Notes under the pieces: generated by a model
Seen by the model: the letters and a program-made list of their open reading frames with translations, nothing else
The model's database searches: none
What the model was told of the DNA's origin: nothing
DNA from: Deinococcaceae bacterium
GTDB taxonomy: Bacteria > Deinococcota > Deinococci > Deinococcales > Trueperaceae
Length of the DNA stretch: 50,250 nucleotides
Assembly (NCBI GenBank): GCA_040256005.1
Contig: JBDZWC010000005.1
Location: 1-50,250 of the forward strand
Reading direction: 5' to 3'
Position numbers and translations under genes: made by a program
Shown here: positions 1 to 50,250 of the stretch, one piece after another
Position numbering within the stretch: the stretch's first letter is position 1
Layout: every line of letters starts with the position of its first letter

Positions 1-679
1 CGTAGTCCATGTCGGAGCCACCCAGGTGCGTGTCACCCGCGGTGGACCTGACCTCGAACACGCCGTCGCCCACCTCGAGCACCGAGACGTCGAACGTCCC
101 GCCGCCCAGGTCGAAGACCAGCACGGTCTCGTTCCCCTTCTTGTCCAGGCCGTAGGCGAGTGCCGCCGCGGTGGGCTCGTTGACGATGCGCAGCACCTCG
201 AGGCCGGCGACCTTGCCGGCGTTCTGGGTGGCTTCGCGCTGCGAGTTGTTGAAGTACGCGGGCACCGTGATCACGGCCTTCGTGATCTTCTCGCCCAGCT
301 TCTCGCTGGCGTCGTCCACGAGCTTCCTCAGGACCATCGCCGAGACCTCTTCGGGCGTGTACTGCTTGTCGCCCACGACGAACCTCACGCCGCCGTCCGA
401 GCCCTTCACGACCTCGTAGGGGGCGCGCTCGGCCTCCGCCTCGATCTCGTCCCAGGTCCTGCCGATGAAACGCTTGACCTCGAACAACGTGCCTCTGGGG
501 TTGAGTACCGCCTGTCTCTTGGCCACCTGTCCTACCAGGCGCTGGTCGTCCTTGAACGCCACCACGGACGGCGTGGTCCGGTTGCCCTCGGAGTTCACCA
601 GGACGACTGGCTCGCCGCCCTCTATGACGGCGATCACGCTGTTCGTAGTGCCCAAATCGATGCCTACGGCTTTTGCCAT
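1..679 (-). CDS. dnaK: Molecular chaperone DnaK (Hsp70), N-terminal part; runs off window start
   Basis: Hand-translated minus strand from ATG 679: [14 protein letters not shown]...[12 protein letters not shown]...[10 protein letters not shown]...[13 protein letters not shown]...[12 protein letters not shown] (Hsp70 signatures). Absent from the ORF track because it is truncated. Confidence 0.98.
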
Positions 680-798
680 GTCTGTCGTCTCCTCTAGAAG
701 GAATCAGCCTCGTGATGCGCCCGTCACGCCGAACGTGCCTGAAGTACACCGCGGCACCAAAACTATGCGGCGCAGGCGCAGCCTCACGTCTGCCTGCT

Positions 799-828
799 AG
801 TATAGGAGTTTCCGCATTGCGATGTCAA
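799..828 (-). promoter_or_regulatory. sigma70-type promoter of dnaK
   Basis: Minus strand TTGACA (828-823), N18, TATACT (804-799) in an AT-rich patch upstream of dnaK. Confidence 0.75.
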
Positions 829-832
829 CAGA

Positions 833-853
833 TGTGAGTCTGGTTATATCAAG
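833..853. promoter_or_regulatory. HAIR-like (HspR) operator
   Basis: TGTGAGT-N7-TATCAAG versus consensus CTTGAGT-N7-ACTCAAG (10/14), just upstream of the dnaK -35. Confidence 0.55.
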
Positions 854-923
854 TTTCTTTCGATGTGTGGCAGTTCGGTCCGAACGGCCAGCGAGCGGTC
901 GGCCGGTCCAGGCGTCCCGGTCC

Positions 924-2420
924 CTAGGGCCCTTCCCTGTCGTACCAGCGCTGGCCGTGCTGGACCGCGAACGGCCGGCCCGTCGCGTCGAGGTGGAAGC
1001 GCCCGGCGTCCCAGGCGCCCTGATCGCCCACGATGACGAACTCGAGCGTCCCCTCTTCTTCCGCTTCGGGCAGCAGCGCCACGCGTCCGATGCGCTCCCT
1101 GTCGTCACCGGAGTACGCCACGAGGTAACTGCCGTCGGCCTCGTCGCCGGGGGTGCCAGCGCCGGCGTCCAGGTACGGCTGCGGCACCAGCTCCAAGCGG
1201 CCCCACGGCTCCCCGGAGGAGTAGACGCCTGCGTACGGGCCCAGCTCGGCCTCCACCGCGCTCGGTCCCGCCCACAGTGGCTCATGGCCGGCGCCGTACG
1301 GCGGAGCGTCCACGGCCTCTCCCAGGGCGAGGTTCACCGCTCCGTGCCAGGCCCGCAGCGCTGGTGCGCCGTCTAAGTTCATGAGCACGGCCACCCCGAG
1401 GCCCAGTTCCGGTACGAAGCCCTGGCAGGTAGCCACGCCCTTGAGCGAGCCGCCGTGGCGCACGATCGTCGCGTCGCCGTGTGACCGCACGGACCAGCCG
1501 AGAGCGTAGCCGCCGCCCGGTTGCGACCAGGCTCGCGCCGTGGTGAGCTGCGCCATCCGCTCCGGGGTAAGGCCCAGGGCCGCTCCGTCACCAGCCGCCA
1601 TGAACGAGAGGTACTTGCCGAGATCCGAGGCGCTCGACTTGAGCATCCCGGTGCCCAGGTACGCCGGTGCTCGGCTCCACGCGGGCGAACGCACCACGCC
1701 GTCCGGGGTGCGCGTGTACAGGACCGCGTGGTCTCCGCCGGACCTCGCCTCTGCCACGTCGAAGGTGGTCGACGACATGTCTAGCGGTCCCAGCACCGCG
1801 GCCCCGAGTACCTCGGGGAACGGCCTGCCGGTGACGCGCTCGATGGCGGCCCCCACTAGCGCCACGCACTCGTTGGAGTAGCTCACGACCTTGCCTGGAC
1901 GGTTCAGCGGCTGCCGCTCGCCCGCCCGCATGTACGCCATGAGGGCGTCGTAGGAGCTCACGTCGGGGTCGTCGTCTATGCGCCGCGCGTAGTGGGCGTG
2001 GGCCGCATCGCCCACCTGATCCGGTCTCAGCGCGTAGTCGAGGGCACGCAAAGGCGGCACTCCCGTGGTGTGGCTCAGCATGTGCCACAAGCGCACGGGC
2101 TCGGCGTCCGAGCCAAGCCCGAGGTACCCGAACTCGGGCAGGTGGACCGACACGGGATCGTCGAGAGACCACAAGCCCTGCGACTCGAGGACCAACGCCG
2201 CCAGCGCGGTGAACGACTTGCTGAGCGACGCCAAGCCGAAGACCGTTCCGGGTCCGGCGGGGAGCCGCGCCTCGCGGTCGCGCCAGCCGAGACCACGCTG
2301 GTAGACGACCTCGCCGCCCCACGTGACGCAGGCTGCGGCGCCCGGCACCTGGGCCTGAGCGACGACCTGCGTCAGGTGCGCGTCGAAGTCCTTCAACCAG
2401 TCCGCCGGCGTGCGCGTCAT
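924..2420 (-). CDS. Serine hydrolase, beta-lactamase class C/AmpC-like family
   Basis: SxxK (SLSK), LSHTTG, YSN and HGG motifs; no signal peptide. Confidence 0.88.
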   Translation of the reverse strand: MTRTPADWLKDFDAHLTQVVAQAQVPGAAACVTWGGEVVYQRGLGWRDREARLPAGPGTVFGLASLSKSFTALAALVLESQGLWSLDDPVSVHLPEFGYLGLGSDAEPVRLWHMLSHTTGVPPLRALDYALRPDQVGDAAHAHYARRIDDDPDVSSYDALMAYMRAGERQPLNRPGKVVSYSNECVALVGAAIERVTGRPFPEVLGAAVLGPLDMSSTTFDVAEARSGGDHAVLYTRTPDGVVRSPAWSRAPAYLGTGMLKSSASDLGKYLSFMAAGDGAALGLTPERMAQLTTARAWSQPGGGYALGWSVRSHGDATIVRHGGSLKGVATCQGFVPELGLGVAVLMNLDGAPALRAWHGAVNLALGEAVDAPPYGAGHEPLWAGPSAVEAELGPYAGVYSSGEPWGRLELVPQPYLDAGAGTPGDEADGSYLVAYSGDDRERIGRVALLPEAEEEGTLEFVIVGDQGAWDAGRFHLDATGRPFAVQHGQRWYDREGP

Positions 2421-2491
2421 GGGTCCTCGCTCCTGGCCTCAGCCCGCATGTCCGCGGAGTCTAACGTGTGGCCTGGGCGTATCCTGGCCCC

Positions 2492-3700
2492 ATGACCCGC
2501 AGCGACGTGATCGTGGTCGGGGCAGGCATCGTCGGCCTGGCCACGGCTCACGCACTACTGAACAGACGACCCGGCCTCACGGTGACGGTCCTCGACAAGG
2601 AGGCGGCGCTCGCCCGCCATCAGACGAGCCACAACTCCGGCGTCGTCCACTCGGGCATCTACTACCGGCCCGGCAGCCTGAGGGCCCGCCTGTGCGTGTC
2701 GGGCGTGGCCCGGCTGCGCGAGTTCTGCGCCGCCCACGACCTGCCCTACCAGGAGGTAGGCAAGGTCGTCGTGGCCACCGACGCCAGCGAGCTTCCCCGG
2801 CTCGAGACGCTCTTCGACCGCGGCACAGCCAACGGCGTGCCCGACCTCGAGCTGGTCGACCAAGTACGGCTCAAGGAGATCGAGCCGCACGCCGCCGGGC
2901 TGCGGGCGATCTACTCGCCGCGCACCGCGATCGCGGACTTCCCGGCCGTGGCCGAGCGCCTGGCCGAGCTGTTCCAGGCGGCTGGCGGCGAGGTGAGGCT
3001 CGGGGTACGGGTCGAGGGCATGAAGGCGACCGGCTCCGGCGTGACCGTCTCGACCGATCACGGCCCGCTGGAGACTCGGTACGTGATCACGTGCGCGGGC
3101 GTTCAGGCCGACCGCATCGCGAGGCAGGCCGGCGCCGACGTGTCCGACGTCAGGATCGTGCCGTTCCGCGGCGAGTACTACCTGCTGCGCCAGGAGCGCC
3201 AGCACCTGGTGAAGGGCCTCATCTACCCGGTGCCGGACCCGGCGCTGCCCTTCCTCGGCGTCCACCTCACGCGGACCGTGCACGGCGAGGTGGAGGCCGG
3301 GCCGAACGCCGTCTTCGCCCTCTCGCGCGACGGCTACGGCGCCTTCGACGTGCGTCTGGCCGACGTCGCCGACGCCGTCGCGTTCCCAGGGCTGTGGACG
3401 ATGGCGACGAAGTTCTGGCGCGTGGGGGCGTACGAGCTGTACCGCTCCTTCTCGAAGACGGCCTTCGTCGAGGCGCTCCAGAGGTTGGTGCCGGAGCTGA
3501 ACATGGCCGACGTCCACCGCGGCGGCTCGGGCGTGAGAGCGCAGGCTCTCGGCAAGGACGGCAAGCTGCTCGACGACTTCGTGATCCGCGAGAGCGAGAG
3601 GGCGCTGCACGTCATCAACGCGCCCTCACCGGCGGCCACGGCCAGCCTGGCGATCGCCGAGCACCTGGTGGACCAGGCTCTGGGCAGCTTCGGGATCTGA
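2492..3700 (+). CDS. lhgO: L-2-hydroxyglutarate oxidase (FAD-dependent)
   Basis: GAGIVG, HQTSHNSGVVHSGIYY, IVPFRGEYY, IYPVPDP, FLGVH, GVRAQAL, NAPSPAATASLAI; ATG 2492 preceded by TATCCT-N6. Confidence 0.92.
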   Translation: MTRSDVIVVGAGIVGLATAHALLNRRPGLTVTVLDKEAALARHQTSHNSGVVHSGIYYRPGSLRARLCVSGVARLREFCAAHDLPYQEVGKVVVATDASELPRLETLFDRGTANGVPDLELVDQVRLKEIEPHAAGLRAIYSPRTAIADFPAVAERLAELFQAAGGEVRLGVRVEGMKATGSGVTVSTDHGPLETRYVITCAGVQADRIARQAGADVSDVRIVPFRGEYYLLRQERQHLVKGLIYPVPDPALPFLGVHLTRTVHGEVEAGPNAVFALSRDGYGAFDVRLADVADAVAFPGLWTMATKFWRVGAYELYRSFSKTAFVEALQRLVPELNMADVHRGGSGVRAQALGKDGKLLDDFVIRESERALHVINAPSPAATASLAIAEHLVDQALGSFGI

Positions 3701-3786
3701 AGCTCTGACATCGCTCACGCCATGACGGCGCGTCGCGGCCTCGTCCCGCGGCTGCGCGACGCACAGCCCGGATCTGTGCCGCGAGG

Positions 3787-5571
3787 CTAGGGGGCCACCG
3801 GCTCCCACAGGGGCACGAGGGTCCCGCCGGCGACGTCGACCAGGCCCAGGTCGGTGAGCTTGAGCTCCGGTACCACCGCTAGGCCGAGGAAGCTGAGCGC
3901 CATGAACGGCGACGGCAGCGTGACCCCCAGCCTCTCAGCGGCGACGTGCAAAGCGTCGAGGGCGGCCGCCACGTCCGCCAGCGGCGCATCCGTCACGAGG
4001 CCCGCCAGCGGCAGGGCGAGCTCGGCGAGGACCTGGCCGCCGGCCACGGCGATCAACCCTCCACCCAGCTCCCCCAGCCTGTTGCAGGCGAGGGCCATGT
4101 CCCCATCGTCGACGCCTACCGTCAGCAGGTTGTGATGGTCGTGCCCAACGCTCGAGGCGAGCGCCCCCCGCTGCAGACCGAACCCCTTCGCGAAGCCGAC
4201 CGCCACGCCGCCGTTCCTGCCGTGCCGCTCCGCGCAGGCAAGCTTGGCCAGGTCCCTGTCCGGGTCGGCCGTCGCCTGGCCGTCCCTGACGGTGGGGGCC
4301 ATCAGCTCCGAGCGCGTGACGATCTGGTTCGGTAGCGCCACCACGCACCGGGCCACGTCGCCGTGGCCGGGAGCCTCGACCACGAGGTCCCGCGCCGAGA
4401 GCCGGCGCGCCTTGACCGAGTTCCGCAGCCTCGTGTCGTCGACGAGGCCCATCCTCTGCGGGTGCGCGGTGAGGCTCCCGCCTGCGGCGACGAGCGAACC
4501 GTCCTTGTAGACCCGCTGCGCCTTCAGGTCGCTCAGCGAGTCGGTGACGACCAGATCGGCGAAGTAGCCGGCCGCGACGGCGCCGCGCCTGTCCAGACGG
4601 AAGTGCAGGGCGTGGTTGTAGCTGGCGCACCTGAGCGCGTAGGCGGGGTCCGCCCCGCCCGCGATGGCGCCCCTGACGACGTGATCCACGCCACCCTCGG
4701 CGAGCAGGTCGTGGGGGAGCCGGTCGTCGGTGACGAGGCCGACCCGGTCGGCGTGCCGCTGGTCGATGAGCGGCAGCAAGGCAGCGAGGTCGCGCGTGAC
4801 CGATCCCTCACGCACCATGAGGTACATGCCGGCGCGGAGCTTCTCCAGGCCCTCCTCGAGCGTGGTGGCCTCGTGGTCCGAGGACACCCCTGCGGCCAGG
4901 TAGGCCTGCAGCCCACGGCCCGAGAGCCCAGGCGAATGACCCTCGGCGGGCATGCCGGCGCCCTCGGCGAGTCCCACCTTCGCGAGCGTAGCGGCGTCGC
5001 CCGCCACGACGTCTGGGAAGCTCATGACCTCCGCGACACCGACGACCCGAGGATGGGACAGCAGCCGCGCCATCTCGGGCAGCCCGAACTCGGCCCCGAC
5101 GGTCTCGAGGGCGGTGCTGGGCACGCACGACGGAACCGTGACCCACACGTCGAGGGGCAGGCCGTCGGCAGCGGCGAGCAGCCAAGCGACGCCCTCCTCG
5201 CCGGCCACGTTGGCCAACTCGTGTGGGTCGCAGACGACCCCGGTGACGCCCCGAGGGACCACGACCTCCGCGAAGGAGGCTGGTGTGACCAGGGCGGACT
5301 CGATGTGGACGTGGCCGTCTATGAGGCCCGGCAGAACGTACGAGCCGGAGACGTCCACCACCTGCCTGGCGCCCGACAGACCCTCGCCCACCGCCGCGAT
5401 CAGCCGACCGGCGACCAGGACGTCGGCGCGCCTCACCTCGCACGTCAACACGTCGACGACCTGCCCCCCTGTGAGGAGCAGGTCGCCCGCCTCTCTACCG
5501 GCCGCCACCGCCACCGCGGTCGCGACCTCTTCTGCTGTGGGTAGGGTCGGAGCCCGGCCGGCCCTGGGCAC
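3787..5571 (-). CDS. ade: Adenine deaminase (amidohydrolase)
   Basis: PGLIDGHVHIES, DPHELANV, PSCVP, SDHE, REGS, VTDD, SSVGHDHHN, PFMALSFLGLAVVPELKLTDLGL. Confidence 0.92.
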   Translation of the reverse strand: MPRAGRAPTLPTAEEVATAVAVAAGREAGDLLLTGGQVVDVLTCEVRRADVLVAGRLIAAVGEGLSGARQVVDVSGSYVLPGLIDGHVHIESALVTPASFAEVVVPRGVTGVVCDPHELANVAGEEGVAWLLAAADGLPLDVWVTVPSCVPSTALETVGAEFGLPEMARLLSHPRVVGVAEVMSFPDVVAGDAATLAKVGLAEGAGMPAEGHSPGLSGRGLQAYLAAGVSSDHEATTLEEGLEKLRAGMYLMVREGSVTRDLAALLPLIDQRHADRVGLVTDDRLPHDLLAEGGVDHVVRGAIAGGADPAYALRCASYNHALHFRLDRRGAVAAGYFADLVVTDSLSDLKAQRVYKDGSLVAAGGSLTAHPQRMGLVDDTRLRNSVKARRLSARDLVVEAPGHGDVARCVVALPNQIVTRSELMAPTVRDGQATADPDRDLAKLACAERHGRNGGVAVGFAKGFGLQRGALASSVGHDHHNLLTVGVDDGDMALACNRLGELGGGLIAVAGGQVLAELALPLAGLVTDAPLADVAAALDALHVAAERLGVTLPSPFMALSFLGLAVVPELKLTDLGLVDVAGGTLVPLWEPVAP

Positions 5572-5580
5572 CGCTCTAGC

Positions 5581-6171
5581 TCACTGACCTGCCAGCGGCG
5601 AGGTGCTCTTGGCGTCCTTGCGAGCGTAGTAGGGGTTCTCGCCGGCGTCGTGGTCGGTGGCGTCGGCCACACGGGTTATCTCGGTCACCTGCTCGCGGAT
5701 GATGCGGTCAACGCCCTGTTTGAGCGTGACGTCGGCCGCGCCGCAGCCCTGGCAACCACCGCCGAAGCGGATGTAGGCGACGCCGTCCTGGACGCCCTCC
5801 AGCGCGACGTTGCCGCCGTGGCTGGCCACGCCCGGGTTGATGAACTGGTCGAGGACGTCCTGCACCTTCTGGGCCACGGGGTCGTCCCACTTGGGGCTGG
5901 GGAAGAACACCTTGAAGCCCGACTGCATGACGCCTTCTACGAAGTCGACGGTGGCGCCATCGAGCGCCTTGGCGCTGAGCGGGTCCAGGTACACCTCGAA
6001 AGAGCCCTCGTCCTGGACGCGGTCGTTCTTCTGCCTGTCGGAGGACTTGACGAGCCAGAGCCGCTGCTCGGCCCGGGTGCCGGCGATCCTGAGCGCCCCC
6101 ACGTCCTGCGCGGCTTGCGCCTGCATGAACTTGAGGACGCGCTGCTTCGCGAGGTCTGTGAAGGTCAGCAT
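5581..6171 (-). CDS. nfuA: NfuA-like Fe-S cluster carrier (degenerate A-type domain + NifU domain)
   Basis: INPGVASHGG...FGGGCQGCGAADVTLKQGV...DATDH; N-terminal HesB-like domain (LDGATVDFVEG). Confidence 0.85.
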   Translation of the reverse strand: MLTFTDLAKQRVLKFMQAQAAQDVGALRIAGTRAEQRLWLVKSSDRQKNDRVQDEGSFEVYLDPLSAKALDGATVDFVEGVMQSGFKVFFPSPKWDDPVAQKVQDVLDQFINPGVASHGGNVALEGVQDGVAYIRFGGGCQGCGAADVTLKQGVDRIIREQVTEITRVADATDHDAGENPYYARKDAKSTSPLAGQ

Positions 6172-6191
6172 GACGCCATCACGTTATCAGT

Positions 6192-6232
6192 AAAGGAAAG
6201 CCCCCCGAGGTGTCGCATGTTCCTCAGGGGGC
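6192..6232 (-). terminator. Intrinsic terminator after the Crp/Fnr gene
   Basis: Minus strand GCCCCCTGAGG-loop-CCTCGGGGGGC followed by TTTCCTTT. Confidence 0.65.
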
Positions 6233-6258
6233 CCCGTTCGCGTCTGGCCTGGAGCGCT

Positions 6259-6942
6259 CTACAGCACCTGCATGACGTACTGGTCCGTGGCGCGTTCCAG
6301 GCCGTCCATGTCCGCGACGTACACGCCGCGGGTGCCCGAGAGGGCGCCGTCGTTGCGCAGCTCGCCGAGGATGCGCGTGATGGTCACGCGGCTGGAGCCC
6401 GTGAGGTCAGCCAGGTCCTCGTGCGTGAGCGCCAGCGGCAGCTTGACCGCGCCGCTCTGGTCGTCAGACGGCAGGCCGAACTGCTTGGCGAGCCGCAGGA
6501 AGGCGCGGGTCACGCGAGCGCCGACGGGCATCTCGGCCTCGTCCAGCATCTCGCGGGAGCGCCTCAGCTGACGGGCGAGGCTGCGGAGCACGTAGTCGCG
6601 CAAGCCGCGGTCGTTCATGGCCTGTTGCGGGTCGATGGGTGTGAGGCAGGCGTCGTGGACGGCAACGACCGTCTCGGCATGCTTGCCGCCGTCCAGGGCG
6701 CTGAGGCCTAGCACGTCTCCGGGGCCGTACAGGTCCGCGATGCGATCGCGGCCGAGGCTGGTGGGAACGACGGCCTTGAGCACGCCGTGGTTCACGACGT
6801 AGAGGCTGGCGGCTTCACGGTCTGCCTCGTAGAGGACCTGACCTGGTTCGAGCGTGCGGGTAGGCAGGGCCAGTCCGGTTGGGACGATGCCTGGTGCTTC
6901 GCAACCGCTCGGCGTCTCGAGTGCTTCGAACGTGTCGAGCAT
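6259..6942 (-). CDS. Crp/Fnr family transcriptional regulator
   Basis: cNMP-type beta-barrel (LYVVNHGVLK, GPGDVLG) plus C-terminal HTH LTHEDLADLTGSSRVTITRIL. Confidence 0.9.
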   Translation of the reverse strand: MLDTFEALETPSGCEAPGIVPTGLALPTRTLEPGQVLYEADREAASLYVVNHGVLKAVVPTSLGRDRIADLYGPGDVLGLSALDGGKHAETVVAVHDACLTPIDPQQAMNDRGLRDYVLRSLARQLRRSREMLDEAEMPVGARVTRAFLRLAKQFGLPSDDQSGAVKLPLALTHEDLADLTGSSRVTITRILGELRNDGALSGTRGVYVADMDGLERATDQYVMQVL

Positions 6943-7185
6943 GGTTGACTTCCTTTCTCGTCACACGGGCGCGGCACTTGCGGCCGGCCGACGATGTCTG
7001 GGTGGCTGCTACCCGCAGAGCCGCGCGGGGCAACTACAAAAACTATAGCACCCAGACCCACATATGTCCATACTCGTAAGGGGCCGTGATAGCGCGATGA
7101 GGAGCGTTCTGGACGGGCTTCCTCGCATCGGGCCGGTGGCTCGGCCCCAGTGCGCCGCATGAGCCAAAGTTAACTCTCTTCACAT

Positions 7186-7215
7186 TTGACACATCTATGG
7201 CGTACACCTTACCAT
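7186..7215 (+). promoter_or_regulatory. Promoter of lexA, probably leaderless
   Basis: TTGACA 7186-7191, N18, TACCAT 7210-7215, 7 nt, ATG 7223; no Shine-Dalgarno. Confidence 0.65.
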
Positions 7216-7222
7216 TTTAGGC

Positions 7223-7858
7223 ATGAGCGCAGGCAGCGGCGGCGGGTCCTTGACCCCCACACAGGAGCGGGTCTACACCCGCCTGATCGAGCATCAGAGG
7301 CGCACGGGCCGCCTGCCGGACCTCTCGGACATGGCCCGGTCGCTCGGCATCCACTACGTGTCGCTGCGGCAGCACCTCGAGGCGTTGCGCAAGAAGGGTT
7401 ACCTGGAGTTCGAGAGCCGCGGCCGCGGCCGGTCCCCGCATCTCTCCCTCCCGGCTCAGGCCACGGGCGTGCCGGTGCTGGGCGACATCCCGGCCGGCCC
7501 TTTCGACGCCGCGATCGCCCATCCCGAGGCCTACCTGCCGCTGCCGGGCCTCACGCAGGCCAGCTTCGCCCTACGCGTGCGCGGCGACTCCATGGCGGAT
7601 CTCATCCAACCGGGTGACGTCGTGCTCCTCGCACGGCGCCAGCCGACCCGTGACAACGAGATCTGCGCCGTCAGGGTCGAGGAGGAGGACGCCACGCTCA
7701 AGTACGTCAGGCGCCTCCCCGGCGGCCAGATGCAACTGGTCCCCCACAACGACTCGTATCCCACCATGACGGTGCCGGCGGCAGAGGTCAGCCTCGACGG
7801 CGTGTACCTGGGCTTGCTGAGGGGCAGCGCGGCGGACTCCTTGCTGGAGCCCGCGTAG
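7223..7858 (+). CDS. lexA: LexA-family repressor (S24 autopeptidase)
   Basis: N-terminal wHTH (LTPTQ...HLEALRKKGYL), VPVLGDIPAG with Ala-Gly cleavage site, VRGDSM (Ser), ATLK (Lys). Confidence 0.88.
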   Translation: MSAGSGGGSLTPTQERVYTRLIEHQRRTGRLPDLSDMARSLGIHYVSLRQHLEALRKKGYLEFESRGRGRSPHLSLPAQATGVPVLGDIPAGPFDAAIAHPEAYLPLPGLTQASFALRVRGDSMADLIQPGDVVLLARRQPTRDNEICAVRVEEEDATLKYVRRLPGGQMQLVPHNDSYPTMTVPAAEVSLDGVYLGLLRGSAADSLLEPA

Positions 7859-7893
7859 ACGTCGCTACCTGACCCCTCGAGGGCCTCCGCCCG

Positions 7894-9123
7894 TCAGCGG
7901 ACCGTGGCCGGGCGCACCGCCGCACCTCTGGCCAGCAGCGCCTCCACCTGTCCAGCATCCATGCCGGCCTCTGAGGTCAGCACCTCGAACGTGTGCTCTC
8001 CCAGCAGTGGGGGCACCGGAGCGCCACCGTCCGGGGGCCTGAGACCCAGGTCTTCTCCGCCCGGTCCGGCAGCGAACCACAGCGGGCTCGCCACCATGGG
8101 CACCGCGCCTGCGGTGGGGTGCTCACCGCGGATCACGGCGCCGCGGGTCCGCGCCTGAGCGTCGTGGAAGGTCTCGGGCAGCGTCAGCACCGGCGTGGCC
8201 GGCACACCGACGCGTGAGCAGGCCTGGATGAGGTCGTCCCGCGCCCACTGCGCCACGCGGCCGGCCAGCAGCGGCACCAGTACCTCCCTGTTCGCCACCC
8301 TGCCGTCGTTGGTGGCGTAGCGCTCGTCGGTGGCCAGTTCGGGCAGCCCCAGCACCTCGCACAGCTTCGCGAACTGCCTGTCGTTACCGACCGCCAGGGC
8401 CAGGCCACCGTCGGCCGCCTCGAACGCTTGGTAGGGCACGATCGTCGGGTGCCCGCTGCCGTGGCGCTCGGGCGCGTCGCCGGTGAGCAGCACGGACTGA
8501 GCCTGGTTCACCAGGCTGGCCAGGGCGACGTCGAGCAGGGAGACGTCGAGATGCGCACCTTGACCCGTCGCCTCGGCGCGGCGCAGCGCCGCCAGAACCC
8601 CGAACGCGGCGTGTACGCCCGTGAGCACGTCTATGAACGCCACGGGCAGCTTCACCGGGCCCCTGCCCGCCTCGCCCGTCATCGCCATGACGCCGGACAG
8701 CGCCTGCAGCGCCCCGTCGTAGCCGGGCTCCTTGGCCCTGGGCCCGGTCTGTCCGAAGCCGGTGATCGAGACGTAGACGACCTTGGGGTTGCGGGCAGCG
8801 ACGCTCTCGTAGTCCAAGCCGTACCTGGCCAGGTCGCCGACCTTGAAGTTCTCGACGATCACGTCCGCCTTCTCGGCGAGGCGGCCGATGGCCCTGGCAG
8901 CCTCCTCGTCCTTGAGGTCGACGGCCAGGCTCCGCTTGCCGCGGTTGACGGAGAGGTAGTAACCCGACTCTCCGCCCACGTACGGCGGGCCCCAGCGCCG
9001 GGTGTCGTCACCCGCTGGGGACTCCACCTTGATCACGTCGGCTCCCATGTCGGCCAGCAGCTGTGTGCAGTAGGGGCCGGCGAGAACCCGGCTCAGGTCC
9101 AGGACCCTCACGTTCTCGAGCAT
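7894..9123 (-). CDS. CaiB/BaiF family III CoA-transferase
   Basis: VLDLSRVLAGPYCTQLLADMGADVIKVE, NRGKRS, ITGFGQTGP, PGYD. Confidence 0.93.
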   Translation of the reverse strand: MLENVRVLDLSRVLAGPYCTQLLADMGADVIKVESPAGDDTRRWGPPYVGGESGYYLSVNRGKRSLAVDLKDEEAARAIGRLAEKADVIVENFKVGDLARYGLDYESVAARNPKVVYVSITGFGQTGPRAKEPGYDGALQALSGVMAMTGEAGRGPVKLPVAFIDVLTGVHAAFGVLAALRRAEATGQGAHLDVSLLDVALASLVNQAQSVLLTGDAPERHGSGHPTIVPYQAFEAADGGLALAVGNDRQFAKLCEVLGLPELATDERYATNDGRVANREVLVPLLAGRVAQWARDDLIQACSRVGVPATPVLTLPETFHDAQARTRGAVIRGEHPTAGAVPMVASPLWFAAGPGGEDLGLRPPDGGAPVPPLLGEHTFEVLTSEAGMDAGQVEALLARGAAVRPATVR

Positions 9124-9187
9124 CCGGTGAGTCTAGCCCCGTGGCCATGTGCTACCTTCGCTCCAGACCAACCAAGGGAGGAAACGC

Positions 9188-10159
9188 ATGCGTACCGTAC
9201 TTCGGTCGTTCGGCGCAGTCGCCGCAATCGCTCTCGGCACCGCATTCGCTCAGGTCCCGCTCTCGATCGCCACCGGTGGGACCGGCGGCGTGTACTACCC
9301 GACCGGGGGCGGCTACGCCCAGGTGATCGATCAGTTCGTCGACGGCTACACCGCCACAGTGGAAGCGACGAACGCCTCCGTCGACAACGTGGCGTTCATC
9401 TCCCGCGGCGACGCCGACCTGGCGCTGGCGCTGGCCGACACCGTGCTGGCCGCGTACCAGGGCACCGGGGACTTCGGTGAAGGCGGCACGCTGCCGCAGC
9501 TTCCGAACCTGCGGGCCATCACGGTCGCCTACACCAACGCCGTTCATGTGATCACGCGCGCTGATTCCGGGATCGACAGCCTCCAGGACCTGGTCGGCAA
9601 GCGGGTCTCGGTCGGGGCGCCCGGCTCCGGCACCGAGGTCTCCGCTCAGACGATCCTGGAGGCCGTGGGGATCTCCTACGACGACTTCACGGTCCAGCGA
9701 CTGGGCGCCAACGAGACCGCCGACGCGCTGAGGGACGGCGCCATCGACGCGGGCTTCTGGTCCGGCGGCTTGCCCACCGGCGCGGTCATGAGCCTGGCCG
9801 AGACCCACGACATCAAGCTCGTGGCGATCAGCGACGACGAGTACGAGCTGATCCATGCGGCCGACCCGACCCTGATCCGCTACACCTTCCCGGCCGACAG
9901 CTACAGAGGGATCGAAGAGACCCCGTCGATCGGCACGCCGAACCTCTTGATCGTGGCGGCAGAGATGGACGAGGAGCTGGCGTACCAGTTCACCAAAGCG
10001 CTCTTCGAGCACATCGATGTCGTGCGCGCCATCCACCCGTCTGCGAACGAGACGGTTCCCGAGACCGCGCTGGACTCCCCCATCCCGTTGCACCCCGGCG
10101 CCATCCGCTACTACGAGGAGATCGGGCTCGAGGTGCCCGACCGACTCCGCGCCGACTAG
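9188..10159 (+). CDS. TAXI-family TRAP transporter solute-binding protein
   Basis: Signal peptide; IATGGTGGVYYP, VSVGAPGSGTE, IPLHPGAIRYYEE; RBS GGAGG before ATG 9188. Confidence 0.93.
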   Translation: MRTVLRSFGAVAAIALGTAFAQVPLSIATGGTGGVYYPTGGGYAQVIDQFVDGYTATVEATNASVDNVAFISRGDADLALALADTVLAAYQGTGDFGEGGTLPQLPNLRAITVAYTNAVHVITRADSGIDSLQDLVGKRVSVGAPGSGTEVSAQTILEAVGISYDDFTVQRLGANETADALRDGAIDAGFWSGGLPTGAVMSLAETHDIKLVAISDDEYELIHAADPTLIRYTFPADSYRGIEETPSIGTPNLLIVAAEMDEELAYQFTKALFEHIDVVRAIHPSANETVPETALDSPIPLHPGAIRYYEEIGLEVPDRLRAD

Positions 10160-10186
10160 CCTCGGGCAGTAAACAGGTACCTCGAG

Positions 10187-10705
10187 ATGCCGCCGCGCGC
10201 GCCTGGCAGGACGTCAACCGGGCGCGCGCGGCTCTGCGCGCTACTCGCCGCGGCGTGCCTGAGCCTGGGCACCTCCGCCTGGGCCCTCGCGGCAGGAGGA
10301 ACTGAGCCGTACCTGCAGGTGACGACGCGCGCCGGCGAGGTGCTGGTAGACGTCCCTCTGCCTGACTCCCTGACCTGGACCATCGAGTGGCGCCACTCGG
10401 TCGCGCAAGTGACCGTCCTCGACCGGTTCGCTTACAGGGACGGCGTCATGTACGTGACAGGGCAGGTGTCGCCGTACCTGGACATCGCCGGCTTGGGGGG
10501 CTACGCCGGGCGGGGCGAGATGACTCAGCTGCCCGACGGCAGGTACCAGCTCTCGGACCTGGACCTTCCGCTCTACGGGAACGTCCACAACTTCATCATC
10601 GGCACGGAGCGCGCTCCCACCGTCCTCGTCGTCGGGGACCAGCGCTTCGCGCTCACCCCAAACCATGCGGGTGAGCACGCCCGCATCGAGGTGATCTTCA
10701 GGTGA
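10187..10705 (+). CDS. DUF1850-like protein (TAXI-TRAP associated)
   Basis: WTIEWRHSV motif; position between TAXI SBP and fused permease. Confidence 0.7.
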   Translation: MPPRAPGRTSTGRARLCALLAAACLSLGTSAWALAAGGTEPYLQVTTRAGEVLVDVPLPDSLTWTIEWRHSVAQVTVLDRFAYRDGVMYVTGQVSPYLDIAGLGGYAGRGEMTQLPDGRYQLSDLDLPLYGNVHNFIIGTERAPTVLVVGDQRFALTPNHAGEHARIEVIFR

Positions 10706-12795
10706 CCGACGGAAGCCCGATCCCAGCGAACCCCGACGCTGTGGAACACCGCGGCGTGCCCATGCTGGCCTGGGTGGCGGTAGTGGTCACGGTCCTGGCC
10801 GTGGCGCTGGGAGCGTTCCAGCTGTACACGGCCGGTTTCCGCCCGTTCAACCTGTTCGTACAGCGCGGCTTCCACCTCATGGTCGTGCTGGTCATCACCT
10901 TCCTGGCGTTCCCGTTCAGGAAGCGCGAGCGACAGGCGCTCGACTGGGCGGTTGACGGGCTCTTCATCGCCGCGTCCGCCTACATCGGGTTGTACCTACT
11001 CATCGACCTCAACGGCATCATCGGCCGGTCCGGCTTCTTCATCCAGCGCGACATCGTGGCCGGCGTCATCGCGGTTCTGGTCGTGCTGGAGGCGGCCCGG
11101 CGCACGATCGGCTGGTCGATAACGCTCGTCGCCATCGTGGCGCTCCTCTACGCCATGGCCGGCCCGCGGGGCGCTCTGCCCTGGTTGGGCGAGCTGCTGC
11201 CCGGCATCCTGGCTCACCGCGGCTACTCTTTCGACCGCATCATCGGGCACCTCTACCTGGGCCAGGAGGGGATCCTCGGCCTGCCTCTCGGCGTGGCGGC
11301 CACGGTGGTGTTCACGTTCATCCTCTTCGGCGCCTTCCTCGAGTCGACCGGCGCCGGCAAGACGTTCATGGACATGGCCTACGCGGTGGCCGGCAGGCAG
11401 CGCGGCGGGCCGGCTAAGGCGGCGGTAGTCGCCTCCGGCTTCATGGGCTCGGTGTCAGGCAGCGCCATCGCGAACGTCGTGACGACCGGCGCGTTCTCGA
11501 TCCCGCTCATGAAGCGTCTCGGCTATCGCCCCGAAGAGGCGGGCGGCGTGGAGGCAGCGGCGTCCACGGGAGGACAGATCCTGCCGCCCGTGATGGGAGC
11601 GGGCGCCTTCCTGATGGCCGAGTACACCGGCGTGCCGTACGCGGAGATCGTGCGCATCTCGGTCCTGCCCGCGATCATGTACTTCGCCACGGTCTACCTC
11701 TTCGTGGACCTGATCGCCCTCAAGCGGGGCATGCGCGGCATCCCGCGGTCCGAGCTGCCGCGGGTGCGTGACGTGCTGCGGGAGGGCTGGTACTACCTGG
11801 TGCCGCTGGCGGTGCTCATCTACTTCCTGATGATCAACGTCTCGCCCAACCGTGTGGGCTTCATCGCGATCGTCACGATCCTGGGGGTCGCGGCGCTGCG
11901 CTGGGCGGTGCGGCGCTTCTGGCTCAGACCGGCACCCGCGCGCAGCCAAGGCGGTGCTGTGCTCGCGCCCGCTATGCAAGAGCAGACGGCTTCGCGGGAC
12001 GCGATCCTGGGCTTCCGCGGCTTCATCGACGCCTTCCGGGTCGGTGCCTTGAACGCCGTGCCGGTGAGCGTCGCCTGCGCGGTGGCGGGCATCGTGGTGG
12101 GCATCATCACGCTGACGGGCCTGGGCCTGAAGTTCTCCGCGCTCATGCTCGCCTTCTCCGGCGGGAACCTGCTCATCGCCATCGTGCTGATCATCCTCGC
12201 CAGCCTCGTGCTCGGCATGGGTCTGCCGGTGACGGCGAGCTACATCGTCCTGGCGGTGCTCGCCGCCCCATTGCTGCAGAACGAGTTCGGCATACCGCTT
12301 CTGATCGCCCACCTACTGATCTTCTGGTACTCGCAGGACTCCAACGTCACACCGCCAGTTGCCCTGGCGGCGTTCGCGGGCGCCGGCATCGCGAGGGCCG
12401 ATCCCATGCGGACGGCGTTCCAAGCTTGGAAGATGGCCAAGGGACTGTACTTGATCCCGCTGTTCATGGTGTACAACCCCGAGCTGATCTACGGCGGCGA
12501 GACCTGGTACTACCTCTGGACCATCCTCGTCGGGTTCGTCTCACTGGCCGCGTTCGCGGCGGCCTTGGAAGGCTACATGTTCACGCGCATGGCCTGGTAC
12601 TCGCGCGTTCTCGCGGGGGCAGGCCTGGTCCTGATCTTCTATCCGTCTTTCACCTACGAGGTGATCGGCATGGCCCTGATGCTCGTCGTTCTGGGGATCA
12701 ACCTGGTGCGGCGGCGCGCGCAGGTCAGGGCCGAGACGGTCGAAAGGGCCGAGACGGTCGAAAGGGCCGAACCTCCCGAGCCGGCCGCGACCTAG
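10702..12795 (+). CDS. TRAP transporter 4TM/12TM fused permease
   Basis: GGPAKAAVVAS, SGSAIANVVTTG, EAAASTGGQILPPVMGAGAFLMAE, TPPVALAAF; many TM segments. Confidence 0.94.
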   Translation: MTDGSPIPANPDAVEHRGVPMLAWVAVVVTVLAVALGAFQLYTAGFRPFNLFVQRGFHLMVVLVITFLAFPFRKRERQALDWAVDGLFIAASAYIGLYLLIDLNGIIGRSGFFIQRDIVAGVIAVLVVLEAARRTIGWSITLVAIVALLYAMAGPRGALPWLGELLPGILAHRGYSFDRIIGHLYLGQEGILGLPLGVAATVVFTFILFGAFLESTGAGKTFMDMAYAVAGRQRGGPAKAAVVASGFMGSVSGSAIANVVTTGAFSIPLMKRLGYRPEEAGGVEAAASTGGQILPPVMGAGAFLMAEYTGVPYAEIVRISVLPAIMYFATVYLFVDLIALKRGMRGIPRSELPRVRDVLREGWYYLVPLAVLIYFLMINVSPNRVGFIAIVTILGVAALRWAVRRFWLRPAPARSQGGAVLAPAMQEQTASRDAILGFRGFIDAFRVGALNAVPVSVACAVAGIVVGIITLTGLGLKFSALMLAFSGGNLLIAIVLIILASLVLGMGLPVTASYIVLAVLAAPLLQNEFGIPLLIAHLLIFWYSQDSNVTPPVALAAFAGAGIARADPMRTAFQAWKMAKGLYLIPLFMVYNPELIYGGETWYYLWTILVGFVSLAAFAAALEGYMFTRMAWYSRVLAGAGLVLIFYPSFTYEVIGMALMLVVLGINLVRRRAQVRAETVERAETVERAEPPEPAAT
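12727..12770 (+). repeat. 18-bp tandem repeat (~2.4 copies) encoding RAETVE at the TRAP permease C-terminus
   Basis: agggccgagacggtcgaa x2 + agggccga. Confidence 0.85.
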
Positions 12796-12851
12796 ACCCT
12801 CACGAACGGCAGCGCCCGGCGGTCGAGCGGGTCAACGGTCAGACGTACACG

Positions 12852-13796
12852 TCAGGGCGAAACGAACTCAGGCACCAGCGACGCGTCGAACTCGCGCCCC
12901 AGCACCGCGAGGGCACGGTCCGGCCGGTCCGTGATGATGCCGTCCACACCCATGTCGACGAGGTCACGCATCGTCCCCTCGTCGTTGATCGTCCACACGT
13001 GAACGTCCACGCCACGCGCGTGAGCCGCCTCCACGAAGTGAGGCGTGACGACGGTGATACCGGAGAACGTCATGGGAACCTGCATGGCGTCGTACGGCGG
13101 CGTGAGCACGGCCGCCAGGCGCAGCTTCTCGAGGGCCACGAAGAACGCGACCTCGTTCTGGGACGCCGATGTCGCCACGGCCGGACACGCCTTCCTGAAC
13201 GCGCCCAGCGGCCGCCCGTGGAAGGAGCCCACCATGACGCGCTCGGTGGTCCCGGCCTGGACGAGGTAGTCGCACAGGCGCTCGGCCACGCCCACGTCGT
13301 CCTGCTTGATCTCGACGTTCACCGCCGTGTCGGGGAACGCGCTGAGGACCTCGCCCAGCGTCGGCAGCGTGGCCCCCGCGCCCCGGTAGGGGTACGCGTC
13401 GTCGCCTTGACCTCCGCGCGGCCCCTCGGCGGTCCAGTAGTGGCCGGCGTCCAGCCTGCGCAGCTCGGGCATCGTCATCTCGGAGACGGCGCCGCTGCCG
13501 TCCGTAGTGCGGTCGACGGTGTCGTCATGGATCACCACGAACTCGCCGTCGAGCGTCTCGTGGACGTCGAGCTCCAGCACGTCGACACCCAGCCGGGCGG
13601 CCCCATCGAACGCCATCATCGTGTTGTCCGGCCACAACAGGCTGCCTCCTGCGTGCGCCAGGACACCGACCTGACCTGGGTCGGGCAGCAGCGTGTCGTA
13701 AGCGTGGACCGGGCGTGGGCTGGCCAGGGCTGCCAACAGCAGGTAGAGGCCCACCAGCACGACGGCCACGATGGCGAGTCCGCGTAGGAAGCGCAT
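12852..13796 (-). CDS. Glycerophosphodiester phosphodiesterase family protein
   Basis: AHAGG...PDNT, LELDVH...VVIHD.TVDRTTDG, NVEIK, HVWTIND, GVDGIITDRPD; start moved to ATG 13796 (N-terminal TM, TACCTT-N6 upstream). Confidence 0.88.
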   Translation of the reverse strand: MRFLRGLAIVAVVLVGLYLLLAALASPRPVHAYDTLLPDPGQVGVLAHAGGSLLWPDNTMMAFDGAARLGVDVLELDVHETLDGEFVVIHDDTVDRTTDGSGAVSEMTMPELRRLDAGHYWTAEGPRGGQGDDAYPYRGAGATLPTLGEVLSAFPDTAVNVEIKQDDVGVAERLCDYLVQAGTTERVMVGSFHGRPLGAFRKACPAVATSASQNEVAFFVALEKLRLAAVLTPPYDAMQVPMTFSGITVVTPHFVEAAHARGVDVHVWTINDEGTMRDLVDMGVDGIITDRPDRALAVLGREFDASLVPEFVSP

Positions 13797-13916
13797 GGAC
13801 GTAAGGTACCGCAAGGACCGTATATCATCGCCAGCGAAACCCTTGGTGCAGCCGCGTTCGCGGGCACGGGTGGCGGGCAGGGAACCAGGGCTCGCCTCGA
13901 TGGGAGGATCACGGGG

Positions 13917-14912
13917 ATGTCGAAAGTACGTCGTCTCTTCTTCGCTGCCCTGATAGGTGTAGCGCTGACACCTCAGGCGTTCGCCCAGTCGGACGAGCTG
14001 CCCGTCGTCAACGCCGCCATGGAGGCAGTGGGCACCTTCTCCTGGATCGTCCACGCCATGGACTACTTCGGCACGGACACCGCGAACGGCATCGATGTCG
14101 TCGGCACCTCTTACGCCAGCAAACAAGCCACCGAGATCGCGCTGCGCAGCGGCGAAGCGGACGTCAAGGTGGACGACTTCCTGGCTCCGGTGCTGTTGCG
14201 CCAGGCCGGGATACAGGCGAGCGGCATCTACCCGTACGCCACGGCGGTGGGTGGCCTGATGGTCCCGGCGGACTCCGAGATCCAGGGGATACAGGACCTC
14301 GACGGCAAGACCATCGCCGCCGGGGCCCTGCGCGACAAGAGCATCCTGATCCTGCGCACGCTGACGATCTCCGAGTACGGGTTCGACGTGGGCGACAGCC
14401 AGGTGGTGCAAGCCGCCCCGCCGCTGATGATGGAGCTGACCGCCTCCGGCGAGGTGGACGCCTCACTGCCGTTGTGGCACTGGGTCGCCCGCATGGAGGC
14501 CGCCGGGGTGGCGCGCGAGATCATGAGCGTCGCGGACATGCTGGAGCAGCTCGGCCTGCCTCGCAACCTGCCGAACCTGGTGATCGTGGCGCGCGACGAC
14601 ATGCCAGACGAGCTCAAGACCGCGTTCATCGCCACGTTGCAGGACACGTTCGAGACCATGCTCGCCACACCGACTGACGACCCGTTCTGGCAGACGATCC
14701 TCGACGAGGAGCTCTACTCGCTGCCCGACCCCAGCCAGTTCCCCCAGGTCGTGGAGCGCTGGAAGGCCGGCACGACCGACGAGTGGAACCAGGAGACGAT
14801 AGACGGCCTCGTCGACATGGTCGAACGTCTGGTGGAGCTCGCTGGTCCCGAGGCGGTGGGCGTGGAGAGCATCGACCCGGCCGCATACACCACAGAGTTC
14901 CTGCCTCGCTGA
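13917..14912 (+). CDS. pqqT: ABC substrate-binding protein, SsuA/NMT1-like, PqqT-like (candidate PQQ-binding)
   Basis: Signal peptide; GTFSW, DTANG, PYATAVGGLMVP, DKSILIL, APPL, GEVDA..W..VARMEAAG match my recollection of Methylorubrum PqqT; adjacent to PQQ dehydrogenases. Confidence 0.7.
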   Translation: MSKVRRLFFAALIGVALTPQAFAQSDELPVVNAAMEAVGTFSWIVHAMDYFGTDTANGIDVVGTSYASKQATEIALRSGEADVKVDDFLAPVLLRQAGIQASGIYPYATAVGGLMVPADSEIQGIQDLDGKTIAAGALRDKSILILRTLTISEYGFDVGDSQVVQAAPPLMMELTASGEVDASLPLWHWVARMEAAGVAREIMSVADMLEQLGLPRNLPNLVIVARDDMPDELKTAFIATLQDTFETMLATPTDDPFWQTILDEELYSLPDPSQFPQVVERWKAGTTDEWNQETIDGLVDMVERLVELAGPEAVGVESIDPAAYTTEFLPR

Positions 14913-14926
14913 GGTAGCTTCAGCGC

Positions 14927-15753
14927 ATGGCGGTAGAGGCCCACGACACGTCTCGGTCCGCCATGCGCTCCGGTGCGAAGGTGCGGCGAGAGGGAGGCGT
15001 CGGCGTCGCCCTGACGTTCGTCTCCTACCTCTCGCTGCTCGTCCTGTGGATCGTCGCGGCGCGACTACTCCCCAACCTCATCCCCGGCCCCGTCGAGACC
15101 CTCGAGTTCGTCGCGCGCGAGTACCGGCGCGGGGTGCTGCTGGGCCATCTGTGGATCACCACGCAGAGGGTCATCGTCGCGTTCGTCGTCGCCATGGTGG
15201 CAGGGGTAGCGATCGGGGCGGCCATGGGCGCCTCGAAACGGGTCGACGACCTGCTGCAGGGCTGGCTCGTCGTGCTACTCACGATCCCCCGCATCCTGCT
15301 CTTCGTCGTGGCCTACCTGACGCTCGGGCTCTCGGACACGGCGCTCGTGGTGGCACTCATCGTCACGATCATCCCCACCATCGTCGTCGCGATCCGCGAG
15401 GGCGCGAAGGCGATCGATCTTGCCCTGGTGGACATGGCGCGCGCCTTCCGCCGCTCCCGCACGGCCATCTGGCGGCACGTGGTGTTCCCGCAACTGCTCC
15501 CCTACGTCCTCGGCACCGCGCGCGGAGCGTTGGCGCTCTCGTGGAAGATGGTCGTGCTGGGTGAGCTTCTCGGCCGCACGTCCGGCGTGGGCTACCAGAT
15601 CTCCTTCTACTTCCAGTTCTTCAACATGACAGGCATCCTGGCCTACGGCGTGACGATGATGGTCCTCCTGGCCGTGGTCGACCTCGGTCTCATGGGCTGG
15701 CTCCAGCGCGCGGCGTTCAGATGGCGGGCCCCCGCCAGAACCAACGCGCTCGG

Positions 15754-15757
<4 letters not shown>
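14927..15757 (+). CDS. ABC permease, NitT/TauT family
   Basis: Multiple TMs; EAA-like loop DMARAF...HVVFPQLLP; WKMVVLGELLG..SGVG. Confidence 0.9.
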
Positions 15758-16539
<782 letters not shown>

Positions 16540-16699
16540 AGGTTCACCCGAATATCACCGATATATAATCTGCGCTAGACTCGATCCTGCCAACCCGGTC
16601 GCCCGGTCCTGTCAAGGGGCATACGTCCCTGGGACGCGGCGAAGGGTGGACGACAACGAACTCGTCGGCCAGCACGCCGACCTAGGAGGTAGGCCACTC

Positions 16700-17509
16700 G
16701 TGTCACCACGTACCAAGTCGCTGCGAAGGTTCGCTCAACTAGCCCTGGTAGTGACGATGGCGGTGTTCGCCTTCGCGAGCAGCAGTAGCTCGGACCTTTC
16801 GCTCCGCGAAGATGCCGATCTGGGCCAGATACTCGTCGATGGAGAAGGCAACACCGTGTACATCTTCCTGCCCGACGCTCAGGGGGACAGTACTTGCTAC
16901 GACGCCTGCGCACTGAACTGGCCGCCGGTGGCGGCCTCTGCCGAGCCGAGCGTCGGCGAGGGCCTCGACGCTGAACTGGTTGGCGCCGTCACGCGCACCG
17001 ACGGCATCGAGCAGCTCACCTACGGCGGTTGGCCCCTCTACACGTTCGTCCGCGACACCGAGCCCGGCCAAGCCAACGGTCAGGGCGCCAACGACGTCTG
17101 GTTCGTGCTCGACGTCCAGGGGATGGGCGTAGGGGTGCCGGAGACCGAGGAGGGTAGCGAGGAAGCCGAGGCTGACGACGCTGCCGACGGCGCCGAAGAG
17201 CCGGCCGGCGACCTCATGGCCGCCTACATGAAGGAAGGCGCTGCCGTCTTCGCGCGCATCTGCGCGGCCTGCCACGGCGCCAACGGCGACGAGTCCTTGG
17301 CCTCGCACGTAGCGATCCTCGCGAACAACTCTCGTCTACAGAACGGGCGCATGGTGGCGCACCGCGTCATCAACGGCGGCACCTACATGCCCTCTTTCGG
17401 CGACGTGCTCAGCGACCGCGAGGTCGCGGCGGTCGCCACGTTCGTGCGTAACTCGTTCGGCAACGAGTACGGGCTCGTTGGGGAGGAGGAGGCTGCGGCA
17501 TTGCGTTAG
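16700..17509 (+). CDS. Secreted COG4315 (Lipoprotein_15 repeat) domain + class I cytochrome c fusion (copy A)
   Basis: GGAGG RBS then GTG 16700; signal peptide; GNTVYIFLPD..STCYDACALNWPP and TYGGWPLYTFVRD repeats; acidic linker; CAACH and MPSF heme ligands. Confidence 0.82.
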   Translation: MSPRTKSLRRFAQLALVVTMAVFAFASSSSSDLSLREDADLGQILVDGEGNTVYIFLPDAQGDSTCYDACALNWPPVAASAEPSVGEGLDAELVGAVTRTDGIEQLTYGGWPLYTFVRDTEPGQANGQGANDVWFVLDVQGMGVGVPETEEGSEEAEADDAADGAEEPAGDLMAAYMKEGAAVFARICAACHGANGDESLASHVAILANNSRLQNGRMVAHRVINGGTYMPSFGDVLSDREVAAVATFVRNSFGNEYGLVGEEEAAALR

Positions 17510-17597
17510 GACGAGGTCAGTTCACTTGGTACCGACGGCTACGAACACTGATACGGGAGAGATAGGCTTCGAGCCTCACTACTTAGGAGAACGATTG

Positions 17598-19355
17598 ATG
17601 AAGTCCAACAGGCACTTCCGCGGCATGATCCTCGCTCTGGTGGCAGCGCTGGCCGGGATGGCCTTCGCCCAGACCGACGAGGACATGATCAACCCGCCGG
17701 CCGGCGAGTGGCCACAGTTCGGCCGCGACGCGACAGCCCACAGGTTCAGCCCCCTCGACCAGATCAACACCGAGAACGTGGCAGACCTGCAGCTGGCATG
17801 GGTCCGTGACCTCGGGTTCCGCCAGACGGTCCAGGGCACGCCTACGTTCTGGAACGGTCTCATGTACGTCTCCACGCAGACCGGCGTCATGGCGCTCGAT
17901 GGCACGAACGGCACCACCGTGTGGGAGTACAGCTCTCCCAACGAGGGTGAGGTCATCAGCGACTCGGCGCCTCGCGGCGGGCCGCTCGTCTACGACGGCA
18001 AGGTCTTCGCGAACCTGCGCTACGGCGCCACGGTGGCTCTCGACGCCGCCACGGGTGAGGAGATCTGGAAGGTCCAGGTCACCAACGAAGCGCTCAACGA
18101 GGGCTTCTCCACCAACCCCATCTGGGCCGACGGCAAGATCGTCACGGCTCCTACAGGCGCGGACTTCGGTGGCGCACCGGGCACCGTCCACGCTCTCAGC
18201 GCAGAGGACGGCGAGATCCTCTGGACGTTCAACATCGTCCCCACAGGGCCAGAAGACCCGGCGTGGGAGACCTGGAACAACCCACCCTCCTGGGAAGCGG
18301 GCATCGGTGGCGCCTCGGCATGGAACGCCGGCGCCTACGACCCAGAGTCCGGCATCATCGTGTGGGGCACCGGCCAGCCCACCCCGTGGGACCGCGTCGA
18401 CCCGCGCCGCGCCGACCCCGAGGGTGAGATCACCGACGACCTCTATACGGCGTCGTGGATCGCGCTCGACGCGGACACCGGCGAGCTCCAGTGGTACCGC
18501 CAGGCCGTGCCGGCCGACGAATGGGATTACGACCAGCACCAGGTGCCCACGTTCGCGACCGTCGATTGGAACGGCGAAGAACGGCGTGTGGCTATCATGG
18601 GCTCCTCGACCGGCTACATCTTCGTGGTCGACGCGAACACCGGCGAGTACCTGGCGAACCACCCGGCCTTCACCACTGTGACGGAGGGCGCCGAGTACAC
18701 GATCGTCCTGGGGTACGACGAGAACGGCCGCGGCATCATCAGCGATGAGGCGCGCCAGGCGAACCAGGACTTCGAAGAGACCTTCGAGTTCTACCCGATG
18801 TGCCCCGGCCTGCGCTGGGCCCACATCGCGCCGCCCGCTTACAGCCCGGAGACCGGCCTCTACTACCGTCCCAACAACACCGAGTGCCTCGACACCGGCG
18901 CCGCCACGCTCCCGGACGACTGGGAGCCTGGCCAGCGCGCTTGGTACAGCGAGAACGGCCCCGAGCGCCCCGAGCTGTGGTTCGACCGCGTCGGCGGACT
19001 GTCGGCGTTCGACCCGGTCACAGGTGAAGCCGTCTGGGAGTTCACCTACGACTACGGCTACGACGCAGGACCCGTGGCTACCGGCGGCGGACTGGTGTTC
19101 TCCGCCTTCACCGACCGCATGATCCGTGCCTTCGACGCTGCCACTGGTGAGGTGCTGTGGAGCCACATCCTCTCCACCGGCTCCAACGCCGGCACGATCA
19201 CGTACGAGGTAGACGGCGAGCAGTACGTCGCTGCGATGGTCGGCAAGACGTTCTACAGCTCGAACCCGTCGATCCCCGACTACAACCCCAACGTCGAGGG
19301 CCTCGTCGTGCCTCCCGCGGGCGGCGCCGCGATCTTCGTGTTCAAGCTGCCCTGA
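17598..19355 (+). CDS. PQQ-dependent beta-propeller dehydrogenase 1 (atypical active site)
   Basis: Signal peptide; RFSPLDQINTENVADLQLAW, W-docking repeats (ALDAATGEEIW, AFDAATGEVLW), DEWDYD, ITYEVDGEQYVA. Confidence 0.88.
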   Translation: MKSNRHFRGMILALVAALAGMAFAQTDEDMINPPAGEWPQFGRDATAHRFSPLDQINTENVADLQLAWVRDLGFRQTVQGTPTFWNGLMYVSTQTGVMALDGTNGTTVWEYSSPNEGEVISDSAPRGGPLVYDGKVFANLRYGATVALDAATGEEIWKVQVTNEALNEGFSTNPIWADGKIVTAPTGADFGGAPGTVHALSAEDGEILWTFNIVPTGPEDPAWETWNNPPSWEAGIGGASAWNAGAYDPESGIIVWGTGQPTPWDRVDPRRADPEGEITDDLYTASWIALDADTGELQWYRQAVPADEWDYDQHQVPTFATVDWNGEERRVAIMGSSTGYIFVVDANTGEYLANHPAFTTVTEGAEYTIVLGYDENGRGIISDEARQANQDFEETFEFYPMCPGLRWAHIAPPAYSPETGLYYRPNNTECLDTGAATLPDDWEPGQRAWYSENGPERPELWFDRVGGLSAFDPVTGEAVWEFTYDYGYDAGPVATGGGLVFSAFTDRMIRAFDAATGEVLWSHILSTGSNAGTITYEVDGEQYVAAMVGKTFYSSNPSIPDYNPNVEGLVVPPAGGAAIFVFKLP

Positions 19356-19392
19356 TCGCCGAGCGGGCCGAGCGCCTGCGCTGAAGCGAACA

Positions 19393-19433
19393 GAAGGGGA
19401 CCGGGAGTAAAGCCTCCCGGTCCCCTTCCCTTT
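19393..19433 (+). terminator. Intrinsic terminator or stabilising hairpin after dehydrogenase 1
   Basis: 15-bp perfect stem gaaggggaccgggag / ctcccggtccccttc, 6-nt loop, then ccttt. Confidence 0.8.
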
Positions 19434-19504
19434 GGTTGGCTTGCCCGGCTACCCTGCTTCATCGTCCCTGACGGCGGTAGCGTCTCAGCGGTAGAGTCGC
19501 GTGC

Positions 19505-21508
19505 ATGCAGCGTAGGCGTAGCGGAACGAAGCTGAAGACCGCATCACTCCTGCTCTTCCTCACCGCCCTTGTCGTCTCGCAACCCGCTCTCGCGCAGGAG
19601 CCGTGGGAGTTGGCGGTGTGTGCTCCCGTGGCGGCGTACCCTGCGGCCGATCGCGAACGCGGGGGTTACGACGTCGAGATCGCGCAGCTTCTCGCCGAGG
19701 AGCTCGGCGCCAGGACGTCCTTCACCTGGTTCACGTTCGACGACATCGGCATGCGGGACAACCTGCACGCCGGTCTTTGCGACGTAGCGGTGGGCGTGCC
19801 GGAGGGCATCGAGAACATGCTCACGACCGTCGCCTACCTCAAGGCGCCGTACGTGTTCGTCACGCGCACAGACAGCGGCATCACCATCGAGTCGTTGGAT
19901 GATCCGCAACTACGCGAGCTCAGGATCGGGACGTACCCCTTCTCACTGCCGTACATGGCGCTCGACAACCGCGGTATCTCGGACAACGTGACCGAGTACG
20001 CCTCCGTCATCAAGCCCACGGGCGCCGACACGCACAGCCCCATCCTCGACGCGGTCCTGGCCGGCGCGGTGGACGTCGGCATCGTCTACGGCCCCGCCGC
20101 CGCAGGGCGGGCCCTCGACGAGCCAGGGACGCTCACCCTTGTCCCCGTTACTCCCGAGGTCGACTTCGGTGCCACGCTGATCCAGCTCTCCAGGATCTTG
20201 ACCCTCGGCGTGAGGGCCCAGGACGAGGCGCTGCGGGACAGCCTGAACCGTGCCTTGGCCCGGCGTTGGGACGACGTCATGGCCATCCTCGACGAGTACG
20301 GTGTGCCCAGGGGCGATGTTCCAAGGCCCATCGACTCAGCCGAGCTCGCCGGAGCAACCCAGGTGGGCGTCATCGTGCCCGCCCGCACCCCAGCCTCCCT
20401 GCCCAACGCAACCGTGGGCGACGATGCCCTGCGCGGCGCTGCTGTCGCTGAGAACCGTGTGTCCGTCGGCGGCGGCTCCATTCCTTTCCAGGTCCTGATG
20501 GCGCACGCCCCTTCCCTCGAGTCTGCGCAGAGGGCCGCCGCTCGGCTCATGCAGGTCAACGGTGTCAAAGCGCTGATCGGAGGCTACGCCCCCGAGTTCG
20601 CCCGGGCCATCGCCACCGAGGCCGCGGCGAACGGCGTGCCCTACTTCAACGTGGGCTCCGAAGAGGACGACCTTCGTGACCCCACGTGCTACCCGACGAC
20701 GTTCCATGTGGCCCCCAGCACGGCGATGCTGGTCTCGGGCATGATCGCCGCGGCCGAGTCAGACGGCGGCGACAGCGTCTACGTCATCGGGGAGGAGGGC
20801 GTTCTGACCGACGGGCTGCTTCAGCTCATCACCCAACGTCTAGAGGAAGCAGGCGGTCAGTTGGTCGGCAGCGCTACCGTCAAGGCCGACGAGTTCGTGT
20901 ACTTCCCAGTTCTCCAGGCGGTCAGGGACTCCGGTGCTGACACCGTGTTGATGCTCATCAGCTCGGAGGGCCAAGAGCTACTGTTGAGCCAGGCGCCGGC
21001 CGTCGTGCCCGACGTTCAGCTGCTGGGCATAGCCACCGTCCGAGGGCAGAGCCGCCCATTCCTGCAGCGCTTCGCCCAGGTCAGCCCGGACGGTGTCACC
21101 AGTCCTCGCGTCACCGTCTGGGACCCTGCGGCCGATTCGACGGTCAACGACGTCTTCTCGTCGCGTACAGGCGAGCCCATGGAGCCTGCTGCCTGGACCA
21201 CGTACGCTGCCATCGTCACGGCGTTCCAAGCCGCGCAGGCAGGGGCCCTCGACGATCCGGGAACTCTCAAGTCGTTCCTGAGCGCACCCGATCCGGCGCT
21301 CGAGGTGGGCAAATCGGCACCTGTCTCGTTCCGGCCCTCGGACGGTCAGCTCGTGCAGGAGCTGTACGTCGTGCGGTCGGCCCCCGACGCCGCCTGGGGT
21401 AGGACCGCCGCGGCACGCACCGCTTTCGGCGAGGTCGTCTCGGTACTCCAGCCGTCCATCACGGCTGATATCTCGGTGGCTCCGGCCAACGCCTGCGAGG
21501 CACGCTGA
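19505..21508 (+). CDS. Fusion: XoxJ/MxaJ-like domain + LutA/PedA-type (Peripla_BP_6) binding domain (copy A)
   Basis: N-half LAVCAP..YP..GYDVEIAQLLAEELG..CDVAVGVP..TTVAYLKAPYVFVTR; C-half PYFNVGSEEDDLRDPTCYPTTFHVAPS..SFRPSDGQLVQELY. Confidence 0.82.
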   Translation: MQRRRSGTKLKTASLLLFLTALVVSQPALAQEPWELAVCAPVAAYPAADRERGGYDVEIAQLLAEELGARTSFTWFTFDDIGMRDNLHAGLCDVAVGVPEGIENMLTTVAYLKAPYVFVTRTDSGITIESLDDPQLRELRIGTYPFSLPYMALDNRGISDNVTEYASVIKPTGADTHSPILDAVLAGAVDVGIVYGPAAAGRALDEPGTLTLVPVTPEVDFGATLIQLSRILTLGVRAQDEALRDSLNRALARRWDDVMAILDEYGVPRGDVPRPIDSAELAGATQVGVIVPARTPASLPNATVGDDALRGAAVAENRVSVGGGSIPFQVLMAHAPSLESAQRAAARLMQVNGVKALIGGYAPEFARAIATEAAANGVPYFNVGSEEDDLRDPTCYPTTFHVAPSTAMLVSGMIAAAESDGGDSVYVIGEEGVLTDGLLQLITQRLEEAGGQLVGSATVKADEFVYFPVLQAVRDSGADTVLMLISSEGQELLLSQAPAVVPDVQLLGIATVRGQSRPFLQRFAQVSPDGVTSPRVTVWDPAADSTVNDVFSSRTGEPMEPAAWTTYAAIVTAFQAAQAGALDDPGTLKSFLSAPDPALEVGKSAPVSFRPSDGQLVQELYVVRSAPDAAWGRTAAARTAFGEVVSVLQPSITADISVAPANACEAR

Positions 21509-21516
21509 CCACATCG

Positions 21517-23253
21517 GTGCGCCGCGGCACGCTCTACACCAGTCTGCTGCTCGTCGCGCTGTGCTGCGGCGTCGCGGTCGGACAACCAGATACGTCTGAC
21601 CCGATGGCCGGCGATGTCGGCTGGCTGCAGTTCGGGGGGGACGCGACCGCGACCCGCTCGAGCCCGCTCACCCAGATCACCAGCGAGAACGTCGACAGGC
21701 TGAGGCTCGCGTGGGCGACGGAGCTCGGTTTCACGGGCAGGGTCCAAGGCTCGCCGGCTGCTTGGCAGGGGCGTCTCTTCGTCAGCACGGAGCATGGCGT
21801 GCTGGCGCTAGACGCCGTCAGCGGCGCTCAGCTCTGGTACTACACGGAGTCGGCTGGGCAGAGGACCAACACCGGCCTGCCCGTGCAGGCGCCACGCGGC
21901 AGCCCTGCGGTCGTGCCAGGGGACGCGGCGGGCGGCATCGTGGTAGCCAGCTTGCCCAACGCCCCAGCCGTGGTGGCCCTCGACGTGGACGACGGCAGCT
22001 TGGTGTGGCGGACGGACGTGGGCGATCCGGACTTCTCGGAATCGCTCCGGACCAACCCCTTGCTGGCCGGCGACATCCTCGTGGTGGGACCGACCGGCGC
22101 CGACCTCAGCCCGGTACCGGGCCGGTTGGTAGGTTTGCGGCTCGAGGATGGCGCGGTAGCTTGGACCTTCGACCTGGTGCCGGTCGACGAGGCGGACCCC
22201 GCGCGAGCGACCTGGTCGCCGTACCCTCCTGGAAGGCGGTTCGGGGTGGGCGGTGGCTCGGCCTGGAACTCGGGTGCCTACGACCCGGTAAGCGGGCTGG
22301 TCGTCTACGGAACTGGGCAGCCCTTCCCCTCTGATCGCCTAGACCCGCGCCGCGACGATGGCGCGGGCCCGGTCAGCGACGACCTATACACCGCCAGTTT
22401 CGTAGCACTGCACGCCCAGACAGGTGAGCTAGCCTGGTACCACCAGGTCGTGCCGGGCGATGAGTGGGGCTACGACCAGCACACGGTGCCCATCATCGCC
22501 GAGCTCCCCATAGGCGAACCGAACCGAAGGGTTGCGATCCTGGCCACCACGACCGGCTTCGTGCTCGTCGTGGACGTCGTCACGGGCGAACTGATCGCTG
22601 CCAACCGCATGGTGGACGTGACGACTGTCCATCTGGGTTACGACGCGGCGGGGGAGCCGGTGATCGCCGAGGACATGCGCAGGTCCTCGCCCGAGCAGGT
22701 GCTGCGGGTGTGTCCGGGCGCGCGCTGGGCCAGCATCGCCCCAGGCGCCTTCAGCCCGGCTACCGGGCTCCTCTACCGGCCCAACGACATCGCCTGTATC
22801 CGGCTGGGGGTCTCTGGCGCGCCAGACGGCTGGGAGCCGGGTGTGCGCCCGACCTGGCTACTGGCAGACGTACGGCAACCAGAAGACCTCTTCGATCGTT
22901 GGGGCGCCCTGACGGCACTGGATCCCGCATCGGGTGAAGTGGCGTGGACCTTCGAGACGCCCTACCCGCACGACGCGGGTGCGCTGGTGACTGCCGGTGG
23001 CCTGGTCTTCTCCGCGTTCGCGGACCGGGTCTTCAGAGCGTTCGACGCCCAGACAGGTGAGGTGCTCTGGAGTCAGGTGTTGACCGCGCACTCGGATGGG
23101 GCCCCCATCACTTACGCGGTCGACGGGGTTCAGTACGTCGCCGTCATGGCGGGCAGGGACACGGCGGTGCACAGCCTGCCGACGTCCGGCCTACCGGACT
23201 CCATCACCGGGCCAGCGACGCTGTACGTGTTCGCGCTCGACGGGCTGCCCTGA
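21517..23253 (+). CDS. PQQ beta-propeller protein 2, paralog of dehydrogenase 1, catalytic Asp replaced
   Basis: RSSPLTQITSENVDRLRLAW, GGGSAWNSGAYDP, DDLYTASFVAL, DEWGYD, PITYAVDGVQYVAV. Confidence 0.85.
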   Translation: MRRGTLYTSLLLVALCCGVAVGQPDTSDPMAGDVGWLQFGGDATATRSSPLTQITSENVDRLRLAWATELGFTGRVQGSPAAWQGRLFVSTEHGVLALDAVSGAQLWYYTESAGQRTNTGLPVQAPRGSPAVVPGDAAGGIVVASLPNAPAVVALDVDDGSLVWRTDVGDPDFSESLRTNPLLAGDILVVGPTGADLSPVPGRLVGLRLEDGAVAWTFDLVPVDEADPARATWSPYPPGRRFGVGGGSAWNSGAYDPVSGLVVYGTGQPFPSDRLDPRRDDGAGPVSDDLYTASFVALHAQTGELAWYHQVVPGDEWGYDQHTVPIIAELPIGEPNRRVAILATTTGFVLVVDVVTGELIAANRMVDVTTVHLGYDAAGEPVIAEDMRRSSPEQVLRVCPGARWASIAPGAFSPATGLLYRPNDIACIRLGVSGAPDGWEPGVRPTWLLADVRQPEDLFDRWGALTALDPASGEVAWTFETPYPHDAGALVTAGGLVFSAFADRVFRAFDAQTGEVLWSQVLTAHSDGAPITYAVDGVQYVAVMAGRDTAVHSLPTSGLPDSITGPATLYVFALDGLP

Positions 23254-26200
23254 TCGATCCGAAGAGCACGACGATCGCCCCGTAGCGCAGCGCGAGCGCA
23301 GTGATGAACGAGAGCAGGGCTAGCACGAACCAGGCGGCCGGTGAGCCTCCCCAGACGAGATGGGGTGTAACGGCCGGGAGGTCCACCGCTACTCCGACGC
23401 TACCGCCCGTGGCTACCGCCAGGTCCGCCAGCGCCACGCCTCTTGACTGAGAGTGCTCCGACGGCGGGAGGGGCCAGTTCACGGCACGCACCACCGGTTG
23501 GCTCAGGCCCTGTTCCGGCACGGGCAACACAGTGACGGCCAAGGTTCCTTCCCAGTCATCTGATACCGCGAACCTGGCCACCGCACTGCCCGCCCCGCGG
23601 GGCGTGAGTTGGCTTCGGTTGACGACCTTACCGTCGGCGCTCAGTTCGACCAGCGGCAGGTCCAGCCCGTCCATCTCGAGCGGTACGTCGACCAATACTT
23701 GCAGGTACCCGCTGCCACCCTCCGTCCTCACGCTCCAGACGTCGCGGATGGGCCGCTCCGCCGTCCAACGCAGCGCCTGTGCCCAGAGCCGGCCGTAGAA
23801 GTCGGTCCCTTCCCACTCCTCCGACCATGGGCCGTCGGCGGCAGACGCGAACGCCACCACTCGGCCCAGCCCGTAACGCCAGGACGCGATCAACGGGTCT
23901 CCATGTTCCTGCTCGACGAGGTGCACGCTGGCCTCGTCCTTGGCCGTAGTGCGCACGTAGCCGCGCAAGGCGGGAGGCGCGTTGCCAGCTACGTCCTCGA
24001 GGGACCCAGACCCCTCAGCGTCGACCCAGCTGGCCGACGTGGTGCGCTCCTCGATCGGCTCGGCCGCCAGCATCAGGGCCTCCTGGGCAAGCAGGCCGGG
24101 CAGGGACCTGAAGTCGCGCGCCATGTGCAGGGAGCCCCCGCTCAAGCCCGCCAGCTTGTTGAGCTGTCGTCCATCAGCGCCGTCGCCCACTCCGACGAAG
24201 CTCACCGAGACGCCCATCTCGCCCAGAGCCGTCAGCACACCTTCGAAGTCGCCTTCTTGCGACAGGCCGTCCGTCATGACGACGACGTGCCTCGTGGCCG
24301 ACTCGTTCTCGCTTAGCAACCCGAACGCCGCCACAAGGCCCGGGTAGATCGCGGTACCGCCGGCGGCGCCGACGCCGGCGAGTGCGTCCCGGAACACCTG
24401 AGCTTCCACGACGGGCGTGAAAGGCAACACCACCTGTGCGCTGGTGTCGAAGACGACTATCGCGGCCAGGCTCTGCTCGCCGAGCAGCGCCAGGGCCTCG
24501 ACGGTTGCCGCCTTGGCCACGTCCATGCGCGTAGCGTCTCCCACGGGTCCGCTCATGCTGCCCGACCTGTCGAGCACGAACGTGATCGACACCTCGGGAG
24601 CATCCTCGCTGATGCGCGCCGACAGCGGCGACACCGACTCCAGCGGGGTGGTGTAGTACCCACCGGGTCCGAACGCCGAAGGGCCGCCGAAGATCGTCAG
24701 CCCGCCGCCCCACTCGCGCACGTACGCCTCCAGGGCGGCCTGGTACTCAGGGAACAGTTCGTTCGCAGAGACGTTCACTAGTAGCACCGCGTCGAAGACC
24801 GCCAAGTCCTCGGCTTCGCCGGGCATGCGGAACGGAGTGGTCCGCGTTACGTCCACCCTCTGGGTCCGCAACGCGGCTTCGAGTGCCGAGCCCTGGTGCT
24901 CGTCGGCTGCCACCAACAACGCGGAGACGGGAGGGCCTACGGCGACGGTGATGAGGCCGTCGTAGGTGGGGTCGGCTGCGCCCAGGGGCGTGAGCGTGAG
25001 CCGGTAGGTCGGATCCCCCGGGGGGCCAGCCGTCAGCTCCAGCGAGGCCGAGGACGGTCCACTGCCCCTTACCTCCACCCCGACGATCCGGTCGCCGGCA
25101 GCCTCCTCCCCGGGAGCGGTCGGCTCGAGTCGGGCGGTCCAACCCGTTTCGGTAGGCGCTTCGACCCGGATGTCGACGGAGAACTGGGCCCCCGATCTGA
25201 CGCGCTCGGGCCAAGTGACGGCGGTGACCGACAGGCGGTCGCCTGCGCGTTGCAGAGCGGGCGGAACGTCAGTCTCGACGACATGTAGCGACGTGGTCAC
25301 CGCTCGGGTCCGACGCCAAAGGTTAGAGGCGCTACCTACCTCGACCGGCATAGAGGGATCTAGTTCGACTATGACGGCGTCATCGCCCGGCGCTGGTGGC
25401 ATCGCGAGGGCCACCTCCAGCGCCAGCGCCGCGTCCGGTGTCGAGAGGTCGTCGCCTGGCCCTCGGCCCTGTGTGACGTTCGGCCCTTCGACCACCGCGA
25501 TCCGCGACCAAGTGCGTCCGGGGTTCTCCGTTCGAACGCGGGCGAAAGCTGTGTTGGAGGACGCCGGCCCCACCCACGTAGCACTGCCACCGGAGCGCGC
25601 GACCGGTACCCGAACACCGAGGACCCCTGATCCCAGCAGCGCCACCGCCGCGAGCAGGAAAGCGCCCTGGCGGCGCGACCGAGTCAGAGCCACCTCCTTG
25701 CGTGCCACAGCCAGGCCCGCTTCTACGAAGATCAGCAGCAGCGCCACGACGGCTGCCCAGCGCCAAGCTGGCAGGGCCGTAGGCGGAGGCGCCGCGGCGG
25801 GGACATCGCCGCTGGGCCTCCCCGCCTCGACAGGTGCGCTCACCACGGGCAGCTGTACGTCGCCCCCGGGTGACCGAAGCCGGTAGACGCCGCTGAGTTC
25901 GGGCCTGAAGCCATCGTCGAACCAGTCCTGGTCCCAGACCGCGTCCGCCAGTGGATCGCTGGGTACCGCGCGCGGCAACACGGGCGCCGCGATCTCGTCC
26001 CCTGCGGGGCTCACGAGTACCCAGTCCCCTGCGAAGGCCTCACGCGGCCACGGGCAAGATCGGGAGGTCCTGCAGCCGCTCGGTTGGTGAGACCACGCGC
26101 GCGGCGCCGCCCAGGCCACGACCTCCGCGACGAAAGCCGGGAAGCTCAGTTGCGACTGCCAGGCGCTGGACACGGGGTCGACCCCCACTACGATCTGCCT

Positions 26201-27559
26201 GCCGACCGTGGTCGTACGAGCCCAGGCCAGCACCTTGTCGCCCGAACTGAGCAGTGGCGTGGCACCTTCCAATGCGACGACCGGCTGGGCGCGACCGGCG
26301 ACCAACACCCCTGGTTCCAGGTCGCGTACGAGGACGTGAGCACCGGCACTAAGCGGGCGTCCTGCCAGCTCCACCGCCTCTCCGTCTCGAACCGCTTCCG
26401 GCACCGCCCCCAGCCAGAGGGTCGATGTCTGCGGTACACCAGGGAGGTCGTCCGTAACGATCGCGAGGTCGAAGAGGCGTGCTTGTTGGGGCGCTGGCAC
26501 GGCGGGCGCGGCATACACCTCCAAGTCCCCCACCGCTGCCAGCGCCCTCAGCAGAGCGTGGGGAGCCTCGCCCACCACGACCACGCGCACGGGCTCGGGC
26601 CGCAGCGGCACGACGACGCTGTCGTCGGCCGGTGCTTGGTCGCCGGTGGGGCCGTCGAGCCTCAGTTCTCCCGGGCCGGGCAGGTCGAGCGGCATCTCGA
26701 ACACAGCAGTGCCGTCAGCCGCCAGCACCACGTCGGTCCCGCCCCATGGCAGGAACGTGTCCGTGCCCGTTGACCGGTACGAGGCCATCACCCTGATCAC
26801 ATCGCCGCGCTCCAAGCCCGACGTCGTGACGGTGCCCGACACGTCCCACCGGTCAGGCCGGTCCCCACGCACCGTGGCATGAACGTCTCTGATGCCGACG
26901 TTCACCAGGTCGCCGCCAAGGGTCAAGTAGCTGACCCTGTCGGCGAGCCCAACCTCGGTCAGCGCCGACCGTGCCGCCTCGACCCCCTGGCCATCCGTGT
27001 AGACGACCACCCGGCCGTCTTCTCCTGCCAGGAGCTCAGCGCGTATGGCCGCGCCCCGCCAGTCCTCACGAGCTTCTCCGGCGGTGATGGCCGAGGTGAC
27101 ACGCGTGAGGTCGGGGCCGGCCGGCCAGCGCGCCGCCAGCACGGTCGCGGGTGCGCCCGCTCGGACGACGGAGACGGTTGCCTCGGTGTCCTTACGAGCG
27201 AACCGAGCCTCGATGTCAGAGATGGCGGCCGAGAGGCGATCGGGCGAAACGTCTCTGGATGACATCGCCACCGACGTGTCCACCAGCACGACCCAGTCCG
27301 TCGGACCGCTACCGTATCCAACCACAGGCCGTGCCAGGGCGAGCACCACGAAGGTCAGCGCCAGGGCCTGCAACCACAGCAGCGGGTCACGCCAAGGAAC
27401 GGACCTGACGCTGGGCGCGTTCAGTCCGTCGGCTGCGACCCGGCGCCAGATGAGCAGGTTCGGCACGACGACGTCGCGCCTGCGTCGGGCATGCAACAGG
27501 ACGAGCGCGGGCAAGAGCACCGGCAGCAGCCAGAGCCAAGCGCCGTGAACGAAGCTCAC
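23204..27559 (-). CDS. Large membrane VWA protein (BatA N-terminus, VWA, GATase1/DUF1355-like, VWA), ~1451 aa
   Basis: GTG 27559 overlaps the DUF58 stop; BatA-type PLLWLQALAL..ALARP; DTSVAM; GGGLTIFGGPSAFGPGGY; MIDAS DRSGSM..GGT..MTDG. Confidence 0.82.
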   Translation of the reverse strand: MSFVHGAWLWLLPVLLPALVLLHARRRRDVVVPNLLIWRRVAADGLNAPSVRSVPWRDPLLWLQALALTFVVLALARPVVGYGSGPTDWVVLVDTSVAMSSRDVSPDRLSAAISDIEARFARKDTEATVSVVRAGAPATVLAARWPAGPDLTRVTSAITAGEAREDWRGAAIRAELLAGEDGRVVVYTDGQGVEAARSALTEVGLADRVSYLTLGGDLVNVGIRDVHATVRGDRPDRWDVSGTVTTSGLERGDVIRVMASYRSTGTDTFLPWGGTDVVLAADGTAVFEMPLDLPGPGELRLDGPTGDQAPADDSVVVPLRPEPVRVVVVGEAPHALLRALAAVGDLEVYAAPAVPAPQQARLFDLAIVTDDLPGVPQTSTLWLGAVPEAVRDGEAVELAGRPLSAGAHVLVRDLEPGVLVAGRAQPVVALEGATPLLSSGDKVLAWARTTTVGRQIVVGVDPVSSAWQSQLSFPAFVAEVVAWAAPRAWSHQPSGCRTSRSCPWPREAFAGDWVLVSPAGDEIAAPVLPRAVPSDPLADAVWDQDWFDDGFRPELSGVYRLRSPGGDVQLPVVSAPVEAGRPSGDVPAAAPPPTALPAWRWAAVVALLLIFVEAGLAVARKEVALTRSRRQGAFLLAAVALLGSGVLGVRVPVARSGGSATWVGPASSNTAFARVRTENPGRTWSRIAVVEGPNVTQGRGPGDDLSTPDAALALEVALAMPPAPGDDAVIVELDPSMPVEVGSASNLWRRTRAVTTSLHVVETDVPPALQRAGDRLSVTAVTWPERVRSGAQFSVDIRVEAPTETGWTARLEPTAPGEEAAGDRIVGVEVRGSGPSSASLELTAGPPGDPTYRLTLTPLGAADPTYDGLITVAVGPPVSALLVAADEHQGSALEAALRTQRVDVTRTTPFRMPGEAEDLAVFDAVLLVNVSANELFPEYQAALEAYVREWGGGLTIFGGPSAFGPGGYYTTPLESVSPLSARISEDAPEVSITFVLDRSGSMSGPVGDATRMDVAKAATVEALALLGEQSLAAIVVFDTSAQVVLPFTPVVEAQVFRDALAGVGAAGGTAIYPGLVAAFGLLSENESATRHVVVMTDGLSQEGDFEGVLTALGEMGVSVSFVGVGDGADGRQLNKLAGLSGGSLHMARDFRSLPGLLAQEALMLAAEPIEERTTSASWVDAEGSGSLEDVAGNAPPALRGYVRTTAKDEASVHLVEQEHGDPLIASWRYGLGRVVAFASAADGPWSEEWEGTDFYGRLWAQALRWTAERPIRDVWSVRTEGGSGYLQVLVDVPLEMDGLDLPLVELSADGKVVNRSQLTPRGAGSAVARFAVSDDWEGTLAVTVLPVPEQGLSQPVVRAVNWPLPPSEHSQSRGVALADLAVATGGSVGVAVDLPAVTPHLVWGGSPAAWFVLALLSFITALALRYGAIVVLFGSIRAARRARTRTASLAR

Positions 27560-28434
27560 GTGATCACACCCTGCGCCCTCAGGTCGCGAACCACGTTTTC
27601 GTTGAGGGCGCCGCCGGCAGCGACCGAGAGCCACCTGCCTTCCACCGACCACACCGCCGAGCGCACGGCCTCGCTCCACTCCGACACTGCCGATCGGTAC
27701 GCCCGCCAGGTATGGCGGTCCGCGCGGCGATCGATTACGGCGCCGCTCTCGGCATCTATGAGCCTGACCCAGCCTGTGGGCCCCACCTCCGTCCCTGACT
27801 CGGCCGCGCCGAGTACCTGGACGGCCACCACCTCCTGCTCCCTCACCCGCCAAGCCCGCAGCGCTTCCGCGAAGCCCTCCACCAGCCAGTCGCTGATGAC
27901 GACGAGCACGCCCGGAGCGGCCAGCGCCTCCAACGAACGGGCCGCTAGCTGGTTCATGGGTACTTGGGCACCGCCTGGCCGCACGTCGCCGAGGCGATCC
28001 AACTCCCGCCACAGCTGGCGGTCACGACTGACGGTTCCACCCCATTCGACACGGTCATGCTTGGTGACACCGAAGCGGACCTGGTCAGAGCCGTTGAGCG
28101 CCACCTCACCGAAAACGGCGGCCAGCTGGACGGCGCGGCTCCACAGGGTCGGGTCGGCGGCCATCGAACCGCTGCCATCCAGGAGCACGCTCACGCGCAG
28201 GCGCTGCTCCACGTGATACTGCTTGACCACCGCTCGACCGTGCCGAGCGTAGACGTGTCTGTCGAGGTGCCTTAGGTCGTCTCCCGGCTCGTAGTCGCGG
28301 TACTCGGCGAACTCGATCCCAGCACCAACGGACCTCGACCGGCGTTCGCCGACGCCGACGTTGGCCGGCGCCGTCGATATCAGCCTGGCACCGCTCAGCA
28401 GCCTGCGCACTTCGCCAGACAGCCGGCCCCTCAT
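27556..28434 (-). CDS. DUF58 domain protein (MoxR-associated, MxaS-like)
   Basis: GIEFAEYRDYEPGDDLRHLD, LLDGSGSM, VVISDW. Confidence 0.9.
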   Translation of the reverse strand: MRGRLSGEVRRLLSGARLISTAPANVGVGERRSRSVGAGIEFAEYRDYEPGDDLRHLDRHVYARHGRAVVKQYHVEQRLRVSVLLDGSGSMAADPTLWSRAVQLAAVFGEVALNGSDQVRFGVTKHDRVEWGGTVSRDRQLWRELDRLGDVRPGGAQVPMNQLAARSLEALAAPGVLVVISDWLVEGFAEALRAWRVREQEVVAVQVLGAAESGTEVGPTGWVRLIDAESGAVIDRRADRHTWRAYRSAVSEWSEAVRSAVWSVEGRWLSVAAGGALNENVVRDLRAQGVIT

Positions 28435-29462
28435 CTGCTCCGGGCTGCCACCGCTTCGAACAGTTCCTCGATCAGGTCGTCGACCTCGATCCCGGCCGCC
28501 TCGCCCTCGAAGTTGACCTGGATGCGGTGGCGAAGGGCCGGCGCGGCGATCGCCCTCACGTCCTCGAACGACACGTTGAAGCGGCCGTCCATGAGGGCCC
28601 GCGCCTTGGCGGCCAGGACCAGAGCCTGCGCTCCGCGGGGGGACACCCCGTAGCGCACGTACCGCTTCACCCGCTCGGACGCCTCGAGCAACTCTGGCTG
28701 TGTCGCCCTCACGTAGGTCGCCACGACGGACCTGACCTCACTGGAGATCGGCACGTCCCGCGTCCAATGCTGCAAAGCGAGGACGTCCTCCGGCCCCATC
28801 GCGGCCTCGGGAACCTGCACCTCCACGCCCGTCGTAGCGTCGACGATCTCCTGAATGACTGCGTGGGACGGGAAACCCAACGTCACCTTGAAGAAGAACC
28901 TGTCGATCTGGGCTTCGGGAAGGACGTAGGTACCCTCCATCTCGATGGGGTTCTGCGTGGCCAGCACGAAGAACGGCCTGGGCAGCTCGTACTCGGTGCC
29001 CATGACCGTGACGGTGCCTTCCTGCATCGCCTCCAGCAGGGATGACTGCGTCTTGGGCGTGGCACGGTTGATCTCGTCTGCCAACACCATCTGGGCGAAC
29101 ACGGGTCCGGGTTGGAAGACCGTCGACATCCCCCTGCCGGCATCCCCGGGCGCCAGCGTGTATGTGCCCGTGATGTCGGCCGGCATCAGGTCTGGGGTGA
29201 ACTGGATCCGGTTGAGCTTCAGGTTGAGAACTGCCCCCAAAGTGCGGACGAGGAGCGTCTTGCCCAAGCCTGGAGGGCTCTCGATCAGGACGTGACCGCC
29301 GGCGAGCAGCGCTACGAACGCCTGGTCGATGACCTCGGGTTGACCGACGACGACCCGTCTTACCTCCTGACGAGCTGCCTCCAACCTTCGGAGCGTGTCC
29401 TCAAGCCTCGAGGCCTCATGCTCGGGACCGAGAGAGGGCGCCTGCATCAGCTCGTCTTCCAT
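28431..29462 (-). CDS. moxR: MoxR family AAA+ ATPase
   Basis: GHVLIESPPGLGKT, RIQFTPDLMPADITG, LADEINRATPKTQSSLLEAMQE, ATQNPIEMEGTY; start ATG 29462 after GAGGTG. Confidence 0.93.
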   Translation of the reverse strand: MEDELMQAPSLGPEHEASRLEDTLRRLEAARQEVRRVVVGQPEVIDQAFVALLAGGHVLIESPPGLGKTLLVRTLGAVLNLKLNRIQFTPDLMPADITGTYTLAPGDAGRGMSTVFQPGPVFAQMVLADEINRATPKTQSSLLEAMQEGTVTVMGTEYELPRPFFVLATQNPIEMEGTYVLPEAQIDRFFFKVTLGFPSHAVIQEIVDATTGVEVQVPEAAMGPEDVLALQHWTRDVPISSEVRSVVATYVRATQPELLEASERVKRYVRYGVSPRGAQALVLAAKARALMDGRFNVSFEDVRAIAAPALRHRIQVNFEGEAAGIEVDDLIEELFEAVAARSR

Positions 29463-29484
29463 CTCACCTCGCGGGTAGGGCCGC

Positions 29485-30987
29485 TCACGGCGCCCCGTCG
29501 CCAGAACTCGAGTCGGGCGTGAAGTAGCGGCCGACCACATCGCCGTGCTCGGCGCCCACGCCCCGCGCCACGATGGCTGCCTCGCGAGAACGCACGAAGT
29601 CGGGCGCCAAGACCGGGGCTTCATCGTCGCTGGGCCGCTCTTCGGCTTGCGGTACCATCTCGATCTCTACGCGGCGCCCCTCCGTCGACTCGTTACGAGG
29701 CAGCAGGGACTCGGCTACGGCGGCAGCCTGAACGGCAGCCACCGGGTCGAACATCTCGGGCAGGGCGGCCGCGCCGGCGCCGGCCGCGTCCCCGGCGCCT
29801 TCGGTCGAGCGCTGTGCGGCGCCCGCCGGGTCTCCGGCGCCCTCGGCGCGAACCAGCGGGCCCGCCGGAGCCGCCGCGTTGGGGTCTGCCTGCGCTCGAC
29901 CCACGCCGCCGTAGAAAGAGTCGTCGATCGTCTGCCCATCGGCCGCCGGGCCGGTGGGCCGCAGACTCGCGCCACCGCCATCCTCGAGCTCGTCGACCAA
30001 GCTGCGAAGTGCCATGTAGAGAGAGGCGCTGTCGTCGGGGGTCGCGGTCTCCACGGCCGCCTCAGCATCTTCGGTCTGCGCCGTCTTCAACTGGCCGTTC
30101 GACGCGTTGTCTGCGCCCGCGAGTGGCGAGCCCGAGGCAGCCGTCGCGGGCACCTGCGCCAAGGCGTGCTCTACCGCTGACGCCAGGCCGCCGCCGGACC
30201 CCGAGACCGCCGTGCCCAGATGCGCCAGGAGGTCTCGCACGGCCCTGTCAGCCCCTGCTCTGGTCAGGTCCCCGGAGGTGGCCTCGGTGGCCAGCTCCGC
30301 GAACGAGGCTGCGATGGCACGCAGGTACTGATCGCCGGACTGCTCGGCTGAGAGGTCGAGCAGCCGGGCGACGTCTTCGAGGGTCGCTACTTGGTCCTCG
30401 GTCAGCGGCGCTTCACCGTTTCCGGCCGCAACGGCGGCGGTCGAAGCTGTTGGTCTCCCCGGGACAGGGACGAAGACCGCGACGGCGGCCAGCGCCAGGC
30501 CGGTCACGGCCGCCGAACGCAGAACCCCCAGCCGATTGTCGCCTGAACTCGTGTCGAGGCTCTCCGCCCTGGTCTCGGCGTCCGAGACCAGCATCCGCGC
30601 TACGACGGTGTGCGCGCCGCCGGCTTTAATGACCTCCCAGGCCGTTGACAGCGCCTGCATGTGCCGCTGCCTGTGGTCCGCCCTACGGGCGAGCTCGAGT
30701 AACGACGGCGCTCTGATCCCATGCCAGGCAGCCACGACCAAGAACGCGCCCAGGAACGCCGTAAGGGCTGCCTGGCCCGCCCTGCCCGATACGGATGGCG
30801 ACGCGAACACCGGACCAGTCTCACCGGCCAACCATGACCAAAGCCAAACCACAACGACCGCGAAGGAAGCAGCCGTCACGGCGACCGTCAGGGTCCGTCG
30901 GGCGGCGGAGTTCCACCAGGCGCGACGTGCCCGCCTCAGCGCTCGGTGAAGGTTGCTCTGTGGCAGCGCTCGGTACTGCGCCAGCAT
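29485..30987 (-). CDS. Hypothetical membrane protein of the MoxR operon
   Basis: Three hydrophobic segments, Ala/Gly-rich linker and C-terminal VVGRYF, a layout common in MoxR/VWA clusters. Confidence 0.65.
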   Translation of the reverse strand: MLAQYRALPQSNLHRALRRARRAWWNSAARRTLTVAVTAASFAVVVVWLWSWLAGETGPVFASPSVSGRAGQAALTAFLGAFLVVAAWHGIRAPSLLELARRADHRQRHMQALSTAWEVIKAGGAHTVVARMLVSDAETRAESLDTSSGDNRLGVLRSAAVTGLALAAVAVFVPVPGRPTASTAAVAAGNGEAPLTEDQVATLEDVARLLDLSAEQSGDQYLRAIAASFAELATEATSGDLTRAGADRAVRDLLAHLGTAVSGSGGGLASAVEHALAQVPATAASGSPLAGADNASNGQLKTAQTEDAEAAVETATPDDSASLYMALRSLVDELEDGGGASLRPTGPAADGQTIDDSFYGGVGRAQADPNAAAPAGPLVRAEGAGDPAGAAQRSTEGAGDAAGAGAAALPEMFDPVAAVQAAAVAESLLPRNESTEGRRVEIEMVPQAEERPSDDEAPVLAPDFVRSREAAIVARGVGAEHGDVVGRYFTPDSSSGDGAP

Positions 30988-31118
30988 CTATTTCTCCAGT
31001 GACAAGCGGTACACCCGCGGAAGATATATCGGCTCCAGCGAGTCTACAGCGATACCTGGGTCAACGTCCCCTACCGCGCCACCCAGTGCCTTGAGTGATC
31101 ACCGGCCAGGTTCCGCCC

Positions 31119-33113
31119 TCACTGGCACCCAGGCACCTCAGGCACGTCAACGGCGCCAACCAACTCCGCCACCCCCACCTGCTGCGAGAGGTTGCGGCCC
31201 CACGGCGCACCCGGCACGGGGCGCACCACGTATAGCGGCTGCTCTAGCTGCCGCGAGTCCGAGTCGAAGGCAAGCGGCCGCCCCTTGGCGAGCTCGTGCG
31301 GCCCACCGAGCAAGAACTCTTCCAGCGCACCCTGCTCCAGCCCTCCGGTCTCGGCGGCTGCCTGTCCGACCAGCGTCACGGCCGCGTAAGCGGCCCAGGC
31401 GTGCGGGTCCATCGGACGGCCGAAGCGCGAGGTGAAGCGCTCGTTCAGGTCCGCCGCGGGACCTTCCGCCAGCGTCGTCTCCCACATCACTACGCGCTCG
31501 GGCACGCCGCTGGGGTTCAGGCGGGACGCGGCGGCGATGTAGTCGCGCGACTGGGTGGCCACGGCGGGGTACGGCACGATCGTCATCTCGGGTCCGAGGG
31601 CGGCCGCCTGCGCCAGGAAGGCTATCTGGTCGGGGGCTCCCAGCAGCACCAGGACGGCGTCGGCGCCTTCCTCGCGCGCGGCGTTCAGCTCGTCCGCGTA
31701 CACGGGGTCCGCCTCGGCCACCACGCTCTCGCCCACGACCTCGGCTCCCGTCTGCGCCACGATCGCGCCGAAGGTCTCGGCGACCCGCGACCAGCGATCG
31801 TCGTCCAGCCTGACCACGTGCCAGCGGGTGACGCCGGCGTCGCCGGCTCGAGCCGCGATCGCCGCGGCGTACAGGTCCGCGCTGGGGGCGACGTGGAACG
31901 TGGCTGTGCATCTGAGTGCCGGGTCATCGTCCCCGATGTTCAGGTTCGCTACGCCAGTCTCCGCCGCCACGTCGGCGAGAGCGGCCGCTTGGCCGTCTCC
32001 CAGGCCGCCTATGAGCACACGAGCGCCGTCTAGGTGAACGAGGCGCATGGCTGCCCTCTTGGCCGCACCGGCGCTGGGGGCGTTGGCGAAGACGACGTCG
32101 AGCGAGGAAGCGCCGTTCGACACCATCACGTCCTCGGCCAGCAGCGCGCCGGCGCGCGCGGCGTCGCCGACGACCTCGAACAGAGAACCTGCGACGGTCC
32201 GCGAGCCGGTCCGGTTGGGTCCCACGTAGCCAACGACGAGCCGTTCTACCGTCTGCTCCGGCGGCGCGGGCGCTGGGCCCGCGTCGACGAGCGGGACCGC
32301 GTACTCTTCGAGGACGGCTTGGATGTCATCCCAGCGCCGGACGATGGCCAGGCTCAGGCTGTCCCTGAGCGCCTCGTCGCCCTGTCGCACGCCGATCGTC
32401 ATGGGCAGCTGCAGGTTGGTGAACGGCGGCATGGGATCGATAGCGGGTTCGATGGGCACGACGACCAGCTCACCGGGGTGTTGAGCGGCGTAGTAGCCGG
32501 CCGACGGCCCCCACGAGACGCCCACGTCCACCTCGCCAGCGAGCACCGCCTCCACGAGCCGGGCCTGCGGGTCGTCCCGCGGCGCGTAGCGCGTGCTGCC
32601 GTACTCGGCCACGATGCTGTCGGCCAGCCCACGCGCCAGGAGCGAATCGTGCGGCGGCATGCCGGCGTTCTGGAGGCCGATCCGCAACTCTGACAGCACC
32701 GGATCGTCCAGCGACGTCACCTCTATGCCCGCGTCTGCTCGGTACACGAAGACGTAAGGGCTCGTGTAGTACGAGATGGTCGTGAGCAGCGGCTCAGCGC
32801 CGTCGGGCACGCCCATGACCACGTCGCAGTAGCCACCTCGCAGCCGCAGGTCGATCATGTCCTGCATCTGGGGGTACCAGTCGAAGCTCAGCGTCGCCCC
32901 CAGCTCCTCAGCCAATATCCCCGCGATGACGTTCTCGTAGCCCTCCGCGCTGCGGTCGCTCAGCGGCATGGCGTGTGGGTCGGCGCAGACGACTAGCTCC
33001 CAGGTCTGGCCCGCCTCCCCCTGCGCGCTGGAAGAAGCGGGGGCTAGAAGGGCGAGCACGAAGAAGGCGGCGGCGGCCTTGGCCGCCAGCCGCCTGGGAA
33101 GGACCCCGCTCAC
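31119..33113 (-). CDS. Fusion: XoxJ/MxaJ-like domain + LutA/PedA-type binding domain (copy B); start uncertain (GTG 33113 or ATG 33161)
   Basis: LVVCADPHAMPLS..GYENVIAGILAEELG..WYPQ..GYCDVVMGVP..YYTSPYVFVYR (classic MxaJ/XoxJ); C-half NLNIGDDDPALRCTATFHVAPS..SRQLEQPLY. Confidence 0.85.
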   Translation of the reverse strand: MSGVLPRRLAAKAAAAFFVLALLAPASSSAQGEAGQTWELVVCADPHAMPLSDRSAEGYENVIAGILAEELGATLSFDWYPQMQDMIDLRLRGGYCDVVMGVPDGAEPLLTTISYYTSPYVFVYRADAGIEVTSLDDPVLSELRIGLQNAGMPPHDSLLARGLADSIVAEYGSTRYAPRDDPQARLVEAVLAGEVDVGVSWGPSAGYYAAQHPGELVVVPIEPAIDPMPPFTNLQLPMTIGVRQGDEALRDSLSLAIVRRWDDIQAVLEEYAVPLVDAGPAPAPPEQTVERLVVGYVGPNRTGSRTVAGSLFEVVGDAARAGALLAEDVMVSNGASSLDVVFANAPSAGAAKRAAMRLVHLDGARVLIGGLGDGQAAALADVAAETGVANLNIGDDDPALRCTATFHVAPSADLYAAAIAARAGDAGVTRWHVVRLDDDRWSRVAETFGAIVAQTGAEVVGESVVAEADPVYADELNAAREEGADAVLVLLGAPDQIAFLAQAAALGPEMTIVPYPAVATQSRDYIAAASRLNPSGVPERVVMWETTLAEGPAADLNERFTSRFGRPMDPHAWAAYAAVTLVGQAAAETGGLEQGALEEFLLGGPHELAKGRPLAFDSDSRQLEQPLYVVRPVPGAPWGRNLSQQVGVAELVGAVDVPEVPGCQ

Positions 33114-33135
33114 CGGGGCCGATGCCTCGTGGCCG

Positions 33136-35157
33136 TCAGTATCCGTCGCTACCTCCGTCATCACCGGCGGCCCCACCGCCGGCATCATCGCCCGCACCGC
33201 CCGCGTCGTCACCGGCAGCACCGGCGTCGTCACCGGCTTCACCACCGGCTGCGCCACCGGCCGCCCCACCGCCGTCCTCGGCTTCACCACCGGCTCCGCC
33301 GTCGTCCTCGGCGCCCTCGGCGCCGGCGGGAGTCGCCGTCTGATCCGGCGTTACCCCGGCCACGTCATCGGGCAACGTGAAGACGTAGAGCGTCGAACCG
33401 GCGCGACGGTAGCGGTCTTCTTCGTCCGGTTCGGCGTCGACCTCGACACCCAACCTGCCCGGGCCGCTCGAGGAGATGACGGCGACGTACTGCTTCCCGT
33501 CGGGCCCCAGGTACGTCATAGGTGAGTTGCTGAAGTCGGCCCCCGCCATGAACTGCCACAGGACCTCGCCCGTGGTCGCGTCTATCGCCCTGAACTCGCC
33601 CAGCTGACCGCCTTGGAACACCAGGTTGCCAGCCGTCGTGAACACGGGCTTGTTGTCCGAGCCCATCGCCTCGATGCCCCACGCCTGTTCGCCCGTCACC
33701 GGGTCGATGCCGACCAGGCGGTTGCCCCAGTCGCCGTTGCCGTCCGGGCCCAGGTAGCTCTCGACCGTCTCCCTCAACCGGTATGACTCGCCCGGGACGT
33801 ACTCGCCCGCGAAAGCCCGCCAGTCACCGCAGCGGTTGCGTTCGCTGAAGTAGACGAGGCCGGTATCAGGGTTGTAAGCCTGGTTCTCCCAGTTCGTGGC
33901 CGCGATCAGCGGGCACAACCCTTCCGTGATCACGTCGGTGTAGACCTCGCGCTCCGGGTCCATGATCGGACGACCCGTCTCCATGTCGAAGCCAGTGGCC
34001 CAGGTGACGGGCGAGTGCATCCACGGCTCCTCGAGGAGCTCGCCCGTCTGGCGGTCGAACACGTAGAAGAAGCCGTTGCGCGCCGCTTTGATGAGCGCAG
34101 GCACCGTCTCTCCGTCGATCTCGAGGTCGACGAGGATGTTCGGTCCCGGCTCGTCGAGGTCCCACGGGTCCTGCGGTGTGAGGGTGTACGCCCACATCAG
34201 CTCGCCCGTGGTGGCGTCGCGCGCCAGCAGCGAGGCGCAGTACTTGTTCGGGTACTCGAAGTAACCGGGTGCCGTGGCAGGGTCGCGCCGGTAATCAGGG
34301 TTCCCCGGCGAGCAGTTGCCCGTGGAGTAGTAGAACCAGTCCAGCTCCGGGTCGTAGCTGAACCAACCCCAGACGCTGCCGCCGCCGATCTCCCACGAGT
34401 CGCGCCACCACGTCGAGACGCCTGGCTCCTCGACCTTGTCGTCCTCGTAGAACGGCGCGAACGAGTCGGTGATGCCCATCTCCTCGTTCGGGCCGGTGTT
34501 GTACATCTTCCAGACCTCGTCGCCCGTCTTGAGGTCGTAGGCGGCGACCCAACCTCGGACGCTGTACTCGCCGCCGGCGATGCCCGTGATGAGGTGGTCG
34601 TGCACGATCAGCGGAGCCAAAGTCGTGGTCTCGCCTATCGAGAGGTCCGCGATCTGTTTCTGCCAGACGATCTCGCCGGTCTCGGCGTCGACGCCGAACA
34701 GCTGACCGTCGAGCGAGTTGAAGTACAGCATGCCGTCTGCGTAGGAAACGCCGCGGGTCTGGCCGCCGCAGCAAGCCACGGCCAGCGCCTGCTCGAGCTC
34801 CGGCATGTCGACCGCCAGGGCCCACTTGACCACTCCGGGCTCGTTCAGGTCGATCGCGTAGAGAACGCTGGGCTTGGGCGTGACCAGGTACATCGTGTCG
34901 CCCACCACTAAGGGCGCGCCCTCGTGCGAGTCCAGCACGCCGGTCTGGAACGTCCAAGCGACCTGTAGCTGGTCGACGTTCTCGGTGTTGATCTGGTCGA
35001 GCTCGCTGTAGTTCAGAGCCGCATAGCTGCCGTTGGGCATGACCCACTGCCCGGGGTCCTCCTGTAACTGCAGCAACTCGTCGTTCGCTAGGGCCATGCC
35101 GCCCACCGCGAGACACGCGGCGGCCGTCAGTGCCGTGATCGTCCTGGTCGCTCTCAT
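33136..35157 (-). CDS. PQQ-dependent methanol/ethanol-family dehydrogenase 3, putatively lanthanide-dependent
   Basis: Signal peptide; HEGAPLVV, vicinal ACCG, GGEYSVRG (Glu), STGN (Asn), DPWDLD (Asp-x-Asp), ARNGFFY; RBS GGAGG before ATG 35157. Confidence 0.9.
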   Translation of the reverse strand: MRATRTITALTAAACLAVGGMALANDELLQLQEDPGQWVMPNGSYAALNYSELDQINTENVDQLQVAWTFQTGVLDSHEGAPLVVGDTMYLVTPKPSVLYAIDLNEPGVVKWALAVDMPELEQALAVACCGGQTRGVSYADGMLYFNSLDGQLFGVDAETGEIVWQKQIADLSIGETTTLAPLIVHDHLITGIAGGEYSVRGWVAAYDLKTGDEVWKMYNTGPNEEMGITDSFAPFYEDDKVEEPGVSTWWRDSWEIGGGSVWGWFSYDPELDWFYYSTGNCSPGNPDYRRDPATAPGYFEYPNKYCASLLARDATTGELMWAYTLTPQDPWDLDEPGPNILVDLEIDGETVPALIKAARNGFFYVFDRQTGELLEEPWMHSPVTWATGFDMETGRPIMDPEREVYTDVITEGLCPLIAATNWENQAYNPDTGLVYFSERNRCGDWRAFAGEYVPGESYRLRETVESYLGPDGNGDWGNRLVGIDPVTGEQAWGIEAMGSDNKPVFTTAGNLVFQGGQLGEFRAIDATTGEVLWQFMAGADFSNSPMTYLGPDGKQYVAVISSSGPGRLGVEVDAEPDEEDRYRRAGSTLYVFTLPDDVAGVTPDQTATPAGAEGAEDDGGAGGEAEDGGGAAGGAAGGEAGDDAGAAGDDAGGAGDDAGGGAAGDDGGSDGY
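33139..33330 (-). repeat. Low-complexity acidic Gly/Ala repeats (AGDDAG, AEDDGG) at the dehydrogenase 3 C-terminus
   Basis: GAEDDGGAGGEAEDGGGAAGGAAGGEAGDDAGAAGDDAGGAGDDAGGGAAGDDGGSDGY. Confidence 0.85.
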
Positions 35158-35257
35158 CTTCCCTCCTACCTGCTTCCGCTGGGCCCGGCGCGCTCCCCTG
35201 CTCCCGCGGCGAAACCGTCTCGAACCTGGTCGAGCGGCGGGGAACGGCGGCTGGTCC

Positions 35258-36193
35258 TCACCGCCGCTCGGCCACCTGCTCCGGGGAGACTGGGCCGAAC
35301 GAGTTACCCCACGAGTTGCGGATGAACGTGGCGACCGCGGCGATCTGCTGGTCGTCGAGCTGCCCACCGAAGGCCGGCATGCCGTGATCCGGACGCCCAC
35401 CCAGGATCGTCGTGATGACGCCGTCGGTGCGCTCGAGGAAACGGTTGCCCGCGAGGCTGGGGCCCACCAGGCCCTGACCCTGGTTGCCGTGACATGGGGC
35501 GCAGGTGCTGCTGAAGATGGACTGACCTTGGTCCATCAGGTCCTGCGGCACCTCCCCCTGTCCTCCGGCCGCCCCGCCCTCCTGGGCCTCGTCCTGCTGG
35601 CCGCCCGCGGGTTGCTCGCCCGCGCCTTCACCGGCGCCTTGCTCGCCTTCACCTTGCTCGCCGGCGCCGTCAGCCTCGGCGGCGTCGCCCTCGTCACCTT
35701 CCGCCTGCTCGCCGCCCTCTTGTTCGGCCTCGGGCTCGTCCGGGCTCTCCGTGGCGGAGGCCATCTCGACGATCGCGTTGCCGTCGGGCGACATGAGGTG
35801 GAACACGTCGCCGAGCGCCTGCCCGCGGATGTCGCCTTGCTCCTCGTCGCGCTCGTTGTAGTAGAGCGGCCAACCGTTGTAGGTCGCCTGGATCGAGCCG
35901 TCGGGCCGCTCGTAGGTGCCGGCGAAGTTGGCGTTCACGCCCTCCGCGACCGTCACGTCGCCCTCGACCGTGTACGGCGGCCAGTTCTCCATGCACTTCT
36001 CGGAGGTGCAGGCGCTCTCTCCGCCTTCGTCCATCGCGTACACGTAGAGGCTCATGCCTTGGGAGTCGGCCAGGTACTGGCCCCAATCCGGGTCCTCCCC
36101 GACGGTAAGGACCGGTGCCGCCACCTCCTGGGCCAGCGCCAGGAACAGCAGAGCCGCCACCACGAGCGTGACGGTCGTCCTGATTCTGGGCAT
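35258..36193 (-). CDS. Secreted COG4315 domain + class I cytochrome c fusion (copy B)
   Basis: Signal peptide; GMSLYVYAMD..SACTSEKCMENWPP, TYNGWPLYY; long E/G/Q linker; CAPCH and GMPAF. Confidence 0.85.
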   Translation of the reverse strand: MPRIRTTVTLVVAALLFLALAQEVAAPVLTVGEDPDWGQYLADSQGMSLYVYAMDEGGESACTSEKCMENWPPYTVEGDVTVAEGVNANFAGTYERPDGSIQATYNGWPLYYNERDEEQGDIRGQALGDVFHLMSPDGNAIVEMASATESPDEPEAEQEGGEQAEGDEGDAAEADGAGEQGEGEQGAGEGAGEQPAGGQQDEAQEGGAAGGQGEVPQDLMDQGQSIFSSTCAPCHGNQGQGLVGPSLAGNRFLERTDGVITTILGGRPDHGMPAFGGQLDDQQIAAVATFIRNSWGNSFGPVSPEQVAERR

Positions 36194-36454
36194 AGGCGTT
36201 CACCTTTCTGGTCCGGTCAGCTCGTCTCACCGCTGCACGCGTCCAAACCGGACCGGCGCGCACTACATACCGGTTCAGTTCCGACCGTAGGTCCCAGCGG
36301 TGAGCGGCGAGTTGCAGGCAGGTGATTCAGGTGAGTAGGTCAGGAGACCTGCCCGGCGACAACGGGCTCATCTCGGTCGAGCTACCTACGCGGCGGCGAG
36401 CGGCGCACAGGCGGCGCCCATGGACATCTCAGGTCGCGAGGCTGTGACCGGTTC

Positions 36455-37372
36455 TCAGCGGGCGGCCGAGGTCATACGACGCATCGCCCACGCGGCGACG
36501 ACGGCCGCCACTGGCGCCGCACCGAACGTCACCGCCAGGTCGGCCGCCATGGGCAGCTGCTGGAAGCGCAGCAACACGTAACGCAGCAGGTCGAGCTGGT
36601 AGCTCACGGGGTTCACATAGACGAGCGCCTGGATCCAGCCCGGCAACTGCACGACCCAGCCACCTCCGATGGCGAAGATGCCGAGGCGCCTGAGCTCCTC
36701 ACGCAGGTGCTCGGGGATCTCCAGGAAACCCACGCCGCCGATCACGCCTCGCAGGGGGAAGATCGACCCGGACAGGAAGTACAGCGGCTGGATGACACCG
36801 TTCGAGATGCTGCCGAAGCCCTCGAACGTCTTGAGGCGCGTGGCGATGATCACGCCGAGCGCCGTCATGAACAGCCCCAGGAAGAACATGACGACCCAGG
36901 CGCCGAGGACGGACACCACGCTCAGCCGGACACCGATGAGCGGAGTGAACAGCAGCGGGATCGTGCCCTGAGCCACCGAGATCGTCGCCCCGCCGAGCAG
37001 CTTGCCTAGCGAGACGGAGAAGATGGGCGCCGGCGAGACGACGACCTCGCGCAGGATCCCAACCTCGCGGTCCCACACCAGGGCGATCGCGCACTGCAAG
37101 GCGGCGAAGAGGACGTTGAGGACGATCACGCCGGGCAGGATGTACTGCGCGTAGCTGTAGCCTTCGATCTCGCGCAGGGCAGCGCCCAGACCGAAGCCCA
37201 GGATCACGAGCCACAGCACGGTGCGGGAGAGGCCGCCGAACATCTGCGACCGGTCACGCCAGTAGCGCAACATCTCCCGGCGCCACATGACCCACACGAC
37301 CGCGGGGGCGAAGCCCGCCCACGAGCGTGGCGCGGCGGCCCTGACGCCGGGGCTGGAGGGGACCGTGGTCAA
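36455..37372 (-). CDS. ABC-2 type permease (PedC/LutF-like)
   Basis: Six TMs; YILPGVI, WDREVGILRE, FLSGSIFPL, VNPVSY; TTG start overlaps the ATPase stop. Confidence 0.85.
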   Translation of the reverse strand: MTTVPSSPGVRAAAPRSWAGFAPAVVWVMWRREMLRYWRDRSQMFGGLSRTVLWLVILGFGLGAALREIEGYSYAQYILPGVIVLNVLFAALQCAIALVWDREVGILREVVVSPAPIFSVSLGKLLGGATISVAQGTIPLLFTPLIGVRLSVVSVLGAWVVMFFLGLFMTALGVIIATRLKTFEGFGSISNGVIQPLYFLSGSIFPLRGVIGGVGFLEIPEHLREELRRLGIFAIGGGWVVQLPGWIQALVYVNPVSYQLDLLRYVLLRFQQLPMAADLAVTFGAAPVAAVVAAWAMRRMTSAAR

Positions 37373-38229
37373 CGCGTGTGCTCCCCTCCACGCCGGGCGA
37401 AGCTCACCATCTTGTCCCGCGCGGTGGCTGCGTCGTCACGGAGCTGCTTGCCCGTCAGGGCTATGAACACGTCCTCCAGGTCGCCGTCTTCCGCCGGGGC
37501 ATGCCTGGCCACGAGTTCGGCGGGCGGGCCGATCTCGACCAGTCTGCCTGCGTCTATGATGCCGACCCGATCGCAGGCCTCCGCCTCGGGGAGGTTGTGC
37601 GTCGTCATCAGCACCGTCATCCCCTCGCGCCTGAGGGCGTCGATCCGCTCCCACAGGTGACGGCGTCCTTGCGGGTCGAGGCCCAGCGTGGGCTCGTCGA
37701 GGAAGAGGATGCGGGGAGCGTGCATGAGCGCCCGCGCCAGCTCCAGGCGCCGCTTCATGCCGCCGGAGAAGCCCCTGACACGGCGCCCACCTACGTCTGC
37801 CAGCGAGGCCCACTCCAGGGCATGAGCCACAGCGGTCCGCACCTGGCCTCGGGGCACCCCGTAGAGCACGGCGTGTATCTCGAGGTTCTCCGTCGCCGTG
37901 AGCCGCTCGTCGAGCGCGGGCTCCTGGAACACCATGCCGAGGAGCCTGCGCACCGCCTGCGGCTCGGAGACGACGTCGTGGCCCAGCACCAAGGCGCGGC
38001 CGGCGGTGGGCCGAAGCAAGGTCGTGAGCATGTGGATCGTGGTCGTCTTGCCGGCCCCGTTCGGGCCCAGCAGCGCGAAGAACTCGCCGCGATGCACGGT
38101 CAGCGAGAGGTCCTCTACCGCGGTCACGTCACCGAAACGCCGCGTGAGGCCCTCCGTCACGATCGCGGGGGGCCCGCCGGCGACCTGTCGGTCGTTCAGC
38201 GGACCCCCCTGGGCGGCATCCGGGCTCAT
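37369..38229 (-). CDS. ABC-2 ATP-binding protein (PedB/LutE-like)
   Basis: GPNGAGKTT, FSGGMKRRLELARAL, LDEPTLGLD, TTH. Confidence 0.92.
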   Translation of the reverse strand: MSPDAAQGGPLNDRQVAGGPPAIVTEGLTRRFGDVTAVEDLSLTVHRGEFFALLGPNGAGKTTTIHMLTTLLRPTAGRALVLGHDVVSEPQAVRRLLGMVFQEPALDERLTATENLEIHAVLYGVPRGQVRTAVAHALEWASLADVGGRRVRGFSGGMKRRLELARALMHAPRILFLDEPTLGLDPQGRRHLWERIDALRREGMTVLMTTHNLPEAEACDRVGIIDAGRLVEIGPPAELVARHAPAEDGDLEDVFIALTGKQLRDDAATARDKMVSFARRGGEHTR

Positions 38230-38254
38230 CAGCCAGACGTTACCTTAGGGGCGC

Positions 38255-39358
38255 TCAGCCACCCAACGCCTCGTGAGCCTCCTGCAGCGCTTCGAGCAGC
38301 TCGCGGCAGGCCGCCGCGGGATCTTCCACGGGGACGAACTCCTCCTCGTCCTCGTCTTCGTCCTCTTCTTCTTCCTCCTCGACGCCCTCGAGCTCGGGCT
38401 CCAGGCCGGTCAGCGCCACGATCTGCTCGCTGGCCTCCTCGTGGACCTCGGGCGCCATGAAGCTCAGGAAGCTGGCCAGGTCGGCGCTGAAGTAGAGGTA
38501 ACCGACGGCGATCACACCCTCGACGGCCAGGTCGTCGTCGCCCGCGTCGTAGGCCTCGCAGTAGCCGGCCAGCTGATCAGGCAACTGGGCGGAGAGGGCG
38601 AAGAGGTCACGACCGGGGAACAGCTCGGCGTCCACGATCGCCTCTAGCAGTCCGATCACGCGCTGCACGGGCGCCTCGGCCTCCTCCGGGTTGCCTACGA
38701 TGGCGTTCTCGATGGTGGCCTCGGGGTAGAGGGTGCCGAGGAACTCCCACATCTCCTCGACGTCTGCGCGGTGCTGTTCGTCAGCGGCGGGTGCCACCAC
38801 CGCATCCCAGATGTCCACCACGCGCGCCAGGGACACGTAGCCCATCGTGTACGCGCCCAGCTCGCCTTCGGTGGCCTCCTCGTAGCCTTCGCCCACGCCG
38901 CCCTCGCCCAGCGAGAGCTCCACGATGAGCGCGGCCGCGAACGCGGGGTCGGAACGCACGTCGGCTGGCACCACGAGGTCGTAAGCCTGCTGGAGGAGCT
39001 CGCGAGCCTCCGCCACTGCTTCACCGGAGACCTCACCGTCCTCGGCGGCCTCCTCGACCTCCTCGACGGCCTCCTCCAACTCCTCCGCCAAGTCGGCGTC
39101 GGCGCGGGCCACGGAGCCCATGAACCGGCGCAGGTCGGCGTCGAAGCCCTCGATCACCTCGAGGTAGTCGTCGTCCAGGTCGTCACCCACGAGATCGAGG
39201 ACCTCGAGCCGCAGCAGCGCCAGCTCGAAACCGTACGCCTGGCTGACGGCGAGCGTGTCGTCGAAGAACGGCCGCTGCGAGTACTGCGCCGACGCGGTTC
39301 CGGCGAAGAAGAGCGTCGCCGCGATCAGAAGCGCCTTGAGGCCGCGCTCAGTCGTCAC
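38255..39358 (-). CDS. Hypothetical secreted, highly acidic helical protein
   Basis: Signal peptide (..GTASAQ); about 25% Asp+Glu by hand count; overlaps the upstream beta-propeller gene; high-GC3 coding pattern. Confidence 0.8.
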   Translation of the reverse strand: MTTERGLKALLIAATLFFAGTASAQYSQRPFFDDTLAVSQAYGFELALLRLEVLDLVGDDLDDDYLEVIEGFDADLRRFMGSVARADADLAEELEEAVEEVEEAAEDGEVSGEAVAEARELLQQAYDLVVPADVRSDPAFAAALIVELSLGEGGVGEGYEEATEGELGAYTMGYVSLARVVDIWDAVVAPAADEQHRADVEEMWEFLGTLYPEATIENAIVGNPEEAEAPVQRVIGLLEAIVDAELFPGRDLFALSAQLPDQLAGYCEAYDAGDDDLAVEGVIAVGYLYFSADLASFLSFMAPEVHEEASEQIVALTGLEPELEGVEEEEEEDEDEDEEEFVPVEDPAAACRELLEALQEAHEALGG

Positions 39359-40391
39359 CCGGGATCACCCCGATCTCTGCGGAGTGCGCGCCGCGACCCG
39401 CCTGGATGCTGCCGACCACGCACAGGCACTCGGTGTCGATGACGGAGATGCTGTCCGAGAGGCCGTTGGCCGTGTACACGGTGGTGCCGTCCGGGGTGAT
39501 GGCGATGCCCCACGGGCGCCTGCCCATCTGCTCCCGGATCGTCGCGACGATCTCGTTGTTCGTCGTGTCTATCACGTAGACGGCGCTGGTGCCGCCGCCG
39601 GCGACGTAGAGGCGGCTGGACGTAGGGTCCACCGCGATCTCAACCGGCCGTGAGTCCAGGCCCAGGTTGATCGTCTCGATGACCGAGTGGGTGCTCGTGT
39701 CGACGACAGAGATGGTGCCGCCGATCTCGGCGGACACGTACGCCCTGGTGCCGTCGTTCGAGAACTCGACGACGCGGGGGCGGTTGCCGACCAGGAAGTG
39801 CTTGACTACCTGGAGGCTCTCGCGGTCGACGACCGTGACGGTGTGCGTGGCCTCGGCCGTGATGTACACCCACTTGCCGTCGGGGCTGATGGCGACGCCC
39901 TCGGCCTCGACGCCCACGCGGAAGTTCGCGAGCTGCTCACCGGTCGCGACGTCGTAGCCGGCGCCCTGGGCGATCGCTTCCAGGGCCGCCCACACCTGGG
40001 TGCCGTCGGGGCTGACCGCGACGCGCTCCGGGTTGCCGCCCGCGCGGAACTCCCCGACGACCTCGTTGGTACGCACGTCGATGGCGACGATCTTGTCCTC
40101 CGGCGTCTCGATCTGCGGGTTGAAGTCGCTGATGGAGACGTAGATGATCGCGCCGTCGGGGCTCACGGCCATGCCGCGGGGCCGCACCTCGCCGGGCCGG
40201 CCGGAGATCGTGATCGTGTCGATGACCTCGTTCGTCGCGGTGTCCACGACGGTGATGTCGGCGCTGTACTCGTTGGCCACGTAGAGGCGATACGCGTCCG
40301 CCTCCTGAGCCACCGCCGTTCCGAAGGTCAGGGCCAGTGTCAGCGTCGCCAGTACGCCGAACGCTCGTTGCTTCACGGGCTGTGCTCTCAT
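39348..40391 (-). CDS. YVTN beta-propeller, PQQ-catabolism associated (LutB/PedA2-like)
   Basis: LYVANE, PRGMAVSPDG, VGVEAEGVAISPDGKW, YVSAEIGGTISVVD, RRPWGIAITPDG..YTANGLSDSISVID; ATG 40391 after GAGGAG. Confidence 0.85.
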   Translation of the reverse strand: MRAQPVKQRAFGVLATLTLALTFGTAVAQEADAYRLYVANEYSADITVVDTATNEVIDTITISGRPGEVRPRGMAVSPDGAIIYVSISDFNPQIETPEDKIVAIDVRTNEVVGEFRAGGNPERVAVSPDGTQVWAALEAIAQGAGYDVATGEQLANFRVGVEAEGVAISPDGKWVYITAEATHTVTVVDRESLQVVKHFLVGNRPRVVEFSNDGTRAYVSAEIGGTISVVDTSTHSVIETINLGLDSRPVEIAVDPTSSRLYVAGGGTSAVYVIDTTNNEIVATIREQMGRRPWGIAITPDGTTVYTANGLSDSISVIDTECLCVVGSIQAGRGAHSAEIGVIPGDD

Positions 40392-40447
40392 GCTCTCCTC
40401 TCGCCCGCCGGCCGTCCGCCGGCGGAACTCGACAGCTTCAGTTCCCT

Positions 40448-41743
40448 TCACCTGTCGCACCTGCTCGCCGCTGCCAGGTCACCGATCTGATCGAGGCGCT
40501 CGACCGGGTCCGTGCCGGGCATGTAGATCGCCGGCAGCTCCCCTACGAGCGTCGCGAGCATGAACGGGTCCTCCTCCGACGCGCTGATCTTGATCAGGTA
40601 GAGGGACTGTCTCAGTTGGCCGTCCCACGGACGGAAAGTGGTGCCGATGCCCTTCCACACGTCGAACACTGTGGTCGCGGAACCCAGGTAGCCCAGGACG
40701 GCCTCCGCGTCTGCGGAGCCGCCGAAGAAGGCGGCCTCGTAGCCCAGCTTCACCGCCTGGTACACGGCCCAGGCCGGCGTCTCCATGGGCCGGTCCTCGA
40801 ACCTGAGACGGTAGCGGGCGTTTAGTTCCCTGGCGCCGTAGGCGTCGAGGGTGGCTTCCCAGGCGCTGGCCCGATGGCCGGCACCCAGCGTGGGTGCCGC
40901 GTCCCGGGAGGCGTCGTAGAAGGTTCGTGTCTGGGCCTCGGGGTAAGGGAAGCCGGTGACGACGACGTCTAGACCGGCCTGCTCCATGGCAGCCAGGACC
41001 CTGATCTGCTCTTGGGCGGGCATGAGCAGAACGACCAGGCTGGCGCCGCTTCGACGGACCTGGTCTATCGCCACAGCGGGGTCCTCACCGACGTCCATAC
41101 CTACGTCGCCTGCGGTGCGAGCGCCGAAGTGCCGCTCCCGGAGGCCGCGCTGGATCCGCTGCAACTGGGCGGCGGACTCGGCGTCGTTGCCGTGGACGAA
41201 GAACCACTCGCGGTAGCCGGAACGCACGTACCAGCCTGCCAGCGAGTCGAGGTACATGGCGGCGCTGGGCGCGATGTGGAAGGTGGTCGCCTCGCACTGT
41301 TCCTGTCTCAGGACGTCGGCCGAGGACCCGATGTTCAGGTACGGGACGCCGGCCTCCGCTGACCAGGTCGCCAACGCGGACGCCTCCTCGAGGCTGAAGC
41401 CCCCCGCGACCACGAAAGCGCCCTCGTCCACGAGTTCGCGGGCAGCGGCGACGACCGCCTCGGCCCCAGCGGCCTCGCGCGTCAGGACGGCGAAGTCGAT
41501 GCCGAGCATCTCGGCGTTGAACGCGAACTCCTCGTCGGCCATGACCGCGCCGCTGGCTGCCGAGGTAGCGACCGCGTCCGCGATGGGATCGCCCGTCGTC
41601 GGGGGCAGCACCACGCCCACGCGCAGCGGTTCGGTGGGTAGGCCCTGGGCCGTGCCGAGCGGCACTATCGACAGGGCGAGGACGGCACACAGGCCGACGA
41701 CGATACGAAGTGGATGCCGGCGGCTGGGGTGTCGTCCGTTCAT
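40448..41743 (-). CDS. ABC substrate-binding protein, PQQ-dehydrogenase system (LutA/PedA1-like)
   Basis: Signal peptide; PYLNIGSSADVLRQEQC..TFHIAPSAAMYLDSLA..WFFVHG; TFRPWDGQLRQ; RLDQIGD. Confidence 0.82.
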   Translation of the reverse strand: MNGRHPSRRHPLRIVVGLCAVLALSIVPLGTAQGLPTEPLRVGVVLPPTTGDPIADAVATSAASGAVMADEEFAFNAEMLGIDFAVLTREAAGAEAVVAAARELVDEGAFVVAGGFSLEEASALATWSAEAGVPYLNIGSSADVLRQEQCEATTFHIAPSAAMYLDSLAGWYVRSGYREWFFVHGNDAESAAQLQRIQRGLRERHFGARTAGDVGMDVGEDPAVAIDQVRRSGASLVVLLMPAQEQIRVLAAMEQAGLDVVVTGFPYPEAQTRTFYDASRDAAPTLGAGHRASAWEATLDAYGARELNARYRLRFEDRPMETPAWAVYQAVKLGYEAAFFGGSADAEAVLGYLGSATTVFDVWKGIGTTFRPWDGQLRQSLYLIKISASEEDPFMLATLVGELPAIYMPGTDPVERLDQIGDLAAASRCDR

Positions 41744-41960
41744 CTGCTCAGGTCTCCTCCGGGGTGCTGCCGGGCGCGCGAAACGCGTCTGGCAGGGGAT
41801 TCTCGTGGCCGGGGCCGGTGGGCTGGATGGTATATCATCCGGCCCGCCGAAGCCCTTCGGCGCGCTTCATCGACCGCCAACCTTCGCGGCGGCGATATAT
41901 CGAACGCCCCGAGACCTCGCTAAGGCTAGTCTTGGGACGTAAGTCAAGGGTAAGTGAGCC

Positions 41961-42629
41961 ATGCGGATCCTCTTGTTGGAAGACAACGACGACATCGGGT
42001 TGGCCCTGGCCGAGGCTCTTAGGCACGAGCGCTACGACGTCACCTGGGTGAAGACCGACGCGGGCGCGTCGCGCGCGGCCGCCGAGAGGCACTACGACCT
42101 CGCCGTGCTGGACGTCATGATCGGTCCCGACGACGATGCTGGCTTCCGGCTCGCCAGCCAGCTGCGCGAGGCCGGCTTCGCCGGAAGCGTGCTCTTCGTC
42201 AGCGCCAGGGATGCCGAGGCCGACAGGGTCCGTGGCCTGGACCTGGGCGGCGATGACTACCTCGTCAAGCCGTTCGGGCTGGCGGAGTTCCTGGCCCGCG
42301 TCCGCGCCCTGGTGCGGCGCCACGCCCAGACGCGGACCACGTTGCTGGACCGCAAACCACTGCAGGTCGACCTCGCGAACCGGCGGATCTCATGGGAGGA
42401 CAGGGAGGTCCAGCTCTCCGCCAGGGAGTTCGAGATGTTGGAGCTCTTCGCCCTCTACCCCGAGAGGGTCTTCACCGCCGACGAGCTGCAGGAGCGCCTC
42501 TTCCCGGAGGCCGGCTCGGGCCCCAGGGTCGTGCGTGTCTACGTCAGCCAACTCAGGCACAAGGTCGCGGGTGAGGTCATCGCGACCGTACCGGGCGGCT
42601 ACCGGTTGGGTCCGGGCCAGACGACATGA
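41961..42629 (+). CDS. OmpR-family response regulator
   Basis: ILLLEDND, VLDVM, GGDDYLVKPF, winged helix VRVYVSQLRHK..GGYRL. Confidence 0.93.
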   Translation: MRILLLEDNDDIGLALAEALRHERYDVTWVKTDAGASRAAAERHYDLAVLDVMIGPDDDAGFRLASQLREAGFAGSVLFVSARDAEADRVRGLDLGGDDYLVKPFGLAEFLARVRALVRRHAQTRTTLLDRKPLQVDLANRRISWEDREVQLSAREFEMLELFALYPERVFTADELQERLFPEAGSGPRVVRVYVSQLRHKVAGEVIATVPGGYRLGPGQTT

Positions 42630-43621
42630 GCCTCAGGCGGTCCGTCTTCCTGGCGGTGATGACGGCCGTGCTGGCCGCCACGTTGCTCGAGGGCGTCCTG
42701 GACGTCGGCCTGGAGGCGCTGGGTGACGCCTTCGGCAGCGGCGAGGGCTCGCCCGCCCGTCTCCTGCTGGACCTGGTGGACGTGCCGCTGTTCGCGCTCC
42801 TCGGTCTGGCGCTCGCGTACTGGCTGTCACGGCGCATCGCCCGCCCCCTGAGCAGGCTCACGAGCGCCAACCGGCAGCTGGCGACCGCCGGGCGCGTGGA
42901 GACGCTCAACGTTCCGCCGGGCGGCGATGAGCTGTCCGAGCTGGTCTCGAGCTTCAACGCCATGGCGCGGGCCGTCGACGAGCACGTGGAGCGCGAACGC
43001 GCCTTCACCCGCTACGCCTCGCACGAGCTGAGGACCCCGCTTTCCGCCATGCGCCTGCAACTGGAGGCCGTGCGGTTGGGCCACAAGCCCGCCGAGGCGA
43101 CGTTGCCGGTCCTGGAGAAGAACGTCAAGCGCATGGAGGAGGTGCTGGGCGCGCTCCTGGCGCTGGCCAGGTCCGACGATTCGGCGCCCGAGCGCGCGCC
43201 GCTCATGCCGCTGCTCCAGGAGTCGCTGGCCGCCATGCCGGAGGAGCAGCGTGGTCGCGTGGAACTGCTGGGCTCTCTGGGCAGCACCTACGTCGCACAG
43301 CCCCGCCTGGTGCAGCAGGCCGTGGAGAACCTCGTCGAGAACGCTCTGCTGCACGGCGGCGGCACCGCCAGGGTGGAGGTCGGGGAAACGGCGGGGCGCC
43401 TGTGGGTGCGAGTGGCTGACGAGGGCCCCGGCGTGCCCATCGAATCTCTACCGCGTCTCACGGAGCCGTTCTTCCGCGTCGACCCGACCACCAACGGCAT
43501 GGGCCTCGGCCTGGCGTTCGTCTCGCATGTCGCGCGGGCGCTGGGTGGCGAGCTCGTCCTCAACAGCGAGGGGGGCGGCATGGCCGCCACCCTCACACTG
43601 CCCGAAGCGACCCCGGCCTAA
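42626..43621 (+). CDS. HAMP sensor histidine kinase
   Basis: Two TMs, HAMP (RIARPL..DELSELVSSFNAM), ASHELRTPL, NLVENAL, DEGPG, GMGLGL. Confidence 0.92.
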   Translation: MSLRRSVFLAVMTAVLAATLLEGVLDVGLEALGDAFGSGEGSPARLLLDLVDVPLFALLGLALAYWLSRRIARPLSRLTSANRQLATAGRVETLNVPPGGDELSELVSSFNAMARAVDEHVERERAFTRYASHELRTPLSAMRLQLEAVRLGHKPAEATLPVLEKNVKRMEEVLGALLALARSDDSAPERAPLMPLLQESLAAMPEEQRGRVELLGSLGSTYVAQPRLVQQAVENLVENALLHGGGTARVEVGETAGRLWVRVADEGPGVPIESLPRLTEPFFRVDPTTNGMGLGLAFVSHVARALGGELVLNSEGGGMAATLTLPEATPA

Positions 43622-43633
43622 GGGAAGGGCCGT

Positions 43634-44647
43634 CTACCGGTTCACCACGGGAGCGGCCCGCTCGTCCGAGCTGGGGCGGTTGCCGCCGTTGACGACGGGC
43701 CAGCCGTCCTCCCACTCGATCACGTCGATGAGCGCGGGCCGGCGCGTGGCGCCGTTGCGCAGGTGGTCGTTGGTCGGGTCGATGGCGTGATACACGAGCC
43801 AGTCCTGGCCGGCATCGTCGGTGGCCACGGCCACGTGGCCGGGCCCCACCCAGGCGTCGTTGCGGTACAGCACGATGCGGCCGCCGCCGGCCCGCAGGTT
43901 CCTGCCCGTGTCGTCGAGGTACGGGCCGAGCACGTCCTGCGAGCGGCCGACCCACGTCGCGTAGGTGGAGTTGGCGCCGTCGCAGCAGGAGCCGGAAGAG
44001 AGGAATAGGTAGAGGTAGCCGTCGCGCTCGTGCAGGTACGCGCCCTCGAAGCGCGAGTCGGCGAGGCGCACGACCTCTCCTACCGGTTCCGTGCCGTCGT
44101 CCGACAGGCGCACGGCGTGGATGCCGTTGAAGCTGCCCCACACGAGGGTCCTGGCGCCGTCCGCGGCCACGTAGTGGTACGGGTCGATAGAGTTCCGGAC
44201 GCCGATGTCGTCGGAGCAGAAGACGGCACGGCCGAGGTCCTCCCAGGGGCCGGTCGGGCTGGGAGAGCGCGCCAGGCCGATGCACGGGTTGGGGTCACCC
44301 CACGTGGAGTAGCTGTAGTAGAGGTGGTACACGCCGTCCACGAGGCTGACGTCTGGCGCCCACAGGAAGCCCTGGCTCTTCCAGCGCGGCGGCAGCGTGA
44401 AGACGTCTCCGACGAACTCCCACGCGACGAGGTCGCTGGACCGGAACGTCGGTAGGTAGTGCTCGAGCCCGTCGTCCCACCTGTCCTGCGTGGCATAGAG
44501 GTACCAGAAGCCGTCGGGCGCGCGGATCAGGCTCGGGTCGGCGGCTACCGGGGCGATGACCGGGTTCGTGTACGTCTGCGCGGTGGCCACGGCAACGAGA
44601 GTAACGAGGGCGAGCGCATGCAGGAGCCGGCCGGGTCGAGAGGTCAT
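43634..44647 (-). CDS. Glycoside hydrolase family 43 (arabinanase/xylosidase-like), secreted
   Basis: NPVI..ADPS, WAPDV, NSIDP, FEGAY, GPGH; signal peptide after ATG 44647. Confidence 0.88.
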   Translation of the reverse strand: MTSRPGRLLHALALVTLVAVATAQTYTNPVIAPVAADPSLIRAPDGFWYLYATQDRWDDGLEHYLPTFRSSDLVAWEFVGDVFTLPPRWKSQGFLWAPDVSLVDGVYHLYYSYSTWGDPNPCIGLARSPSPTGPWEDLGRAVFCSDDIGVRNSIDPYHYVAADGARTLVWGSFNGIHAVRLSDDGTEPVGEVVRLADSRFEGAYLHERDGYLYLFLSSGSCCDGANSTYATWVGRSQDVLGPYLDDTGRNLRAGGGRIVLYRNDAWVGPGHVAVATDDAGQDWLVYHAIDPTNDHLRNGATRRPALIDVIEWEDGWPVVNGGNRPSSDERAAPVVNR

Positions 44648-45897
44648 GGGCTCCCCTCCTTGGAAGCGGCGGCTACGGACGCCGTCGCGCGGGTCGCCGC
44701 CCCCTCGCCGGCGGACCGCGCCAGGGCCGCGAACGTGTCGGCGGCGTCGGTGCGCAGCCTGTCGGAGGTCGTCGGCGTGAGGTGGAACAGCCCGGCCGGG
44801 CATACGAACCCGGTCCTCTCGACCAGTAGGGTGTTCCAGTCGATGTGGTCGAAGAGAGGCCACCAGGTGTAGCCCAGGACCTCCGCGCCGCCGGCCGCAG
44901 CCTCCTCGATCTGGCCCAGGTTCCACTCCAGCCAGCCGCGCCGGACCTCGTCGCTGCCCGAAGCGCTCGACTCGGCCACGAAGAGCGGAACCCCGTAGCG
45001 CTCGTGGTAGGCCAACGCGGTGGCCGCCAGGCCGTGGGGCCGCGCCGCCTTGGTGATCACCGGCTCTCCGTCCGGCGCCAGGTCGAAGTCGTGCTCGGTC
45101 TCGGGGTAGTAGTCCAGCCCGATAACGTCGGCCGGCACCGGCTGCGCGGCGTAGCGGTCAAGTTCGCCCAACGGGAAGCCGGCGGCCGCCAGCCACTCGA
45201 AGGTCTCGTGACCTGGCACAGCCAGGCCATGCAGCACGTCGAAGGCGGCGTAGCGCTGCAACGTCCTGAAGGCGGCTTCCCCGGCCACTTCGGGCCTGAC
45301 CGGGTGGAACGAGTCCGCGCCGTCGTTGAGCCAGAACTGCGTCTCGGGCGCGGCGCGCCGTACGCGGGACATGCCCTGGTGCAGGGCGCGCAGAACCGGT
45401 GCCAATAAGCGGACGAAGCCCTCTCGACCCTTGAGGTGCGGGGGCCAGATCCCCCAACCGGCCCGGAAGTAGACGCTGATGTAGGGCTCGTTCCACGGCG
45501 TCAGCTTGGTCACCACGCCGCGGTAGCGGCTCGCGAACGCCTCGGCGTAGGCCGCATATGCCGACGGGAAGTCGGGGTCGAGGTACCCGCCGGTCAGGTA
45601 ATGAGGGACGCCGAAGTGCACCAGGTCCCACACCGGCTCGAGGCCCAGACGATCCATCTCCTCCAGCACCGCGTCGACCTGCGAGAAGTCGTAGCGGCCG
45701 GGGGCGGTCTCGACCTCCGGCCAGGTGATCCCGTAGCGCAGGCCGGTCGCGCCCAGCTCGCTGGCCAGCGCCAGGTCCTCCCGCCAGCGCTCGCGGTGCC
45801 CCGTCCAGGTGAGCTCGTCGACGTCCATGTCAGGCATGTTGGCGTTCTCGATGCCGACCAGCCACATCAAGCCCTGCTCACCGCCGCGCTCACTCAT
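44644..45897 (-). CDS. Glycoside hydrolase family 1-like beta-glycosidase
   Basis: RWREDLAL, LRYGITW, DLVHFG, TPWNEP, GLDYY, FVAES, GYTWWP. Confidence 0.82.
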   Translation of the reverse strand: MSERGGEQGLMWLVGIENANMPDMDVDELTWTGHRERWREDLALASELGATGLRYGITWPEVETAPGRYDFSQVDAVLEEMDRLGLEPVWDLVHFGVPHYLTGGYLDPDFPSAYAAYAEAFASRYRGVVTKLTPWNEPYISVYFRAGWGIWPPHLKGREGFVRLLAPVLRALHQGMSRVRRAAPETQFWLNDGADSFHPVRPEVAGEAAFRTLQRYAAFDVLHGLAVPGHETFEWLAAAGFPLGELDRYAAQPVPADVIGLDYYPETEHDFDLAPDGEPVITKAARPHGLAATALAYHERYGVPLFVAESSASGSDEVRRGWLEWNLGQIEEAAAGGAEVLGYTWWPLFDHIDWNTLLVERTGFVCPAGLFHLTPTTSDRLRTDAADTFAALARSAGEGAATRATASVAAASKEGSP

Positions 45898-46816
45898 CCT
45901 TGAGACCCGTCAGCGACATGCCCCTGATGAAGTAGCGCTGGGCGAAGAGGAACGCGACAAGCACCGGCACCGATGCGATGGCCGTGCCCGCCATGAGCTT
46001 GCCGTACGCGGTCCAGTAGCGGCTGCTGAACGTGGTTATCGCCACGGGCAACGTCTGCATCTCGCCGTGTACGACGAAGAGAGGCCACACGTAGTTGTTC
46101 CACGACGCCATGAACTGGAACAGACCGAGCGTGGCCATGGGCGCGACGAGGAAAGGCAGCAGCACGTACCACAGCACCTGCATTGAGTTCGCGCCGTCGA
46201 GCCTGGCCGCTTCCTCCAGCTCCCTGGGTATCGAGATGAAGAACTGCCGCATCAGGAAGACGCCGAAGGCGGCCGGCAGACCCGGCCAGATCAAGGCGTG
46301 GTAGGTGTCAACCCACCCGAAGTCGATCATCATCAGGTAGTGGGGGATCAGGAAGATGATGCCTGGGATCATCATCGAGGCGAGGATCACCCAGAACCAG
46401 AAGTTCCGCCCCCTGAAGCGCATGCGTGACAGCGGATAGGCCGTCATTACGGCCAGCGCCACGCTGCCCAGCGCGAACGCCAGCGAGGTGAAGAGCGAGT
46501 TGAACGTCCAACGCGCGAACGGCGCGTTGGGCGACTCCAGGATCGTGCGGTAGTTCTCCAGCGTGGGCTCTGCCGGCCACCACTGGACCGGCCTGGCGAC
46601 GGTGTCGGCTTCGCTCTTCAGGGACGTCGTCACCATCCAGTAGATGGGAGCGAGGAACAGGACCGCCAGCACGCTCAGCAGCACGAACCGCGGGGCGTCG
46701 CGCCACCGGGGCCGGTTCTCGCGGCGCTCCACGCGCGTGCGCACGGCTGCGGCGGTGCGCGCCGCCGGCCCGGATGCCACCGTAGTCGACCGGTAGGTGG
46801 GAGCCCTGGCGCTCAC
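45890..46816 (-). CDS. Carbohydrate ABC permease (MalG-like)
   Basis: IPRELEEAARLDGA, SWNNYVWP, AQRYFIRG. Confidence 0.93.
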   Translation of the reverse strand: MSARAPTYRSTTVASGPAARTAAAVRTRVERRENRPRWRDAPRFVLLSVLAVLFLAPIYWMVTTSLKSEADTVARPVQWWPAEPTLENYRTILESPNAPFARWTFNSLFTSLAFALGSVALAVMTAYPLSRMRFRGRNFWFWVILASMMIPGIIFLIPHYLMMIDFGWVDTYHALIWPGLPAAFGVFLMRQFFISIPRELEEAARLDGANSMQVLWYVLLPFLVAPMATLGLFQFMASWNNYVWPLFVVHGEMQTLPVAITTFSSRYWTAYGKLMAGTAIASVPVLVAFLFAQRYFIRGMSLTGLKDE

Positions 46817-47802
46817 GCTCTACCCCTCCCCAGGTCGCGCAAAGTGAGCCGGAACTGGAAGCCGGTCACCACGAGCAGCAGCACTCCGAACAGTAGCGAC
46901 ATCGCCGCCGCCGAGCTGAACTGGAACCGCGTGAAGGCCTCTTCGGTCACGAACATCATCACGCTCTGTGTGGTCCGAAGTGGCCCACCGGCTGTCATCA
47001 CGTGCGGCTGCCCGAACAGCTGGAACGAGGCGATCGTCGTGGTGACTGCGGCGAAGAGCGTCACGGGGTTCAGCTGCGGCCAGGTCACGTAGCGGAACTT
47101 CGCCCAGGCGCCCGCCCCGTCTATGGCCGCCGCCTCGTAGTACGCCTGAGGGATGGCGGCCAGCGCCGCCGAGTAGAGGATCATGTTGAAGCCGACGGTC
47201 CACCAGACCGTGCCGACGATGATGGGTATCCAAGCCAGACCGATGGTCGTTAGGAAGGCCACCGGCTCGGTGAACGGGATCATGTCGAGGACCACGTTGA
47301 CGAGGCCGGTCCTGTTCTCGAACATCCACTTCCACAGGAGGCCCATGACCGAGACCGAGAGGATCGTCGGGAGGAAGAACACCGCCCGGAAGAACGACCG
47401 CCCGGGGATGGGCTTGTGCAGCAGCAGGGCGAGCCCGAGGGCACATACGATGAGGAGGGGCGTCGTGATGACGGTGAACAGCGCGGTGTTCCCCATCGTC
47501 TTCCAGAAGAAGGTGAACTGGGGCGTGCCCGGGGTGAGCAGGCGGGTATAGAACTCTGCGCCGACGAACGGCTGGTTGTCCGACAGGATGTTCCAGCGGT
47601 GCAGAGACACGTAGATAGCGAATCCGACCGGGTAGACGATGAAGACGAAGAACAGTACGGCGTGCGGGAGTAGATACAGGTACGGCTCGAGCGGGTTGCC
47701 ATCCACCCGAGGGCGCAGACCTCCGCGGCGCGCCGGCCTGAGCGTGACGCCCGGCCTGGGGGCCGGCGCCACCGCCGCGCTGTCGGTAGACGGTCCGCTC
47801 AT
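46813..47802 (-). CDS. Carbohydrate ABC permease (MalF-like)
   Basis: IPQAYYEAAAIDGAGAW..VTWP; ATG 47802 after AGGAGG. Confidence 0.92.
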   Translation of the reverse strand: MSGPSTDSAAVAPAPRPGVTLRPARRGGLRPRVDGNPLEPYLYLLPHAVLFFVFIVYPVGFAIYVSLHRWNILSDNQPFVGAEFYTRLLTPGTPQFTFFWKTMGNTALFTVITTPLLIVCALGLALLLHKPIPGRSFFRAVFFLPTILSVSVMGLLWKWMFENRTGLVNVVLDMIPFTEPVAFLTTIGLAWIPIIVGTVWWTVGFNMILYSAALAAIPQAYYEAAAIDGAGAWAKFRYVTWPQLNPVTLFAAVTTTIASFQLFGQPHVMTAGGPLRTTQSVMMFVTEEAFTRFQFSSAAAMSLLFGVLLLVVTGFQFRLTLRDLGRGRA

Positions 47803-47819
47803 CGGCACCTCCTACAGCC

Positions 47820-47856
47820 CCTGTGGGCGTCCCGATGCGGCCGGGACGCCCACAGG
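47820..47856. other. Intergenic stem-loop between SBP and permease genes
   Basis: 15-bp perfect stem cctgtgggcgtcccg / cgggacgcccacagg, 7-nt loop, no U-tail. Confidence 0.8.
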
Positions 47857-47872
47857 TGGCGCGAGAACTGGC

Positions 47873-49177
47873 TTACGGCAGGCTGAGGAGCCCTTCCTGG
47901 ATCGCGGCGGACGCCTCTCCCACGCCCTGCGTCAGCGCCTGGTCGGCGGCCGTCCCGTGGAGCGCGGCCTCGAAGGCAGCGTCCCAGGCACCGCGGAACT
48001 GCGCCAGGAACGGGAAGCCGGTGAGGACGTACGTGTTGCTCATGGCCTCGGCCAGCGCCGACATCGGGTTCTCGGCGTACTCGGGGCTGGTGGCGACCTC
48101 GGGCTGGGTCGGCAGGCCGCCGGCCGATGTCCACTCGAGGTTCTGCTCCGGCTGCGTCATCCAGCCGATGAAGGTCATGGCGGCCTCCATCTCGGCCGGG
48201 TCGCCATTGCGCTGCACGGGCAGGACGAGATGCGAGGAGCCGCCCCATGTGGCCGGCCGCTCGGTGCCCAGCTGCGGGAACGCGGCGACGCCGAAGTTGA
48301 GGCCGGCGTCCCGGTACTGGGAGAGCATCCATACGCCGTTGAAGTTCATGGCCGCCGCGCCCTGACGGAACGCGTCGATCTCGCTGCCTTCGGTCGCGTC
48401 CGTGGGGCCGAAGTGGTGCTCGGCACCGATGTCGACTAGGAACTGCACCGCTTCCTGTGCCGCCTCGGAATCGAAGTTGGGCGCGTAGCTCTCGTCGGCC
48501 GAGCCCACGAAGGTGACGCCGTTCTGCGCCGCTACGGCGTAGGCGATGGTGCCGCCCATCCATGGGGTGGGGATGCCGACGGCGTAGGTCTGCAGGCTCG
48601 ACGGGTCGAAGCCTTCGTCGCCAGGGTGGTTGCCGTTGGCATCGACGGTGAGCGCCTCGGCGGCCGCCAGGAACTCCTCGCGGTTGCTGGGCGGGTCCTC
48701 GGGGTCCAGACCAGCGGCCTCGAACAGGTCCTTGTTGTAGTACATGACCAGCATCACGGAGTGGACGGGCACGCCGTAGACCTTGCCGTCTACGACACCG
48801 GTCTCCCACAGCGAGGGGAAGAACCGGTCCGCCTGGACGTCGGCGGCGGCGAGCATGTCTGGCGTCATCTCGGCGACGGCGCCCCTGAGGATGAAGCCGG
48901 TGATGACGTCTTCGTTCAGCGCCACGACGTCCGGCGCCTGCCCGGCGGCGACGGCCGGCTCGAGCTGCTGGAACAGGTTGCCCCACGGGATCGGCTCCGC
49001 CGTGACGACGATGTCGGGGTGGGTGGCGTTGAACTCGGCCACCAGACCCTCCATCACCGGCAGGTCCGGCCCGGTGAAGCCGTGCCAGTAGGTGATCTGC
49101 ACCTGCGCCAGCGCCGCCCCGCCCAGCGCCAACGCCATGCCGACCAGCAGTGTCTTGAACGTCAACAACCGTCTCAT
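47873..49177 (-). CDS. Sugar ABC substrate-binding protein
   Basis: Signal peptide; ITYWHGFTGPD, EFNATHPDI, YYNKDLFEAAGLDP, FRQGAAAMNFNGVW. Confidence 0.92.
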   Translation of the reverse strand: MRRLLTFKTLLVGMALALGGAALAQVQITYWHGFTGPDLPVMEGLVAEFNATHPDIVVTAEPIPWGNLFQQLEPAVAAGQAPDVVALNEDVITGFILRGAVAEMTPDMLAAADVQADRFFPSLWETGVVDGKVYGVPVHSVMLVMYYNKDLFEAAGLDPEDPPSNREEFLAAAEALTVDANGNHPGDEGFDPSSLQTYAVGIPTPWMGGTIAYAVAAQNGVTFVGSADESYAPNFDSEAAQEAVQFLVDIGAEHHFGPTDATEGSEIDAFRQGAAAMNFNGVWMLSQYRDAGLNFGVAAFPQLGTERPATWGGSSHLVLPVQRNGDPAEMEAAMTFIGWMTQPEQNLEWTSAGGLPTQPEVATSPEYAENPMSALAEAMSNTYVLTGFPFLAQFRGAWDAAFEAALHGTAADQALTQGVGEASAAIQEGLLSLP

Positions 49178-50250
49178 ACGTCCTCCTCCTCGCCGGCCGC
49201 GTCTGTCGGCCGCGATCGGTGCCCGCGTTCAAGGGGCGTATCGTCCCCGTCCGGCTCACCTCGGGTCGCGCGAGCCAGGCTCGCGAGGTCCGCCTTCGGT
49301 GTCCTGTCCATCGTCAGGAGCCCGTTACGCTCCTGGAAAGTGTCCGTGAGCTGCGTGTAGCAGAAACCGGCCAGGCTCGAGCCGTGCACCGCGCGCATCA
49401 ACGCGCGGTAACGGTCCAGCAGTTCGTCGCCGCTGGCCACGGCGTCGTATCCCCAGCCGGGCTCGCCGTCCGCGACGCGCACACCGCCGAACTCCGTGAG
49501 CAGGACCGGCCTGTCGCCAGGTAAGGGCTCTTCGAGCATCAGCTCCCTGCCACCGGGTCGATGGGTACGCAGCGCAGATCCCACGGCCTCCGGCGTGGCG
49601 TACCGCCGCGCCAACGCCTCCGGGTCCCGCTCGTAGTCGTGCACGTTGACCAGGTCGGTCGCCAGCATCTCCCAACCGTCGTTGCCGACGACGGGCCGCG
49701 TGGGGTCCAGGGCCCTGGTGAAGTCAGCGAGGCCCCGCACCAGCGCTCGTTGGGCCGCGGAGGTCGGCAGGTCGGGCACGCCCCAGCTCTCGTTGAAAGG
49801 CACCCAGGCCACCACGCTCGGGTGCGGCGAGGCGACCTTGATGGCTTCCATCCAAGTCCGCGTGAGACGCTCGGCCGCGACCGTGTCGAAGGCGTACGCG
49901 CTGGGCAGCTCGGCCCACACCATCAGGCCGAGGTGGTCGGCCCAAGCGTAGAAGCGGGGGTCCTCGAGCTTCTGGTGCTTGCGAACCCCGTTGAAGCCGA
50001 GCTCCTTGGCCAGCCTCACGTCTCGCTCCAGCGCCCATGTGTCGGGAGGAGTGAGGTGCGTCCGCTCCCAGTAGCCCTGGTCGAGCGCCATGCGCGGCTG
50101 GTAGGGCCGCCCGTTGAGCAGGAACCTGCCCGACCCGCCCGCGACGGTGCGCAGCGCGGTGCGGGCATGCACCTCGTCCACGCTGCGATCGCCCTGCTCC
50201 AGCGTGACGGTCACGGCGATCAGGTTCGGCGTCTCGGGGGTCCACAGGTA
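49174..50250 (-). CDS. Glycoside hydrolase family 2, C-terminal part (starts beyond window end)
   Basis: FLLNGRP, LDQGYW, LGFNGVRKHQK, WVPFNESWG, LTEFGG, GFCYTQLTDTFQERNGL. Confidence 0.88.
   Translation of the reverse strand, partial: YLWTPETPNLIAVTVTLEQGDRSVDEVHARTALRTVAGGSGRFLLNGRPYQPRMALDQGYWERTHLTPPDTWALERDVRLAKELGFNGVRKHQKLEDPRFYAWADHLGLMVWAELPSAYAFDTVAAERLTRTWMEAIKVASPHPSVVAWVPFNESWGVPDLPTSAAQRALVRGLADFTRALDPTRPVVGNDGWEMLATDLVNVHDYERDPEALARRYATPEAVGSALRTHRPGGRELMLEEPLPGDRPVLLTEFGGVRVADGEPGWGYDAVASGDELLDRYRALMRAVHGSSLAGFCYTQLTDTFQERNGLLTMDRTPKADLASLARATRGEPDGDDTPLERGHRSRPTDAAGEEEDV

Follow-up and report, generated by a model that had tools for sequence, protein, structure and literature searches.

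The window (the whole stretch of DNA analysed, 50,250 nucleotides) carries a gene for a PQQ dehydrogenase, named here DH1, together with its paralog DH2 and a canonical dehydrogenase, DH3. These genes are surrounded by genes for cytochromes c, MxaJ-like proteins, candidate metal-insertion helpers and two ABC systems (Table 1).

Table 1. Features of the locus, with positions in the window
Feature	Positions	Strand	Basis or remark
PqqT-like periplasmic PQQ-binding protein (predicted)	13917..14912	+	Only PDB matches 9B1U/9B1V and 9OOZ (E 4e-22)
ABC permease and ATPase after the PqqT-like gene	14927..16539	+	ATPase TauB/SsuB-like, all below cut-off; permease by sequence reading
Cytochrome c	16700..17509	+	Lipoprotein_15 repeats and a CxxCH domain; start inferred (longest ORF from 16427)
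Ribosome-binding site AGGAG	17585..17589	+	8 nt ahead of the ATG of DH1
DH1	17598..19355	+	585 aa; secreted 8-bladed PQQ-type dehydrogenase (PF01011, PDB matches, AlphaFold2, residue tables)
15-pair hairpin between DH1 and the MxaJ-like gene	19393..19428	+	Folding compared with shuffles
MxaJ/XoxJ-like domain fused to a periplasmic binding domain	19505..21508	+	TIGR03871, 166.8 bits (cut-off 212)
DH2	21517..23253	+	47% identical to DH1; Gly at the catalytic Asp position
VWA, DUF58-like, MoxR-like AAA+ ATPase and unknown 500-aa protein	23204..30987	-	VWA by Pfam
Canonical cassette: MxaJ-like, DH3, cytochrome c	31119..36193	-	DH3 at 33136-35157
PedA1A2BC-like ABC system: binding protein, beta-propeller, ATPase, permease, with an acidic unknown protein	36455..41743	-	
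OmpR-type response regulator and histidine kinase	41961..43621	+	Divergent from the PedA-like operon

The N-terminus of DH1 is a signal-peptide-like stretch, and the protein passes PF01011 (218 bits; Pfam cut-off 26.7). In a PDB search it matches 26 distinct solved PQQ dehydrogenase sequences (E 2e-62 to 4e-32), the MxaF chains being the lowest-scoring dehydrogenases among them. The AlphaFold2 model, made with an alignment of 124 sequences, has a mean pLDDT of 95.1 and propeller-type strand repeats; there is a single N-terminal helix within the 585 aa. An ESM Atlas search with DH1 returned general PQQ dehydrogenase clusters only.

The initial annotation of this DNA had taken DH1 for a functional gene on account of its own ribosome-binding site, a strong downstream hairpin and an adjacent cytochrome. 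All three are present, the cytochrome c gene (CxxCH) lying immediately upstream, and the gene does look functional, with a dN/dS of 0.07-0.30 (three comparisons by a simple counting method, at high GC and with partial saturation) and a conserved cytochrome c-dehydrogenase-MxaJ-like cassette. The hairpin has a z of -4.6 and 0 of 200 shuffles fold equally well; the 100 nt past the dehydrogenase stop were also folded in 10 relatives, 7 of which have z values of -3.4 or below (simple shuffles). It may be terminator-like or mRNA-stabilising. Since contigs from other sequencing runs span 18204-19460 and 18526-18827 with zero differences, DH1 is not an assembly error. Two RNA libraries from one study, which may include DNA, also gave contigs identical to DH1; these data are contigs, in which gaps over the DH2 and VWA genes carry no meaning.

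The residues of DH1 were placed by aligning it with HMMER to solved chains of QH-ADH and PedH, and by L-INS-i to XoxF5, DH3, K. vulgare SDH and E. coli Gcd. The positions assigned in the initial annotation hold in both alignments and every change it listed is real: (i) the vicinal Cys-Cys is absent (SDSAPRG), its site being occupied by I120 and S121 (17955-17960); (ii) HEG is replaced by VQG, the Gln being Q79 (codon at 17832); (iii) the metal Glu is replaced by Asp (D189, 18162); (iv) the metal Asn is replaced by Gln (Q260, 18375); (v) RNG is replaced by STG, i.e., a Ser (S337, 18606) stands at the Arg/Lys position beside the quinone (XoxF Arg326, DepA Lys349). WDYD (W309-D312) is kept exactly at 18522-18533. 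The fifth change had been given the least weight although it is the most distinctive one. DH1 also has the PQQ-contact Arg (R126, 17973), the stacking Trp (W242, 18321) and the catalytic Asp (D310), and its metal site by alignment is D189/Q260/D310/D312, i.e., 3 Asp and Gln. In XoxF numbering the reference residues are Glu55, Arg110, Ser169, Glu172, Trp238, Asn256, Asp299, Asp301, Arg326 and Asp388 (PMC13573614, available text). Since Glu55 and Asp388 of XoxF are modelled there as protonated, Gln79 can be regarded as a conservative change.

Two homolog searches (for the first one, the best 120 of 748 matches) and four of the closest 50%-cluster representatives gave 172 proteins of at least 500 aa, shorter fragments being left out. 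The clade of DH1 comprises 171 of them, P0125 being the nearest outside row. Its support is 100/100 in a 51-row IQ-TREE tree (LG+G4, 11 clade rows), and a 177-row FastTree and a 57-row quick tree agree with it. A group supported at 99/99 unites the clade with a plasmid protein from Ketogulonicigenium, closely related to sorbose dehydrogenase 4MH1 (927 bits), and with a Gemmatimonadota-type branch that is uncharacterised. XoxF5, E. coli Gcd and the TIGR04528 members stand apart from the clade. An alignment and a tree had been proposed with the initial annotation: DH1 is found inside no characterised clade placed on the tree, on which rows were called "PedH-like", "QH-ADH-like" and, in two of three cases, XoxF from their motifs, and which is without named MxaF, SldA or lupanine hydroxylase sequences. 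In a search of genome contigs, 11 of the 77 loci listed are at least 43% identical, the next among the matches listed being at 34%. These 11 loci are all from MAGs, eight titled Trueperaceae, two Deinococcaceae and one uncultured bacterium. Within the family Trueperaceae, 18 of 128 genomes have a clade match scoring over 400 bits, and a PQQ dehydrogenase of any kind is present in 48; related genomes in these family counts, here and below, are not independent.

None of the 171 listed clade proteins has an Arg or Lys anywhere in positions 334-340, around the site of S337, versus 156 of the 158 outside rows, and all solved or characterised relatives inspected have one of the two at position 337. 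On the contrary, an Arg on the cavity loop (R406), overlooked in the initial annotation, is present in 169/171 clade proteins versus 1/158 outside rows. R424, found in 99% of the clade, is a second clade-specific Arg, the register of which suggests a buried position. R406 aligns with DepA Leu406 and with the residue following position 412 of PedH 6ZCV, a position that lines the cavity. By docking, DepA Leu406 lies in the substrate cradle (PMC12566506, available text). The loss of Arg/Lys and the gain of R406 are a single evolutionary event, so that a link between them is not amenable to statistics. The clade members outside the subclade of DH2 all have R126, W242, D312 and R406 (114/114 each), and 113/114 have D189 and D310. 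D312 is present in 170/171 listed clade proteins and is, in these sequences, the most conserved acidic ligand position of the clade, stricter than the catalytic Asp. The vicinal Cys-Cys is found in the loop of 0/172 rows (the 171 clade proteins and P0125). Judged by alignment, the features setting the clade apart are the Arg/Lys lost at 337, the new R406 and the 3-Asp and Gln metal site.

Most of the other residue changes listed for DH1 are already known elsewhere, and its clade is a variant of the known PQQ dehydrogenase family. The possible new quinoprotein class announced by the initial annotation is thus overstated, since the Cys-Cys loss and the Gln at the Glu55 position already exist in solved SDH/DepA-type chains. 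This SDH/DepA lineage (4MH1, 22VI, 4CVB, 7WMD/7WMK, 9M2C), likewise of soluble periplasmic PQQ propellers, is the nearest characterised one (a single 99/99 group with separate 100/100 branches); the K. vulgare plasmid SDH is 28% identical to DH1. Like DH1, 4MH1, 22VI, 4CVB, 7WMD and 9M2C are without Cys-Cys; in the first two of these, 4MH1 and 22VI, the Glu55 position is occupied by Gln. Where the clade has Asp for the metal Glu, SDH/DepA has Gln; where the clade has Gln for the metal Asn, SDH/DepA is without an amide. D-x-E and a Lys (CKTG) in SDH/DepA stand against D-x-D and no Lys in the clade, which also has Arg for DepA Leu406. DepA is an active enzyme (PMC12566506, available text), for which Ca2+ and a Gln ligand are described (PMC11331073).

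XoxF/ExaF/PedH (4MAE, 6OC6, 6ZCV) have in common with DH1 the D-x-D with its extra Asp, the PQQ Arg, the stacking Trp, the cytochrome c-dehydrogenase-XoxJ-like cassette and PedA1A2BC-like neighbours. Their metal site is 2 Asp, Glu and Asn versus 3 Asp and Gln in DH1, which in addition is without the disulfide and without Arg326, scores below the TIGR03075 cut-off (342.5 bits; 480.05) and is on a separate branch. The second Asp is a tested lanthanide ligand, reported as essential for La3+ in XoxF and ExaF (10.1101/2020.02.25.964783, available text). The Gemmatimonadota/Pseudohongiella branch (L012, L013, L057, P0129; 33-37% identity) is Cys-less with a G-D and G-Q-P metal pair, like DH1, but has Lys at 337, Arg at 79 and no R-W motif. 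E. coli Gcd, a Ca/Mg enzyme, resembles DH1 in being without Cys-Cys, in having Asp354/Asn355 at the metal-Glu site and in D466-M-D468, i.e., D-x-D; it differs by Lys493, which is kept, by its N-terminal membrane domain and by its distance on the tree, and DH1 is below the cut-off of TIGR03074 (glucose/quinate dehydrogenases; 152.1 bits versus 832.65). The acido-empty-quinoprotein group A (TIGR04528), whose name presumably refers to hosts without PQQ synthesis, is uncharacterised, Cys-less and with Asp near the metal site like DH1; however, it keeps Asn and RNG, is separate on the tree, and DH1 reaches 278.4 bits for a cut-off of 650. Membership of DH1 in XoxF/PedH, mGDH, TIGR04528 or SDH/DepA was rejected on scores, residues and tree.

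The Glu-to-Asp change at the metal site is common among the PQQ dehydrogenase rows. D or E together with N or Q is found at the two positions in 135 of 177 rows: E+N in 59, D+Q in 38 (mostly the clade of DH1 itself), D+N in 37 and E+Q in 1. On the tree E/D changed at least 14 times and N/Q at least 9 times, not together. Of 12 independent pairs with a difference at E/D, an average of 11.6 keep N/Q the same; in 6 pairs with a difference at N/Q, E/D is always the same. The two changes had been read as a reciprocal, compensatory swap. This does not stand: Asp occurs with Asn as often as with Gln and only E+Q is avoided. Reciprocal compensation was rejected on the pair analysis and a one-way constraint was retained, i.e., from the near-absence of E+Q and the unlinked changes in the pairs, Gln seems to need the shorter Asp while Asp does not seem to need Gln.

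DH2 had been said to share the swap. It does share D189 and Q260 (and also the lost Arg), but its motif reads W-G-Y-D, and DH2 is thus without the catalytic Asp, a loss that the initial annotation missed; R126, D312 and R406 are retained as well. In its subclade (n = 57), position 310 is Glu in 22 proteins, Gly in 16, Ser in 11, Ala in 7 and Asp in 1, i.e., the catalytic Asp is lost in 56/57, while it is kept in 113/114 clade members outside the subclade. The other positions remain conserved (R126 57/57, D312 56, D189 55, R406 55, Q260 53). The subclade has fixed residues of its own (H528 56/57, W450 55/57, W465 54/57) and has lost W264. The dN/dS of DH2 is 0.10-0.22 (four comparisons; simple counting method, high GC, partial saturation), and because this purifying selection persists despite the lost Asp, DH2 is selected for a function for which the usual base is dispensable. 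DH2 may be a cofactor-binding pseudo-enzyme. The alternative, which concerns DH2 only, is a second enzyme using another base or chemistry (Glu310 or the invariant His528); we tend to doubt it, while granting it real weight. The Glu at 310 in 22/57, the fixed residues with the loss of W264, and the dN/dS speak for it, whereas 34/57 have Gly, Ser or Ala at 310, freely interchanging, and DH2 is without a separate cytochrome gene and comes after DH1 in the 5/5 loci showing both.

In all ten DH1-type loci (L001-L008, L010, L011) a cytochrome c gene is directly upstream of the clade gene and the MxaJ-like gene directly downstream of it. The cytochrome c is likely the electron acceptor of DH1, and the MxaJ-like protein is likely, by analogy, a PQQ-loading chaperone, MxaJ being described as loading PQQ into MxaF (PMC12276312, available text). 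Three canonical dehydrogenases of the same genome sit in the same type of cassette. DH3 passes TIGR03075 (500 versus 480 bits) and its residues are E/CC/E/N/D-x-D/R. The proteins encoded next to DH2 on the opposite strand resemble the metal-insertion helpers MxaC/L, MxaS and MxaR, the MoxR and DUF58 labels being given by motif recognition (0 NCBIfam matches at 1e-25). Genes of the VWA/DUF58/MoxR type adjoin the clade in 9/11 loci (L001-L011) and occur in the vicinity of the family's other PQQ dehydrogenases as well. As the DUF58-like gene is widespread (54/128 family genomes) and occurs near other dehydrogenase types, these genes were rejected as clade-specific partners. A TAXI-type transporter and a CoA-transferase are neighbours in close kin only (3/11 loci) and were not taken as substrate clues. 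The regulator/kinase arrangement beside the PedA-like operon is repeated in L005, L155 and L156.

With regard to PQQ supply, the only PDB matches of the PqqT-like protein include 9B1U, i.e., PqqT (PMC11331073); the D-K motif of PqqT is kept, the PQQ-binding Lys being K142. Its gene is present in 44/48 family genomes with a PQQ dehydrogenase and 7/80 without, and in 16/18 genomes with the clade. Neither pqqC nor pqqE gave a match in the genome of DH1 (96.8% complete). The same pqqC model is above cut-off in 5/128 family genomes and 1/18 clade genomes. The missing pqqC and pqqE fit PQQ scavenging as presented in the available text of PMC12124388.

The PedA1A2BC-like genes match TIGR03863, TIGR03866, TIGR03864 and TIGR03861, all below cut-off, and the ATPase and the permease score higher on the DrrA/DrrB models. 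PedA1A2BC is a lanthanide transporter of P. putida (PMC12997753, available text). The acidic protein (367 aa) has no named family in the ESM Atlas. The PedA2-like beta-propeller gene occurs in 17/18 clade genomes, 13/30 with other dehydrogenases only and 2/80 with none. Five genomes of five genera (completeness 97, 95, 89, 89 and 79%, i.e., three below 90%) have clade members as their only such dehydrogenases, which was confirmed by a TIGR03075 search. All five have the PedA2-like gene; it shares a contig with the clade gene in G100, G044 and G062, and lies on a different contig in G116 and G055. The PqqT-like binder, the cytochrome c, the MxaJ-like protein and the PedA1A2BC-like transporter of the cluster accompany the clade in these genomes too.

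The explanation proposed, in which we place about as much belief as doubt, is that DH1 would be an active periplasmic lanthanide-using PQQ dehydrogenase with a rewired active site. Its parts are not equally firm: DH1 very probably binds PQQ and is quite probably active; its metal is somewhat more probably a lanthanide than Ca; an anionic substrate is a tentative and rather doubtful suggestion. The cell, without its own PQQ synthesis, would capture PQQ by the PqqT-like protein, and the MxaJ-like protein would load it into DH1, where R126, T186, W242, Q79 and H409 are predicted at the usual PQQ-contact positions. The metal, probably Ln3+, would be coordinated by PQQ, D189, Q260, D310 and D312. 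D310 would deprotonate the substrate hydroxyl, the hydride would go to PQQ C5, and electrons would be passed to the neighbouring cytochrome c without a vicinal disulfide. R406, on a loop that would line the cavity as in DepA and PedH, may replace the charge lost at 337 or bind an anionic substrate. Compared with methanol or ethanol, what DH1 oxidises probably has more bulk and polarity, as a polyol, sugar or hydroxy acid would. R406, D189 and Q260 are placed by alignment.

In favour of a lanthanide, D312 is strictly kept, its equivalent being the La3+ ligand of XoxF and ExaF, and the PedA-like transporter travels with the clade. In addition, a 3-Asp and Asn site reached the lanthanide tier in modelling (10.64898/2026.07.14.738520, available text). 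Against it, D-x-D is not diagnostic, since E. coli Gcd has it too, and genes that look like MxaR/S/C/L helpers flank the clade; in the available text of PMC12276312, MxaR/S/A/C/K/L insert Ca2+ and XoxF is said not to need such helpers. DH1 could therefore be active with Ca2+ (or Mg2+) like DepA and Gcd, the MoxR/VWA proteins inserting the metal and the PedA-like transporter being otherwise used. We regard this as somewhat unlikely. The nearest characterised lineage does include DepA with its Ca2+ and Gln ligand (PMC11331073), Gcd is likewise D-x-D, the look-alikes of the Ca2+-inserting proteins (PMC12276312) flank the clade in 9/11 loci, the shorter Asp may fall short of the metal, and sites of 2 Asp and Asn were modelled as Ca-preferring (10.64898/2026.07.14.738520). 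However, D312 is kept more strictly (170/171) than the catalytic Asp, PedA-like genes are retained in genomes without a detected canonical lanthanide enzyme, and MoxR/DUF58-like genes are found near other dehydrogenase types too.

With the quinone-activating Arg/Lys lost, the whole clade might also be non-catalytic, DH1 and DH2 binding PQQ and/or a lanthanide for storage or sensing. The absence of this residue in 171/171, versus its presence in 156/158 outside, the tolerance of one subclade to the loss of the catalytic Asp, and the three canonical dehydrogenases in the same genome are in line with this. Nevertheless, we judge it quite improbable: D310 kept in 113/114 non-DH2 proteins and lost in 56/57 of the DH2 type is the pattern of an enzyme with a non-catalytic paralog, a cytochrome c gene goes with DH1 in 10/10 loci, and five genomes are without any other such dehydrogenase. 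That DH1 is a decaying duplicate or an assembly artefact can be dismissed, as 171 listed relatives share the signature, dN/dS is well under 1 and independent contigs are letter-identical.

The literature search, mostly of titles and abstract openings, returned nothing on Trueperaceae PQQ dehydrogenases, a 3-Asp and Gln site or such a pseudo-quinoprotein. One modelling study lists the non-canonical sites 3D-1N, 3D-1E and 2D-1N, "Gln" being absent from its main text (10.64898/2026.07.14.738520). In the available text of 10.1101/2023.07.25.550467, most sorbose/glucose dehydrogenase homologs are putative lanthanide enzymes and 24% of 6,886 sequences have neither motif; divergent sites are thus common. 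Another study distinguishes 15 clades (10.64898/2026.07.10.737718); Deinococcota are absent from its main text. The trees and supplements of these three studies might include the clade of DH1. The points of specialist interest are the lost Arg/Lys with the new cavity Arg, and the base-less paralog.

Returning to the lanthanide-using dehydrogenase proposed for DH1, its widest form is unlikely to hold as a whole: a lanthanide quinoprotein with 3 Asp and Gln, whose quinone-activating cation would have moved from the RNG loop to R406 and which would oxidise a substrate class new to rare earths (e.g., hydroxy or sugar acids), accompanied by a pseudo-dehydrogenase, DH2, binding PQQ and lanthanide (as store, sensor or partner subunit), in Deinococcota scavenging both cofactors.

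Lanthanide dependence is predicted for thousands of PQQ enzymes by one motif and has been tested in few lineages, with canonical sites. The clade of DH1 offers a clean test of this motif, with Glu, Asn, disulfide and Arg all changed, and a test of the need for Arg/Lys beside the quinone; in DH1 and DH2, nature supplies a pair of which only the former has the catalytic Asp. If the proposal is true, lanthanide and PQQ scavenging would reach Deinococcota, of which the literature search found no report, and the clade enzymes would be candidates for new oxidation chemistry.

The canonical D-x-D dehydrogenase of the window (DH3) and the two found on another contig of the same genome (C109) form a separate branch (100/100) adjoining XoxF, and are possibly an XoxF-like type in Deinococcota. 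The C-terminus of DH3 is a long acidic tail of Gly and Ala.

In an Asp+Gln branch (loci L013 and L057, proteins P0134 and P0203), the D-x-D motif is without its second Asp through a one-residue deletion (WD-RAA), and the position of Glu55 (XoxF numbering) is occupied by Arg. In P0127, of the subclade of the paralog DH2, nearly all of the site residues are gone (189 is His and 242 is Val, DH1 numbering; motif WSYGQ); judging from these residues, the protein is a further copy, decayed or repurposed. PQQ-propeller matches amount to 41, 30, 22 and 13 in genomes G002, G003, G004 and G005, respectively; expansions of such kind are on record in 10.1101/2023.07.25.550467.

Features of the window and of contig C109 (a, label from sequence reading alone; b, label from sequence reading)
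Feature	Position	Strand	Remark
ClpB-like or DnaK-like gene end (b)	1-800		left edge
L-2-hydroxyglutarate oxidase-like gene (a)	2468-3700	+	
Putative CaiB CoA-transferase (a)	7894-9123	-	
Putative TAXI-type TRAP transporter (a)	9149-12795	+	
PQQ-cassette cytochrome	16700-17509	+	Lipoprotein_15 (PF03640) repeats, C-terminal cytochrome c
MxaJ/XoxJ-like and Peripla_BP_6 binding domains, fused	19505-21508	+	
500-aa protein	29485-30987	-	repeatedly upstream of MoxR-like gene in PQQ dehydrogenase clusters
MxaJ/XoxJ-like and Peripla_BP_6 binding domains, fused	31119-33290	-	
DH3	33136-35157	-	canonical D-x-D
PQQ-cassette cytochrome	35258-36193	-	Lipoprotein_15 (PF03640) repeats, C-terminal cytochrome c
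Very acidic secreted protein, 367 aa	38255-39358	-	inside PedA1A2BC-like operon
Putative sugar ABC transporter and glycoside hydrolases (b)	43634-50250		right edge
Dehydrogenase, C109	24282-26063		canonical D-x-D
Dehydrogenase, C109	31850-33619		canonical D-x-D

The PQQ-cassette cytochromes of C109 have the same architecture as those of the window. The 500-aa protein has no family match. The oxidase-like gene, the CoA-transferase and the TRAP transporter, as labelled, hint at organic-acid use nearby.

The acidic protein gave no match in Pfam and NCBIfam searches and its closest Atlas cluster is without name; its place in the operon is kept at L005, L009, L010, L152, L155 and L156 (identity 28-42%). 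It is a candidate lanthanide-binding protein. The PedA1-like protein resembles the Peripla_BP_6 domain of both fusions, which may combine metal delivery with PQQ loading in one chain.

Follow-up and report, generated by a model that had tools for sequence, protein, structure and literature searches.

A XoxJ-type domain joined to a LutA-like binding-protein domain behind a PQQ dehydrogenase gene of Deinococcota: a possible two-domain maturation factor

Why is a XoxJ-type domain joined in one chain to a binding-protein domain behind a PQQ dehydrogenase gene, and what does the second domain contribute? XoxJ, MxaJ and PedG (TIGR03871, TIGR03870; PDB 6onp, 9ism) of described organisms are single-domain proteins. 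The product of the gene described here, copy B, resembles them in that its N-terminal half passes the TIGR03871 cut-off and its gene follows those of a PQQ dehydrogenase and a cytochrome c, but it belongs to a Deinococcota host and has an extra second domain of 370 residues. The window, which is the whole stretch of 50,250 nucleotides that was analysed, contains the following features.

31119..33113, minus strand: fusion gene copy B (signal peptide, XoxJ domain, linker, LutA-like domain; 664 aa)
33024..33113, minus strand: predicted signal peptide of copy B, residues 1-30, judged by eye
32286..32996, minus strand: XoxJ-type domain of copy B, residues 40-276, above the TIGR03871 cut-off
32250..32285, minus strand: proline-rich linker of copy B, about 12 residues
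31119..32249, minus strand: Liv-fold binding-protein domain (C-half), LutA/PedA1-like, with 17 of 23 signature residues and a TIGR03863 score under the cut-off
33136..35157, minus strand: PQQ dehydrogenase 3, the likely client (TIGR03075 above cut-off; closest solved structure 4mae)
35258..36193, minus strand: cytochrome c, the likely electron acceptor, with Lipoprotein_15 repeats
36455..37372, minus strand: ABC-2-type permease in the PedC/LutF position
37369..38229, minus strand: ABC ATPase, DrrA-like (TIGR03864 below cut-off)
38255..39358, minus strand: acidic protein that falls into no known family; conserved, between the propeller and ATPase genes
39348..40460, minus strand: YVTN beta-propeller in the PedA2/LutB position, single-copy in each genome, with 224 bits on TIGR03866 (cut-off 287)
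40448..41743, minus strand: stand-alone paralogue of the C-half, a binding protein in the LutA/PedA1 position
19505..21508, plus strand: fusion gene copy A, behind dehydrogenase 1, 40% identical to copy B over its full length
13917..16539, plus strand: PqqT-like binding protein, ABC permease and ATPase, likely for PQQ scavenging
23204..30987, minus strand: ORF of unknown function, MoxR-like ATPase, 292-aa ORF and VWA protein, directly downstream of copy B

The fusion in copy B is real, intact and conserved. Its translated frame begins with GTG and is free of stops for 664 residues; database gene callers place the start 25 codons earlier, which gives 689 residues. The first-pass annotation described a single reading frame joining a XoxJ half to a paralogue of the stand-alone protein at 40448-41743, directly downstream of dehydrogenase 3. 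The translation, the profiles and the contigs across the junction bear out the first point, and a gap of 22 nt between the stop of dehydrogenase 3 and the start of copy B, on the same strand, bears out the second. The junction between the XoxJ domain and the C-half is bridged without gaps by contigs of all three DNA runs, which come from different studies. The 90% cluster of copy B has five members, four of them full-length two-domain proteins and the fifth a fragment crossing the junction. The gap-free contigs and the cluster members rule out a frameshift or mis-assembly as the source of the fusion. The linker is 11-24 residues long in 73 fused homologues, with a median of 14. Contigs of RNA run X17, all of one study, cover the cytochrome and the dehydrogenase and not the fusion gene, from which we draw no conclusion, and scans for promoters and terminators gave matches at chance level.

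The N-half is a XoxJ-type domain. Residues 40-276 align to positions 2-232 of TIGR03871 with 213 bits, a marginal pass of the cut-off of 212.15, below which copy A remains with 166.8 bits. The MxaJ equivalog TIGR03870 is failed (107.2 bits; cut-off 258.1), and the best solved relative is XoxJ (PDB 6onp, E 7.7e-33). The XoxJ-type gene of the window lies beside genes for a PQQ dehydrogenase and a cytochrome c; among 15 related loci, the dehydrogenase is directly upstream in 13 and directly downstream in one, the remaining locus being too short. MxaJ retracts MxaF's roof sheet and so lets PQQ bind (PMC12276312). By analogy with MxaJ, the only one of these proteins for which this has been shown, the N-half likely enables PQQ loading of the apo-dehydrogenase.

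Dehydrogenase 3 is, from its residues, likely lanthanide-dependent. It has the vicinal cysteines and the Glu, Asn and D-x-D of the metal site, and its WDLDE, GGE and GN motifs align with those of the XoxF structures 4mae and 6dam. The lanthanide-type D-x-D, the extra Asp of which has a lanthanide role (partial text of 10.1101/2020.02.25.964783), is kept in 42 of 43 dehydrogenases from the fetched loci and the host genome. The identity of the dehydrogenases tracks that of the N-halves (r 0.90) better than that of the C-halves (r 0.72), with kinship inflating both values. Dehydrogenases 1 (17598-19355) and 2 (21517-23253) appear to form an atypical clade. They are without the vicinal cysteines, and at their metal sites Asp replaces Glu and Gln replaces Asn; in dehydrogenase 2, alone among the 43, the first Asp of the D-x-D is replaced by Gly.

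The identity of the C-half is more difficult to define. It matches Pfam Peripla_BP_6 and is 33% identical to the stand-alone protein over 388 residues (E 2e-29). The motif that the two had been said to share can be read from both translations, as NIG-x5-LRCTATFHVAPS in the C-half and NIG-x5-LRQEQCEATTFHIAPS in the stand-alone protein. The closest solved structures are the Liv-fold ligand-binding proteins 3i09, 3i45, 3n0w and 4ey3, and matches in the ESM Atlas are generic Peripla_BP_6 clusters only. The proposed membership of the C-half in TIGR03863 does not hold. Residues 348-632 score 64.2 bits against a cut-off of 413.6, the stand-alone paralogue scores 140 and two proteobacterial controls 478 and 484, and none of 61 relatives is above the cut-off. 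The TIGR03863 score was rejected as proof of a LutA, since a branched-chain-type binding protein of Skermanella outscores the C-half (73 vs 64 bits). In the tree, 18 TIGR03863-type rows form a branch of their own with support of 100, and the C-half falls outside it. A sister grouping of the C-half with TIGR03863 has support of 89 and 81 and is one of two possible placements, because the Skermanella protein, whose gene lies beside a branched-chain permease, fits as well (p 0.64 for grouping the C-half with it, a slightly better fit).

In gene position and signature residues the C-type family nevertheless resembles LutA/PedA1, although the LutA/PedA-type label does not amount to family membership. 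Unfused C-type genes precede a YVTN propeller and an ABC ATPase and permease in the window (the stand-alone copy) and, in the split state, in genomes G217, G219 and G237, as in pedA1A2BC, where the likeness extends to an ABC-2 transporter. A fused C-half precedes the propeller and transporter in G221, a position that copy B does not occupy. The permease of the window is of the ABC-2 type, which it shares with those of three proteobacterial lut/ped-type operons; it differs in this from a branched-chain permease. That PedA1 is the binding protein of its operon, as the first-pass annotation assumed, agrees with the partial text of PMC6839425. A signature of 23 columns was defined from TIGR03863 and the unfused members, so that the high scores of those rows are circular. 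Copy B has 17 of these residues, fused C-halves have 17.3 on average (range 11-23), the Skermanella protein has 16 and seven ordinary Liv-type proteins have 3-6. R523 and W544, both common to TIGR03863, are invariant in all fused, split and stand-alone rows. The C-half is similar to LutA of M. extorquens and PedA1 of P. putida (TIGR03863) in fold and signature motifs, but it is only about 21% identical to TIGR03863 members, fused, present in several copies and faster evolving.

The host genome, G000 (3.1 Mb, 69% G+C, 96.8% complete), encodes five PQQ dehydrogenases and four XoxJ-C-half fusions, one per dehydrogenase module; a whole-genome search found no free xoxJ. The stand-alone binding protein, YVTN propeller, acidic protein, ABC ATPase and permease are present as a single unit. 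The C-type gene has thus been copied along with xoxJ and not with the transporter (four fusions vs one propeller/ABC unit), and the paralogous C-halves are 28-39% identical to one another. The genome, at its 96.8% completeness, has no match to pqqE; there is none to pqqC either, a weak blank because the control matched nowhere. The PqqT-like protein of the window has the Lys matching PqqT K142, and its ABC system is likely, by sequence, a PQQ scavenger serving the five dehydrogenases.

Among 364 Deinococcota genomes surveyed, 40 have xoxJ, usually fused. Besides the host genome, these are 33 of 127 Trueperaceae and six of 68 genomes of another family of the same order; the other four families have none. 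Of the 70 xoxJ matches, 57 are in frames of at least 590 residues, and all 21 long-frame loci examined have both domains in one reading frame. A contig end truncates one of the 13 short frames; the other 12 are unfused, and a C-type gene follows each of them directly. At 12 split junctions, ten from Deinococcota and two from an alphaproteobacterial bin, the second gene starts between -4 and +17 nt from the xoxJ stop. Because every second gene begins with a start codon of its own and, by eye, a signal-like leader, sequencing errors were rejected as the source of the split forms. In the class of the alphaproteobacterial bin, two of 121 genomes have the C-type family, both in the split arrangement. 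The same gene set occurs in two genomes of this class (L015, L085, L116), for which transfer and mis-binning are both possible. The propeller has 37 matches in 37 Deinococcota genomes, vs one to seven xoxJ genes per genome. Both are present in 34 genomes, xoxJ only in six, the propeller only in three and neither in 321, counts in which kin genomes are not independent and seven of the nine discordant genomes are less than 90% complete. The dehydrogenase modules of these Deinococcota genomes appear to make up a lanthanide-type family.

A protein search returned 26 homologues of full length, including the cluster of the window itself, and a profile search 50 full two-domain proteins among the 150 representatives listed. 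Their taxonomy is mostly absent; the named ones are Trueperaceae or Deinococcales, with one labelled Bacillota (P0053), where transfer and mis-binning are again both possible. From the counts across Deinococcota and the alphaproteobacterial class, the fusion architecture is restricted to a few lineages and is not widespread. It also appears to be undescribed, its parts being known. The literature searched, mostly open-access main text, yielded no XoxJ-LutA or XoxJ-LutB fusion; in particular, the accessible text of PMC12997753, PMC6850437, PMC13583147, PMC11845868, PMC9291206, PMC11331073, PMC8457098 and PMC8498564 mentions none. The same search found no dedicated paper on lanthanide-type dehydrogenase modules of Deinococcota. 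The only published XoxJ fusion found is XoxGJ of Methylacidiphilum (partial text of PMC8498564). It is likewise a natural fusion of XoxJ with a partner from the same dehydrogenase system, but the partner is a cytochrome c and a separate xoxJ is kept, whereas in copy B the partner is a binding-protein domain, and its genome yielded no free xoxJ.

Related genomes indicate how the fusion may have arisen. In G217, G219 and G237 the order is dehydrogenase, xoxJ, one binding protein, propeller, acidic protein and ABC transporter. The order in G221 is the same, except that xoxJ and the binding protein form one gene, and no other binding protein stands before the propeller and transporter. Two binding proteins are encoded in tandem in G258 and G062, and G220 has two fusions and a free copy of the binding protein. 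In Paracoccus alcaliphilus, xoxG, xoxJ, a true TIGR03863 gene and the propeller gene are consecutive. From this gene context, an ancestral operon might have had the order dehydrogenase, xoxJ, lutA-like gene, propeller, a further gene and ABC transporter, with xoxJ and the binding-protein gene translationally coupled. Fusion would then have involved the loss of a stop and of the second signal peptide. In Trueperaceae the binding protein would have been duplicated, one copy remaining beside the single propeller/ABC-2 unit and the other accompanying each xoxJ and its dehydrogenase.

On the C-domain tree, fused and split rows are intermixed, with nine changes, at least three of them forced by starred branches; the root is uncertain, so that gains of the fusion are indistinguishable from losses on this tree. 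A single ancestral fusion was rejected (AU p 1e-7 for holding the fused rows together). Both trees are quick trees with SH-aLRT support only, using 92 and 50 of 224 rows; 39 fragments or frameshifted pieces were dropped beforehand, and the alphaproteobacterial copy L033, with frameshifts inside both genes, was omitted. The fused proteins P0008 and P0024 are labelled 'other' in one of the trees and were counted as fused in the change count, the AU test, the comparison of conserved residues and the signature analysis. The trees suggest that the fusion of XoxJ and the C-half arose more than once. This recurrence within Deinococcota is weaker evidence than it appears, because translationally coupled neighbours fuse easily.

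Other lineages have fused XoxJ independently, with the propeller, with a LutA-like domain of one lobe, or with the two together. The sample comprised 120 listed relatives of one XoxJ-propeller protein and ten relatives of one XoxJ-lobe protein. Among these listed relatives, the LutB/PedA2-type propeller follows XoxJ in 49 proteins and precedes it in four, a one-lobed LutA-like domain without profile positions 141-260 is joined to XoxJ in four, and P0246 (NCBI HEX2189543.1) is a triple XoxJ-lobe-propeller fusion. The lobe boundaries behind this designation we take to be those of LivJ. The XoxJ parts of four tested fusions are 41-78% identical to other stand-alone XoxJs vs 36-52% to the Deinococcota halves. 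The partners of the one-lobed domain (P0246, P0194, P0230-P0232, P0233) are XoxJ, XoxJ with propeller, or a membrane protein PF09678. XoxJ is also fused to a cytochrome (P0176, P0224) and to a dehydrogenase (P0342). It thus fuses readily with several neighbours, and any one fusion therefore weighs less. Given the one-lobed versions, the C-type domain may act as a scaffold and not carry cargo.

The dN/dS ratios place the fused C-half under purifying but relaxed selection. In close fused-fused pairs, the values are 0.06-0.28 for the N-halves and 0.12-0.40 for the C-halves, the latter in 31 pairs. Between copy B and its orthologue in G003, the C-half is 57% identical (dN/dS 0.39) and the N-half 82% (0.17); the neighbouring dehydrogenase is 86% and the stand-alone binding protein 74% identical, and the C-half is the fastest-changing part of the copy B cluster. 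Where a fused copy serves, or may serve, as the main binding protein (G221, G220), it has 22-23 signature residues, with all 23 in G221; the fused copies of the host genome, which has a free copy, have 11-17. We read this pattern as suggesting a division of labour after duplication, which weakens the idea that the fused proteins bind the transporter in the way the free copy does.

Copy B may be best explained as a secreted two-domain maturation factor of the neighbouring, likely lanthanide-dependent dehydrogenase, in which the C-half is a co-chaperone of XoxJ; we give this a probability of about 0.5. The XoxJ half would hold the apo-enzyme open for PQQ loading, as MxaJ does, and the LutA-like half, judging from the linkage, would assist on the same apo-enzyme, probably at the lanthanide-loading step. 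That the two domains are always fused or adjacent, their repeated fusion, the fusions of other lineages and the conserved D-x-D suggest a functional link. The coupled delivery of cofactor and metal proposed by the first-pass annotation is supported to the extent of this link; as worded, it depended on a C-half that fails the TIGR03863 cut-off.

Mutants in described systems provide relevant background. On methanol with La, lutA and lutB mutants grow at 0.02 per h and xoxJ mutants at 0.04 per h, lutA mutants deposit La in the periplasm, and the authors considered that XoxF1 may be made and yet not metallated (partial text of PMC7391723). Loss of pedA1A2BC raises the La need of PedH-dependent growth 100-fold, with pedE repression and pedH transcription intact (partial text of PMC6839425). 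In the accessible parts of these two papers, the role of LutA is inferred from mutants only. Several observations count against a maturation role in the periplasm: cytoplasmic La uptake depends on the transporter (same partial texts), apo-PedH takes up lanthanide in vitro unaided (partial text of PMC6839425), and MxaFI was matured in E. coli from nine genes without a LutA-like protein (PMC12276312). The metal step could also be performed by the MoxR/VWA set adjoining copy B instead of by the C-half, as the genes at 23204..30987 resemble the MxaR/VWA metal-insertion set. MoxR-like ATPase and VWA genes recur beside such dehydrogenase modules (L001, L085, L087, L116, L117, L120); they recall MxaR and VWA of calcium-enzyme assembly and are found here beside lanthanide-type enzymes.

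It is also conceivable, if somewhat unlikely, that coupled genes merged for convenience, with one shared signal peptide and a tether of no mechanistic role. XoxJ would chaperone PQQ loading, and the second domain would keep its own transport-type job or slowly lose it. The short distances at all 12 junctions, the interleaved states with nine changes, and the greater divergence of fused C-halves, which are losing signature residues, are consistent with such a merger, and part of the fusion signal is cheaply explained by it because the genes are often translationally coupled neighbours. It fails to explain why each xoxJ copy brought a C-type gene with it when there is only one transporter, or why XoxJ and the propeller are joined in either order and once in a triple fusion, and the dN/dS values are well below 1.

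The stronger form of the earlier proposal, in which a lanthanide chelate or PQQ would be bound in the cleft of the C-half and passed on to the apo-enzyme held by XoxJ, is improbable. Both lobes are kept in the Deinococcota fusions, R523 and W544 are invariant, lutA mutants accumulate periplasmic La, and the clients carry D-x-D. The one-lobed versions, on the assumed lobe boundaries, could not close a cleft, the C-half has no obvious acidic excess (45 D+E in 345 residues vs 36 in 239 in the XoxJ half), PQQ could be handled by a separate PqqT-like protein, and the literature examined names no LutA ligand. Binding of the enzyme's organic substrate or a related molecule by the C-half, to concentrate it at the dehydrogenase or signal its presence, is very unlikely: the closest structures are Liv-fold ligand-binding proteins, the Skermanella protein with its 16 signature residues is a possible sister group, and the C-halves of the host genome diverge as expected of substrate-specific domains, but XoxJ-type proteins act on the apo-enzyme and then leave, which makes them a poor site for a substrate feeder, and the permease of the operon is of the ABC-2 and not the branched-chain type.

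If copy B is a two-domain maturation factor, it might belong to a larger apparatus. By a tentative analogy, which we consider rather doubtful, XoxJ, LutA/PedA1 and the LutB/PedA2 propeller could form one periplasmic assembly line, driven by the ABC-2-type LutEF/PedBC, that loads lanthanide into PQQ dehydrogenases as NosDFY does for copper and is not only an importer; the Trueperaceae fusions would then be client-specific heads of one shared machine. NosDFY acts mechanically, not as an importer. In the NosDFY-NosL system an ABC complex and a periplasmic partner are likewise needed to mature a periplasmic metalloenzyme (partial text of PMC8457098), but the likeness is one of analogy only, with no homology seen between the periplasmic parts. 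Such an assembly line would explain the 100-fold higher La need upon loss of pedA1A2BC with the switch and pedH transcription unchanged.

The accessible text of PMC7391723 states that the way and the site of lanthanide entry into XoxF-type enzymes are unknown, and that of PMC6839425 raises the question why a periplasmic enzyme should need cytoplasmic uptake. Fusions that tie a PQQ-loading chaperone to LutA-like or LutB-like domains point to a hand-off in the periplasm. As natural single-chain constructs they make lanthanide insertion directly testable, and the main value of the present observations lies in the recurring tie of XoxJ with lutAB-type genes.

The acidic protein at 38255-39358 is secreted-looking, has an Asp/Glu tail and no match in Pfam or NCBIfam, and is always encoded between the propeller and the ABC ATPase; from its sequence it is a candidate metal binder. 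The cytochromes c at 16427-17509 and 35258-36193 have two Lipoprotein_15 repeats before the heme domain, an arrangement that is kept across the related loci.

Follow-up and report, generated by a model that had tools for sequence, protein, structure and literature searches.

A very acidic secreted protein encoded within a separate clade of Lut/Ped-like transporter operons is a candidate periplasmic cation-handling partner

Introduction

The closest described counterparts of the locus analysed here are the PedA1A2BC transporter of Pseudomonas putida and the LutABEF transporter of Methylorubrum extorquens, which share four parts in the same order (a Peripla_BP_6 binding protein, a YVTN propeller, a DrrA-like ATPase and an ABC-2 permease), with a PQQ alcohol dehydrogenase (PQQ-ADH) encoded alongside (PMC6839425). 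As described for P. putida, the four genes follow one another with nothing between pedA2 and pedB (PMC6839425). In Methylorubrum, lutC and lutD/lanD separate the YVTN gene from the ATPase gene (PMC7391723, PMC11551332). The product of the latter, landiscernin (LanD, LutD, META1p1781), is a small periplasmic protein of 6.8 kDa that binds Ln3+ through three Glu, and, by its authors' count, no more than three classes of biological Ln site have been characterised structurally, LanD being the third (PMC11551332). In M. extorquens, growth was not significantly impaired without lutD and only slightly impaired without lutC (PMC7391723), indicating that a gene in this slot can be dispensable. The genetic evidence for Ln-dependent growth or Ln uptake given in these reports is limited to canonical systems (PMC6839425, PMC7391723).

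A first-pass annotation of a 50,250-nucleotide stretch from a genome of the Trueperaceae (GCA_040256005.1, contig JBDZWC010000005.1; hereafter the window) had pointed to a very acidic secreted protein, P0001, in the LanD position of a lut-like operon and had proposed it as a new lanthanide chaperone. Here we place P0001 within its operon, its family and its predicted fold, and weigh this proposal against other readings of the same evidence.

Results and discussion

The reading frame that had been placed at 38255-39358 does encode 367 amino acids, on the minus strand (Table 1); a plus-strand reading of the same interval has a stop within the frame and was rejected. P0001 sits, as annotated, between the YVTN gene, which it overlaps by 11 nt, and the ABC ATPase gene, from which a 25-nt gap separates it, and the overlap of its start with the YVTN stop suggests coupled translation. 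The operon contains the same four transporter parts in the same order as PedA1A2BC and LutABEF, also with a PQQ-ADH alongside, and differs from the P. putida operon in carrying P0001 where the latter has no gene (PMC6839425). The designation 'LanD position' is apt, since P0001 occupies the interval that holds lutC and lutD/lanD in Methylorubrum (PMC7391723, PMC11551332), and P0001 and LanD are both secreted proteins whose genes lie directly upstream of the ATPase gene (PMC7391723).

Table 1. Features of P0001 and its neighbourhood, in window coordinates.
Feature	Position	Strand	Remarks
P0001 gene	38255..39358	minus	367-aa secreted acidic protein; GTG start; stop codon 38255-38257; homologues begin at same position
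Signal peptide, residues 1-24	39287..39358	minus	predicted cleavage between ASA and QY, a sequence reading; AQ(Y) nearly invariant in family
Helical bundle 1, residues 27-135	38954..39280	minus	AF2 model; generic matches only, e.g. 6xz4_B (Z 12.2, rmsd 2.9, 101 aligned)
Helical bundle 2, residues 136-246	38621..38953	minus	AF2 model; carries acidic cluster 1
Acidic cluster 1	38861-38905	minus	motif GEGGVGEGYEEA
Acidic cluster 2	38606-38689	minus	motif NPEEAEAP
Helical bundle 3, residues 247-367	38258..38620	minus	first helix already carries the beginning of acidic cluster 2, slightly upstream of these coordinates
Cys267	38558..38560	minus	invariant in alignment A1, at least 90% in A2; predicted disulfide partner Cys351
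Acidic loop, residues 318-346	38321..38407	minus	pLDDT 50-55; holds 14-residue D/E run (DNA 38339-38380)
Cys351	38306..38308	minus	second Cys of conserved pair
YVTN beta-propeller gene, PedA2/LutB-like, divergent clade	39348..40460	minus	TIGR03866 223.8 bits, cut-off 287.3
Periplasmic binding protein gene, PedA1/LutA-like	40448..41743	minus	Peripla_BP_6; TIGR03863 140 bits, cut-off 413.6
ABC ATPase gene, PedB/LutE-like	37369..38229	minus	TIGR03864 223.2 bits, cut-off 302.25
ABC-2 permease gene, PedC/LutF-like	36455..37372	minus	TIGR03861 117.4 bits, cut-off 241.35
Lipoprotein_15 + cytochrome c fusion gene	35258..36193	minus	
PQQ alcohol dehydrogenase gene	33136..35400	minus	W-D-L-D (lanthanide-type signature); TIGR03075 499.6 bits, above cut-off
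XoxJ/MoxJ-like domain fused to Peripla_BP_6 domain	31119..33290	minus	TIGR03871 212.8 bits (cut-off 212.15) and TIGR03863 63.8 bits
Unknown 500-aa gene, MoxR ATPase, DUF58, 1602-aa BatA/VWA gene	23204..30987	minus	
OmpR-type response regulator and histidine kinase pair, divergent	41961..43621	plus	syntenic in relatives

The term 'lut-like operon' held for the gene order, binding protein-YVTN-ATPase-permease near a PQQ-ADH, but not in the sense of an ordinary lut or ped operon. Each of the four core transporter proteins scores under the curated NCBIfam threshold of the family that is its best or near-best specific match, and in a YVTN tree the P0001-linked proteins (type-2 below) split with 100/100 support from 30 canonical alphaproteobacterial ones. 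No ORF of at least 45 aa in these 30 canonical loci matched the P0001 family (hmmsearch, E <= 10); the same slot in the canonical loci L026 and L027 holds a secreted ORF of ~150 aa that is unrelated to the P0001 family and has no NCBIfam match. The P0001 gene is a constant additional member of the operons of a separate, paralogous PedA1A2BC/Lut-like clade.

In the sampled Deinococcota, the family gene is strictly adjacent to the YVTN gene of this clade. Among 301 sampled Deinococcota genomes, 33 carry the YVTN gene (E <= 1e-40), and in all 33 the family gene and the YVTN gene are direct neighbours on one contig; in a 34th (G219) the YVTN gene is cut by an assembly gap. Family matches were found in 41 of the 301, five of them weak and outside the YVTN context. 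In 15 of the 21 loci examined from named genomes, the family gene is flanked by the YVTN and ATPase genes; in four the contig ends with the visible side fitting, and in two (L007 and L015) the arrangement is different. This synteny is kept across three phylum- or class-level groups. Homologues are found overwhelmingly in the YVTN-ATPase position of such operons and near W-D-x-D dehydrogenases.

As to the suggested check on DxD-type dehydrogenases, W-D-x-D is present in four of this genome's five PQQ-ADH homologues and in all six assessable neighbouring ADHs of related loci, three further ones being fragments that could not be assessed. Because the transporter is paralogous, not orthologous, to the studied Ped/Lut systems, the type-2 substrate may nevertheless differ. 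Two Kaistiaceae-type genomes (G301 and G400) carry canonical and type-2 systems together, which hints at a different job for type-2, and the core proteins' scores below cut-off fit this as well. pqqC found no match in this 96.8%-complete genome despite its five PQQ-ADH homologues, in a search whose pqqC control query matched no genome either. These observations would suit a P0001 that binds another ligand of the transporter (Ca2+, another hard cation, a lanthanophore complex or PQQ) and a type-2 system that is not a lanthanide importer, a reading that we consider distinctly unlikely. Type-2 is the only YVTN kind in the 301 Deinococcota genomes, none of which exceeds the TIGR03866 cut-off, and the P0001-linked system is the sole Ped/Lut-like YVTN system of this genome (one match), yet the genome has W-D-x-D dehydrogenases; an anionic protein would, moreover, be a poor binder of anionic PQQ.

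Beyond the permease gene, the operon runs on into genes for the cytochrome c fusion, the PQQ-ADH, the XoxJ-like fusion and a MoxR/DUF58/VWA set. The PQQ-ADH probably has its true start at Met81 (near 35160), judging from a signal-peptide-like stretch. The last set, together with the 500-aa gene that adjoins it, is presumably an mxaRSACKL-like metal-insertion module; in L006 and L014 the unknown gene and MoxR come straight after the ABC genes. Such company would suit a helper of PQQ dehydrogenase maturation, inserting cofactor or metal outside the transporter in the manner of XoxJ/MxaJ or MxaACKL. We regard this role for P0001 as quite improbable, as its gene sits within the transporter set, between YVTN and ATPase, and not beside the dehydrogenase, and only seven of the 21 related loci have PQQ-ADH genes inside the fetched 8 kb.

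The composition of P0001 is exceptional in its own genome. The hand count of about 93 acidic residues turned out to be exact (93 D/E, 25.3%), and this fraction ranks first among 2263 likely coding ORFs of the genome (at least 150 aa, GC3 >= 0.80, GC2 < 0.60), for which the median is 12.2% and the 99th percentile 19.4%. The acidic run EEEEEEDEDEDEEE noted earlier spans residues 327-340 and, at 14 residues, is the longest in this set, the runner-up having six. There are 13 Arg and a single Lys (K8, within the signal peptide). The earlier remark that no Lys follows the signal peptide is therefore true but unremarkable, as the genome median is 1.5% Lys and neighbouring proteins have 0-12 Lys: the Lys poverty of P0001 is a genome-wide background, while its high acidity is specific to P0001.

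It is highly improbable that this acidity is a salt adaptation or a low-complexity accident without a specific link to the neighbours. The secreted proteins encoded nearby are also acidic (pI 4.0-4.7) and the polyacidic run is variable, both as such an account would have it. The proteome as a whole, however, is not strongly acidic (a median of -0.018 in net charge per residue), with P0001 as its top outlier; synteny across three phylum- or class-level groups and a confident structural model (pLDDT 91) speak against an accident, and salt adaptation was rejected on genome-wide composition.

Further features of the protein agreed with the first reading. The N-terminal stretch VTTERGLKALLIAATLFFAGTASA, followed by QY, reads as a Sec-type signal peptide, and the two Cys are C267 in GYCEAY and C351 in AAACREL. 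The loop D-x-[DN]-x-[DN]-G, which we take as the EF-hand motif, is absent, and no EF-hand Pfam match was obtained. P0001 matched nothing in Pfam or NCBIfam, in keeping with its description as a protein without known family, and 22 family members searched against Pfam at E <= 10 gave only scattered chance matches. The ESM Atlas returned unnamed clusters only, with a best score of 0.90, in the range where chance matches occur. The family is small and unnamed, with 165 representatives among 1.84 billion; its culturable carriers include Maliponia aquimaris and Meiothermus. A search for fusions found longer matches (P0175, P0182 and P0188) without an informative Pfam domain. The family is not described in the literature that we searched on LanD and the lut cluster, lutA-D, PedA1A2BC, Truepera with lanthanide or PQQ, and lanthanide with YVTN, ABC transporters or periplasmic acidic proteins; this is weak evidence of absence from print, as a nameless family offers nothing to search by.

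Family medians are 17.7% D/E and pI 4.2, and at each of ten positions 83-98% of 52 diverse members have an acidic residue. On alignment, these roughly ten carboxylates are the most conserved side chains of the family, and they fall into two clusters: E152, E157, E160, E161 and E166, acidic in 83-96% of the 52 members and in 17/17 operon-context members, with an invariant G154 in the same stretch; and E225, E226, E228, E239 and D251. In the PmrB periplasmic domain, paired ExxE motifs of a helical region sense Fe3+/Al3+ by binding these hard trivalent ions, and the conserved pairs E157-x-x-E160 and E225-x-x-E228 of P0001 resemble these in motif only. At L074, a distant relative that stands beside secDF and not in the operon retains GEGGVAEGY and both Cys; its EEA and PEEAE carboxylates are gone and the protein is not acidic, a single case. 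Exactly two Cys occur in 113 of 152 full-length members, and a Cys267-Cys351 disulfide is predicted. An acidic run of at least eight residues is found in only 23 of the 152; the loop that bears it is variable in length and missing in distant members, and the polyacidic run is a clade-specific ornament.

The AF2 model of P0001 is confident (pLDDT 91.4) and consists of three four-helix bundles. Internal triplication was not supported, hhalign between the bundles giving probabilities of 0.8%, 32.6% and 0.4%. In the fold comparison that had been proposed as a check, Foldseek and VIA-align, run with the whole model and with residues 136-367 alone, returned generic four-helix bundles only, with imelysin entries weak and no ferritin entry among the matches listed. 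Individual bundles superpose on the TorS sensor domain, NarX/NarQ sensors, PsbQ and talin rods (Z 10-12, rmsd 2.2-3.8, 91-106 aligned) at 3-15% identity, but any up-down four-helix bundle would be expected to score as high, and no shared motif or function follows. Because the searches return only generic bundles, the fold argues for nothing specific.

The imelysin-like proteins EfeM, EfeO and Algp7 (Peptidase_M75) are secreted, all-helical, two-bundle metal binders that partner metal transporters. Their entries recur towards the bottom of the fold lists (7q1g_A, with Z 7.6, rmsd 8.4 and 196 aligned; 7wgu_A, Z 7.0; 5y4c, Z 6.9), and overall at Z 6.0-7.6, rmsd 8.4-11.8 over 188-201 residues and Foldseek E 0.45-2.4, with Z in a range common for helical bundles. 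PF09375 matched none of 22 family members at E <= 10 and nothing in the genome, with a control that matched in four known genomes, and hhalign of alignments A2 or A1 against 20 imelysin ORFs gave 0.2-3.3%, compared with 97.8% between two imelysin subgroups as control.

LanD and the P0001 family are alike in that their conserved residues are carboxylates (PMC11551332). They differ in size, LanD being far smaller than the mature P0001 of ~343 aa in three bundles, and their host transporters belong to different clades. The LanD site spacing R-E-x-x-E-x-E-x-x-E (Arg69, Glu70, Glu73, Glu75, Glu78; derived from the residue numbers in PMC11551332) is absent from P0001 and from all 195 family proteins searched. 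A profile of alignment A1 searched against PDB sequences at E <= 10 found three unrelated low-complexity or helical matches and no LanD chain, in line with the earlier description of the two as non-homologous. With motif, profile and Pfam tests negative, homology of P0001 to LanD, imelysins and EF-hand proteins was rejected.

Co-folding of P0001 with the YVTN protein, with custom alignments, gave an ipSAE of 0.46 (runs 0.46, 0.43 and 0.51), against 0.00 for the best of three controls; the partner pLDDT was at least 84 and the runs shared at least 73% of contacts. The mark used is reached by 116/157 solved complexes and 2/215 mismatches, and passing values of at most 0.60 came from only 18/157 solved complexes and from both passing mismatches, so that the prediction lends weak support to a P0001-YVTN contact.

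Such a contact would also be made by a structural adaptor with no role in metal binding, one that bridges or gates the YVTN propeller, the binding protein and the ABC-2 permease and uses its charge for protein contacts or solubility. Strict adjacency to the YVTN gene with an overlapping frame would fit an adaptor, as would the resemblance of the bundles to protein-binding ones (TorS sensor, 3o1h_A, Z 11.0-11.1, rmsd 2.2-2.8, 91-102 aligned; PsbQ; talin rods), and canonical systems function without P0001 (0/30 loci; PMC6839425). An adaptor leaves unexplained, however, both the conservation of about ten carboxylates and the highest acidity in the genome, and the out-of-operon relative at L074 has lost exactly those carboxylates; we judge this reading unlikely.

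We favour, tentatively and at a little under even confidence, the reading that P0001 is a new periplasmic partner that handles cations (Ln3+) for a Lut/Ped-like importer of the paralogous type. LanD offers a precedent, as a small, non-homologous periplasmic protein with a three-Glu Ln3+ site whose gene adjoins the same ATPase gene (PMC11551332). In the periplasm P0001 would likely use its many carboxylates to catch hard cations, probably Ln3+, with metal bound at the two conserved Glu clusters, while in the clade of the window the polyacidic loop may act as a low-affinity antenna. We propose that P0001 docks at the YVTN propeller and hands metal on in the direction of the importer; the predicted disulfide would tie the C-terminal helix down across the flexible acidic loop. 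Against this reading, part of the second cluster (E228, E239, together with R250) could simply form structural salt bridges, PQQ-ADH genes occur inside the fetched 8 kb of just seven of the 21 related loci, and the lutC and lutD mutants of M. extorquens show that a protein of this slot need not be essential (PMC7391723).

Few natural lanthanide-binding protein types are known, and each new type has been put to use in rare-earth separation chemistry. The P0001 family is unannotated, has a confident fold and an expressible size, and its position ties it to a transporter whose YVTN part lacks a known role. Should P0001 bind Ln3+, it would provide a new scaffold, suggest the YVTN propeller as a docking platform and extend lanthanide handling to Deinococcota. 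A bolder version, which we hold to be somewhat doubtful, is that P0001 adds a fourth kind to the natural lanthanide-binding proteins lanmodulin, landiscernin and lanpepsy: a disulfide-stapled three-bundle protein holding Ln3+ between two Glu clusters while docked on the YVTN propeller. It would then be the distinguishing mark of a second route of rare-earth uptake, a paralogous one that has moved between Deinococcota and Proteobacteria. Should it bind no metal, P0001 would still mark a separate, horizontally spread transporter clade whose substrate is to be asked afresh.

A promoter and terminator scan of 36000-42100 found no promoter-like site and one terminator-like site, on the opposite strand, with no excess over shuffled sequences. 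The divergent regulatory pair upstream of the operon has counterparts among relatives: a response regulator and/or histidine kinase gene adjoins the binding protein gene in nine loci (L002-L005, L008, L009, L012, L014 and L075), L003 showing the response regulator alone because its contig ends there.

An acidic secreted protein encoded between the YVTN and ATPase genes

The first-pass annotation had described an ORF for an unusually acidic protein, and the ORF is real (367 aa, GTG start), lying on the minus strand of the window. Its first 11 nt overlap the end of the upstream YVTN gene, and 25 nt separate its stop from the ATPase gene. By its sequence, the N-terminus looks like a Sec signal peptide, with the cleavage site following ASA. 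Counting upheld the composition described for the protein: 93 acidic residues (25.3% D/E), a 14-residue run at residues 327-340 (EEEEEEDEDEDEEE), two Cys in all (C267 in GYCEAY and C351 in AAACREL) and no EF-hand-type loop, judged by the EF-hand loop motif. Its only Lys is at position 8 (it also has 13 Arg), so the reported lack of Lys after the signal peptide stands, but it is not distinctive of this protein because Lys is scarce across the whole genome (median 1.5%). Among 2263 ORFs of at least 150 aa from the same genome, all with coding-like codon-position GC, the target ranks first in D/E content (25.3% versus a median of 12.2% and a 99th percentile of 19.4%) and has the longest acidic run (14 residues versus 6). 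Nor is this a salt-in proteome with strong overall acidity (median net charge -0.018 per residue), and it is very improbable that the acidity of the target is meaningless.

Features of the operon, its surroundings and related loci
Operon order	Feature	Position (strand)	Remarks
1	Peripla_BP_6 binding protein	(-)	best specific NCBIfam match TIGR03863
2	YVTN propeller	39348..40460 (-)	TIGR03866
3	Target	38255..39358 (-)	family without Pfam/NCBIfam match
4	DrrA-like ATPase	37369..38229 (-)	TIGR03864 among top matches
5	ABC-2 permease	(-)	TIGR03861
6	Lipoprotein_15-cytochrome c fusion	35258-36193 (-)	long Gly/Glu/Ala/Gln-rich acidic linker; pI 4.05, 17.4% D/E
7	PQQ alcohol dehydrogenase (PQQ-ADH)	33136-35400 (-)	TIGR03075 above cut-off; W-D-L-D
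8	XoxJ-like/binding-protein fusion	31119-33290 (-)	TIGR03871 212.8 bits, TIGR03863 63.8 bits
9	500-aa gene, then MoxR, DUF58, 1602-aa BatA/VWA/GATase1-like ORF	23204-30987 (-)	
	Response regulator and histidine kinase pair		divergently transcribed from operon
	PQQ-ADH homologue	17478-19355	
	PQQ-ADH homologue	21517-23253	
	PQQ-ADH homologue	contig C109 of same genome, 24384-26003	outside window
	PQQ-ADH homologue	contig C109 of same genome, 31898-33508	outside window
	Lipoprotein_15-cytochrome c fusion	16427-17509 (+)	
	XoxJ-like/binding-protein fusion	19505-21508 (+)	
	Arg-rich ORF	47799-49259 (-)	486 aa, pI 12.0, 131 Arg, no Lys, no Pfam match
	Distant family match in G050	L074 5012-5947 (-)	
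	Family match in Salinisphaerales MAG (L020)	G302:C5:2430-3533	one in-frame TGA
	~150-aa ORF	L026 961-1479 (-)	
	~150-aa ORF	L027 2451-2903 (+)	

The operon position of the family is very strongly conserved. Among 21 loci from named genomes (Trueperaceae and Deinococcaceae MAGs, Meiothermus, Bauldia/Kaistiaceae, a Salinisphaerales MAG and Maliponia aquimaris), 15 carry a homologue between the YVTN and ATPase genes, four are interrupted by contig ends with a visible part that fits this order, and two, both second copies in Bauldia (L007 and L015), are arranged otherwise. Of 301 evenly sampled Deinococcota genomes, 41 contain a family member and 33 the YVTN gene (E <= 1e-40), and in all 33 of the latter the two are immediate neighbours. 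As for the eight genomes with the family alone, the match lies at a contig end in two (G270, G285) and the YVTN gene is broken by an assembly gap in a third (G219), while the other five (G050, G006, G030, G062, G077), all of one Deinococcota genus, give weak, distant matches (E 1e-9 to 1e-20) that stand apart from YVTN and ABC genes. The G050 relative adjoins secDF, with the transporter genes absent; it retains the GEGGVAEGY turn and the two Cys, but the conserved carboxylates are gone and the protein is not acidic. A tblastn search of the stretch fetched from G077 (L073) with the window's proteins returned nothing at E <= 1e-5. The in-frame TGA in the Salinisphaerales match may reflect recoding, a pseudogene or an error in sequencing.

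A small family with two conserved acidic clusters

Pfam and NCBIfam searches with the target returned nothing, and we found no solved relative, no description of the family in the literature and no name for it in either database. The family is real but small: a word-index search gave 45 clusters of similar length, and a profile search through all 1.84 billion representatives gave 165 at E <= 0.001, 130 at E <= 1e-10 and 89 at E <= 1e-30. Across 52 diverse members, G154, E228, E239, R250, C267 and C351 are invariant or nearly so, and ten positions are acidic in 83-98% of sequences, falling into one cluster at E152/E157/E160/E161/E166 (motif GEGGVGEGYEEA) and another at E225/E226/E228/E239/D251 (motif NPEEAEAP). 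Acidity is family-wide (median D/E 17.7%, median pI 4.2), and exactly two Cys occur in 113 of the 152 full-length members. An acidic run of at least 8 residues is present in only 23 of these 152, and the acidic loop is therefore a clade ornament.

AlphaFold2, given a 22-sequence alignment, returned a confident all-helical model (mean pLDDT 91.4, pTM 0.88) whose one poorly defined part is the acidic loop at residues 318-346; residues 136-367 modelled on their own reached a pLDDT of 89.9. The model has three consecutive four-helix bundles (about 27-135, 136-246 and 247-367) with no sequence-level repeat found between them. Each superposes on generic bundles (TorS sensor, PsbQ, talin rods) at Z 10-12, values common for helical bundles, and Foldseek returned nothing at E <= 0.001. 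The predicted architecture is thus three bundles with a flexible acidic loop, across which a C267-C351 disulfide would tie the last helix to bundle 3.

Several known identities were rejected. The protein is not LanD, in keeping with the non-homology first proposed: its size is wrong, the LanD motif is present in 0 of 195 family proteins and a PDB sequence search gave no LanD chain. Nor is it imelysin, EfeO or EfeM, with no Pfam match and a profile-profile probability of at most 3.3% against 97.8% for the positive control; the likeness of the model to the imelysin-type fold is weak (Z ~7, rmsd ~8.4 Å). An EF-hand was likewise not found in the target.

The family marks a separate clade of Ped/Lut-like transporters

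All four transporter proteins of the window score under the curated NCBIfam cut-offs of the PQQ-ABC families, and no YVTN protein in the 301 Deinococcota genomes passes that of TIGR03866. We refer to the divergent operons carrying the family as type-2 and to those over the cut-offs as canonical. Of 301 evenly sampled genomes of Alphaproteobacteria (the class of locus L011), 43 have a YVTN match, 40 of them over the cut-off. In the best 30 alphaproteobacterial loci the YVTN protein shares only ~28-37% identity with that of the window, the ATPase gene usually comes directly next, and no ORF of at least 45 aa matches the family at E <= 10. A broader family profile gave strong matches in this sample only in G301 and G400, each beside a second, below-cut-off YVTN copy in a genome that also has a canonical one, and a weak match in G486 (E 1.1e-4). 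A maximum-likelihood tree split 17 family-linked from 30 canonical YVTN proteins by a 100/100 branch, which shows separation rather than origin since grouping followed the neighbour gene and a single class supplied the canonical sequences. Kaistiaceae type-2 sequences nest among Deinococcota ones, which suggests that the type-2 system passed between phyla.

PedA1A2BC and LutABEF, which share the four-part architecture of the window's transporter, are needed for Ln-dependent growth, according to PMC6839425 and PMC7391723. In Methylorubrum extorquens the lutB-lutE interval contains lutC and lutD (PMC7391723), and LutD is LanD, which binds Ln, has a mass of 6.8 kDa and is encoded by a gene overlapping that of the ATPase (PMC11551332). 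The target lies in the same interval, so its assignment to the LanD position was correct. P. putida has nothing in the YVTN-ATPase slot, and neither do most of the 30 canonical alphaproteobacterial loci that were examined. The slot holds LutC and LanD in Methylorubrum, a 150-aa protein in some other genomes and the family in type-2 operons; it therefore behaves as a variable accessory position. LanD is the already-known case of a carboxylate-rich periplasmic protein in this slot, whereas the target family fills it without being homologous to LanD and defines a new transporter clade. The ~150-aa ORF seen in two canonical loci (L026 and L027) is secreted and conserved (…GPEFFRAIWIDEIV…); NCBIfam gives no match for it, and it bears no relation to the family.

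Lanthanide-type dehydrogenases and a putative role for the target

The genome encodes five PQQ-ADH homologues, four of which carry W-D-x-D, a motif in which the additional Asp is the recognised sign of a Ln-type enzyme. The target is a secreted, conserved, exceptionally acidic helical protein, fixed in one Ped/Lut-like clade and encoded near such dehydrogenase genes. That it helps these dehydrogenases mature is improbable. The window's transporter is a paralogue of the Ped/Lut systems with Ln3+ as a putative substrate, and it is unlikely that the target binds some other ligand of this paralogous transporter.

The mature forms of the target and of the YVTN protein were co-folded from separate alignments, alongside three controls. 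The pair scored 0.46 (runs 0.46, 0.43 and 0.51) and the best control 0.00, with partner pLDDT of at least 84, at least 73% of contacts common to the runs and a tool verdict of ‘weak support’. The mark is passed by 116 of 157 solved complexes and 2 of 215 mismatches, but scores of 0.60 or less include only 18 of those 157 complexes and both passing mismatches. Given the strict gene coupling, this result raises the odds that the target contacts the YVTN protein modestly and no further. That the target is a purely structural adaptor is rather unlikely. We tentatively favour, at somewhat short of even chances, a reading in which the two Glu clusters would form one or more putative sites for a hard cation, most likely Ln3+, the acidic loop would raise local cation capture in the window's clade, and the target would bind to the YVTN propeller and from there supply the binding protein and permease, as has been suggested for LanD in the canonical system. 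With its Ln role putative, the target is a good, cheap experimental object for the lanthanide field.

Other features of the window

No match to pqqC (TIGR02111) was found in the 96.8%-complete genome, an absence that is unverified because the control also matched nowhere; the organism may be a PQQ scavenger. The 500-aa gene and MoxR also stand directly after the ABC permease in two related loci (L006 and L014), and the stretch running from the 500-aa gene through MoxR and DUF58 to VWA is reminiscent of the mxaRSACKL metal-insertion genes. The Arg-rich ORF probably does not represent a gene but an out-of-frame reading of high-GC DNA. Both Lipoprotein_15 fusions join the repeat to a cbb3-type cytochrome c and lie upstream of a PQQ-ADH gene, and both XoxJ/MoxJ-like (SBP_bac_3-type) fusions to Peripla_BP_6 lie beside one. 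The operon's own PQQ-ADH ORF has its listed start 80 codons upstream of a signal-peptide-like Met (MRATRTITAL...), overlapping the upstream gene, and ends in a Gly/Ala/Asp/Glu low-complexity tail of ~65 residues.
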